The notes under the pieces were generated by a model. That model made no database searches. It had not been told where the DNA came from and saw only the letters and a list, made by a program, of their open reading frames with translations. A program made the position numbers and the translations under genes. From Octopus sinensis (Eukaryota), in the NCBI RefSeq assembly GCF_006345805.1, contig NW_021835987.1:124001-188000 (forward strand): 64,000 nt of DNA. The letters are read 5' to 3'. Position 1 is the stretch's first letter; the number at the start of each line of letters is the position of its first letter. Positions 1-64,000 of this stretch are shown here, in pieces.

Positions 1-211
1 ACTTGCAACAATATTCAATCATGGGAAAGTGTTCGGGTGAAAATACTCGGGTAAAATTGGGAATCAGAGACCAAGGGGCAGTTCGATGCTGTCTTCAACC
101 TCACCCCTGCAAATCCTGTGTCGATGCTGTTAACAAATTGTAAGGTTCCTTTCCTTCTTTTAGACCTGTTAATGAGATTGAGATGATGGACACACTATAT
201 GGGCAACAACT

Positions 212-442
212 TATTTCTTTATTACCCACAAGGGGCTAAACACAGGGAGGACAAACAAGAACAGACAAACGAATTAAGTCGATTATATCGATCACAGTGC
301 GTAACTGGTACTTATTTAATCGACCCCGAAAGGATGAAAGGCTAAGTCGACCTCGGCGGAATTTGAACTCAGAACGTAACGGCTGACGAAATACGGCTAC
401 GCATTTCGCCCGGCGTGCTAACGATTCTGCCAGCTCGACGCC
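212..442 (-). mobile_element. tRNA-derived SINE family 1
   Basis: B-box GAGTTCAAATTCC followed by gcctttcatcctttcggggtcga...agtacc (resembles the Meta/MESC central domain); flanked by a TSD. Paralogous copies at 21082-21310 and 34734-34963 have an 18-bp TSD (CTACATGGGCAACAACCT). Confidence 0.8.
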
Positions 443-720
443 CTACATGGGCAACAACCTGTCCTCCGTACCACACGGCTCTGGTTGGGGTCATATCGAA
501 TACATTATACTAGAAATATAGAACCGGATATCACACCGGTGAAGAAGAACATAACAATTCAAACAACACAGACTGAACATGCAGATACGTGGCAGAGACT
601 GCCATTTGCACAGAGTACTGTTCAGAGACAGACAACGATGGTCTGATAGGGCAGGAAGTTACGGGCTTCATACATGGTCATTAATTAGGAACTGAGATGC
701 AGGCTCAGCCTTTCGGGTTT

Positions 721-763
<43 letters not shown>

Positions 764-796
764 GTGTGTGGGTGTGTGTGTGTGATATAAATAGTA

Positions 797-827
<31 letters not shown>

Positions 828-1232
828 TAGAAGCACATGCTTCTAGTGAGTTAGGATCTCAGATCAACAGGGCTCTTAACCGATGAGAGTCTCCTGAGCA
901 AATAAATTATCGTTATTGCTGCACAAGAACGACGAAAAAACTGCAGTCTAAGAGGAACCGAGTTAGTAAATGTTTTATTTCATTTCACTAAATTTATCTA
1001 GCTTCATGTGTTTGAGCACAATTCGCCTATATAGATTATATGATAATATATGGCATTGTGCTAGAAATACCAGCGATAATAATTAATTATTTTATCGCAA
1101 ATGACTTGTTTATGATATAAAATAGTCAGAGACTATGAATAAATTCAACAACAATGAGGAACGGCTACGATAGGCCGTTCGACCCAAGAGGCCTGTTTGT
1201 AGCCGTTCCTCAATTGTGGTTGAACATATATA

Positions 1233-1270
<38 letters not shown>

Positions 1271-3586
1271 TTACCATATATACACTCAATTTTCTAGTGG
1301 TGTATTGAGTGTGGATATGACTTGAAACTTCACCTGTTGGAGGGAGACCAGATACAAAGTTTCCGGAGCTTTGATGAAATTCCAATCAACTTTCGGTGAC
1401 TATTGATCCCATATCTACTGTAACTCGTAAAAGTAGCACGTGTTACGGTCCCAATTATAGGTTAATTTCCATCTTAGCAAAAGGGGAGCGAAGGACACCC
1501 TAGTTCCAGTAGCAACTTCCTTCTAGGCTAATGTAAAATCATATAGAAAAAAGAACTCTCAAGTTCTCTCTGTGTCTAGTTGTCTCCATCTCTGTTGTGC
1601 CACTGGTGTTATAGCTAAGGGTTCAATGCTGTGCCACACTTTAAACACCCAGAACAAATCAATGCACAGGGATTTCTGTCTTTTTCGGAACGTTTTCACA
1701 CCATACGGAGATCAAGAAATGATCTTACTCGGTCTCCACTTGACTTCCAAAACGCAAATATATACAGTATACTATAATATCTCTATCACTTTATCCGATC
1801 CACGCAGTACAGATACATAAATAAACATGATAACACAGAAGCAATATCAATCAACTGATCTAGCCACAGTCGCATAACTGGGATCTAAACCGTCTTCAAA
1901 GCAGAGCAGCAGCATTGAGGTTCCAACATAGCGGAACATAACGAAACAGAACTTACCTTTGTTACTGATTACACTAACAACTGTGTTTGAAAACGTTAAC
2001 CACTATCCACTGTTGTCGGTACTATCAACTGATGCCACTGAACTACCAAGAAAAGTCCCCAAATGTTTGAATTGTTCAATAATGATTTCAACTATTACTT
2101 AATCTTCACAGATGTCTCCACCGTCCACTACAGTCGTTACTGCTCTCTTGCTTCGAGTCTGATGCGCAAGACTTCTCCATCGAAGTGAAACTACTTTCGA
2201 TTTATAACAAGCCAATGTTTACAGAATGACTTCTCTGAACACACTTGAAACACATTTCTTTTGTCCTCGGAATCTTTAGAAGGCGTAGGTGTTGTTATTT
2301 TGTTGTTGCTGTTGGTGGCCTTGGTGGTGGTCGTTGGTTGTAGTAGTAGTTGCAGTAGAGTTAGTAGTAGTGATTGTTACTTTCGGGTGGAGCTTTTAAT
2401 TGGGCGTTGATAGGGATGTTGCATTGTGTTGGTGATGATGATTGTGGTAATGTTTTAAGGATATCATTACAGCAGTATTGATATCTATGGTGTTAATTTT
2501 GCAAAAATGTTATGGGTGGTGGTAAGTGGTTATTGGTGATGCGATGTTGTAGGATGGAAGATGTAGTGCTGGTGATAGTGGTGGTGGTAGTTCTGTCAAT
2601 GTTACACTTATTGTTGTGGTTGTGGTCATGGTAGTGGTTGTGGTGGTGAAAGATATTAATGATGATATCGAAGTTGAGTTTGTATTTGTGCCATATTTTA
2701 GCTGTATAGGTGGTGGTTGGTAGTGATGGTAGCGTAGTTACTCGTTTAGCAAAATCGAGAGGAGAAGGGCAAATCTTGTGCCTCCAACTCTTAAAACCCT
2801 AGCTGTAGCTGCTAGAAACACCTACAGCACTTCATGAAATTAGCCAGTGTTTGCCTTCAAGATATATGGCAGGACATCGAATATCTATCAAGCGAAGGGA
2901 ACTCAGCGAGGTCAGAGTGTAGAGTGACAGTAAGCCCCTGTCCTCTAAAGTGTCGTCTATCGCCCACAGCGAGTAGAATTTTTTAAATCAAAATTTATAC
3001 CCCAAATTGTAGGTCGACTTATTGTCGTCTATCGCCCACAGCGAGTAGAATTTTTTAAATCAAAATTTATACCCCAAATTGTAGGTCGACTTATACACCA
3101 AGACGACTTTGGAAACAAAAGAAATTTCTATGTGAAATGCTGTAAGATTTCGGAAGATAGTGACGATGATTAAATGCTTACACTACATGCTTATGCCATT
3201 CACTTTGTCGGATTCTATGCTGTAAAATACGTTACTGCTTTGCTTTTTTCTTTCTCTTTGTGTTAAATGTTGCTTCGAGTGTGTCTGCAACGGACATCGT
3301 AGATTACGATTCTTCAAATTATATCCTCCTTCACAAACACGTAATTATCTCTCATTATGTTCCCCCCTCTTCTCCTCCATTGTCCAATCCCCTTTCACAT
3401 GTTCATCTTTTCAGTACCCTCTCACCTCCACCAGTCCACTTTACCACTCCACTTACATTCACCTTCCGATAGCCCGCGGGTGTTCCCAGCAAAATTTCAA
3501 CATCTTTTCGTTCTCTGTCTGTCTTTTTGTCTCTCCCTCTTTCTCATTCTCTCATTATCTCTCTCTCTGTCAATCATTCTCTCTCT

Positions 3587-3675
<89 letters not shown>

Positions 3676-3878
3676 ATAAATAGATGAGTGTATTTTTACC
3701 TTGTTAATAATTAACACGGAAAAAAAATATAATAGTTTACCAGGGCAGCAAAAATCTCACAGTAAGATGTTGTAACTCCTTGTTTATAAAGGTAGAAACT
3801 TCGTGTTTACGTGGAATATTTTGAATAATATATGAATAAATAAATGGAGTTTAACAAAGGTGTAAATCACATATTTTT

Positions 3879-3964
3879 ACTTTCGACATATGTTTCGAAA
3901 TTTCCACTGATACTATTCAAGAGAATAAATGGTATAAACAATGCAATTTTCTCTTCAGGGAAGT
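3879..3964 (-). ncRNA. Type I hammerhead ribozyme motif (GUC site), copy 1 of 3
   Basis: Same motif with palindromic CATATG stem III; one mismatch in stem I. Confidence 0.7.
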
Positions 3965-6206
3965 GAAAAAAACGAAACTCGTCAATAAGACATTTCAGCA
4001 AAAAAATTATGGATTCGTATAGCGATTGACAGAACGCTATTAATATTGTTTAAAAAAACGTTATATGATATAACGTCATAAGTAGCTAACAGAAAGAGTA
4101 GGGATACCAATAGTGAATGTTAAATATAAATGTTTATATCATTTATTCATATATATATATATAAACGATAAGAAATGGAGCAATAACTGTTAGCGGTACA
4201 TCATGTGTGTTTTAAAATCATTTAATAACGATGAGAATCTGCTTACAGCTGTTTCAGTGTATCAAGCTGGGGTAAACGTACAGTTATTTCGTTGCAATTG
4301 ACAGACATCATCAGAACGATTATATGGCAAATATAAATAGAAGGCAGTAGGAAGAAGATATAAGGAAAGGAAAGGAAAACTGATATATGGAATTATGGAC
4401 CTCACTGAAATTTAAGACTATTGAATCAACTAACATTTTACATCTTTTTTTCCTTGATCTACTTCTAACTGTTATTATTGTTCCCTTTCGTATCGTTTTT
4501 ATATATATATATAAACCACGGTTTTACCTTTTAAATTACCTACTACCGTATACCTTATAACAAGGGTCATACATACTGAGGTATTACCAGGAGCGCCTTT
4601 GGATACATCTATCCTCTGTTTTACTCTTTTACTGGTTTCAGTCATTTGACTGCGGCCATGCTGGAGTACCGACTTTAGTCGAGCAAATCGACCCCGGGAC
4701 TTATTCTTTGAAAGTGACGGGGACGTAAACACACCAGCATCGGTTGTCAAACAATGCTAAGGGGACAAACACAGAGGCTATAGCAAAAGACACTTGCCCA
4801 AGATGCCACGCAGTGGGACTGAACCCAGGACCATGTGGTTGGTTAGCAAGCTACTTACCACACAGCCACTCCTGCGCCTATCCTGTAGATGGTTATATTA
4901 CCTCTAACTTCTATCTTACACAACATATTATGTGTGTGTGTTGGGGGGGGTGTATACATACATTTCTCTCTATCTCTTTCTCTCTCTACTCCTGGCAGAT
5001 TTTTGGTGCTTTCTTCCCCCATCGAAATGCAAAAATTCAAAAACCTTTAAAGTTAAGTTACACGATGTAAGTATTATGCTTAATCTTTCTCTAATCAATA
5101 TCGATTATAGAGTTATTATTTTTATATTCTCCGGACAACAATCGTATTGTTTAAAAGTGAAACCTGTCTTTTCCAGTTCATTAACACAAAACATACAATG
5201 GTACAAGAAAAGGAAAGAGGAACCCTTAAACTTGTATTGTTATAATAAAATCAATTGTTTATTTTGCAAGTTTGTGTTTTTGAAGCTCTGGGATTTTTTT
5301 GCATAATACAAACAGTTTAACTTCACAATTTGCTTCGGTTATAAAATTCATTTCTTTTTCATTTGATTTTGTCGTCATGTCTATTCTTGCTTTGTTTCTA
5401 TTTATTTTACAATGTTGTATCCAACACACGTTTTACAGTTAAAATCAAATTATTTAGCCCTAGGATGTAATATCCTAAGCGATTTATTTTCATCCATATT
5501 TCATGTTATTATACATATTCCCTTAAAATTCATACTCTACCTACTAACCTGTCACCTGAAACATGGAGGGCCTCTGTCCATTGTAATTTTAGCAAAGGCT
5601 ATCTTTCTCCATCAGATTATCGTGATGTCTTTAATTGACAATCATTTTTCTTGCTTTCTCACCAGTCAAGTTAATAAATTAGTGTGTAGTTGAGATTATT
5701 ATGAACTATCACTTATTTCCAGGCGGTGCTTACTGATATTTACTACAGTAATTTATTTAATTCAACCCCCCGTTTAATATTAATTTACTTCATCTATAAT
5801 ATCCCATCAGATTCCCATCTGTGATACTTGTTTCATAAAACATTCGTACACTCTATTAAATATTCTGTATATGAGGGAGAACCCTATATTATTTATTTGT
5901 TGTATCACAGATCCTTTTATCTTCTGACGTCATAGCTATTGCTATGAAATCTATCCTCTCTTTTAGGGATATCATACTCCAAGCCATATGTACAGATCTT
6001 GGTATTTCGAGGACCCTTCACTCTTACTTCATTCCAACCTTAAATATGCCCAGATATTGCATTATAACTTGTACATAATACGTTTATATCTTAATACATT
6101 ACGTGACATGTACTTATATCAAATCAGATCTTCTGAGTTTATATCATCTAGGCGCAGGAGTGTCTGTGTGGTAAGTAGCTTAGACGGAAACTGAAAGAAG
6201 CCTGTC

Positions 6207-6250
<44 letters not shown>

Positions 6251-6700
6251 GTGTGTGTTTGTGTGTCTGTGTTTGTCCCCCTGGTATTGCTTGACAACCG
6301 ATGCTGGTGTGTTTACGTCCCCGTCTCCTACCGGTTCGACGAAAGAGACCGATAGAATAAGTACTGGGCTTACAAAGAATAAGTCCCGGGGTCGATTTGC
6401 TCAACTAAAAGGCGGTGCTCCAGCATGGCTGCAGTCAAATGACTGAAACTAGTAATAGAATAAAAGGATAAAAGTATATGTGTATGTGTGTGTATGTTAG
6501 TGTGTATGCTTTTGTGTGTGTGTGTGTGTGTGTGTGTTTGAGCGTGCTTGCCCGTACGGGCGTGTGTGTGTGTGTGTAATTTACCGTATATATGTATATG
6601 TAAATAAACCTGCATTTGTTTTGTTGACTATAATTCTTCGTATGATTTACTTCTCCTCGTCTTTCAACAGCAGCCCTAACAATAACTACTACTACTGCTG

Positions 6701-6750
<50 letters not shown>

Positions 6751-6766
6751 GCTGCTGCTACTACTG

Positions 6767-6817
<51 letters not shown>

Positions 6818-7373
6818 ATCTACCATCACTACCAACCACCACCTATACAGCTAAAATATGGCACAACTATAAACTCAATTTCGATATCATCATTAATATC
6901 TTTCACCATGACCACAACCACAACAATAACTGTAACATTGACGAACTACCACACCACTATCACCAGCACTACATCTACCATCCTACAACATCGCATCACC
7001 ATAACACTACTACACCACTACCACCATCTAACCACCACTCTCATGACCCACATTAATTAATTTCTTCCCTCAAAGAGGTCCCGATGTATCTACGTTACGG
7101 AATGAAGGGGTGGGGGTTAGGGTTCGTTTTTAGGGTTAAGGTTAGCGCAAGTTTTTGGAGTTAGTTAGAGTAAGGGAGTCATTACCTTGTAAAATGTTTT
7201 GTACGTAACACCTATATTTAAGTAGTACCTATTTCTTTACTACCCACAAGGGGCTAAACATGGAGGAGACAAACAAGGACAGACAAACGGACTGAGTCCA
7301 TAATATCGACCCCAGTGCGTAACTGGTACTTATTTAATCCACCCCGAAAGAATGAAAGCAAGGTAGACCTCGG

Positions 7374-8117
7374 GGTTAATATAGGGCGTTACGATTATCA
7401 GAAAATAAAAAAAAAATGTGTGTAATAGGTGTAAAACAACTTCCTATGAACGAATATGAAAAACAAATTCGCGCACGCGAAAGGGGGTGGGGGAGAGGCC
7501 TCGGAAATTCACATCGGGACGTTCTAAAGCGTCTGAGGAGCTGACCGGGCACCAAAACAAAAAAAAAATAGTGTAATATGTGTAAAACAACTTGCTCTAA
7601 ACGACTATCATGAAAAAAAGCGCTCTCGCGAAAGAGGGGTGGGGGGAGAGCCTCGGAAAATTTATATCGGGAATTTCCGAAGCGTCTGAACCGGGCACAA
7701 AAACAAAAACAAAAACAGCGTAATGATTCATGTGATGTGTGTTCTTGATACTCGTTTAGAACAAGTAGTTTACACCAATTACACTATTTTTTTCTTAGTT
7801 TAAAGGCCGTGGACTGAAGATGTGAAATTCCGAAGCCTCTCCCCACCCCCCTTTCGTGAGCGCGCATTGTTTCATGATAGTCGTTTAGAGCAAGTTGTTT
7901 TACACATATTACACTATTTTGTTTTTGTTTTGGTGCCCGGGTCAGCCCCTCAGACGCTTTCGGAACTTCCCGATGTGAATTTTCCGAGGCCTCTCCCCCA
8001 CCCCCCTTTCGCGTGCGCGAATTTTTTTTTTCATATTCGTTCATAGGAAGTTGTTTTACACCTATTACACACATTTTTTTTTTGATTTTCTGATAATCGT
8101 AACGCCCTATATTAACC
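7374..8117. mobile_element. Non-autonomous foldback/MITE-like DNA element with long TIRs and 8-bp TSD
   Basis: Termini GGTTAATATAGGGCGTTACGATTATCAGAAAAT and its reverse complement; TSD GACCTCGG at 7366-7373 and 8118-8125; internal ~120-bp subrepeats; inserted in a SINE whose counterparts at 48180-48410 and 56060-56295 are empty. Confidence 0.85.
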
Positions 8118-8910
8118 GACCTCGGCAGAATTTGAACTCAGAACGTCGCGGCAGACGAAATACGGATATGCATTTCGCCCGCCCTGTTAACGGTTCTGCC
8201 AGCTCGACCGCCAACTTGTGTAAATATTGGTTTAGTGGAACAGAGTATTGGGAAACCGTGAATAAGGTGCAGGATTCGAGTATTTGTCGGAAAATGTTTT
8301 CTTCTTGTCTTCTAATAGTAATTAGCCAAATTTCGAGGTTCTTCTCAGAGCTATCCCACATTCAAAAATTATACGGGTATTTTTAAAATTTCCATTCAAT
8401 AAATAATAAATTACGCATTATATTAATTGAATAAACTGTCGGTTTTCCAAATAGCAAATAAAAATTTTAAATAGTAAGTGAGAGGCATTGCAAATGAGAA
8501 TGGAATACTCTTCAGTCAATGCAAAGAATACTTAAATTTGTGATTAATTGGACGCAGGGAATGCAAAGAATATTTAATTTGTGATTAACTGACACAGTGA
8601 ATGCAATGAATATTTAAATTGCGAGAAATGAGAGTTGAAAAATACTTCAAGAAACTTGAGAAATGGAAGTTATAGAAAATTCTTTAAAATAGTTCCAGAC
8701 AATTTAGTCCTTTAATAATTGCAGTTTTTTTTTAGTACTTTAATAATCGTTACATGCCTAATTAATAAGAAGTTTTTCTCCATGTAGTATAGATAGTTTC
8801 AGATAATCTTCATTTGCTGGCAGTTTTCGCACAATACAGAGACAAGTCCTCAAATATCTACACACACGCACACATTCACACAACTTATGTATATATATAT
8901 ATATATATAT

Positions 8911-8947
<37 letters not shown>

Positions 8948-9092
8948 CTGGAGACACTCGTAAGCTGGAAAAACACAGCTCTGTATCTCTCTGTCGCTCT
9001 TTCTCTCTTTCTTTCTCTCTCTGTCTGTAGAAAAAGAGAATGAAAATCACAACTCAAAAGACCGATGTTGGATAGAATATTTGTATGGATTC

Positions 9093-9098
9093 TTTATT
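9093..9098 (-). promoter_or_regulatory. Candidate polyadenylation signal of gene A
   Basis: AATAAA on the minus strand ~110 nt after the stop; conserved at the equivalent position in gene B. Confidence 0.55.
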
Positions 9099-9206
9099 AA
9101 CAGGTAATACTTGACTTATGCGGATCACCAGTGGTGGTCAGCTGGATTAGATGAACGTTAACAACATCAATAGTATCAATGGGTATCATGTGCTGTGTTA
9201 GTTCTG

Positions 9207-9253
9207 CTACCTCAGGCGGATGAATATGGCCATGAAGTCTGCTAATGCATAAC
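9207..9253 (-). CDS. Gene A coding exon 5 (terminal)
   Basis: TTGCAG acceptor; (G)YALADFMAIFIRLR-TAG. Spliced CDS 849 nt = 282 aa with no frameshift or internal stop. Confidence 0.85.
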
Positions 9254-9519
9254 CTGCAAGTAACAATAACAACATCAATAACAAAAGGAATTCAAATATA
9301 TCGTGGGAGGACTTTATAGGTGGTCACTCGAATTACTAGAAATGGCAGCCCAATCTCTGCATCGTTTTGTGGGTCGGTCACTGTTGGAACGCCTTTGAAT
9401 ATAAATCAGTTGAATCAAGGCTGATTGGCCGCTAAACAATAAGTACAAAATTAACATTTAGTACTACTACTCACAGTAAGACAAACGCACACAAACACAG
9501 AAGATACAATATCACTTAC

Positions 9520-9680
9520 CGTTGTTCCATACGACTTTCGATTTTGTATCAGAATAACGAATTAAAGGGTAGTATTCTGAATTTTCGTACTGACAGTCAA
9601 GTGGTCCCTCATTGATGGTCAACCAGCCTCTGTCCCCGTCACAATTATCATGTATTGTTATATAGAAGCGACGATTAAAC
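9520..9680 (-). CDS. Gene A coding exon 4
   Basis: Polypyrimidine-TAG acceptor, GTAAGT donor, 161 nt, phase 2->1; (K)FNRRFYITIHDNCDGDRGWLTINEGPLDCQYENSEYYPLIRYSDTKSKVVWNN. Confidence 0.88.
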
Positions 9681-9829
9681 CTAAGGAGTTAGAAAAAGAA
9701 AAAAAACTTGTTTGGGTTTCAGAATATGAAAATCTAAACTTCTAGAAAACATACCATTATGTCTGCTATATGCAGTTAAATCAATCAGAATTTAATTAAA
9801 ATAGACATCTGTGTATCATACTTAATGTA

Positions 9830-10235
9830 TAAACACACTCGCGATAGACTATTCACTGAAGTATTTTTCCTGAAATAGCATGTATTATGGATTTGCTGTC
9901 TATCGGATAGACACCGAAATTCGTTCCAGCAGCGGCCAGAGAGAGCAAAAGATGTTATTTCAGGACACACATATTGCAGTAACTGCCTGTCGAGAGTGTA
10001 ATATACGTTATGTATGCTACATAGATGTTAGATAAACACACTCGCGATAGACTATTCACTGAAGTATTTTTCTGAAATAGCATGTATTAATGGATTTGCT
10101 GTTATCGATGACAACAAAAAACCGAAATTCGTTCCAGCAGCGGCCAGGAAGCAAAAGATGTTATTTCAGGACACACATATTGCAGTAACTGCCCTGTCGA
10201 GAGTGTATATACGTTATGTATGCTACATAGATGTT
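9830..10235 (+). repeat. ~200-bp tandem duplication in gene A intron 3 (single copy in gene B, ~46390-46590)
   Basis: acactcgcgatagactattcactgaag...atagatgttaga occurs twice; the second copy has several 1-bp indels. Confidence 0.75.
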
Positions 10236-10879
10236 AGAATGGCAGTGGCAGCCCACAGGCCCGTCTATAGATTCCATTTCAAATGAGATCTATCTTACAC
10301 CAAATATGAGTTCGTAAGCACTCACATACATATAAACGACATATATACAGAAATACAGACATACGCAAACCCCCACTCTTACAGGCAGACACATATGCAC
10401 ACACATACATACACACACGCGCGCGGCAGATTTGTTGCAAAGTGAAAATGTAAGGAAAGGCAAAAGTACACACGAGCATACAATTTAGCAAAAATCTACA
10501 AAAACGCTCGAACATATAACGATATATTTCTTCCCGTGTTGAACATCTTAGCAAGCGCGCCAAGGCATGGAAATAAATATAATAGAATGTAATAATACTT
10601 AAAAGGAACAGAGACAAGTAAATATAATTATAGTATTCATTTTAAGGTGAATGTATATTTTCGTGTTTCGCACTTTAAAACATGCCTTTTGACGCGAAAG
10701 CCAGGAAACTACACAATTGGTTAAGAGAAAGCACGTGTGGTGTTGAAAATACAAAAATGTATGAGTAAGAGATAAAGAGTCTCTAGCAGCGGCAGTGGGG
10801 TTGCTAAATCAGTATTTCTGTTTTTGTTTTTTTTTTAATATCGGCGCAGGTGTGGTTGTGTGGTAAGTAGCTTGTTTAC

Positions 10880-13136
10880 AGGTTGCTTCTGCGCATGTGC
10901 GAGTCAGTGTTGTGTTTGGCACTGAAGCGGTGAAGACGTGCTTTTGAAGCCGTCTTGAATTGAAAATTTTTGAAGCCCCATTGTAAGGTAAGATTCTGTT
11001 TTCTGGGTCCAGTGGGAATTTTTGTTGAAAATTGTTTTTTACAGGCAGGAAGTCCTACTGGATTCAGAATTCTGATTCTGCCGACATGGGGCAAATATAT
11101 TTTTCTCGCTGAATTGTGAGAATTTGGGGGGGGGGCGTATTCGTCTTCGATAATTGAGTGAATATTTTTCTCACCTAATTATGAGAATTGTATTGTGCTG
11201 TGAAGAAATTTAAGAATTGTGAGAACTGTTATATAGGGGAGTGTTTTGCCTCCGAAGTTTGAACAATTTTTACCAATTTTACACCAATTTTTGTGGAAGT
11301 TGTGTTCCAGTAGCGGCGTTCCGGGTTCAATTTAGGCCGGGAGTACCGAATGGCCAGAAGATTTTTTGCTGTGTTATTGACTTTCTTTTGAACTTTATTT
11401 GACTTTCTCCTTTTTTGTTTATTGTGACTTTCTTCTGATTTCTTTTTCTTCTCGCTTTTTAAGTTTTATTTTGAATATATTTAAAAAAAGAAAAAAAAAA
11501 CATGGCAATGAAAAATGACAAAAGTTTGGAATGGGAGATCATACCGCCTAAAAAGTAGTAAAAAGACCGTGAAGATAGGACGGTGGTGTTGAGAACCTAC
11601 TACAAGGCACTCGACACCATCGCCCTGTTCGAAAAGACGGCAATTGAAAAGGAGTTGGCAGAGTATTTGCCAACAATTAAATTCATTTCCAGGGGTGTCA
11701 AATATGCAACGGTGTGGTTGCTATTTGACACCCCTGAAGAGGCTTGCAAATTTGCTAGTAAACCCCTGGAGGGTAAGGAAATTTTATTCCTGCCCACGTA
11801 GCAAAAAAAAGAGACTGATGAAAGCTTGGATTTGCGGGCTGCCACCCAGGATAGAACCCAAGTGGATAGTGGACACTATCCGCCGGGGTCTGGGTAGCAG
11901 CGAAACTAAGCTCCTTAATGTAAAAGTTCTTCCTGCGGCTGCTTGGTTTGGGTCAAAAGCAATTTTGACCCTTTGGACCCAATCAGCCAATTTGGCTCTT
12001 CCAGATTTTTTGAAAATGGCCGGGTGCAGGTACCCGGTGATGCTTGAGGGTCGCCTCCCTAAGTGTCATTGGTGCTTGGAGTCCAGCCATATAAAGAAGA
12101 ACTGTACACGGGAACAAAATAGGATCCCGGAACAGTTAAGTGAAACCCCTGTAGAATAGGGAATGATAACGGCCGAGGAAGCAGAGGACTCCACAAACAG
12201 AGGCCGAAAGAGGAAGGTGAGCAACAATGGGTGCTCACCAAAGGATACTAGGGATGAGGAGGGAAAGGCGAATCTTCCGGCTACGGAGGAGACGCACCCT
12301 CCCTCAGTTGAAAAGAAAAAATGAAGAAGAGGAAGAGAAACGGGACATTACCGGTTGTCGGTGATATAGTACCGGAATGTCCCGGAACTACGTCGGTTGG
12401 GGTTGTGCCACCGACAGGAGACTAAACACCGTTGGCGGGAACTGTGCCGCCAACGAAAGAATTGAATATCCCGCACCCGAGCAAAAACGATGTATTGATA
12501 CTCTTCCATAGAGGCGGAGAGATTGAAAAGGTGATGGAAAAGCACCACAAGGGAGCACCTTTAGCCTTCACACAGGACCCCGAATGGCCTCCGCAGGTAG
12601 CTGTGGAGGCCGTGGCGTTCGACGTGACGCTTGGGCTGAAGGAGCTCAATGAGGATTATAGCTTGGTTCCGGGCGACGCTAACTCGGAACTCGATTACAT
12701 TCTGAGGGAGGCGTGGTGGATGGTGGAGGATGCGGGCACAAGTTATTTTGAGGACGAGTCATAAATTGTGATACGACTTGAGGGCCCCGACCTACAGCTG
12801 GCGCATTCCTAAGGGAAGTGTAAGCCAGGTCTGGGAGGTGGGGCTTTGTCTATTGTATTTATATCACATGTAATTATTGAACCATATTGTTGTTAGTAAT
12901 GGACTGTTAAGTCCAAAAATTGAAAAGTTGTAAAAATTGTAAGAGGTTTAATACCTCGTTTTGTGTTTGTTTTTAAAAGAATAATGTTTTAGAGAAGCAG
13001 AAGTCGGCGGGCGCTTCTTGTCTTCTCACATCCCCATCATCCTTCTTTCATTATCATTCATTTCATTAATGTCCTCGTCCAGCCCGCAAAGCTAACTTAC
13101 TCTATGTACTGCCTTAATGGCAAATGTTATGAAAGA
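10880..13136 (+). mobile_element. ORF1-only L1/Tx1-like (HAL1-like) retroelement, decayed
   Basis: 15-bp TSD AAGTAGCT(T/G)GTTTAC at 10865-10879 and 13137-13151; empty site in the gene B arm (~45750); disrupted gag-like ORF with zinc knuckle KCHWCLESSHIKKNC; no RT or endonuclease detected. Confidence 0.75.
11502..12764 (+). pseudogene. Disrupted ORF1 (gag-like, CCHC zinc knuckle) of the above element
   Basis: Segments ...LRTYYKALDT...LFLPT*, ...WICGLPPRIEPKW...YPVMLEGRLPKCHWCLESSHIKKNC... and an acidic tail, split by stops and frameshifts. Confidence 0.65.
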
Positions 13137-13918
13137 AAGTAGCTGGTTTACCAGCCACTTGGTTCAGGGTTCAGTCCCACTGTGTGGCACTTTGGACAAG
13201 TGTCTTCTACTATAACCTCGAACCGACCAAAGCATTGTGAGTGGATTTGGTAGACGGAAACTGAGAGAAGCCCGTCGTATATATGTATATATATATATAT
13301 AAATATATGTATATATATATATATGTATATATGCGTGTGAGTGTTTGTGTGCTTGTGTTTGTCCCCTAGCATTGCTTGACAACCGATGCTGGTGTGTTTA
13401 TGTCCCCGCTACTTAGCGGTTCGGCAAAAAAAGACAGATAGAATAAATACTGGGCTTACAAAAGAATAAGTCCCGGGGTCGAGTTGCTCGATTAAAGGCG
13501 GTCCTCCAGCATGGCCGCAGTCAAGTGACTGAAACAAGCAAAAGAGTAAAGAGTAAAGAGTAAAGAGTAAAGAGTAAAATAGCTTTTGGCATCCACATGC
13601 CAAGTATTACTTAATCTCGACTGATAGAGAAAAATTGTTCTCAACAAATCACCTGTGCTGCAGTATCCAGAAGGCTCGATAGATTTCAATGTTAGCGGCG
13701 GAAGCTATATTTGCTCCCATTTGAATTCTGTATATGATAATAAATGAAGATATAATGTTGAAAGCCTGAAAAGGCGTTGTTCGTCTTCAGAACGTTTCGC
13801 GTTTAAATGTTTAGCGTTGAAATAAATGAGAAGCAAACGAAAAGTGATTTTAAATCTATAAGTCTCTACATAACAAGACAATCTCTACGTCACAAGAAAA
13901 GAAAATATATTAACATAC

Positions 13919-14082
13919 TTGTGTCCCTTAATTGAGAATTCAATTCCGGTGGCTGAAGCCAGGTCGTTCCATGGTGAACTTTTCATGTTTTTATGAGAGA
14001 ACCAGCTTTCAATGGTTGTATTTCGTCCATTAAATATCATAGTTACCACATTTGTTTGGTTTTTGCTAATCACTAGTTTCAC
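13919..14082 (-). CDS. Gene A coding exon 3
   Basis: TTTTGCAG acceptor, GTATGT donor, 164 nt, phase 0->2; VKLVISKNQTNVVTMIFNGRNTTIESWFSHKNMKSSPWNDLASATGIEFSIKGH. Confidence 0.88.
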
Positions 14083-14191
14083 CTGCAAAAGAAATGAACA
14101 TGTAGACACGTAAAACCGCTAAAGTGACGGGGACATAAACACACCAGCATCGGTTGTCAAGCAATGCTGGGGGACAAACATAGACACACAA

Positions 14192-14244
<53 letters not shown>

Positions 14245-14989
14245 TACGACAGGCTTCTTTCAGTTTCCGTCTACCAAATCCACTCACAAGGCATTAGTCG
14301 GCACTGGGCTATAGCAGAAGACACTTGCCCAAGATGCTACGCAGTGGGACTGAACCCGTAACCATGTGGCTGGTAAGCAAGCTACTTACCACACAGCCAC
14401 TCCTGCGCCACACGTTAGCACTCGCATAATGAAAAATAATTGGATCAAGTTAAAGAGATCGAGATACTTTAAATATATTTCTTTAGTTGTTAGTCTATTT
14501 TCCAATCATTTTTATTACATCCTTCCTTTGAGAAAATCGAATCTGTATAACCCGCGAAATTAACGATTTTTATTTGTCACTCACCTAATAGGTATCTTAC
14601 CATCCATAAATGTATCAAATAATATATATTTAATTACCCTTCGCTTGGAAATTTCCTTTGGTAATGTTATGAAAACACAGGATCTCATAGTGTTCCATTC
14701 CAAGCTGCATGACGAAATGTGGTAACAATAACAAACTTCTGCTACTAAAATACACCTCCTAATACACAAATAATCCATGCGTTTTTAGCCCCATTACACG
14801 CACATTGTATGTGTATTTACGTCTGTGTATGTGTGTGTGTATTTCACTCCTACCACTTGACAAATGGTTTCCTTGTGTTGATGTCCCCCGTAACATAGCG
14901 GTTCGTCCAAAGAAATTGATAGAATATATACAAGAGTATTAGTTCTACTAAACCCATGGCCGGAGTCCAATGACTGAAGCAGGCAACAT

Positions 14990-15033
<44 letters not shown>

Positions 15034-15210
15034 AGAGTTTACGAAAAAACAAAAGACGAAGACAGGTGGCGTACAAAACAAACAGATGTATTAGTATAAC
15101 GCTCAGGAATAGAAAAAAGTCATTTATGTTTCGAGCCTACGCTCTTCTACAGAAAGGGACACAGAAAAAACAAAGAGAGAAGAAAATGTGTGTAGCGGCT
15201 AACGATCTAT

Positions 15211-15363
<153 letters not shown>

Positions 15364-16349
15364 ATGGCTGCTAGATCAATCATTGTCTGCTAAATAGAGT
15401 TAATAGAATTAATGAAAACTAATGCTTCTACCCACAAAAATGTGTAGCAATCTATCCATGAGAGAAAATATTGAAACGTTAAGTTTAGTTGTCAGATATA
15501 TAGGAGAAAAACACACGATATGTCTTCTTCATTTCCTTAACTCTATGTAGAGTACAGGACACCAGTAACAGATCGCTATAGGCTGGTAAATTTGGCAATG
15601 AATTGCAGTTATCCCCAGGTCTTGCCATCAACCATTTCTTCAGTTTCTGTTGAGCTTTTCCATGTTTTATTTAATCTGTCACGCTTCTGCCTTCCTTGCG
15701 ATATTGATCGGATGGCTTGCCTTGTAAAATCAGAAAGAGTTTTCCGTTCGATGTGTCCTAGCTAACCTCATTCCTTGCTCCTGATCTGAGATCCCGTAGG
15801 TTACTGGCTCACATGTTCCCACAAGATTTTGTTTGTTACTCAATTTTGCCACCCCACAAGAAGAACAAGATTATTCAAATTTGAGATCAAGTCCCACCCA
15901 GGTCCTCCAGCTTTACTTTATGCTGGGTTCAATAAAACTTTGACCATTCATGTATCGTAAGTTGATTTCATCGATTTTGTTTCCCATTTACTGACCACTC
16001 CCCCAAAGGGGAGTCTTTTGTCTATGATAATTATTATTATTACTGCGGTTTGTCACGGATAAAAATTCTTACCACCTTCTACGTGGATCATAGTCCCCCG
16101 TCTGTTGCTCGGTGTTCCCGTCTACGCCTATAAGTTTAATTCTAAACCTAATTATAAATAGCTCTGCCTGAGTATAGTCTTCTTATATATATGGGTGTAT
16201 GTATATGTACTGCTGTGTGTATATGTGTGCGCATATACCTGAATTTGTTTCTTTTTCATGTATACTTGACCAAAGTCTGTTAATCATTATTACTATCATT
16301 ATGAAAATAATGGTACTGTATGAACTTGCTCGCACGTATGAATACATAC

Positions 16350-16528
16350 CTCATCAATTGGAAGATAGATCCAGAAATCAAGGAGAGGGTGTCGGAAGAA
16401 GTTAGGACAAAAGTCATTTCTGCATTCGTCCATATTCCAGGATGAAGGATGTCCTATATTCAGAAATGAATTATAAACTTTTGAACCAGCTCCTTTTGAT
16501 ATGGTATAGGTTTTAATCCATTGGCTAT
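16350..16528 (-). CDS. Gene A coding exon 2
   Basis: TTTCAG acceptor, GTATGT donor, 179 nt, phase 1->0; (Y)SQWIKTYTISKGAGSKVYNSFLNIGHPSSWNMDECRNDFCPNFFRHPLLDFWIYLPIDE; frame continuous with exons 1 and 3. Confidence 0.88.
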
Positions 16529-16535
16529 CTGAAAT

Positions 16536-16593
<58 letters not shown>

Positions 16594-17050
16594 TTAATAA
16601 TAATAATTCTTTTATTCTTTTATTTGTTTTAGTCATTTTACTGTGGCTGTGCTGGAGCAACACATTTTGTCGAGCAAATCAACCCCAAGACGTATTCTTT
16701 GTAAGCCTAGTACTTATTCTATCGGTCTGTCTTGCGCATTGAAGTTGGGGGGACAAATACAGACACACAAACATTATACATATCCATCCATCCATCCATA
16801 CATACATACATACATACATACATACATACATACATACATACATACATACATACACACACACAAACACACACATACACACACACACACACATATATATATG
16901 ACTGGCTTCTGTCACTTTCCATCTACCAAATCCACTCCCAAGGCTTTGGTCGGCTCGAGGTTATAGTAGAAGACACTTGCCCAAGTTGCCACGCTATGGG
17001 GACGGCATCAAGAACTATGTGCTTGGTAAGCAAGCTACTTACCACACATC

Positions 17051-17110
<60 letters not shown>

Positions 17111-17111
17111 C

Positions 17112-17159
<48 letters not shown>

Positions 17160-17161
<2 letters not shown>

Positions 17162-17611
17162 TGGACTACAGCAAAGATTCTGCTCAATACCACAGATTTG
17201 CTTGTCAGTTGTTTGACCGTAACCAGTTGAGCATGTCCCGTAGTGGCTGACGATATGTGCATCTCTGATCACGTGTAGAAGTAGTGGGGGATCATCATAG
17301 CCATGTGTTGAGAGGGGTCTTTGGGGTTTGAACAATTCACCTCTGTTTCATTCAACATCCTTAAACAACCCTTAATCAGGGACCTTTTGAGTGGGATGGG
17401 TTACCGAACCAGAAGAAAATTCTAACTGGGCCCCTCTTGCAAGGTCATGCACTGTTTATCTTGATATGAGATTCCCATGTTGCGAACAATTGGTTGTGAT
17501 GCATGTGCCTAGTGTACCCTCATCAGACGGTTATACCCATCATGGGTATACTGAACTTCGTATATTTGTACCCAAGAGTCACTTTGATGGCATGCACTGC
17601 TCTCTTAATCA

Positions 17612-17691
<80 letters not shown>

Positions 17692-18245
17692 GCCCTGATG
17701 CAGTACCAGGCAGTGGCTCTCATGGCTTCTGATCTTAATTGATTGGAAGTGTCATCACGTACATTGTTTTGTCTTGGTATAAAAGATGGGCTACAGAAAA
17801 TATTCTGCTCAATACCACAGATTTGCTTGTCAGTTGTTTGACCGTAACCAATTGAGCATGTCCCTTAGTAGCTAACGATATGTGCAACACTGATCACGAG
17901 CAGAAGTAGTGGGGGAGCATCATAGCCATGTGTTGAGAGGGATTCTTTGGGGTTTGAATAATTCACCTCTGGACACATGGGTGGTTCTTTCAGCATCCTT
18001 AAACAACCCTTATTCAGGGACCTTTGAGCGGGATGGGCTACTCAACCTGAAGAAAATTCTAACTGGGCCCCACCTGCAAGGTCATGTGCTGTTTATCTTG
18101 ATATGAGATCACCATGTCGCGCACATATGGTTGTGATGCATGTGCCTGGTGTACCCTTATCAGACGGGTAGTCATAATGGGTATACTGGGCTTCGTATAT
18201 TTGTACCCCAGTGTCACTTTGATGGCATGCACTGCTCTCTCACTC
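17160..18245 (+). repeat. Two tandem non-coding repeat units separated and flanked by (TAA)n (gene A intron 1)
   Basis: ~440-bp and ~555-bp related units (17160-17600, 17690-18245) ending ...ttgatggcatgcactgctctct + (aat)n; inverted copies at 39620-40085 and 37845-38400. Confidence 0.75.
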
Positions 18246-18246
18246 A

Positions 18247-18285
<39 letters not shown>

Positions 18286-18286
18286 G

Positions 18287-18344
<58 letters not shown>

Positions 18345-19878
18345 TATTATAATAATAATAATGATAATAATGATAATAATGATTTCATGTATTTGCCACC
18401 ACGTCGAAGAATAAGGGGGACAAAACAGTGAAAACCTTAAATTGTTGAGGTTTACATATAATGAAAAGCTAATAAAGGAAAGTAAAATCATCAACAGACT
18501 CCATAACATTCATCTTAAGTCTTTTCCTGGCCTGGGTATCGCATGTGATACACAAGACATATTTCGTCTGTTTCCATGCATCATCTGCTATACAAGTTCT
18601 CATCTTGGGCTTTTGGGAAAGAAAACATTTATATGATTCAGAGATTTACATAAAGAAGAGCTAAATTAAACTGTGCACGTTTAGGGCAAACATATAAACA
18701 GGCTTTCGACAGGCAAAGGGTTAGATACTATTTTTGAAAAATTAGGGCAGATCCGTGATTTAATGCCAATGGGATACAAGCTAGAAGTTGTTCAACCCCA
18801 GTTGGGTGAACTGGATTAGGATGTGTGATGCTGACGGCCCCGCCTCTACACGCATACAAACCCCAGAGACCTAAGAAAAATATCTGGTGCTTTCTCTAAG
18901 AATATATATCTTGGGATTTTCTAATTTAGACAATGCCTGAAATATGAGGGTGTGGGTTATAAGTTGTTATGGAGCCAAGAATTTCACTGATATTTTATTT
19001 TATCGATCAGGGTAAGATGACAGGTAAAGTTGACCTCAGCGTGATCTAGTCTGAGAAACCTACAGGATTAATAAAGCAAATAATATTTTAACGAGTATGC
19101 CAATCCACCTTGCTCCCCACCTGCGCACGTGTGAAAACCCATCGTGTGTGTGTGTGTTGGGGAAGAGTCCCGTAAATCTATGATAAAATTCAGCTCCCAA
19201 TTGAGCTCAGTTTACACTGTTTCCCTTAATATACCCATGTGTATTCCTAACTGAAAGGGTCCTGCTACTCTGTTTCAACAAATTCAGTCTGAACCCTACT
19301 TTCGGAATGCAAGCAGAATTTTTGAAATCAAAATTTATACCCCAAATTGTAGGTCGACTTATACACCAAGACGACTTTGGAACCAAAAGGAAATTTCTAT
19401 GTGAAATGCTGTAAGATTTCGGAAGATAGAGACGATGTTTAAATGCTTACACTACATGATTATGCCATTCACTTTGTCGGATTCTATGCTGTAAAATTCG
19501 TTACTGCTTTGCTTTTTTCTTTCTCTTTGTGTTAAATGTTGCTTCGAGTGTATCTGCAACGGATATCGTAGATTACGATTCTTCAAATTATATCCTTCTT
19601 CACAAACACGTAATTATCTCTCATTATGTCCTCCCCTCTTCTCCTCCATTGTCCAATCCCCTTTCACATGTTCATCTTCTCAGTACCCTCTCACCTCCAT
19701 CAGTCCACTTTAACATTCCACTTACATTCACCTTCCGATAGCCCGCGGGTGTTCCCAGCAAAGTTTCAACATCTTTTCGTCGTCTGTCTGTCTTTTTGTC
19801 TCTCCCTCTTTCTCATTCTCTCATTATATCTCTCTCTCTCTCTGTCAATCACTCTCTCTCCCCCCCTCTCTCTGTATG

Positions 19879-19939
<61 letters not shown>

Positions 19940-20088
19940 GAAAGAAATGGAGTAATAACTGTTAGAAATGCATCATGTGTGTTTTAAAATCCTTTAATAA
20001 CGATGAGAATATGCTTAGAGGAACTACCACCAACCGCGTAAAACGAAAAAAAACACCACGACATTAACAATAAGGAAGCTCTACTTAC

Positions 20089-20386
20089 ATCTATAGAAGG
20101 CAATCTCGTTGCTGTCACTCGTGCTGACGACTGTCATTATATCTTTCGGTGAGTAATTCTTACAAACACGGCTGACTTCGTTGTAAGTAAAGAATTCTGA
20201 TTGGCTGTTTAGAGCATAGAAGGCACATTCCGGTAGACTTTCTCTCTTATAGAATTTTTCCGATGGATTCGTCTGAAGGTATCCATAAGAGTAACCAGGA
20301 GGCAAACGTTTGTAGTAAGCATCATGAAATTCCTGAGCAAAGGCAACCGCTAGAATTATTGTCAATGTTAACAGCTGCACTGCCAT
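20089..20386 (-). CDS. Gene A coding exon 1 (signal peptide + PAN/apple-like segment)
   Basis: ATG at 20386 in context GCAATGG; encodes MAVQLLTLTIILAVAFA|QEFHDAYY...ECAFYALNSQSEFFTYNEVSRVCKNYS...AFYR plus 1 nt; ends at a GTAAGT donor (phase 1). 298 nt. An upstream polypyrimidine-CAG acceptor (~20470) implies a further non-coding 5' exon. Confidence 0.9.
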
Positions 20387-21081
20387 TGCAGCTGGACAAG
20401 TAAAAGGGAACTGGGACATTCTTGGCCCTAATATCAATGGGAAATGTTTAAGAGTAAGGCGGAGTAATCCTGAAAGAGAAGAGGAAGATAATTTGAGAAG
20501 ATGGAAAATGTTTGCGTGTAAGAGGAAGAATGTTTGTAAAAGAAAACGCTAAACGAATAAATTACAATTTAGAAGAGAAAAAATAAAATAAATTAAGGTG
20601 ATTCCTAAAGGCATAGGTCCTGGGTATGATTTTAAACTGTATCCAGCAGTGATCCCTGGTTGGGGATTTCTAGCGTTTTGACGAATTTTGGAACCAGCTC
20701 TTAGCCACCGATGTCCCAAGATCTAGTCTGACCCGGAGTAGTAGTGGTCGTCAAGGTTCTAATTATGGTTTAATTAGTAATTCCTTCGACCGGATGGAAC
20801 TCATCATCCAGGTGGTAGTGAGACAACCCTTCTAGAAGATGGAAAACGCTGATTCCAAACCCCCGATAACTTGCAACAATATTCAATCATGGGAAAGTGT
20901 TCGGGTGAAAATACTCGGGTAAAATTGAGAATCAGAGACAAAGGGGCAGTTCGATGCTGTCTTCAACCTCACCCCTGCACATCCTGTGTCGATGCTGTTA
21001 ACAAATTGTAGGGTTCCTTTCTGTTCTTTTAGACCTGTTAATGAGATTGAGATGATGGACACACTACATGGGCAACAACCT

Positions 21082-21310
21082 ATTTCTTTATTACCCATAA
21101 GGGGCTAAACACAGGGAGGACAAACAAGAACAGACAAACGGATTAAGTCGATTATATCGATCACAGTGCGTAACTGGTACGTATTTAATCGACCCCGAAA
21201 GGATGAAAGCTAAGTCGACCTCGGCGGAATTTGAACTCAGAACGTAACGGCTGACGAAATACGGCTACGCATTTCGCCCGGCGTGCTAACGATTCTGCCA
21301 GCTCGACGCC
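21082..21310 (-). mobile_element. SINE family 1
   Basis: 18-bp TSD at 21064-21081 and 21311-21328. Confidence 0.8.
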
Positions 21311-21580
21311 CTACATGGGCAACAACCTGTCCTCCGTACCACACTGCTCTGGTTAATGTCATATCGAATACATTATACTAGAAATATAGAACCGGATATC
21401 ACACCGGTGATGAACATAACAATTCAATCAACACAGCCTGAAAATGCAGATACGTGGCAGGGACTGCCATTTGCACAGAGTGCTGTTCAGAGACAGACAA
21501 CGATGGTCTGATAGGGCAGGAAATTACGGGCTTCATACATGGTCATTAACGAGGAACTGAGATGCAGGCTTTGCCTTTCG

Positions 21581-21638
<58 letters not shown>

Positions 21639-21809
21639 TAATCAATTTAGGGTAGCAAAAAATTCAATAGAAATTATTTTGCCACAATCGGTCTAGTGAG
21701 AAAGAGGAAATAGTCAGAGACTATGAATAAATTCAACAACAATTGAGGAACGGCTACGATAGGCCGTTCGACCCAAGAGGCCTGTTGTAGCCGTTCCTCA
21801 ATTGTTGTT

Positions 21810-21877
<68 letters not shown>

Positions 21878-21900
21878 GTATATATATATCTATGTATATA

Positions 21901-21938
<38 letters not shown>

Positions 21939-22083
21939 ATATGTATATATATATATGTTTATATATATATGTATGTATGTATATATGTTTCGTATGCATG
22001 TATACACGTACGCATGTGCGCGCGCTCAAACACACATTCAGACATACATGAGAAGTTATAACTCCGTCAATCTCTATCCATCT

Positions 22084-22125
<42 letters not shown>

Positions 22126-22133
22126 CTCTTCCG

Positions 22134-22166
<33 letters not shown>

Positions 22167-24202
22167 CTTACATATATACACTCAATTTTCTAGTGTGTGT
22201 ATTGAGTTTGGATATGACTTGAAACTTCACCTGTTGGAGGGAGACCAAATACAAAGTTTTCGGAGCATTGATGAATTTCCAATCAACTTTCGGTGACTAT
22301 TGATCCCATATCTACTGTAACTCGTAATAGTAGCACGTGTTACGGTCCCAATTATAGGTTAATTTCCATCTTAGCAACAGGGGAGCGAAGGACACCCTAG
22401 TTCCAGTAGCAACTTCCTTCTAGTTTAATGTAAAATCATTTAGAAAAAAGAACTCTCAAGTTCTCTCTGTGTCTAGTTGTCTCCATCTCTGTTGTGCCAC
22501 TGGTGTTATAGCTAAGGGTTCAATGCTGTGCCACACTTTAAAGACCCAGAACAAATCAATGCACAGGGATTTCTGTCTTTTTCGGAACGTTTTCACACCA
22601 TACGGAGATCAAGAAATGATCTTACTCGGTCTCCACTTGACTTCCAAAACGCAAATATATACAGTATACTATAATATCTCTATCACTTTATCCGATCCAC
22701 GCAGTACAGATACATAAATAAACATGATAACACAGAAGCAATATCAATCAACTGATCTAGCCACAGTCGCATAACTGGGATCTAAACCGTCTTCAAAGCA
22801 GAGCAGCAGCATTGAGTTTCCAACATAGCGGAACATAACGAAACAGAACTTACCTTTGTTACTGATTACACTAACAACTGTGTTTGAAAACGTTAACCAC
22901 TGTCCACTGTTGTCGGTACTATCAACTGATGCCGCTGAACTACCAAGAAAAGTCCCCAAATCTTTGAATTGTTCAATAATGATTTCAACTATTACTTAAT
23001 CTTCACAGATGTCTCCACCGTCCACTACAGTCGTTACTGCTCTCTTGCTTCGAGTCTAATGCGCAAGACGTCTCCGTCGAAGTGAAACTACTTTCGATTT
23101 ATAACAAGCCAATGTTTACAGAATGACTTCTCTGAACACACTTGAAACACATTTCTTTTGTCCTCGGAATCTTTAGAAGGCGTAGGTGTTGTTATTTTTT
23201 GTTGTTGTTGGTTGTGGCCTTGGTGATGGTCGTTGGTTGTAGTAGTAGTTGCAGTAGAGTTAGTAGTAGTGATTATTGCTTTCAGGTGGAGCTTTTAATG
23301 GGACGTTGATAGGGATGTTGCATTGTGTTGGTGATGATGATTGTGGTGATGTTTTAAGGATATCATTACAGCAGTGTTGATATTTATGGTGTTAATTTTG
23401 CAAAAATTGTATGGGTGGTATAAGAGGATACAGTGGTTTACATTAATGTGGTGGCGTGATAGTGGTGGTAACCTGTTGGTAGTGGTGTTAGTAGTGTTAT
23501 TGGTGATGCGATGTTGTAGGATGGTAGATGTAGTGCTGGTGATAGTGGTGGTGGTAGTTCTGTCAATGTTACAGTTATTGTTGTGGTTGTTTTTATGGTA
23601 GTGGCTGTGGTAGTGAAAGATATTAATGATGATATCGAAGTTGAGTTTGTATTTGTGCCATATTTTAGCTGTATTTTACGATTCTTCAAATTATATCCTC
23701 CTTCAGAAACACGTAATTATCTCTCATTATGTTCCCCCCTCTTCTCCTCCATTGTCCAATCCCCTTTCACATGTTCATCTTCTCAGTTCCCTCTCACCTC
23801 TTCCAGTCCACTTTACCACTCCACTTACATTCACCTTCCGATAGCCCGCGGGTGTTCCAAGCAAAATTTCAACATCTTTTCGTTCTCTGTCTGTCTTTTT
23901 GTCTCTCCCTCTTTCTCATTCTCTCATTGTCTCTCTCTCTCTCTGTCAATCACACCTTCTCTCCCTCCTCTCTCTCTATGTATATATATATATATATATA
24001 TATAGATGAGTGTATTTTTACCTTGTTAACAATTAACACGGAAAAAATAAATAAATAGTTTCCAGGGTAGCAAAAATCTCACAAGTAAAGAGGTTGTAAC
24101 TTCTTGTTTATAAAGGTAGAAACTTCGTGTTTACATGGAATATTTTGAATAATATATGAATAAATAAATGGAGTTTAACGCAGGTGTAAATCAAATATTT
24201 TT

Positions 24203-24288
24203 ACTTTCGACACATGTTTCGAAAATTCCACTGATACTATTCAAAAGAATAAATGGTATAAACAATGCCATCTTCTCTTCAGGAAAGT
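24203..24288 (-). ncRNA. Type I hammerhead ribozyme motif (GUC site), copy 2 of 3
   Basis: Minus strand ACTTTC-CTGAAGA-GAAGAT...ATTTTC-GAAA-CATGTG-TC-GAAAGT. Confidence 0.75.
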
Positions 24289-24822
24289 GAAAAAAACGAA
24301 ACTCGTCAATAAGACATTTCAGCAAAAAAATGATGGGTTTGTATAGCGATTGACAGAACGCTATTAATATTGTTTAAAAAAACGTTATATGATATGACAT
24401 CATAAGTAGCTAACAGAAAGAGTAGGGATACCAATAGTGAATGTTAAATATAAATGTTTATACCATTTATACACACATATATATATATATAAACGATAAG
24501 AAATGGAGCAATAGCTGTTAGCGGTACATCATGTGTGTTTTAAAATCATTTAATAACGATGAGTATCTGCTTACAGCTGTTTCAATGTATCAAGCTGGGG
24601 TAAATGTACAGTTATCTCGTTGCAATTGACAGACATCATCAGAACGATTATATGGCAAAGATAAATAGAAGGCAGTAGGAAGAAGATATAAGGAAAGGAA
24701 AGGAAAACTGATATATGGAATTATGGACCTCACTGAAATTTAAGACTATTGAATCAACTAACATTTTACATCTTTTTTTCCTTGATCTACTTCTAACTGT
24801 TATTATTGTTCCCTTTCTTATC

Positions 24823-24857
<35 letters not shown>

Positions 24858-26840
24858 ACGGTTTTACCTTTTAAATTACCTACAACCGTATACCTTATAA
24901 CAAGGGTCATACATACTGAGGTATTACCAGGAGCGCCTTTGGATACATCTCTCCTCTCTTTTACTCTTTTACTGGTTTCAGTCATTTGAGTGCGGGCATG
25001 CTGGAGTACCGATTTTAGTCGAGCAAATCGACCCCGGGACTTATTCTTTGAAAGTGACGGGGACGTAAACACACCAGCATCGGTTGTCAAACAATGCTAG
25101 GGGGACAAACACAGAGGCTATAGCAAAAGACACTTGCCCAAGATGCCACGCAGTGGGACTGAACCCAGGACCATGTGGTTGGTTAGCAAGCTACTTACCA
25201 CACAGCCACTCCTGCGCCTATCCTGTAGATAATTATATTACCTCTAACTTCTATCTTACACAACAAATTATGTGTGTGTGTGTGTGGGTGGGTGGGTGTG
25301 GGTGTATACATACATTTCTCTCTATCTCTTTCTCTCTCTACTCCTGGCAGATTTTTGGTGCTTTCTTCCCCCATCGAAATGCAAAAATTCAAAAACCTTT
25401 AAAGTTAAGTTACACGATGTAAGTATTATGCTTAATCTTTCTCTAATCAATATCGATTATAGAGTTATTATTTTTATATTCTCCGGACAACAATCGTATT
25501 GTTTAAAAGTGAAACCTGTCTTTTCCGGTTCATTAACACAAAACATACAATGGTACAGAGAAAAGGAAAGAGGAACCCTTAAACTTGTATTGTTATAATA
25601 AAATCAATTGTTTATTTTGCAAGTTTGTTGTCTGAAGCTCTGGGATGTTGTTTGCATAATACAAACAGTTTAACTTCACAATTTGCTTCGGTTATAAAAT
25701 TCATTTCTTTTTCATTTGATTTTGTCGTCATGTCTATTCTTGCTTTGTTTCTATTTATTTTACAATGTTGTATCCAACACACGTTTTTACAGTTAAAATC
25801 AAATTATTTAGCCCTAGGATGTAATATCCTAAGCGATTTATTTCATCCTTATTTCATGTTATTATACATATTTCCCTTAAAATTCATACTCTACCTGTCA
25901 CCTGAAACATGGAGGCCTCTGTCCATTGTAATTTTAGCAAAGGCTATCTTTCTCCATCAGATTATCGGTGATGTCTTTAATTGACAATCATTTTTCTTGC
26001 TTTCTCACCAGTCAAGTTAATATATTAGTGTGTAGTTGAGATTATTATGAACTATCACTTATTTCCAGGCGGTGCTTACTGATATTTACTACAGTAATTT
26101 ATTTAATTCAACCCCGTTTAATATTAATTTACTTCATCTATAATATCCCATCAGATTCCCATCTGTGATACTTGTTTCATAAAACATTCGTACCGTCTAT
26201 TAAATATTCTGTATATGAGGGAGACCCTATATTATTTATTTGTTGTATCACAGATCATTTTATCTTCTGACGTCATAGCTATTGCTATGAAATCTATCTC
26301 CTTTTAGGGATATCATACTCCAAGCCATAGGTACAGATCGTGGGATTTCGAGACCCTTCACTCTTACTTCATTCCAAACTTAAATATGCCCAGATATTGC
26401 ATTATAACTTATACAGTATACGTTTATATCTTATACATTACGTGACATGTACTTATATCAATAGCAGATCTTATGTGTTATTCAGCTTTTGACTGTTGAT
26501 GTTGTTTAGTGTCAAGTGATCCTTGGTACCGAAGACCACTAATAAAAGACATACCAAATGTGACTACCACATTCATATTCAGGTTAATATATCTAGGGTT
26601 ACAACACACTTAACGTTTCCCCATTCAACTATTTCAAGATACCATGTTCATGTATATACATGCACATTTATATCATGTAGGCGCAGGAGTGGCTGTGTGG
26701 TTAGTAGCTTGCTAACCAACCACATGGTTCCGGTTCAGTCCCACTGCGTGGCATCTTGGGCAAGTATCTTCTACTTTTGCTTCGGGCTGACCAAATCCTT
26801 GTGAGTGGATTTGGTAGACGGAAACTGAAAGAAGCCTGTC

Positions 26841-26885
<45 letters not shown>

Positions 26886-26892
26886 TTTATAT

Positions 26893-26973
<81 letters not shown>

Positions 26974-26984
26974 ATATGTATGTA

Positions 26985-27365
26985 GAGGCGCAATGGCCCA
27001 GTGGTTAGGGCAGCGGTCTCGCGGTCGTAGGATCGATGTTTCGATTCCCAGACGGGCGTCCTGGGTGTTTATTTGGCGAAAACACTAAAAGCTCCACGAG
27101 GCTCCGGCAGGGGATGGTGGTGATCCCTGCTGTACTCTTTCGCCACAACTTTCTCTCACTCTTACTTCCTGTTTCTGTTGTACCTGTATTTCAAAGGGCC
27201 GGCCCTGTCACTCTCTGTGTCACGCTGAATATCCCCGAGAACTACGTTATGGTTACACGTGTCTGTGGAGTTCTCAGCCACTTACACTTTAATTTCACGA
27301 GCAGGCTGTTCCGTTGATCGGATAAACCGGAACCCTCATCGTCGTAACCGACGGAGTGCTTCCCA
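26985..27365 (+). mobile_element. SINE family 3 nested in the microsatellite of a family 2 SINE
   Basis: Same head, body and ...cgtcgtaaccgacggagtgcttcc end as 44942-45329. Confidence 0.8.
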
Positions 27366-29504
27366 ACCCATGCATGCATGCATGCATGCATGTATGTATG
27401 TATGTATGTATGTATGTGTTTGTGTGTCTGTGTTTGTCCCCCTGGTATTGCTTGACAACCGATGCTGGTTTGTTTATGTCCCCGTCACTTAGCGGTTCGG
27501 CAAAAGAGACCGATAGAATAAGTACTGGGCTTACAAAGAATAAGTCCCGGGGTCGATTTGCTCGCTTAAAAGGCATGGCCGCAGTCGAATGACTGAAACT
27601 AGTAAAAGAATAAAAGAATAAAAGAATATGTGTTTGTTTGTGTATATGTGTGTGTATGTTAGTGTGTATGCTTTTGTGTGCGCGTGTGTGTGATTGCGCG
27701 TGCTTGCCCGTACGGGCGTGTGTGTGTGTGTGTAATTTACCGTATATATGTATATGTAAATAAACCTGCATTTGTTTTGTTGACTATAATTCTTCGTATG
27801 ATTTATTTCTCCTCGTCTTTCAACAGCAGCCCTAACAATAACTACTACTACTGCTGCTACTACTACTACTACTACTACTATTACTACTACTGCTACTACT
27901 ACTACTAACCTACCATCACTACCAACCACCACCTATACAGCTAAAATATGGCACAAATACAAAATCAACCCACGTTATCATCATTAATATCTTTCACCAT
28001 GACCACAACCACAACAATAACTGTAACATTGACAGAACTACCACTAACACTATGACCAGCACTACATCTACCATCCTACAACATCGCATCACCAATAACA
28101 CTACTAACACCACTACCAACAGGCTACCACCACTATCACGCCACCACATTAGTATAAACCACTGTATCCACTTACCAACCCACCCATACCATTTTTGCAA
28201 AATTAAACACCATAGATATCAATACTACTGCTGTAATGATATCCTTAAACATTACCACAATCATCATCACCACACAAGCAACATCCCTATCACGCCCCAT
28301 TAAAAGCTCCACCCGAAAGTAAAATCACTACTACTAACTCTACTGCAACTACTACTAAACCAACGACCATCACCAAGGCCACCAACACAACAACAATAAC
28401 ACAAAATAACACACCTACGCCTTCTAAAGATTCCGATGACAAAAGAAATGTGTTTCAAGTCTGTTCAGAGAAGTCATTCTGTAAACATTGGCTTGTTATA
28501 AATCGAATGTAGTTTCACTTCGACGGAGAAGTCTTGCGCATCAGACCCGAAGCAAGAGAGCAGTAACGACTGTAGTGGACGGTGGAGACATCTGTGAAGA
28601 TTAAGTAATAGTTGAAATCCTATTGAACAATTCAAAGATTTGGGCTTTTCTTGGTAGTTCAGCGGCATCAGTTGATAGTACCGACAACAGTGGACAGTGG
28701 TTTAACGTTTTCAAACACAGTTGTTAGTGTAATCAGTAACAAAGGTAAGTTCTGTTTCGGTTATGTTCCGCTATTTTGGAAACTCAATGCTGCTCCTCTG
28801 CTTTGAAGACGGTTTAGATCCCAGTTATGCGACTGTGGCTAGATCAGTTGATTGATTGCTTCTTTCTGTGTTATCATTTTATTTATGTATCTGTACTGCG
28901 TGGATCGGATAAAGTGATGAGATATTATAGTAATACTATATATATGCGTTTTGGAAGTCAAGTGGAGACCGATTAAGATCATTTCTTGATCTCCGTATGG
29001 TGTAAAACGTTCGAAAAGACAGAAATCCCTGTGCATTGATTTGTTCTGGGTGTTTAAAGTGTGGCACAGCATTGAACCCTTAGCTATAACACCAGTGGCA
29101 CAACAGAGATGGAGACAACTAGACACAGAGAGAACTTGAGAGTTCTTTTTTTCAAAACGAATTTACATTAAACTAGAAGGAAGTTGCTACTGGATCTAGG
29201 GAGTCCTTCGACCCCTGTTGCCAAGATGGAAGTTAACCTATAGTTCGGAACGTAACACGTGCTACTATTCCGAGACACAGAAGATATGGGATCAATAGTC
29301 ACCGAAAGTTGATTGGAAATTCATCAATGCTCCGGAAACTTTGTATTTGGTCTCCCTCCAACAGGTGAAGTTTCAAGTCATATCCAAACTCAATACACAC
29401 ACTAGAAAATTGAGTGTATATTTGTAAGTATATATATATATATATCGGGATATGTATACGAAACATATATACATACATATATTATATATATATATATATA
29501 TATA

Positions 29505-32222
29505 AGAAAATAGTAAAGTGTGAAAAAACGACAGAAGGCTTAAATGTTAAAAAATATATATATTTGTGTCAAAATGTCTAGAGAATATTGGAAAATTTTT
29601 TTTCCTTTCCTTAAAATGACATAATTTAAAAATTTTTAAAGAAATTACCGGTTTCGCGTGTAGCTTTTCAAATTTCTTGTGACGTTATGTTTATATTGCA
29701 TGGAGTTATCGTTGTGTTTATTAACAGGAGATTTCTAAATAAGGGGAGGTAATGAGTGATTTCTTCCGGTGTAAGGGAGATAATCGCTTAAATTTTTTTT
29801 TTCTTTTTTCCTTGTTAATTTCTCTGTGTCAGTATGTTCGGATGGTTGAGTCTGGGTTTGTACTTTTCAATGAAGAATGTTTCCTTGTTCAGTCTCATTT
29901 GTGTTGATGATCCGAAAGCACATTGGTAAAATGGGAAGATTAAAAATTGTGGCAGTATTTGCTTTGCGCATTTCTCAATGTGCTCACTAAAAGGTATCAT
30001 TCTATATTCTGGGAATGCAATCTGTTGTCGATGCAGTGTGCATCTACGCCTGAGTGATAGTCCCGTTGAACCCACGTAGTCTTGGTGGCAGCCCGAGCAT
30101 TTAATAACATAAATTATGTTTTCAGAGGCACAAGTAAAGTTAGATTTGATCTTGAATTTCTGTCCCTCTTTAAAGAAGAATTCTGATCCTTCCAATAGGT
30201 TAGGACATGTTGCATAGTTCGATCTACCACATTTTTTACTTTTGCATCCGTAATTTAGAGGACAATTTTGCCTTTGTGAGAATCTTTTTAGTGATTTAGG
30301 CTGTTTGTAGCTTTTAATGATTTGGTGTATTTTAGAATTTCCTTTAATTTTGGGTTTTTATGAAGTATTGGTAAATTCTGGGTGATGATGGTGAAGGCTT
30401 CTTGTTTCTTCTGGGGTTGTATGTATATGTAGGTAGTATTTTCGGGGAAGGTGTGTTGTTGTGTTGAACTTTTCTTAAAGTTTCTATGTTGATTTCTGTT
30501 GCACGTCTGATCCCATCCTCTATGAGTTGAGCTGGGTAATGTCTATCAATTAGGGTTGTTTTTTGAGTTCTTGCAGTCTAAAGTTCCTGGTATTTTTTTC
30601 TGACACTATTGTGGCATATCCTTCTTGCAAGATTGCAGGGGATGTTTGTTTTAGTGTGTCTTGGGGCATGAATTAAAAAGAAGGTATTGTTTGGCGTCTG
30701 TGGCTTTGTAAAAAATGTCTGTTTCTATTTTAAGGTTAATTTTTTTAATTAGTATATCCAAGAACGGGAGCTCCTTTTGGTTGTATTCCTTGTGAACTGT
30801 ATATTTGGGTTTATGCCTTTCAATAGGTTTTTAAATTTTAGGAGTTTACCTATGTTTTTCATTCCAGAGAATGAAACAATCGTCTAGGAATCGTTTCCAA
30901 TTCTCTTTTATGTATTGAGAGAGGGAGTTTCCAAAGATTGATAGAGATTCCTGGTAATGATTATTTCCATGTATCCCATTGTTAAGTTCGCAATGACTGG
31001 TGCTGCCCTTGTACCCATAGCATTCCGGATTTTTGACGGTAAAATGTATTGTCAAACATGAAGTGGTTATTGTGTAGGATGAATTCAATTGATTTAGTAA
31101 TGAATTCCTTACTGATCCTTTTTGGTATTTCTTCCGGAAATTGGTCTAACCAGAACTGTATTGCCTCCAGTCCATAATTATGAGGTATACTGGTATACAA
31201 GTTGACTACATCAAATGAAACCAGGATTGTTTCTTCCTTGGTTTTTTTTTTGGAAGGTGGTTTAACATATCTAAGTCATCTCTGATATGGCTATCGATAT
31301 GTTTAAGGAAGGGTTTTCAGGAGGATATCCATAAGTAGACTTAGTCTGTGTGTTTCACGGTTGGGCCAGCTACAATGGGTCGTAGTTTTAGGTCCCCCGG
31401 ATTAGGTGTGTGTATGTATGTCTTTGGTGATTTTTTAATGGTTTCATTTATAATTTGACTTTTATGAATTTTTGGCAGACCATAGAAAAGGCTAGGTTTG
31501 CATTTAAAGTTTGTTAGGAAATCAATCTCTTTGGTTGTCAGTTCCTTTTCATGGGTTTTAATTAGTGAAGATAGAGTTTTTCACCAAAGACATACTTGTG
31601 CCTCTGAAAACATAATTTATGTTATTAAATGCTCGGGCTGCCACCAAGACTACGTGGGTTCAACGGGACTATCACTCAGGCGTAGATGCACACTGCATCG
31701 ACAACAGATTGCATTCCCAGAATATAGAATGATACCTTTTAGTGAGCACATTGAGAAATGCGCAAAGCAAATACTGCCACAATTTTTAATCTTCCCATTT
31801 TACCAATGTGCTTTCGGATCATCAACACAAATGAGACTGAACAAGGAAACATTCTTCATTGAAAAGTACAAAACCCAGACTCAACTATCCGAACATACTG
31901 ACACAGAGAATTAACAAGGAAAAGGGAAAAAAAAATTTTAAGCGATTATCTCCCTTACACCGGAAGAAAATCACTCACTACCTCCCCTTATTTAGAAATC
32001 TCCTGTTAATAAACACAACGATACTCCATGCAATATAAAACATAACGTCACAAGAAATTTGAAAAGCTACACGCGAACCGGTAATTTCTTTAAAAATTTT
32101 TAATTATGTCATTTTAAGGAAACGAAAAAAATTTTCCAATATTCCCAGACAATTTTGACACAAATATATATATTTTTTAACATTTAAGCCTTCTGTCGTT
32201 TTTTCACACTTTACTATTTTCT
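29505..32222 (-). mobile_element. Penelope-like element PLE1, 5'-truncated, with inverted terminal duplication
   Basis: Minus-strand RT motifs (FYGLPKIH, LYTSIP, WKRFLDDCF, frameshifted) and GIY-YIG (IYVIKCSGCHQDYVGST...EHIEKC...ETFFIEKYKPRLN, 29815-30195); 29505-30136 and 31593-32222 are ~630-bp inverted repeats. Confidence 0.9.
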
Positions 32223-32274
32223 ATATTGCACCCACGTGCTTTACCAAACAACTTCTTATCTATATATAATATAT

Positions 32275-32305
<31 letters not shown>

Positions 32306-32651
32306 TTGCAGCTTTTAATAAAGTTGTTCTTCGTATTAAACAATTGTACTGAACAACTAATCCATTCTTGTTGCCTTTTTATTGTGTAATATATATATAT
32401 ATGTATATGTAATATGAATATATATGTATGTATATATATATAAAATAAAAAATATATATATATATAATACATATATATATATATATATATATAATATATT
32501 ATATTATATATATATATATTATATATATATACATATATATATACATATATCGGGAGAGAAAGAGAGAGAGGGAGGAGAGGGAGGTGTATGTCTATTGGGT
32601 GTTTGTGCGCGAGCACATGCGTACTGTATACATGCATACGAAACATATCTA

Positions 32652-32978
32652 TATGGCTCAGTGGTTAGAGCGTCGAGCTTACGATCGTGAGGTTGTGAGC
32701 TCGAATCCCGGACAGGGCTGCGTGTTTTGTTCTTGAGCAGACACTTTTTTCACGTTGCTCCAGTTCACTCAGCTGTAGAAATGAGTTGCGACGTCACAGG
32801 TGCCAAGCTGTATCGGCCCTTGCCTTTACCTTGGACAACATCGGTGACGTGGAGAGGTGAGGCCGGTATGCATGGGCGACTGCTGGTCTTCCATAAAACA
32901 ACATTGCTCAGACTTGTGCCTCAGATGGTAACTCTCTAGGTGCAAACCCATCGTCAGTGTCTGACCGAAGGGGGTCAC
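32652..32978 (+). mobile_element. tRNA-derived SINE (family 4)
   Basis: A-box GGCTCAGTGGTTAG, B-box GCTCGAATCC, central ttgctccagttcactcagctg...aaatgagt motif; a related SINE lies at 57500-57812 (minus). Confidence 0.7.
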
Positions 32979-33097
32979 AACATATATATATATATATTTA
33001 TATAGATATATATTTGCAGCTTTTAATAAAGTTGTTTTTCGTATGAAACAATTGTACTGAATAACTAATCCATTCTTGTTGCTTTTTTATTGTGTAT

Positions 33098-33131
<34 letters not shown>

Positions 33132-33370
33132 ATATCATATATATAAATATATATATATGTATAAATATATATATATATACATATATATATATACAATATA
33201 TATACATATATATATACATATATACATATACATATATATATATCTATATATATACACTTATATATATATATATACACATATATATATTTATATACATATA
33301 CATATATATATACACAAGAAAAAGCAAAACGTACATGCATACGTGTATACATGCATACGAAACATATATC

Positions 33371-33430
<60 letters not shown>

Positions 33431-33654
33431 ATATATTTATATATATAATATATATGGCGGTGCCCCAGCATGGCCACAGCTCATAACTGAAACTAGAATC
33501 AATCAATCAATCAATATATATATATATATTATATATATATATATATTTGCACCTTTTAATAAAGCTGTTCTTCGTATGAAAACAATTGTACTGAACAATA
33601 AATCCATTCTTGTTGCTTTTTTGTTGGGTATATATATATATGTATATGTATATA

Positions 33655-33727
<73 letters not shown>

Positions 33728-33729
<2 letters not shown>

Positions 33730-34043
33730 TAGAGACAAAACCACTATTAGGCAAATCAGACAATGAAAACCTTAAGCCAATACATAAGATTATTTAATTT
33801 ATATTATTTATATTATTTAAATATATAACAAAATCATTAAAAAAATATAATTTAAATCACTTGATGAATGACTGTAACTCGAAAGTTTAAAGAAATTAAC
33901 AGCCATAAAACGATCGTAGTGTTATATTAATTATATTTTTTTAATAATTTTGTTATATATTTAAATAATATAAAATAAATAATCTCATGTATTGGCTTAA
34001 GTTTTTGATTGTATGATTTGCCTAATAGTGGTTTTGTCTCTAA
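33728..34043. mobile_element. Short non-autonomous element with ~70-bp inverted ends and a degenerate hammerhead
   Basis: attagagacaaaaccactattaggcaaatc... / ...gatttgcctaatagtggttttgtctctaat; the same end motif (aatagtggttttgtctctaat) follows the hammerhead at 55178-55220. Confidence 0.6.
33858..33921 (+). ncRNA. Inactivated hammerhead relic
   Basis: CAC-TTGATGA-ATG..CTGT...ACAG.CAT-AAAA-CGATCG-TA-GTG; helices retained but core C3 and G12 are mutated. Confidence 0.45.
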
Positions 34044-34268
34044 TTTAATATAATATAATATTTTACTATAAAATTGGATTCAATCCTAAATCTGATTTTT
34101 CCCTGTAAGTTTGTATTTATTCCATAATATTTATTATTATTATAATATATATGTATATATATATATATATATATAATATATATATATATATGCATATATA
34201 TATGTGTATAAACATATATATATATACATATATATACATACATATATATATATATATACATATAAATA

Positions 34269-34334
<66 letters not shown>

Positions 34335-34397
34335 AATATATATATATTATATATATATACATATATATATTTATACACACACACCACACACACACAT

Positions 34398-34460
<63 letters not shown>

Positions 34461-34733
34461 CGAAAGGCTGAGCCTGCATCTCAGTTCCTAATTAATGACC
34501 ATGTATGAAGCCCGTAACTTCCTGCCCTATCAGACCATCGTTGTCTGTCTCTGAACAGTACTCTGTGCAAATGGCAGTCTCTGCCACGTATCTGCATTTT
34601 CAGGCTGTGTTGTTCGAATTGTTATGTTCTTCTTCACCGGTGTGATATCCGGTTCTATATTTCTAGTATAATGTATTCGATATGACCCCAACCAGAGCCG
34701 TGTGGTACGGAGGACAGGTTGTTGCCCATGTAG

Positions 34734-34963
34734 GGCGTCGAGCTGGCAGAATCGTTAGCACGCCGGGCGAAATGCGTAGCCGTATTTCGTCAGCCGTTAC
34801 GTTCTGAGTTCAAATTCCGCCGAGGTCAACTTAGCCTTTCATCCTTTCGGGGTCGATTAAATAAGTACCAGTTACGCACTGGGATCGATATAATCGACTT
34901 AATTCGTTTGTCTGTTCTTGTTTGTCCTCCCTGTGTTTAGCCCTTTGTGGGCAATAAAGAAAT
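34734..34963 (+). mobile_element. SINE family 1
   Basis: 18-bp TSD at 34716-34733 and 34964-34981. Confidence 0.8.
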
Positions 34964-35657
34964 AGGTTGTTGCCCATGTAGTGTGTCCATCATCTCAATC
35001 TCATTAACAGGTCTAAAAGAAGGAAAGGAACCTTACAATTTGTTAACAGCATCGACACAGGATTTGCAGGGGTGAGGTTGAAGACAGCATCGAACTGCCC
35101 CTTTGTCTCTGATTCTCAATTTTACCCCAGTATTTTCACCCGAACACTTTCCCATGATTGAATATTGTTGCAAGTTATCGGGGGGTTGGAATCAGAGTTT
35201 TCCATCTTCTAGAAGGGTTGTCTCACTACCACCTGGATGATGAGCTCCATGCGATCGAAGGAATTACTAATTAATCCATAATTAGAACCTTGACGACCAC
35301 TACTACTCCGGGTCAGACTAGATCTTGGGACAGCGGTGGCTAAGAGCTGGTTCAAAAACTCGTCAAAACACTAGAAATCCCCAACCAGGGATCACTGCTG
35401 GATACAGTTTAAAATCATACCCAGGACCTATGCCTTTAGGAATCACCTTAATTTATTTTATTTTTTCTCTTCTAAATTGTAATTTATTCATTTAGCGTTT
35501 TCTTTTACAAACATTCTTCCTCTTACACGCAAACATTTTCCATCTTCTCAAATTATCTTCCTCTTCTCTTTCAGGATTACTCCGCCTTACTCTTAAACAT
35601 TTCCCATTGATGTTAGGGCCAAGAATGTCCCAGTTCCCTTTTACTTGTCCAGCTGCA

Positions 35658-35955
35658 ATGGCAGTGCAGCTGTTAACATTTACAATAATTCTGGCGGTTG
35701 CCTTTGCTCAGGAATTTAATGATGCTTACTACGAACGTTTGCCTCCTGGTTACTCTTATGGATACCTTCAGACGAATCCATCGGAAAAATTCTATAAGAG
35801 AGAAAGTCTACTGGAATGTACTGGCATCGCTCTACAGAGCCAATCAGAATTCTTTACTTACAACGATGTCAGCCGTGTTTGTAAGAATTACTCACCGAAA
35901 GATATAATGACAGTCGTCAGCACGAGTGACAGCAACGAGATTGCCTTCTATAGAT
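35658..35955 (+). CDS. Gene B coding exon 1 (signal peptide + PAN/apple-like segment)
   Basis: ATG at 35658; MAVQLLTFTIILAVAFA|QEFNDAYYE...LECTGIALQSQSEFFTYNDVSRVCKNYS...AFYR plus 1 nt; GTAAGT donor; 298 nt; upstream acceptor CTCTTTCAG ending at 35574. Confidence 0.9.
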
Positions 35956-36107
35956 GTAAGTAGAGCTTCCTTATTGTTAATGTCGTGGTGTTTTTTTTTT
36001 CTTTTTACGCGGTTGATGGTAGTTCCTCTCAGCATATTCTCATCGTTATTAAATGACTTTGAAACACACTTGATGCACTTCTAACAGTTATTACTCCATT
36101 TTTTTTC

Positions 36108-36144
<37 letters not shown>

Positions 36145-37657
36145 CAGAGAGAGAGAGAGAGTGGGGGGAGAGAGAGTGATTGACAGAGAGAGAGAGATAT
36201 ATAATGAGAGAATGAGAAAAAGGGAGAGACAAAAAGACAGACAGACGACGAAAAGATGTTGAAAATTTGCTGGGAACACCCGCGGGCTATCGGAAGGTGA
36301 ATGTAAGTGGAGTGGTAAAGTGGACTGGTGGAGGTGAGAGGGTACTGAGAAGATGAACATGTGAAAGGGGATTGGACAATGGAGGAGAAGAGGGGGGAAC
36401 ATAATGAGAGATAAATACGTGTTTTTGAAGGAGGATATAATTTGAAGAATCGTAATCTACGATGTCCGTTGCAGACACACTCGAAGCAACATTTAACACA
36501 AAGAGAAAGAAAAAAGCAAAGCAGTAACGTATTTTACAGCATAGAATCCGACAAAGTGAATGGCATAATCATGTAGTGTAAGCATTTAAACATCGTCTCT
36601 ATCTTCCGAAATCTTACAGCATTTCACATAGAAATTTCCTTTTGGTTCCAAATTCGTCTTGGTGTATAAGTCGACCTACAATTTGTGGTATAAATTTTGA
36701 TTTCAAAAATTCTGCTTGCATTCCGAAAGTAGGGTTCAGACTGAATTTGTTGAAACAGAGTAGCAGGACCCTTTCAGTTAGGAATACACATGGGTATATT
36801 AAGGGAAACAGTGTAAACTGAGCTGAGTTGGGAGCTGAATTTTATCATAGATTTACGGGACTCTTTCCCAACACACACACACTCAAGATGGGTTTTCACA
36901 CGTCCGCAGGTGGGGAGCAAGGTGGATTGGCATACTCGTTTAAAATATTATTTGCTTTATTAATCCTGTAGGTTTCTGAGACTAAATCACGCTGAGGTCA
37001 ACTTTACCTGTCATCTTACCCTGATCGATAAAATAAAATATCAGTGAAATTCTTGGCTCCATAACAATTTATAACCCACACCCTCCTATTTCAGGCATTG
37101 TCTAAATTAGAAAGTCCCAAGATATATATTCTTAGAGAAAGCACCAGATATTTTTCTTAGGTCTCTGGGGTTTGTATGCGTGTAGAGGCGGGGCCGTCAG
37201 CATCACACATCCTAATCCAGTTCACCCAACTGGGGTTGAACAAATTCTAGCTTGTATCCCATTGGCATTAAATCACGGATCTGCCCTAATTATCCAAAAA
37301 TAGTATCTAACCCTTTGCCTGTCGAAAGCTTGTTTATATGTTTGCCCTAAACGTGCACAGTTTAATTTAGACCTTCTTTATGTTAATCTCTGAATCACAT
37401 AAATGTTTTCTTTCCCAAAAGCCCAAGATGAAGACTTGTATAGCAGATGATGCATGGAAACAGACGAAATATGTCTTGTGTATCACATGTGATACCAAGG
37501 CCAGGAAAAGACTTAAGATGAATGTTATAGAGTCTGTTGGTGATTTTCTTTCCTTTATTAGCTTTTCATTATATGTAAACCTCAACAATTTCAGGTTGTC
37601 AGTGTTTTGTCTCCCTTATTCCTCGACGTGGTGGCAAATACATGAAATCATTATTAT

Positions 37658-37742
<85 letters not shown>

Positions 37743-37747
37743 TTATT

Positions 37748-37807
<60 letters not shown>

Positions 37808-38398
37808 GTTATTATTATTATTATCATTATTATTATTATTATTGTGTGAGAGAGCAGTGCATGCCATCAAAGTGACCCTGGGGTACAAATATACGAAGCC
37901 CAGTATACCCATCATGACTACCCGTCTGATAAGGGTACACCAGGCACCTGCATCACAACAATATGTGCGCGACATGGTGATCTTATATCAAGAAAAACAG
38001 CACATGACCTTGCAGGTGGGGCCCAGTTAGAATTTTCTTCAGGTTGAGTAGCCCATCCCGCTCAAAAGGTCCCTGAATAAGGGTTGTTTAAGGATGTTGA
38101 AAGAACCACCCATGTTTCCCGAGGTGAATTATTCAAACCCCAAATAATCCCACTCAAAACATGGCTATGATGCTCCCCCACTACTTCTGCTCGTGATCAG
38201 AGATGCACATATCGTTAGCCACTAAGGGACATGCTCAACTGGTTAAGGTGAAACAACTGACAAGCAAATCTGTGGTATTGAGCAGAATATTTGCTGTAGC
38301 CCATGTTTTATACCAAGACAAAACAATGTACATAATAACACTTCCAATCAATTAAGATCAGAAGCCATGAGAGCCACTGTCTGGTACTGCATCAGGGC

Positions 38399-38475
<77 letters not shown>

Positions 38476-38483
38476 TTATTATT

Positions 38484-39547
38484 CTATGTTTGACTTTTGC
38501 TTTATGTCTGTACAAGTTGGCTCCAAGTCTCACCCAGAGACCTCAAGAGACAACAGGTTAGAAGTTCTGTGCCATATATTTGGGGTTTTTTTTTTTTTTT
38601 TTTCTGGTGTTGTACTAGTGAATGTCTAATACATAAAAAAAAATAATAAATAAATAAAAAAATAAATTAAAGAAATAAAAAAAAAGTTTGTTTTAAACCT
38701 TGGGATTACATAGAGAGTATTTTGCGTAGGATATGAGCAGTTCCCATGAGCACTATCTTTTGAATTTCTGCCATTTTGGGGTTTCCTGGTATCTGAGTTA
38801 GGTAGCAATCAGTCGCTTTCGCTATCATTCCCAGGGCACCTATGACAACAGGTATTGTTTTAGTCTTCAGCTTCCACATTTTGCTGATTTCTATTTCAAG
38901 ATATTTATATTTGCTCAGTTTCTGGTAGATCTTGACAGATACGTTTATATCGATTGGGACAGTCATATCAATGAGGAGGCATGTTCTTTTTCTGAAGCCT
39001 TTCAATATAAAGTCTGGCCTATTTGCATCTATCTTCCTGTCAGTTTGAATGGTGAAGTTCCAGAGGAGTGAGATGTGGTCATTTTCAAGCACAGGAGGTG
39101 GATTGTGTTCCCACCAGTTTTTTTCATGGGGCAAATCCAGGTTTTTGCAAATTACCCAGTGAATATATTGTGCAGCTCTATCATGCCTACTGAGGTACAC
39201 TGTAGGCGCTAGAAGACTGCATTTGGAGACAACATGGTCAATGGCTTCATTTTGTTGTCGGCATACACGACATGTTGGGCTACTGCCGTTCTTTAATATG
39301 TTGGCCTGGTAGTTTCTTGTTGGTAGGCATTGATCTTGAGCTGCTATAATAAACCCATCTGTTTCAGATTTTAAGCCAGAGGCCATTAGCCAGGGTATTT
39401 GTCATAGAGAGGTTTTTCTTGCCATTTATTATTCAGAATATCTAAGGCTGCAGTTTTGGCACGGGTTTTCATGCGCCTAGCTTTTTCTGTGCTTGTTTCT
39501 TGTATATCTATCTCTAATTCCGAAATTGGTTGTATTCGGAATTCACT
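38484..39547 (-). mobile_element. R4/Dong-clade non-LTR retrotransposon 3' fragment (restriction-like endonuclease) in gene B intron 1
   Basis: GLKSETDGFIIAAQDQ, CCHC finger CRVC..EAIDHVVSKC, RHD, RPD..IDMTVP, K..KY, VIGALG; flanked on both sides by (TAA)n; absent from the matching (TAA)n at ~17610-17690 in gene A. Confidence 0.9.
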
Positions 39548-39564
39548 TATTATTATTATTATTA

Positions 39565-39605
<41 letters not shown>

Positions 39606-40081
39606 TACTACTACTACTACTGAGTGAGAGAGCAGTGCATGCCATCAAAGTGACACTGGGGTACAAATATACGAAGCCCAGTATACCCATGATGGGTATA
39701 ACCGTCTGATAACGGTACACTAGGCACATGCATCACAACCAAATGTTCGCAACATGGGAATCTCATATCAAGATAAACAGTGCATGACCTTGCAAGAGGG
39801 GCCCAGTTAGAATTTTCTTCTGGTTGGGTAACCCATCCCACTCAAAAGGTCCCTGATTAAGGGTTATTTAAGGATGTTGAATGAAACACCCAAGTTTTCA
39901 GAGGTGAATCATTCAAACCCCAAAGAATCCCACTCAACACATGGCTATGATGCTCCCCCACTACTTCTACTCGTGATCAAAGATGCACGTATCGTCAGCC
40001 ACTACGGGACATGCTCAACTGGTTACGGTCAAACACCTGACAAGCAAATCTGTGGTATTGAGCAGAATATTTGCTGTAGTC

Positions 40082-40171
<90 letters not shown>

Positions 40172-40645
40172 CATTGGATGTGTGGTAAGTAGCTTGCTTA
40201 CCAAGCACATAGTTCTTGGTGCCGTCCCCATAGCGTGGCAACTTGGGCAAGTGTCTTCTTCTATAACCTCGAGCCGACCAAAGCCTTGGGATTGGATTTG
40301 GTAGACGGAAAGTGACAGAAGCCAGTCATATATATATATGTGTGTGTGTGTGTGTGTTTGTGTGCGTACGTATGTATGTATGTATGTATGTATGTATGTA
40401 TGTATGTATGTATGTATGTATGTATGTATGGATGGATGGATGGATGGATGGATGGATATGTATAATGTTTGTGTGTCTGTATTTGTCCCCCCAACTTCAA
40501 TGCGCAAGACAGACCGATAGAATAAGTACTAGGCTTACAAAGAATACGTCTTGGGGTTGATTTGCTCGACAAAATGTGTTGCTCCAGCACAGCCGCAGTA
40601 AAATGACTAAAACAAATAAAAGAATAAAAGAATTATTATTATTAA

Positions 40646-40738
<93 letters not shown>

Positions 40739-40749
40739 CATTATTATTA

Positions 40750-40792
<43 letters not shown>

Positions 40793-40803
40793 CATTATTA
40801 TTA

Positions 40804-40843
<40 letters not shown>

Positions 40844-40854
40844 CATTATTATTA

Positions 40855-40890
<36 letters not shown>

Positions 40891-40961
40891 TATTATTATT
40901 ATTATTATTATTATCATTATTATTATTATTATTATTTTTATCATTATTATTAATATTTCAG

Positions 40962-41140
40962 ATAGCCAATGGATTAAAACCTATACCATATCAAAGGGAG
41001 CTGGTTCAAATGTTTATAATTCATTTCTGAATATAGGACATCCTTCATCCTGGAATATGGACGAATGCAGAAATAACTTTTGTCCTAACTTCTTCCGACA
41101 CCCTCTCCTTGATTTCTGGAACTATCTTCCAATTGATGAG
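40962..41140 (+). CDS. Gene B coding exon 2
   Basis: TTTCAG/GTATGT, 179 nt; (Y)SQWIKTYTISKGAGSNVYNSFLNIGHPSSWNMDECRNNFCPNFFRHPLLDFWNYLPIDE. Confidence 0.88.
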
Positions 41141-42124
41141 GTATGTATTCATACGTGCGAGGAAGTTCATACAGTACCATTGTTTTCATAATGATAGTAA
41201 TAATGTTTAACAGACTTTGGTCAAGTATACATGAAAAAGAAACAAATTCAGGTATATGCGCACACATATACACACAGCAGTACATATACATACAACCATA
41301 TATATAAGAAGACTATACTCAGGCAGAGCTATTTATAATTAGGTTTAGAATTGAACTTATAGGCGTAGACGGGAACACCGAGCAACAGACGGGGGACTAT
41401 GATCCACGCAGAAGGTGGTAAGAATTTTTATCCGTGACAAACCGCAGTAATAATAATAATTATCATAGACAAAAGACTCCCCTTTGGGGGAGTGGTCAGT
41501 AAATGGGAAACAGAATCGATGAAATCAACTTACGATACATGAATGGTCAAAGTTTTATTGAACCCAGCATAAAGTAAAGCTGGGGGACCTGGGTGGGACT
41601 TGATCTCAAATTTGAATAATCTTGTTCTTCTTGTGGGGTGGCAAAATTGAGTAACAAACAAAATCTTGTGGGAACATGTGAGCCAGTAACCTACGGGATC
41701 TCAGATCAGGAGCAAGGAATGAGGTTAGCTAGGACACATCGAGCGGAAACCTCTTTCTTATTTTACAAGGCAAGCCGTCCGATGAATATCGCAAGGAAGG
41801 CAGAAGCGTGACAGATTAAATAAAACATGGAAAAGCTCAACAGAAACTGAAGAAATGGTTGATGGCAAGACCTGGGGATAACTGCAATTCATTGCCAAAT
41901 TTACCAGCCTATAGCGATCTGTTACTGGTGTCCTGTACTCTACATGGAGTTAAGGAAATGAAGAAGACATATCGTGTTTTTCTCTTATATATCTGACAAC
42001 TAAACTTAACGTTTCGATATTTTCTCTCATGGATAGATGGCTACACATTTTGGTGGGTAGAAGCATTAGTTTTCATTAATTCTATTAACTCTATTTAGCA
42101 GACATTGATTTATCTAGCAGCCAT

Positions 42125-42173
<49 letters not shown>

Positions 42174-42359
42174 ACAGATCGTTAGCCGCTACACTCATTT
42201 TCTTCTCTCTTTGTTTTTTCTGTGTCCCTTTCTGTAGAAGAGCGTAGTCTCGAAACGTAAAAGACTATTTTCTATTCCTGAGCGTTATACTAATACATCT
42301 GTTTGTTTTGTACGCCACCGGTCTTCGTCTTTTGTTTTTTCGTAAACTCTCCCTATATA

Positions 42360-42410
<51 letters not shown>

Positions 42411-42416
<6 letters not shown>

Positions 42417-43318
42417 TTAGCAATTAAGGACAACTACTTAATAAGGAAAACTTAACAAGAAATTGTCAGGTAGATAGCGTAAAAACCTCATAAGAGAAAA
42501 AATTTCGAAAATAATTATTTCTTATTGAACATATTAATTTATATATAGAGGGCATTATACATACATGCCAGACGGCATTATACATACATGCCAAACGCTA
42601 AGAGGGACAATCAGTCATTTCTACCAAAAATATTACTAATCCCACCGAATGCAATTTTTCAAAGTAAGACATTTAAAAATATAGACCTGTATCACAGTGA
42701 TTTCATACTTACGTAATCATCAGCAGGCCTGAATGTATTATAAATAAACAACGACCCTGCCCCGCTTGAGCCGATCAGCTAACTGATCAACATCAACGAA
42801 GCACATGGGTGAGTTTATATATATTACATCCGGGTGAATGGCAAACTTTTACGAATTGCATTTCGGGAGAGGAAAAGTTTTTTCGGAATAAAAATTTAGC
42901 AATTAAGGACAACTACTTAATAAGGAAAACTTAACAAGAAATTGTCAGGTAGATAGCGTAAAAACCTCATAAGAGAAAAAATTTCGAAAATAATTATTTC
43001 TTATTGAACATATTAATTTATATATAGAGGGCATTATACATACATGCCAGACGGCATTATACATACATGCCAAACGCTAAGAGGGACAATCAGTCATTTC
43101 TACCAAAAATATTACTAATCTCACCGAATGCAAATTTTCAAAGTAAGACATTTAAAAATATAGACTTGTATCACAGTGATTTCATACTTTAAATGTCTTA
43201 CTTTGAAAAATTGCATTCGGTGGGATTAGTAATATTTTTGGTAGAAATGACTGATTGTCCCTCTTAGCGTTTGGCATGTATGTATAATGCCGTCTGGCAT
43301 GTATGTATAATGCCCTCA

Positions 43319-43328
<10 letters not shown>
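42411..43328 (-). mobile_element. Non-autonomous Penelope-derived element (tandem + inverted pLTR-like units) in gene B intron 2
   Basis: ~479-bp unit at 42411-42889, partial direct copy at 42890-43189, inverted partial copy at 43190-43328; inserted in a (TA)n tract that is simple in gene A (~15000-15030); contains a hammerhead motif. Confidence 0.7.
42684..42729 (-). ncRNA. Type I hammerhead ribozyme motif
   Basis: Minus strand GGCCTG-CTGATGA-TTAC-gtaa-GTAT-GAAA-TCACtGTGA-TA-CAGGTC; the first stem II pair is U-U. Confidence 0.7.
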
Positions 43329-43411
<83 letters not shown>

Positions 43412-43999
43412 TATATGTTGCCTGCTTCTGTCATTGGACTACGGCCATGGGTTTAGTAGAACTAATACTCTTGTATATATTCTATCAATTTCTTTGGACG
43501 AACCGCTATGTTACGGGGGACATCAACACAAGGAAACCATTTGTCAAGTGGTAGGAGTGAAATACACACACACATACACAGACGTAAATACACATACAAT
43601 GTGCGTGTAATGGGGCTAAAAACGCATGGATTATTTGTGTATTAGGAGGTGTATTTTAGTAGCAGAAGTTTGTTATTGTTACCACATTGCGTCATGCAGC
43701 TTGGAATGGAACACTATGAGATCCTGTGTTTTCATAACATTACCAAAGGAAATTTCCAAGCGAAGGGTAATTAAATATATATTATTTGATACATTTATGG
43801 ATGGTAAGATACCTATTAGGTGAGTGACAAATAAAAATCGTTAATTTGCAGGTTATACAGATTCGATTTTCTCAAAGGAAGGATGTAATAAAAATGAGTG
43901 GAAATTAGACTAACAACTAAAGAAATATATTTTAAAGTATCTCGATCTCTTTAACTTGATCCAATTATTTTTCATTATGAGAGTGCTAACGTGTGGGGC

Positions 44000-44351
44000 A
44001 GGGGGCTGCGTGGTAAGTAGCTTGCTTACCAACCACATGGTTCCGGGTTCAGTCCCACTGCGTGGCATCTTGGACAAGTGTCTTCTGCTATAGCCCCGGG
44101 CCGACCAATTTCTTGTGAGTGGATTTGGTAGACGGAAACTGAAAGAAGCCTGTCGTATATATGTATATATATATGTGTGTGTGTGTTTGTGTGTCTGTGT
44201 TTGTCCACCTAGCATTGCTGGTGTGTTCGGCAAATGAGACCGATAGAATAAGTACTGGGCTTACAAAGAAATTAGTCCCGGGTCGAGTTGCTCGACTAAA
44301 GGCGGTGCACCAGCATGGCCGCAGTCTACTGACTGAAACAAGTAAAAGAGT

Positions 44352-44360
<9 letters not shown>
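44000..44360 (+). mobile_element. tRNA-derived SINE family 2 with internal (TA)n(TG)n (representative copy)
   Basis: gtggtaagtagcttgc...gggttcagtcccactgcgtgg...(TA)n...gaaacaagtaaaagag tail. Other copies at about 4625-4875, 6150-6470, 10845-13560 (interrupted), 14120-14410, 16620-17050, 24960-25215, 26680-27620, 40185-40625, 45375-45780, 57225-58200 and 59655-59920. Confidence 0.8.
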
Positions 44361-44393
<33 letters not shown>

Positions 44394-44464
44394 TGTGTGC
44401 GTGTATGTATGCATGTGCGTGTGTGTGCGTGTCTATGTGTGCTACATGTTCATTTGTTTTGCAG

Positions 44465-44628
44465 GTGAAACTAGTGATTAGCAAAAACAAAACCGATGTG
44501 GTAACTATGATATTTAATGGACGAAATACAACCATTGAAAGCTGGTTCTCTCGGAAAAACTTGAAAAGTTCACCATGGAACGACCTGGCTTCAGCCACCG
44601 GACTTGAATTCTCAATTAAGGGATTCGG
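44465..44628 (+). CDS. Gene B coding exon 3
   Basis: TTTTGCAG/GTATGT, 164 nt; VKLVISKNKTDVVTMIFNGRNTTIESWFSRKNLKSSPWNDLASATGLEFSIKGF. Confidence 0.88.
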
Positions 44629-44941
44629 GTATGTTTATATATTTTCTTTTCTTGTGACGTAGACATTGTCTTGTTATGTAGAGACTTATAGATTTAAAAT
44701 CACTTTTCGTTTGTCTCTCATATATTTCAACGCTAAACATTTAAACGCGAAACGTTCTGAAGACGAACAACGCCTTTTCAGGCTTTCAACATTATATCTT
44801 CATTTATTATCATATACAGAATTCAAATGCGAGCAAATATAGCTTCCGTCGCTAAAATTGAAATCTATCGAGCCTTCTGGATACTGCAGCACAGGTGATT
44901 TGTTGAGAACAATTTTTCTCTATCAGTCGAGATTAAATAAT

Positions 44942-45329
44942 GGATGGAAGCACTCCGTTGGTTACGACGACGAGGGTTCCGGTTGATCCGAATCAACGGA
45001 ACAGCCTGCTCGTGAAATTAACGTGTAAGTGGCTGAGCACTCCACAGACGCGTGTACCCTTAACGTAGTTCTCGGGGATATTGAGCGTGACGCAGAGAGT
45101 GACAAGGCCGGCCCTTTGAAATACAGGTACAACAGAAACAGGAAGTAAGAGTGTGAGAAGGTTGTGGTGAAAGAGTACAGCAGGGATCACCACCATCCCC
45201 TGCCGGAGCCTCGTGGAGCTTTTAGTGTTTTCGCTCAATAAACACTCACAACGCCCGGTCTGGGAATCGAAACCGCAATCCTATGACCGCGAGTCCGCTG
45301 CCCTAACCACTGGGCAATTGCGCCTCCAA
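44942..45329 (-). mobile_element. tRNA-derived SINE family 3, gene B-specific insertion
   Basis: 14-bp TSD CGAGATTAAATAAT at 44928-44941 and 45330-45343; empty site in gene A at ~13612; head GGAGGCGCAATTGCCCAGTGGTTAGG...TTCGATTCC. Confidence 0.85.
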
Positions 45330-45602
45330 CGAGATTAAATAATACTTGGCATGTGGATGCCAAAAGCTATTTTACTCTTTACTCTTTACTCTTTTGCTTG
45401 TTTCAGTCACTTGACTGCGGCCATGCTGGAGCACTACCTTTAATCGAGCAACTCGACCCCGGGACTTAATCTTTTGTAAGCCCAGTACTTATTCTATCGG
45501 TCTCTTTTGCCGAACCGCTAAGTAACGGGGACATAAACACACCAGCATCGGTTGTCAAGCAATGCTAGCGGGACAAACACAGACACACAAACACACACAC
45601 GC

Positions 45603-45633
<31 letters not shown>

Positions 45634-46737
45634 CATATATACGACAGGCTTCTCTCAGTTTCCGTCTACCAAATCCACTTTCAAGGTTTTGGTCGGCCCG
45701 AGGCTATAGTAGAAAACACTTGCCATAGGTGCCATGTGGTTGGTACACAAGCTACTTACCACACAGCCACTCCTGCGCCGATGCTTTTCAAAAGAGACAG
45801 AAATACTGATTTAGCAACCCCGCTGCCGCTGCTAGAGACTCTTTATCTCTTACTAATACATTTCTGTATTTTCAACACCACACGTCTAAATGATATGCTT
45901 TCTCTTCACCAATTGTGTAGTTTCTTGGCTTTCGCGTCAAAAGGCATGTTTTAAAGTGCGAAACACGAAAATATACATTCACCTTAAAATGAATACTATT
46001 ATTAAATTTATTTGTCTCTGTTCCTTTTAAGTATTATTACATTCCATTATATTTATTTCACTTGGCGCTTTGCTAAGATGTTCAACACGGGAAAATATTA
46101 TCGTTTATATGTTCGAGCGTTTTGTAGATTTTTTGCTAAATTGTATGCCTCGTGTGTACTTTTGCCTTTCCTTACATTTTCACTTTTGCACAAATCTGCG
46201 CGCGCGTGTGTGTGTATGTATGTGTGTGCATATGTGTCTGCCTGTGAGTGTGCGTTTGCGTATGTCTGTATTTCTGTATATATGTCGTTTATATGTATGT
46301 GAGTGCTTACGAACTCATATTTGGTGTAAGATCGATCTCATTTGAAATGAAATCTATAGACGGGCCTGTGGGCTGCCACTGCACATTCTAACATATACGT
46401 AGCATACATAACGTATATACAATCTCGACAGGCCAGTTACTGCAATATTTGTGTCCTGAAATAACATCTTTTGCTCTCACTGGCCGCTGCTGGAAGGAAT
46501 TTCGGTGTCTATCCGATAGACAGCAAATCCATAATACATGCTATTTCAGGAAAAATACTTCAGTAAATAGTCTATCGCGAGTGTGTTTATACATTAAGTA
46601 TGATACCCAGATGGCTATTTTAATTAAATTCTGATTGATCTAACTGCATATAGCAGACATAATGGTATGTTTTCTAGAAGTTTAGATTTTCATATTCTGA
46701 AACACAAACAAGTTTTTTTCTTTTTCTATCTCCGTAG

Positions 46738-46898
46738 TCTTACACGTCGCTTCTATATAACAATACCTGGTAATTGTAACGGGGACAGTGGCTGGTTGGC
46801 CATCATTGAGGCGACAGGTGGCTGTCAGTGGGAAAAGTCAGATCACTACCCTTTAATTCGTTATTCTGATACAAAATCGAAAGTCATATGGAACAACG
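46738..46898 (+). CDS. Gene B coding exon 4
   Basis: CCGTAG/GTAAGT, 161 nt; (G)LTRRFYITIPGNCNGDSGWLAIIEATGGCQWEKSDHYPLIRYSDTKSKVIWNN. Confidence 0.88.
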
Positions 46899-47160
46899 GT
46901 AAGTGATATTGTATCTTCTGTGTGTGCGTTTGTCTTACTGTGAGTAGTAGTACTAAATGTTAATTTTGTACTTATTGTTTAGCGGCCAATCTGCCTTGAT
47001 TCAACTGATTTATATTCAAAGGCGTTCCAACAATGACCGACCCACAAAACGATGCAGAGATTCGGCTGCCATTTCTAGTAATTCGAGTGATCACGTATAA
47101 AGTACTCCCACGATATATTTCAATACCTTTGGTTGTTAATGTTGTTGTTGTTACTTGCAG

Positions 47161-47216
47161 GTTATGGATTAGCAGACTCCATGGCCATATTCATCCGCCT
47201 GAGGCAGCAGAACTAA
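47161..47216 (+). CDS. Gene B coding exon 5 (terminal)
   Basis: TTGCAG acceptor; (G)YGLADSMAIFIRLRQQN-TAA. Spliced CDS 858 nt = 285 aa, intact. Confidence 0.85.
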
Positions 47217-47315
47217 CCCAGCACATGATACCCATTGATACTATTGATGTTGTTAACGTTCATCTAATCCAGCTGACCACCACTGGTGAGCCGCATAAGT
47301 CAAGTAATACCTATT

Positions 47316-47321
47316 AATAAA
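47316..47321 (+). promoter_or_regulatory. Candidate polyadenylation signal of gene B
   Basis: AATAAA 100 nt after the stop codon; conserved in gene A. Confidence 0.55.
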
Positions 47322-47464
47322 GAATCCATACAAATATTCTATCCAGCATCGGTCTTTTGAGTTGTGATTTTCATTATCTTTTCTACAGACAGAGAGAGAA
47401 AGAAAGAGAGAAAGAGCGACAGAGAGATACAGAGTTGTTGTTATTCCAGCTTACGAGTGTCCAG

Positions 47465-47508
<44 letters not shown>

Positions 47509-48182
47509 AGTTGTGTGTATGTGTGCGTGTGTGTAGATATTTGAGGACTTGTCTCTGTATTGTGCGAAAACTGCCAGCAAATGAAGATTATCTGAACTAT
47601 CTATACTACAATGGAGAAAACTTCTTATTAATTAGGCATGTGACGATAATTAAAGTACTAAAAAAACGCAATTATTAAAGGGCTAACTGTCTGGAAATAT
47701 TTTTAAAGAAATTTCCCATAACTTCCATTTCTCAAGTTTCTTGGAGTATTTTTCAACTCTCATTTCTCGCAAATTTAAATATTCATTGCATTCACTGTGT
47801 CCAGTTAATCACAAATTAAAATATTCTTTGCATTCCCTGCGTCCAATTAATCACAAATTTAAGTATTCTTTGCATTGACTGAAGAGTATTCTATTCTCAT
47901 TTGCAATGCCTCTCACTTACTATTTTAAATTTTTATTTGCTATTTGGAAAACCGACAGTTTATTCTATTAATATAATGCGTAATTTATTATTTATTGAAT
48001 GGAAATTTTTAAAATACCCGTATAATTTTTGAATGTGGGATAGCTCTGAGAAGAACCTCGAAATTTGGCTTATTACTCTTAGAAGACAAGAAGAAAACAT
48101 TTCCGACAAATACTCGAAACCTGCACCTTATTCACGGTTTCCCAATACTCTGTTCCACTAAACCAATATTTACACAAGTTGG

Positions 48183-48410
48183 CGGCGAGCTGGCAGAACC
48201 GTTAACAGGGCGGGCGAAATGCGTAGCCATATTTCGTCTGCCGCTACGTTCTGAGTTCAAATTCCGCCGAGGTATATTTTGCCTTTCATCCTTTCGGGGT
48301 GGATTAAATAAGTACCAGTTACGCACTGGGGTCGATATAATGGACTCAGTCCGTTTGTCTGTCCTTGTATGTCTCCTCTATGTTTAGCCCCTTGTGGGTA
48401 GTAAAGAAAC
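48183..48410 (+). mobile_element. SINE family 1 (other copies 7225-8205 interrupted, 48665-48722 partial, 56065-56295, 56300-56480, 63720-63895)
   Basis: Same head and central motif. Confidence 0.75.
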
Positions 48411-48510
48411 AAATATTTACACAAGTTGCACGAGCGACTTCAAAAGTGACACCTTCGCGCGCACACATAGATACACATACACACAATTGAAAGGCAATGA
48501 ATATGTGTGT

Positions 48511-48555
<45 letters not shown>

Positions 48556-48722
48556 CTGTTCACTGACAAGACTTCGTGCTGCATCGACACAAATGAAATT
48601 TCAATGTTGAAGTGAAACTGCTACTTCTTAAATAGAGAGGCCCCTTAACGGGTAGAACTTAAATACTCGTCTGCCGTTACGTTCTGAGTTCAAATTCCGT
48701 TGAGGTCGACTTTGCCTTTCAT

Positions 48723-50515
48723 CCTATGATATCATATTTTCTCTCACAATTCCTACGACCATTAATAAGCTATCTGCGGATGTATGTGACAGTACTGAGG
48801 ACCTCCTTAGCAGGATCCGCGAATGCAACAACACGTGTGACCTCAAGAACCACATCGTGGGTAGCATGGATTTGGTATCACTATACCCCTCCATCGATGT
48901 AGACTTTGCTGTCGATAAATGTATAGAAATAGTTAGTGAGAGTGGTATGATATTTAAGAATGTGGATGTATATGAACTACGGCTCTTCCTGGCCCTGACG
49001 TGTACCAATGAATACCTGTCGCGCAATAACCTTCTATATGTTTGTCCCACCCGTAACAAACGCGGTAGACCACCTACCATTACCTCAGCATACAGGTAAA
49101 CTCACTGTGAGCCCTGGCAGGGATGGACAAAGCCGGACTACCCACCTTTAAGTGCACACGACATTAGAACCACCATCGCACATGCTATCGGTGTCAGCCT
49201 GAGAATTACGCTAAAAACACATATTTTTAAGTTTGACAACAAACTGTATAGGCAGACGAAAGGCGGTGCTATTGGAGTGGGGATCGCCGGTGACGTTGCA
49301 AACCTCTTCATGGTATGGTGGGGCAAACATTTTAAACAGTGCCTAGCAAACCGTAACATCCACTTGGCTATGTACTCTCGTTACGTCGACGACATTAACC
49401 TTGTTGTGAAATATAATACAGACACAGTTATGGGCCCTCTACCAAGTGAAGAACAGGTGATGACATCTATACAACACATAGCTGACTCTATCCACAGCAG
49501 TATAAAATTTACCATAGACTACCCCTCTAAACACCCCAGTAAACGATTACCCGTCCTAGATACTGAGCTATGGATGGAAGATGCTATGGTTAATGGAACC
49601 ATTAAACCCTGTATACTCCACTCACACTATCAGAAACCGATGACTAATCCACTAGTAATCCGTAGTGACTCAGCTATGTCGGATACTGCCAAACTCAACA
49701 TCCTAGTGGCAGACTTAATTAGAGTAATGAGGAATGTATCACCACTATGCCAACCACAAGAACGACAACAACACATCCAGCACTACATATTCCAAATGCA
49801 ACGCTCCGGATACACACAAGACGATAGAGTCAGAGTGTACAAAAGAGCGAAAGCTAGATTCGAACGCATTCTAAGGAACGACGAAAACGATATATGCCCC
49901 CTATACCGCAACAAGTTCTGGAATAGGTTAGAGAGGGACACCAACAAAAGGAGGAGAAACGTTACTTGGTACGATAACAGGAGATTTCACGGAGTAATGT
50001 TCGTTGACGCTACACCTAAGAACGAGCTAAGTAAGGCATTCAAGAAAATCCTGCGCACTACTGGCCTAAAAATTAAAGTTGTAGAAAAGACAGGTAGGAC
50101 TATCAAATCGGCATTATGCAGATCATATCCATTTGATAGAATCACCTGTCAAAGTAATTGTGCAGTATGTTCGACAAATCCACATGTAAACTGCAAAAAC
50201 AAAGGGCACTGTATACCAGATTAAGTGCCAGGAGGGAGAGCTTGCGCGACTAACCCAGAGTCATACATAGGTGAGACTTCTAGAAGCATCAATGATAGGT
50301 TCAAAGAACACCTGGACAACTACATTGAAAGGAAGCCAAACTCCATCTTCTACCAACATGCTGTAGACTGCCACAAAGGATCCTTAGGGAAACTTAAGTT
50401 CAACATCCTATCAACACATCCCACCGATGCAATGTTGAGACAGGTCACAGAAGCTGTTTGTATACAAGAATACAAACCTACTCTCAACCGAAAATCCGAA
50501 TGGAGTAACATCTAG
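48723..50515 (+). mobile_element. Penelope-like element PLE2 (RT + GIY-YIG), 5'-truncated and disrupted
   Basis: SMDLVSLYPSID, FKFDNKLYRQTKGGAIG, YSRYVDDIN, VLDTEL, YIGETSRSINDRFKEH...EAVCIQEYKPTLN; stops and frameshifts near 49097 and 50222. Confidence 0.9.
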
Positions 50516-51426
50516 ATCCCATTCAGAAGGACTATTCTATAACCACCCCCCTCTCTCTCTCTCTCTCTCACTCTCTCTCTCTCTCTCGTTTACTTGTAGT
50601 CCTTACATACAGGTTGCAATGCGTATGTGCAGTTATATATAACCGTATGAGCGTACGTTGTTTGATACGTACAGTTGCACTTAGGCGTTGTATCCATTCA
50701 CAGATAGACGGTGATGAGAGGAACAAACACACACCCACACATATATATATATATGTGTGCGTCTATACAAACATATATGTGAATATGTATACAACCTTCA
50801 GCAAATAACAGTCATGTACACAACTTGGACGGACACATGCCAGTACACGGGCATACGTTCACATACACATACACATGTACACACTCTCACAGACACGTCT
50901 GCCCATTCTCCTAGACACTCACATACATACGTAGCACATGAGTACAAACAAACATACATACCTACGTATGGGCATACACACGTACATACGCACGAACATG
51001 TACGCACACACATACATGGGCACATGCATACGTGCGCGTATACATACATACGCACATGCGTACGTATGTACATACACACATACATACATACATACATACA
51101 TACATACATACATACATACATACACACAATAGTAAAACAAAAGTTCTGTGATATAGAGATAAATATCTGATAATAGGTTTTAGGGTATAGTTTTGGGAGT
51201 GAGGGTCGTAAATCACTTCCTGGTTTCGGCGGGGGAAGTTGAAATTTGATAGCTTTGTGATGAGTGGTCACTCTACATCTATTCATCACTACAGGTTTAT
51301 AGCTTTATGTTTATAGTGTGTATGTGCGTGCATATACACACACATACATACATACATACATACATACATACATACATACATACATACATACATACATACA
51401 TACACAGGCGTATGTACGTACATGCA

Positions 51427-51457
<31 letters not shown>

Positions 51458-51687
51458 GTGTATGCATACATACACACATACATACGTACATATGTGTGAC
51501 GAACTAACTGTTACTTTCTCAGATGCAGCTCGGATTTTTGTCAGTGAACAAGTCGCGGTTTTAGCGATAACTTCTTTATTAGGAATATGTAAGTTCCCCT
51601 TATCTATGAGTGTAATTTTTTGGTGGTATCCTGCCTTAGTTAACGCTGTATTATAATGCTCAGAATGGGAGTTAAATATATCCTTAT

Positions 51688-52572
51688 TTGAAGATAATTT
51701 TGAAATTCTTAATGAAATATTTCTGGTTAAAGAAAAACACGGATGGAATCAGTAACCACAAAACGACTAATAATAATATTAGCAGTAATAAGAGTAGTAA
51801 TAATACCGATACTAATAGAAGTAAAAATGTTAATAATAGAAGTAAGGCTAATAGAGAAAACGCGGAGAAGGAAAATATCAGTGATATCTATAGCAGCAAT
51901 ATACAGTTTGATAATAATACTAACAATAATAGTAACATTACTAATAATGTAAATAATCATGGTAGGACTTTAGACCTAAAAGATGGAGCAATAGGATCAA
52001 TAAATAATAACAATGCTTTAGATAACAGCACCAACTATAAAAATAATAATAATAATAAGGATAATTATACTCATGATAATCATAATAATAAGAACATAAG
52101 ACATCTACCCATGAATAATCCAACTTCTGAAGTTGTTCCTCCTGCGTGTAAGTGTAGAATTAAGTCGAGATGCCCGGCACCCGGTCTTTGCGGGGAAAGT
52201 AACGTAATCTATAAATGTACCACATCTACTGAGAATAACAAATTTTTTTACATTGTGCGCACAATAAATTTTAATAAAAGGGTTAGAAATCACATCTCAT
52301 CTTTTGGATTACGTCATAAAGCTGGTACCACCACACTTTCAAGTAAAATCTGGGAACTCAAAAATAATAACAAGAATTATAATCTTAATTGGGAAATAGT
52401 TAGGAGAGCAATACAGTATAAAAATAGCAGGGTTGGTTGCCAACTCTGCTCAATGGAGACCTATGAAATTCTAAGGCATAGAAAAAATAGAAACTTGTTA
52501 AATAACCATATTGAAGTAGGACAGGTTTGTGTCCACGCTAAATTGAAGACCCTAACATATTTAAGTGAATAA
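51688..52572 (+). mobile_element. Penelope-like fragment PLE3: Asn-rich linker + GIY-YIG-type domain
   Basis: CKCRIKSRCP...VIYKC...FYIVRT..FNKRVRNH...LSSKIWELK...LNWEI...CQLCSMET..I...LLN..E...CVH; YIG is degenerate (YIV). A PLE-like fragment (YNTALTKAGY) lies on the minus strand at ~51500-51660. Confidence 0.75.
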
Positions 52573-54068
52573 CTGTATAGAATAATCGTAACAAGATAGG
52601 TAGATAAATATAACCGGGTCTTTAATAGTATAACATTATTTTTTTAAGTAGATATCTGCGATTTCTCACACTATACTTATCTTTTTCTTTGTAACTACAC
52701 CTGATTTTAAACATTGGGAAATTAAAATAGTATTCGTACATTGCTTAATTGAAAGTTTATCTAATTCTTAATTCTTAAATCTTAATTTTTAGTGTTTATT
52801 TAATTCTTAAATCTTAATTTTAAATTTTTAATTTTGGAACTTAATCTAGTTTAGGTAACACTACTTTAATAAATTAAGTTACTAAAGCTTAACAATTCTA
52901 TTACAGAATTAATTAAGTGAAGAAACTCCCTTGAAAGTAGTATGATAAACTTCAATAAAATAGACAATTCCATCACACCTTGTATTGATAGTAACGGCTA
53001 CAATTTTTAAGACAGTAACATGAATAAATAAATAAATAAATAATTTAAATGACCTCTGGTTAAGGGTTGCACTTAGATCCTTTCTCTTATTGTATTTCCT
53101 TTTAACGATAGCTATTGACCCCTCTACCCCTGACCTTGTTTATCTCTTTAAATTCCCTTTAGATTCATATCTGCTTTCATCCGTGTCAGGTTGATAGTAA
53201 ATAGCTGTGTACTGGTCAATTAAATAATTTTTTTTCCTCATAGTCCCTGAATTCTTAAAGATTCTTAAAGATTCAAGCTAACTAAGTTATCTACAAATTT
53301 CTTCTGTATTTGGTCACTTTAAAAACCCCCTCCCGCTAAGTTGTCGCAGTATACTCTATATAGGCGCCTTTTCTTTTCTCCCCATTCCACTTTTTCTTTT
53401 TTTCTTTTCCTTTTTCTTCTTTTTCTTTTTTCTTTTTCTTTTTCTCTTTCTTTTTCTTTTCTATCCTTCTCCCCCGTGTCTCTTTCTTTTTTCTTTTTCT
53501 TTTTCTTTTTCTTTTTCCTTTCCTTATTTCTTCTTCTCCTCCTTTTTCTTTTTCTTTTTTCCTTGTCTCTTTCCTTTTTCTTTTATCTTATTTTATTTTC
53601 TTTGCCCCACAAATAAATTCCTTCAGCCTTTAGAAATCTCAACATAGCAGTTTTGCACGGAGAGCAATAACATGACAAATTACCTTATCATATAGCATGA
53701 AATGATTGTGGATTAATAATGGTTAAATATATCGTCTGTGAGTATGAAATTCCTCATCTTACCACTGGAAATGTAAATCTTCACTATGGATTAATTCACC
53801 TTTTCTGTGAAGCTAATAAGTCTTTAAAAACCTGTGATAAGTCTGTGCATCATCCTCCTCATATCTCTGGAAATTTAAATCTACACTATGGATTGATTCA
53901 TCTTCTCTTCGAAACTAATAAGTTTTTAAAAATCTGTGATAAGACTGTGCATCATCATTAAGGAACTTTGGAAAACTGTTTACAACCTATATCTGCCTCT
54001 AATGGAACTATCTCCAATATTTCATGAGTATAACCTCACCCACTAAGATGTCTAGAGAACTCAAATGT

Positions 54069-54161
54069 ATTTTAGCTGATGAGTACGGGACACTTTTATC
54101 TGCTGCAATTTTTGCAACTTGTAATAAAGCCTGTCTTTGTATGAAACAATTGTACTAAAAT
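54069..54161 (+). ncRNA. Type I hammerhead ribozyme motif
   Basis: Stem I ATTTTAG/CTAAAAT, core CTGATGA, extended stem II, GAAA, stem III CAATTG (palindromic), cleavage triplet GUA at 54152-54154. Confidence 0.8.
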
Positions 54162-54479
54162 CCAATCCATTCTTGTTGCTTATTTCTCGTTTATAATCAC
54201 CCCACGTTACTGTATGGATAACACCATATAGTTTTTCTGGTGCATCTAAGTTAAGTACCACATTCAAGTAAATTCATTGAAAGTTACTTGAATCTTAATT
54301 GCTTTGTTAATATATATATGTATATATATATATATATATTTAGTAAAGGGAGATTTTATCATTATATGTTTTTGTGAGATTTGGTTTATCATAGTAGGTT
54401 TGTTAAGGAATTCGTAGTAATTTGCGTCTATTTGCGATGTCTGTTGTTTTATTGCATTGTTTCATTCATAATTTTTAAG

Positions 54480-54825
54480 TAGTGTTCGTTTTACCAAGTG
54501 AATATAATTTTTAATTCCATTTATTCCATTTCTCCGTTCATAGTTTTGAGTGATGTCCGTTTTCTAGAACGTGAATGTGGGTTGTATGTGTGTGTGTGTG
54601 GGAGTATGAATAAGTATTGTGTTGAAGTATTTAGCTATTTTATTTATTTATTTAGTGTTCGTTTTACCAAGTGAATATAATTTTTAATTCCATTTATTCC
54701 ATTTCTCCGTTCATAGTTTTGAGTGATGTCCGTTTTCTAGAACGTGAATGTGGGTTGTATGTGTGTGTGTGTGGGAGTATGAATAAGTATTGTGTTGAAG
54801 TATTTAGCTATTTTATTTATTTATA
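54480..54825 (+). repeat. Apparently exact 173-bp tandem duplication
   Basis: tagtgttcgttttaccaagtg...ttttatttattta occurs twice (54480, 54653). Confidence 0.85.
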
Positions 54826-55177
54826 GTTGCCTAGACGTTTTTATGTGTATGTATAGGGATATATATAGGGGTGTGATTTAGTGTATGTAGTTAGATATGG
54901 TTATATATAATTAGGTATATGTGTATGGGTGTATATATAGTTTATTATTATATTATTATTATTTTTTTTTGTTTTGTTTTATATTTTATATTTTATATTT
55001 TATATTTTATATTTTATATTTAATTGTTGATAGGTTTTTTTAGTTTATATATTGATTATATATGGATTATATATAGGTTATATATGGATTATATAATTAT
55101 ATTTTTTCATTCATACTTTAATTATTTTAAAATTATTATTTTTATATTTTAAAATATTGATTTTTTAGATTGGAAGT

Positions 55178-55220
55178 CCACCTGAAGATTGTCGATCAAG
55201 ACAAGAAACGATTGTAGTGG
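55178..55220 (+). ncRNA. Minimal type I hammerhead ribozyme motif
   Basis: CCAC-CTGAAGA-TTGTC-gatcaa-GACAA-GAAA-CGATTG-TA-GTGG; all core nucleotides present. Confidence 0.75.
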
Positions 55221-55306
55221 CGGTTTTTTTGACTATTTATTAAAATTTTATGTATTGATTAAGTCTTTCCTTGTTTGTTTTGCAAATAGTGGTTTTGTCT
55301 CTAATA

Positions 55307-55375
<69 letters not shown>

Positions 55376-57445
55376 ATATATATACATATAAAAGTTGTGT
55401 GTATGTGTGCGTGTGTGTAGATATTTGAGGACTTGTCTCTGTATTGTGCGAAAACTGCCAGCAAATGAAGATTATCTGAACTATCTATACTACAATGGAG
55501 AAAACCTCTTATTAATTAGGCATGTGACGATAATTAAAGTACTAAAAAAACGCAATTATTAAAGGGCTAACTGTCTGGAAATATTTTTGAAGAAATTTCC
55601 TATAACTTCCATTTCTCAAGTTTCTTGAAGTATATTTCAACTCTCATTTCTCGCAAATTTAAATATTCATTACATTCACTGTGTCCAGTTAATCACAAAT
55701 TAAAATATTCTTTGCATTCCCTGCGTCCAATTAATCACAAATTTAAGTATTCTTTGCATTGACTGAAGAGTATTCTATTCTCATTTGCAATGCCTCTCAC
55801 TTACTATTTTAAATTTTTATTTGCTATTTGGAAAACCGACAGTTTATTCTATTAATATAATGCGTAATTTATTATTTATTGAATGCAAATTTTTAAAATA
55901 CCCGTATAATTTTTGAATGTGGGATAGCTCTGAGAAGAACCTCGAAATTTGGCTTATTACTATTAGAAGACAAGAAGAAAACATTTTCCGACAAATACTC
56001 GAAACCTGTACCTTATTCACGGTTTCCCAATACTCTGTTCCACTAAACCAATATTTACCCAAGTTGGCGGCGAGCTGGCAGAACCGTTAACAGGGCGGGC
56101 GAAATGCGTAGCCATATTTTGTCTGCCGCTACGTTCTGAGTTCAAATTCCGCCGAGGTAGATTTTGCCTTTCATCCTTTCGGGGTGGATTAAATAAGTAC
56201 TAGTTACGCACTGGGGTCGATATAATGGACTCAGTCCGATTGTCTGTCCTTGTTTGTCTCCTCTATGTTTAGCCCCTTGTGGGTAGTAAAGAAATAAGGT
56301 ATTTCGTCTGCCGCTACGTTCTGAGTTCAAATTCCGCTGAGGTCGACTTTGCCTTTCATCCTTTCGGGGTCGATTAAATAAGTACCAGTTATGCACTGGG
56401 TCGATATAATCGACTTAATCCGTTTGTCTGTCCTTGTTTGTCCCCTCTGTGTTTAGCCCCTTGTGGGTAGTAAAGAAATAGGTACTACTTAAATACAGGT
56501 GTTACGTACAAAACATTTTAAATGTACGCTGTGTGGATGGGTAATGACTCCCTAACTCTAACTAACTCCAAAAACTGGCGCTAACCTTAACCCTATAAAC
56601 GAACTCTAACCCCCACCCCTTAATTTCGTAACGTAGATACAACGGGACCTCTTTGAGGGAAGAAATTAATTAATGTGGTGGCATGATAGTGGTGGTAGCC
56701 TGTTGGTAGTGGTGTTAGTAGTGTTATTGGTGATGCGATGTTGTAGGATGGTAGATGTAGTGCTGGTCATAGTGTTAGTGGTAGTTTTGTCAATGTTACA
56801 GTTATTGTTGTGGTTGTGGTCATGGTGAAAGATATTAATGATGATATCGAAGTTGAGTTTATAGTTGTGCAATATTTTAGCTGTATAGGTGGTATCCTGT
56901 TGGTAGTGATGGTAGATTAGTAGTAGTAGTAGTAGTAGCAGTAGTAGCAGCAGTAGTAGTAGTAGTAGTAGTAGTAGTAGCAGCAGCAGCAGTAGTAGTT
57001 ATTGGTAGGGCTGCTGTTGAAAGACGAGGAGAAATAAATCATACGAAGAATTATAGTCAACAAAACATATGCAGGTTTTTTTACATATACATATATACAC
57101 GGTAAATTACACACACACACGCACACACGCCCGTACGGGCAAGCACGCGCAATCACACACACACACACACAAAAGCATACACACTAACATACACACACAT
57201 ATACACAAACAAACACATATACTTTTATCCTTTTATTCTATTACTAGTTTCAGTCATTTGACTGCAGCCATGCTGGAGCACCGCCTTTTAGTTGAGCAAA
57301 TCGACCCCGGGACTTATTCTTTGTAAGCCCAGTACTTATTCTATCGGTCTCTTTTGTCGAACCGCTAAGTGACGGGGACGTAAACACACCAGCATCGGTT
57401 GTCAAGCAATGCTAGGGGGACAAACACAGACACACAAACACACAC

Positions 57446-57489
<44 letters not shown>

Positions 57490-57811
57490 CTTAAAGACTC
57501 CGCCGGTTACGACGACGAGGGTCCCAGCTGATACGATCAACGGAACAGCTTGCTCGTGAAATTAACGTGAAAATGGCTGAGCATTCCACAGACACGTGTA
57601 CCCTTAACGTAGTTCTCGGGGATAATCAACGTGACACAGAGAGTGACAAGGCTGACCCTTTGAAATACAAGTACAACTCATTTTTGCCAGCTGAGTGGAC
57701 TGGAGCAACGTGAAATAAAGTGTCTTGCTCAAGGACATAATGCGTCGCCGGGAATCGAACTCACAACCTTACGATCATGAGCCGAATGCCCTATCCACTA
57801 AGCCACGCGCC

Positions 57812-58034
<223 letters not shown>

Positions 58035-60210
58035 GACAGGCTTCTTTCAGTTTCCGTCTACCAAATCCACTCTCAAGGATTTGGTCTGCCCGAAGCAAAA
58101 GTGGAAGATACTTGCCCAAGGTGCCACGCAGTGGGACTGAATCCGGAACCATGTGGTTGGTTAGCAAGCTACTTACCACACAGCCACTCCTGCGCCTAGA
58201 TGATATAAACGTGCATGTATATACATGAAGAGGGTATCTTGAAAAAGTCGAATGGGGAAACGTTAAGCGTTGTAACCCTAGATATATTAACCTGAATATG
58301 AATGTGGTAGTCACATTTGGTATGTCTTTTATTAGTGGTCTTCGGTACCAAGGATCACTTGACACTAAACAACATCAACAGTCAAAAGCTGAATAACACA
58401 GAAGATCTGCTATTGATATAAATACATGTCACGTAATGTATAAGATATAAACGTATACTGTACAAGTTATAATGCAATATCTGGGCATATTTAAGTTTGG
58501 AATGAAGTAAGAGTGAAGGGTCTCGAAATCCCACGATCTGTACCTATGGCTTGGAGTATGATATCCCTAAAAGGAGATAGATTTCATAGCAATAGCTATG
58601 ACGTCAGAAGATAAAATGATCTGTGATACAACAAATAAATAATATAGGGTCTCCCTCATATACAGAATATTTAATAGACGGTACGAATGTTTTATGAAAA
58701 AAGTATCACAGATGGGAATCTGATGGGGTATTATAGATGAAGTAAATTAATATTAAACGGGGTTGAATTAAATAAATTACTGTGGTAAATATCAGTAAGC
58801 ACCGCCTGGAAATAAGTGATAGTTCATAATAATCTCAACTACACACTAATATATTAACTTGACTGGTGAGAAAGCAAGAAAAATGATTGTCAATTAAAGA
58901 CATCACCGATAATCTGATGGAGAAAGATAGCCTTTCCTAAAATTACAATGGACAGAGGCCTCCATGTTTCAGGTGACAGGTAGAGTATGAATTTTAAGGG
59001 AAATATGTATAATAACATGAAATAAGGATGAAATAAATCGCTTAGGATATTACATCCTAGGGCTAAATAATTTGATTTTAACTGTAAAAACGTGTGTTGG
59101 ATACAACATTGTAAAATAAATAGAAACAAAGCAAGAGTAGACATGACGACAAAATCAAATGAAAAAGAAATGAATTTTATAACCGAAGCAAATTGTGAAG
59201 TTAAACTGTTTGTATTATGCAAACAACATCCCAGAGCTTCAGACAACAAACTTGCAAAATAAACAATTGATTTTATTATAACAATACAAGTTTAAGCGTT
59301 CCTCTTTCCTTTTCTTTGTACCATTGTATGTTTTGTGTTAATGAACTGGAAAAGACAGGTTTCACTTTTAAACAATACGATTGTTGTCCGGAGAATATAA
59401 AAATAATAACTCTATAATCGATATTGATTAGAGAAAGATTATGCATAATACTTACATCATGTAACTTAACTTTAAAGGTTTTTGAATTTTTGCATTTCGA
59501 TGGGGGAAGAAAGCACCAAAAATCTGCCAGTAGTAGAGAGAGAAAGAGATAGAGAGAAATGTATGTATACATCCACACCCACCCACCCACACACACACAC
59601 ATAATATGTTGTGTAAGATAGAAGTTAGAGGTAATATAACCATCTACAGGATAGGCGCAGGAGTGGCTGTGTGGTAAGTAGCTTGCTAACCAACCACATG
59701 GTCCTGGGTTCAGTCCCACTGCGTGGCATCTTGGGTAAGTGTCTTTTGCTATAGCCTCTGTGTTTGTCCCCCTAGCATTGTTTGACAACCGATGCTGGTG
59801 TGTTTATGTCCCCGTCACTTTCAAAGAATAAATCCCGGGGTCGATTTGCTCGACTAAAGTCGGTACTCCAGCATGGCCGCAGTCAATTGACTGAAACCAG
59901 TAAAAGAGTAAAAGAGAGGATAGATGTATCCAAAGGCGCTCCTGGTAATACCTCAGTATGTATGACACTTGTTATAAGGTATACGGTAGTAGGTAATTTA
60001 AAAGGTAAAACCGTGATTTATATATATATATAAAAACGATAAGAAAGGGAACAATAATAACAGTTAGAAGTAGATCAGGGAAAAATAGATGTAAAATGTT
60101 AGTTGATTCAATAGTCTTAAATTTCAGTGAGGTCCATAATTCCATGTATCAGTTTTCCTTTCCTTTCCTTATATCTTCTTCCTACTGCCTTCTATTTATC
60201 TTTGCCATAT

Positions 60211-60296
60211 AATCCTTCTGATGATGTCTGTCAATTGCAACGAGATAACTGTACGTTTACCCCAGCTTGATACACTGAAACAGCTGTAAGCAGATT
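60211..60296 (+). ncRNA. Degenerate hammerhead motif (copies at 4236-4321 and 24565-24649 on minus)
   Basis: CTGATGA...GAAA-CAGCTG-TA-AGCAGATT; stems I and II partly mismatched. Confidence 0.5.
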
Positions 60297-60579
60297 CTCA
60301 TCGTTATTAAATGATTTTAAAACACACATGATGTACCGCTAACAGTTATTGCTCCATTTCATATCGTTTATATATATATATATATATATATTTATGAATA
60401 AATGATATAAATATTTATATTTAACATTCACTATTGGTATCCCTACTCTTTCTGTTAGCTACTTATGATGTCATATCATATAACGTTTTTTTAAACAATG
60501 TTAATAGAGTTCTGTCAATAGTTATACAAATCCATCATTTTTTTGCTAAAATGTCTTATTGACGAGTTTCGTTTTTTTC

Positions 60580-60665
60580 ACTTTCCTGAAGAGAAGATTG
60601 CATTGTTTATACCATTTATTCTTTTGAATAGTATCAGTGGAATTTTCGAAACTTGTGTCGAAAGT
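60580..60665 (+). ncRNA. Type I hammerhead ribozyme motif (GUC site), copy 3 of 3
   Basis: ACTTTC-CTGAAGA-GAAGATT...AATTTTC-GAAA-CTTGTG-TC-GAAAGT. Confidence 0.7.
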
Positions 60666-60867
60666 AAAAATATGTGATTTACCCCTGCGTTAAACTCCAT
60701 TTATTTATTCATATATTATTTAAAATATTCCACGTAAACACGAAGTTTCTACCTCTATAAACAAGGAGTTACAACCTCTTTACTTGTGAGATTTATGCTA
60801 CTCTGGTAACTATTTATTTATTTTTTCCGTGTTAATTGTTAACAAGGTAAAAATACACTCATCTATT

Positions 60868-60925
<58 letters not shown>

Positions 60926-62289
60926 GGGAGAGAGAGGGGGGAGAGAGAGTGTGATTGACAGAGAGAGAGAGAGACAATGAGAGAATGAGAAAGAGGTAGA
61001 GACAAAAAGGCAGACAGAGAACGAAAAGATGTTGAAATTTTGCTTGGAACACCCGCGGGCTATCGGAAGGTGAATGTAAGTGGAGTGGTAAAGTGGACTG
61101 GTGGAGGTGAGAGGGTACTGAGAAGAAGAACATGTGAAAGGGGATTGGACAATGGAGGAGAAGAGGGGAGGACATAATGAGAGATAATTACGTGTTTGTG
61201 AAGAAGGATATAATTTGAAGAATCGTAATCTACGATGTCCGTTGCAGACACACTCGATGCAACATTTAACACAAAGAGAAAGAAAAAAGCAAAGCAGTAA
61301 CGTATTTTACAGCATAGAATCCGACAAAGTGAATGGCATAATCATGTAGTGTAAGCATTTAAACATCGTCTCTATCTTCCGAAATCTTACAGCATTTCAC
61401 ATAGAAATTTCCTTTTGGTTCCAAAGTCGTCTTGGTGTATAAGTCGACCTACAATTTGGGGTATGAATTTTGATTTCAAAAATTCTACTCGCTTTGGGCG
61501 ATAGACGACACTTTAGAGGACAGGGGCTTTCTGTCACTCTACACTCTGACCTCGCTGAGTTCCCTTCTTTTGATAGATATTCGATGTCCTGCCATATATC
61601 TTGAAGGCAAACACTGGCTAATTTCATGATGTGCTGTATGTGTTTCTAGCAGCTACCGCTAGGGTATTAACAGTTGCAGGCACAAGATCTGCCCTTCTCC
61701 TCTCGATTTTGCTAAACGGAGTAACTACGCTACCATCACTACCAACCACCACCTATACAGCTAAAATATGGCACAAATACAAACTCAACTTCGATATCAT
61801 CATTAATATCTTTCACCACCACAACCACTACCATAACAACAACCACAACAATAACTGTAACATTGACAGAACTACAACCACCACTATCACCAGCACTACA
61901 TCTTCCATCCTACAACATCGCATCACCAATAACACTATTAACACCACTACCACCACTACCAACAGGCTACCACCACTATCACGCCACCACATTAATATAA
62001 ACCACTGTATCCACTTACCACCACCCATACCATTTTTGCAAAATTAACACCATAAATATCAACACTGCTGTAATGATATCCTTAAAACATCACCACAATC
62101 ATCATCACCAACACAATGCAACATCCCTATCAACGCCCCATTAAAATCTCCACTGGAAAGCAACAATCACTACTACTAACTCTACTGCAACTACTACTAC
62201 AACCAACGACCACCACCAAGGCCGTCACCAAGAACAACAAAATAACAACACCTACGCCTTCTAATGATTCAAGTCTGTTCAGAGAAGTC

Positions 62290-63060
62290 ATTCTGTAAAC
62301 ATTGGCTTGTTATAAATCGAATGTAGTTTCACTTCGACGGAGACGTCTTGCGCATCAGACTCGAAGCAAGAGAGCAGTAACGACCGTAGTGGACGGTGGA
62401 GACATCTGTGAAGATTAAGTAATAGTTGAAATCATTATTGAACAATTTAAATATTTGCAGACATTCCTTGGTAGTTCAGTGGCATCAGTTGATAGTACCG
62501 ACAACAGTGGACAGTGGTTAACGTTTTCAAACACAGTTGTTAGTGTAATCAGTAACAAAGGTAAGTTTTGTTTCGTTATATTCTGCTATGTGTTGGGACC
62601 TCAATGTTGCTCTTCTGCTTTCAACTATGACGGGGTAGATCCCAGTAATGTCATTGTACTTAGATCAGTTCAATGATTTTGCTTCAATGGTTTTGCCTCA
62701 AAAATAAGTTCTTTGTACCACATGTATTTAGTTATAACTTATTTAATAACCAGAAGTTTTAGTCAATATCTGAAGATCATTTATTCATAATCCACCTAAT
62801 GTTAGAATTTTAATAAATATACTGTAACCTAATCAAAGGTCTAGTGTTCTGATTTCGAATCTCAACAACCAAATTGAACATCATTGTAAAAGGTACCAAA
62901 TATCTCATCCTCTCCATCTAGTGTAAGGACCTAGCGTTGTAAGATTTCAAAGGCCTACATCCTTTCAGCACTGTATTAAACAATCTCAGAGATCCGAAAC
63001 CTATATTTGTGAAATGTTTATCTGATGTACCAGATGAACCCACATGGCAGCAGGGAGTAC
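62290..63060 (+). pseudogene. Highly decayed CR1/L2-like LINE ORF2 remnant
   Basis: Patchy RT-thumb-like text (FCKHWLVIN...IEQFKYL/HLGTFL) and LINE C-terminal-like text (FKGLHPFSTVLNNLRD...LSDVPDEP). The left part is copied at ~1960-2240, ~22850-23120 and ~28480-28750. Confidence 0.35.
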
Positions 63061-63240
63061 TAGTGTTCACTTGCTTAATAAGTATTTTCCTTATTCATCA
63101 CAGTCATAATCTCTCTTTTTCAAGTAAACATCACGTTAGTCCAACAACACAGAGAGAAGCAGGTTTTCAACTTTTACCTTCCCCTGAAATCAACAAAGAG
63201 ATTTCAGAAAAGCAACCCTTCTATAAGCTTTGCAGTGAGT

Positions 63241-63279
<39 letters not shown>

Positions 63280-64000
63280 GGGAGGGAGAAAACATTGCAA
63301 ACAATGAACGAAATAAACATGAAATGAAGAAATCGTATAAATAAAAGGGCGCTACTATACATTTATACGCTCCCGACTTTGTAGCCTCATGACATGCAGA
63401 ACAATGGATACTTTTTAACAAAAGTATCTATAAATACATCAAAGATGTGAATTCAGAGTATATAGGGATTTAATGGAGAATTTGTTCCGATGGGATGGAG
63501 AGAGGAGTTTTGGAAAATTCACACGATCTTGACATTTTTCCCTCAAAGAGGTCCCGATGTATCTACGTTACGAAATGAAGGGGTGGGGGTTGGGGTTCGT
63601 TTTTAGGGTTAATGTTAGCGCCAGTTTTTGGGGTTAGTTAGAGTTAGAGAGTCATTACCCGTCCACACAGCGCACATTTAAAATGTTTTGTACGTAACAC
63701 CTGTATTTAAGTAGTACCTATTTCTTTACTACCCACAAGGGGCTAAACATAGAGGGGACAAAAAAGGACAGACAAACGGATTAAGTCGATTATATCGACG
63801 CCAGTGCGTAACTGGTACTTATTTAATCGACCCCGAAAGGATGAAAGGATAAGTCGACCTCGGCGGAATTTGAACTCAGCACGTAACGACAGACGAGTAT
63901 TTAAGTTGTACCCGTTAAGGGGCCTCTCTATTTAAGAAGTAGCAGTTTCACTTCAACATTGAAATTTCATTTGTGTCGATGCAGCACGAAGTCTTGCCAG

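Follow-up and report, generated by a model that had tools for sequence, protein, structure and literature searches.

Exon 4 of two duplicated Octopus sinensis genes, called here copies A and B, is a real and statistically robust hotspot of divergence. The explanation that we hold to be probable, if by no means assured, is positive diversifying selection that followed the duplication and acted on a short segment, probably exposed, of a secreted protein. Both genes lie in a stretch of 64,000 nucleotides (hereafter the window, to which all nucleotide coordinates refer). That exons can outpace introns in young duplicates of secreted-protein genes is already known as a phenomenon; the gene family and the protein domain concerned here are uncharacterised.

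Two five-exon genes on the arms of an inverted duplication

The window belongs to an unplaced 342-kb scaffold (VCDQ01006028.1, assembly GCA_006345805.1) and has a eukaryotic composition, with 64% A+T and many microsatellites; over bases 1-26433 it matches this scaffold with 100% identity. Its comparison with itself revealed a head-to-head inverted duplication, the arms of which (8119-21628 against 48273-34414) each carry one five-exon gene, on the minus strand in A and on the plus strand in B. The exons were mapped with octopus homologues (tblastn, all five exons) and by reading the splice sites, which gave the following features:

8119..21628, minus strand: gene-bearing arm A, from the self-comparison
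20089..20419, minus strand: copy A exon 1, from homologue mapping
16350..16528, minus strand: copy A exon 2, from homologue mapping and splice sites
13919..14082, minus strand: copy A exon 3, from homologue mapping and splice sites
9520..9680, minus strand: copy A exon 4, 161 nt
9201..9253, minus strand: copy A exon 5, with a TAG at codon 294 (window 9209-9207)
34414..48273, plus strand: gene-bearing arm B, 3.6% clean non-coding divergence from arm A
35625..35955, plus strand: copy B exon 1, encoding the predicted signal peptide and the weak PAN/Apple-like region
40962..41140, plus strand: copy B exon 2, from homologue mapping and splice sites
44465..44628, plus strand: copy B exon 3, from homologue mapping and splice sites
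46738..46898, plus strand: copy B exon 4, 161 nt, with a phase of 1 nt, 53 codons and 1 nt, a TAG acceptor and a GTAAGT donor
46899..47160, plus strand: copy B intron 4, 12 mismatches over 262 sites and one 4-nt indel relative to A
47161..47213, plus strand: copy B exon 5, stop codon included

Both genes have canonical GT/AG splice sites and open frames of 888 nt, and the coding sequence of copy B is translated into 295 amino acids. The TAG of copy A stands three codons ahead of the stop that is usual in the family, and the O. vulgaris orthologue of A has the same TAG. The two products start with a hydrophobic, signal-peptide-like segment that is followed by a weak PAN/Apple-like region. Copy B is absent from the protein database and from the annotation of the NCBI gene set. 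Beyond A and B, the window contains no extra copy of any exon, and the open reading frames inside copy-specific insertions gave no Pfam match.

Since the scaffold is unplaced, the arrangement palindromic and the corresponding 30-kb locus of O. vulgaris made of tandem copies only, with no inverted copy, A and B could be the two haplotypes of a single locus, wrongly joined by the assembly into an inverted repeat, and the exon 4 difference would then be allelic. However, the arms show 3.6% divergence and kb-scale insertions relative to each other, they are separated by a 12.8-kb spacer holding a third copy of the downstream module, and several real copies exist in both species, so that such an artefact is hardly credible to us.

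A divergence peak with abrupt edges in exon 4

The original prediction, made from the letters of the window, held that exon 4 is about three times more divergent than the intron beside it, and its counts were reproduced: 22 of the 161 nucleotides of exon 4 differ between A and B (13.7%), against 12 mismatches over 262 aligned sites plus one 4-column indel in intron 4. All 17 changed codons within the exon change the amino acid, as does the codon at the junction (AA/G, Lys, versus GG/T, Gly), and no codon difference in the exon is purely synonymous. The divergent peptides that had been quoted all occur where they had been placed, GHKFN/GFGLT crossing the exon 3/4 junction, and the second cluster announced in exon 1, PECAFYALN/LECTGIALQ, was located at 20233-20207 (A) and 35811-35837 (B). 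As also described there for Cys, Trp and Gly, the changes cluster around conserved residues, namely the invariant Cys238, Gly243-Trp244, Glu249 and Cys254.

Clean non-coding DNA differs between A and B at 314 of 8684 sites (3.6%), and against this background the 22 changes in the 161 nucleotides of exon 4 have a binomial P of 1e-7. Among 8042 sliding windows of 161 nt in the 13.5-kb A/B alignment, exon 4 is the most divergent, and the two runner-up windows lie beside indels or within low-complexity DNA. The excess is limited to nt 1-108 of the exon, where 21 of 108 positions differ versus 1 of 53 in the remainder; this part is five times as divergent as the two flanks (20/507), with a Fisher P of 3e-7. 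In the adjacent introns, consecutive 50-nt bins hold 3, 1, 2, 1, 1 and 2 mismatches upstream and 0, 1, 1 and 3 downstream. The peak is thus devoid of shoulders, with an abrupt drop at both edges and no gradient in the flanks, which argues against old divergence linked to the exon. The divergent and conserved segments of copy B are the following:

46738..46845, plus strand: variable part of exon 4, nt 1-108, codons 226-261, 21 of 108 nt differing from A
46796-46831, plus strand: core of the variable part, 9 substitutions unique to B in 36 nt
46846..46898, plus strand: conserved part of exon 4, YPLIRYSDTKSKVIWNN, 1 difference in 53 nt from A
35811..35837, plus strand: patch HV1 in exon 1, LECTGIALQ, codons 63-71 (PECAFYALN at 20233-20207 in A)
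44624..44628, plus strand: last 5 nt of exon 3, TTCGG versus CACAA in A (13923-13919), part of patch HV2

HV2 (codons 224-227, HKFN versus FGLT) joins 5 nt at the end of exon 3 to 7 nt at the start of exon 4. The patch is unbroken in the mRNA and split in the DNA by a well-conserved intron of 2.1 kb in B and 4.2 kb in A. A patch that is contiguous only in the mRNA points to selection at the protein level. In all, the variable patches cover codons 63-71, 224-227 and 235-261, the last two being mostly encoded by exon 4.

Replacement changes in exon 4 exceed the intron rate

We then compared replacement and silent changes by exon using Nei-Gojobori counts. Exon 4 gave a dN of 0.172 and a dS of 0.048 (omega 3.55), and its variable part 0.25 and 0.07 (omega 3.44); for exons 1-3 and 5, dN ranged from 0.02 to 0.06 and dS from 0 to 0.044, and over the whole gene A and B differ by a dN of 0.070 and a dS of 0.041. 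The 1.5 synonymous differences counted in exon 4 come only from two multi-hit codons. Replacement sites of exon 4 diverged about 5-7 times as fast as introns, and its silent sites at the intron rate. Tested against the 3.6% of non-coding DNA, the 19.5 replacement differences over 127 sites in the exon have a P of 1.8e-7, and the 18.5 nonsynonymous differences over the 87 sites of the variable part a P of 2e-9. Along the gene, a sliding window showed a pN of about 0.12 at codons 46-90 and a peak of 0.19, 5.3 times the intron rate, at codons 196-285. Taken alone, the contrast between nonsynonymous and synonymous changes is marginal (Fisher P 0.045-0.16) because exon 4 offers only about 32 silent sites. 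In the variable part, silent divergence between A and B (0.07) cannot be distinguished from that between clusters (0.08-0.15), and dating the exon 4 differences therefore depends on the introns that flank them.

Clustered multi-nucleotide changes can mimic positive selection, and 16 of the 22 changes in exon 4 have a neighbouring change within 3 nt. With so many adjacent changes, a marginal N:S test and sites that are the least constrained in the family, the divergence could have no adaptive meaning and result from clustered mutations in unconstrained patches, or from the decay of a non-functional copy B, which is unannotated and whose sister copies C and V2 (described below) carry stop codons. 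Neutral sites, however, cannot outrun the neutral rate, and in the patch nonsynonymous divergence is 5-7 times that of the introns with silent divergence at the intron rate. Copy B has an intact frame of 295 codons and canonical splice sites, its exon 2 shows a dN under the neutral rate and the rest of the gene is conserved. Moreover, the A lineage changed too, and A is conserved between species. A different mutational spectrum was rejected as the cause, the ratio of transitions to transversions showing no difference between exon 4 and the introns. A non-adaptive origin therefore appears decidedly improbable to us.

Relatives of A and B and polarity of the changes

Several relatives were available for comparison. 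Copy C of O. sinensis lies just outside the window and has a stop codon in exon 2; an annotated O. sinensis protein, P0030 (LOC118761921), combines exons 2-4 of copy A with exon 5 of copy C. In O. vulgaris, V1 is the orthologue of A, with an exon 4 that differs by 1 nt, and V2, which carries a stop codon, is a tandem copy with an A-type exon 1, compared on the exon 1 side. X and Y, also from O. vulgaris, form a pair of more distant copies, situated about 370 kb off on the same chromosome. When A, V1 and B were compared three ways, the changes were distributed as follows:

Branch separating B from A and V1: non-coding divergence 2.4%, 21 changes in exon 4
Branch of A only: non-coding divergence 1.07%, 1 change in exon 4
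Branch of V1 only: non-coding divergence 0.84%, 0 changes in exon 4

The 21 changes in exon 4 on the first branch, versus 1 and 0 on the other two, place the burst before the split between O. sinensis and O. vulgaris and show that it has since stopped in the A lineage. In order to polarise the changes, X, Y and copy C were used as outgroups. About 11-13 changes, at nt 30-94, were assigned as derived in B, and about 8-10, at nt 1-7, 100-107 and 149, to the ancestor of A and V1. The 36-nt core of A is common to V1 (0 mismatches), Y (1) and X (3), and the 5' end of B is the same as in Y. Over the 108 nt of the variable part, A and B differ by 19.4%, more than B and Y (14.8%) or A and Y (12.0%); in the flanking introns, A and B differ by 3.2-4.7% and the clusters by 14-33%. 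The original prediction had opposed to selection a conversion from an older paralogue, in which exon 4 of one copy would group with a distant paralogue having equally diverged silent sites. Neither copy groups in this way, and the picture is that of two long branches from a common ancestral sequence. Finally, the same pattern is seen independently in the X/Y pair, whose variable part diverges by 13.0% and whose flanks diverge by 7.3% and 3.8% (P = 0.003-0.009). Replacement above the independent neutral rate given by flanking introns was thus found in exon 4 of A and B and replicated by a second pair.

Copies are numerous in the family, and several, namely B, C and V2, lack annotation or are broken; conversion is active in it, and the single states Ser242, Ala246 and Trp256 of the patch recur in other paralogues. 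It could be proposed from this that the core of B, and perhaps the patches of A too, was copied by short-tract ectopic conversion from an unsampled paralogue or pseudogene. No donor was found, however, among the 34 annotated proteins of three species, and the six loci searched contain no match to the 36-nt core of B at up to 6 mismatches. A tblastn search at E <= 10 detected exon 4 twice in the 64-kb window and, over the 24 kb next to it, in copy C only, so no further exon 4-like cassettes are present in this DNA. Nor was a nearby template found from which template switching could have started, k-mer matches to the B core being at chance level only, and the tract could be at most about 65 nt long. 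In addition, such a conversion only relocates the differences, since the donor lineage itself would have had to be under selection to yield the nonsynonymous excess. We consider this origin improbable. Cassette-templated diversification of the VLR or chicken-Ig type was rejected as well, arrays of partial donor cassettes being absent from the 64-kb window and the adjoining 24 kb.

Gene conversion and the age of the divergent patches

Gene conversion or mosaicism is clearly active in the octopus family. Copy C is a mosaic, since it combines an exon 1 of B type (98% at the amino acid level) with exons 3-4 that share only 62-68% identity with A and B; it is 96.5% identical to B in the 5' 3.4 kb and about 80% around exon 4. 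HV1 haplotypes are identical in non-orthologous copies. The O. sinensis protein P0007 resembles an orthologue of O. bimaculoides P0003 in exons 3-5 and matches its O. sinensis neighbours in exon 1. Along the gene, divergence between A and B is over-dispersed (variance/mean ratio 4.1) and patchy, with 1.8% mid-gene and 3.5-5% elsewhere.

Such active conversion keeps alive another explanation, in which the differences in exon 4 and HV1 are older than their flanks. Conversion or unequal crossing-over would have homogenised the introns and the conserved exons, and selection would have removed the tracts that homogenise the patches, so that diversity was preserved and not driven by a recent burst. 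A protected-island model of this kind was previously proposed for exon 7 of RHD/RHCE. All the signs of exchange given above, i.e. the two identity levels of copy C with B, the HV1 haplotypes common to non-orthologous copies, the conflicting affinities of P0007 and the patchy A-B divergence, speak for it, as does a silent divergence of the variable part that is indistinguishable from between-cluster values. However, a protected island predicts raised divergence at linked neutral sites, but divergence falls straight away to 1-3 mismatches per 50 nt of flank, and only 1 of the 53 nt in the 3' third of the exon itself differs. Three separate islands of 5-110 nt would be needed, and lineage-specific derived patches on a common ancestral sequence fit bursts better than ancient equidistant lineages. 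We regard protected old divergence as unlikely, and diversifying selection remains our preferred reading.

An octopus-specific family of predicted secreted proteins

The family search returned 34 hits with E-values down to 6.5e-64, all of them from O. sinensis, O. bimaculoides or O. vulgaris. In a 12-sequence alignment, copy A shares 87% identity with copy B and the other paralogues 60-71%. Copies A and B have in common with the Octopus LOC118768577-80 / LOC118761921 / LOC106882800 family the five-exon structure, a length of about 295 aa and 60-80% identity; one member of this family is labelled 'Apple domain-containing protein' in UniProt. Judged by these features, A and B are members of an octopus-specific family of 295-aa proteins predicted to be secreted. 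A literature search returned nothing on octopus together with the Apple/PAN domain and nothing relevant on positive selection in Octopus sinensis.

The positions at which A and B differ also vary most across the family, with a mean entropy of 1.71 versus 0.78 bits over ten other full-length paralogues (P = 2e-10), and they are again the most variable in the wider superfamily (P = 3e-6). Mean pairwise identity is 42% over residues 213-262 versus 66-72% elsewhere, and the patch is bracketed by the invariant residues C238, G243, W244, E249, C254 and P263.

At the N-terminus, exon 1 of copy B scored 14.9 bits with PAN_3 versus a cut-off of 21.1, and the best E-values among 20 family members were 6.8e-4 for PAN_3 and 0.052 for PAN_1. 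PAN/Apple domains are recognised by four to six conserved cysteines and hairpin-loop disulfides; the mature exon 1 region has two conserved cysteines (C65 and C86), and its model has a pLDDT below 50. The C-terminal 140 or so amino acids form a beta-rich domain, for which a profile search collected 982 representative clusters at E <= 1e-3. Molluscs, echinoderms and amphioxus all have this domain; mosaic proteins of amphioxus, echinoderms and bivalves contain as many as four repeats of it, accompanied by ZP, EGF, TSP1, C-type lectin, F5/8C, SUEL, PAN and VWD modules. No Pfam model covers it, and a profile search of PDB sequences gave 0 hits at E <= 10.

Structure model of the variable segment

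Structures were modelled for the full-length homologue P0001 and then for P0030 (AF2, 73-sequence alignment), which contains the copy A domain. The N-terminal half of the P0001 model is poor (pLDDT 59); the P0030 model reached a pLDDT of 92.6 and a pTM of 0.85, and had no significant match in the PDB or BFVD (best PDB E 0.47, TM <= 0.29).

Several fold assignments were considered and discarded. A fibrinogen-like domain (FReD) had been suggested by the motif C...GW...C, ...MAIFIR and by a first Foldseek run on the low-confidence P0001 model, the best hits of which had an E of 0.012, a TM of 0.3-0.43 and an rmsd of 9-10 A. It was ruled out by the high-confidence model, which compared with FGL1 gave an E of 2.7 and a TM of 0.29/0.21, by the lack of any Fibrinogen_C hit at E <= 10 in 20 family members and by the negative search of PDB sequences. 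A galectin or concanavalin-like lectin fold was not retained, the best hits, congerin II and galectins, having E-values of 0.47-1.5 and TM scores of 0.16-0.25. Lastly, DUF7922 gave a weak whole-protein hit in one amphioxus relative that is not collinear with the domain repeats.

The variable sites were placed by reading the secondary structure, strand periodicity and confidence of the model. Among the 28 A/B differences in the domain, 20 fall in P0030 residues 82-119 as modelled. They would occupy the loop 79-85, residues 93-94 and 97, the even positions 100, 104 and 106 of strand 100-106 (which carries the invariant Trp102), the loop 107-112 leading to the invariant Cys112, and residues 114-119. 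In the model, the variable sites thus correspond to loops and one face of a strand, beside the invariant Trp and the Cys pair, Cys96-Cys112. This predicted layout is as expected for an exposed recognition patch, and we infer that the sites may share one surface. The original prediction had gone further and proposed a ligand-binding surface; that the patches form one, and for which ligand, would be a further inference.

Discussion

Taken together, A and B are probably young inverted duplicates within a birth-and-death array. Their product would be secreted and would consist of a signal peptide, an N-terminal region resembling PAN/Apple and a beta-rich C-terminal domain of about 140 aa. Between the duplication and the split of O. 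sinensis from O. vulgaris, bursts of amino acid replacements would have become fixed in each of the two lineages in three patches, which in the model are loops and alternate residues of one beta-strand near the invariant Trp and the Cys pair. The most likely cause would be diversifying selection on a contact surface, through which each new copy may gain a different binding specificity.

Coding exons that outpace introns are known from duplicated venom and reproductive genes, such as snake venom-gland phospholipase A2, the mature-peptide exons of conotoxins and abalone lysin. The octopus genes resemble them in being young tandem copies of secreted-protein genes with conserved introns and signal-peptide regions and a short coding segment where dN exceeds dS. 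Unlike them, they belong to an octopus-specific, unnamed family, and the accelerated part is limited to about 36 codons inside a larger conserved domain. Mollusc FREPs, bivalve C1q-domain proteins and amphioxus VCBPs are diversified recognition families of invertebrates. As in these families, a secreted expansion specific to one lineage concentrates its variability in the presumed binding region, and in amphioxus and echinoderms the superfamily of the octopus C-terminal domain co-occurs with C-type lectin, F5/8C and SUEL modules. In contrast to FREPs, the fold of the octopus domain is not fibrinogen-like.

Innan is said to have described a two-locus model of conversion with selection, in connection with an 'island of divergence' in RHD/RHCE exon 7. 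The octopus genes share with that case a divergence peak at a short coding segment, duplicates that are otherwise homogenised and active conversion in the family. They differ from it by a peak that has no shoulders in the flanking non-coding DNA and by differences that are lineage-specific and derived.

To our knowledge, cephalopods have no adaptive immunity, and their recognition molecules are little known. We tentatively put forward, as a possibility that is less probable than selection itself, that the octopus family is a diversified recognition repertoire (immune, gamete or chemical) built on an undescribed extracellular metazoan domain, in which hypervariable loops and one face of a strand would surround an invariant Trp and a disulfide and make a ligand-binding site of a new type, and each duplication would be followed by a rapid adaptive change of specificity.

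The two copies provide a clean and replicated case of a coding segment that evolves several-fold faster than its own introns, inside a cluster that is otherwise in concerted evolution. The family also flags a domain that is well folded according to the model and widespread in invertebrates, with neither annotation nor structural relative, making it a target for structural and binding studies. Finally, it offers a concrete candidate for a diversified binding repertoire in octopus, in which about 36 codons surrounding an invariant Trp and a disulfide may be altered quickly in new copies.

Duplication architecture around copies A and B

The inverted five-exon gene copies A and B belong to a duplication unit of about 21 kb, made of the gene and a downstream module, and the spacer between them carries a further copy of the module together with two short inverted repeats.

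Duplicated and inverted segments (window positions)
1236-21628 (-) and 34414-62685 (+): inverted pair of the duplication unit
22134-28151: third copy of the module, between genes A and B
22137-23674 and 29458-27935: short inverted repeat in the spacer
29500-30136 and 32226-31593: short inverted repeat in the spacer

Divergence between A and B is uneven. It is only about 1.8% over exon 2 and intron 2 (40450-43900 compared with 16800-14500), against 3.5-5% elsewhere, and the longest identical run reaches 247 nt (43442-43688). This low-divergence stretch may be a more recent tract of conversion between A and B.

Several intron rearrangements are confined to one copy, and long microsatellites occur as well. 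An insertion of 7 kb lies 3' of B (48273-55333), is absent downstream of A and may be the remnant of a mobile element.

Insertions and repeats (window positions)
49277-50224 (+): ORF of 315 aa in the 7-kb insertion, no Pfam match
51688-52572 (+): ORF of 294 aa in the 7-kb insertion, no Pfam match
about 10910-13109: A-specific 2.2-kb insert in A intron 3, carrying a 171-aa ORF (11644-12159)
38392-39591: 1.2-kb insert in B intron 1
42409-42710 and 42888-43189: 302-bp segment repeated in B intron 2, 99% identity, copies 479 bp apart
40620-40950: (ATT)n tract just 5' of exon 2
57815-58033 (57.8-58.0 kb): tract with a perfectly repeated 6-nt period

A second young paralogue pair, X and Y of O. vulgaris, shows the same exon 4 excess as A and B: its variable 108 nt of exon 4 differ by 13.0%, while the flanking introns differ by 7.3% and 3.8%.

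Exon 4 of X and Y (coordinates of their O. vulgaris locus, L003)
5010-5170: exon 4 of X
15475-15635: exon 4 of Y

Early stop codons, copy C and gene models

Copy A ends at a TAG (9207-9209, minus strand) three codons short of the usual stop of the family, giving the C-terminus ...IRLR* instead of ...IRLRQQN*. Since the O. vulgaris orthologue of A carries the same TAG (within L002 10277-10330), the truncation is old, and it is apparently tolerated.

In tandem with A, a third O. sinensis copy, C, lies just left of window position 1.

Copy C
L001 (O. sinensis locus coordinates) 26883-40126: copy C; window 1-827 is its upstream region

Copy C is a mosaic: its exon 1 shares 98% identity with that of B, whereas identity in exons 3-4 is only 62-68%. 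It is probably a pseudogene, and its exon 2 contains an in-frame stop. A stop codon interrupts exon 1 of the tandem O. vulgaris copy V2 (L002 20145-20474). As for annotation, the NCBI model LOC118761921 (P0030; L001 10001-40129) fuses A's exons 2-4 with exon 5 of C over 30 kb, and the gene models of proteins P0001 and P0002 extend 243 and 101 kb over other copies. These three models are either chimeras created by the annotation or the result of read-through splicing from one tandem copy into another. Copy B (35625-47213) is without any annotated protein.

The C-terminal domain

Exons 2-5 of both copies encode a C-terminal domain of about 140 aa that has no Pfam model and no fold match in PDB or BFVD, though its structural model reaches a pLDDT of 92.6. 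This domain is widespread, with 982 representative clusters, and is found in amphioxus, starfish, crinoids and clams (proteins P0035-P0178), often repeated and joined to lectin, EGF, TSP1 and ZP modules.

Exon 1 haplotypes shared between copies

Both haplotypes of the exon 1 variable patch recur base for base in non-orthologous copies, the B type (35808-35840) in C (L001, from 27066) and the A type (20240-20200) in V2 (L002, from 20324). Because the B type lies close, at 3 mismatches, to the P0009 gene, which is a distant paralogue, the A type looks derived, by 8 changes in 27 nt. Exon-wise identities were compared among P0007, P0003, P0001 and P0006. Between P0007 (O. sinensis) and P0003 (O. 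bimaculoides), identity is 95% in exon 3, 76% in the variable region, 90% in the tail and only 72% in exon 1. Exon 1 of P0007 instead shares 93-96% identity with the neighbours of that gene in O. sinensis. It follows that within a species exon 1 undergoes concerted evolution.
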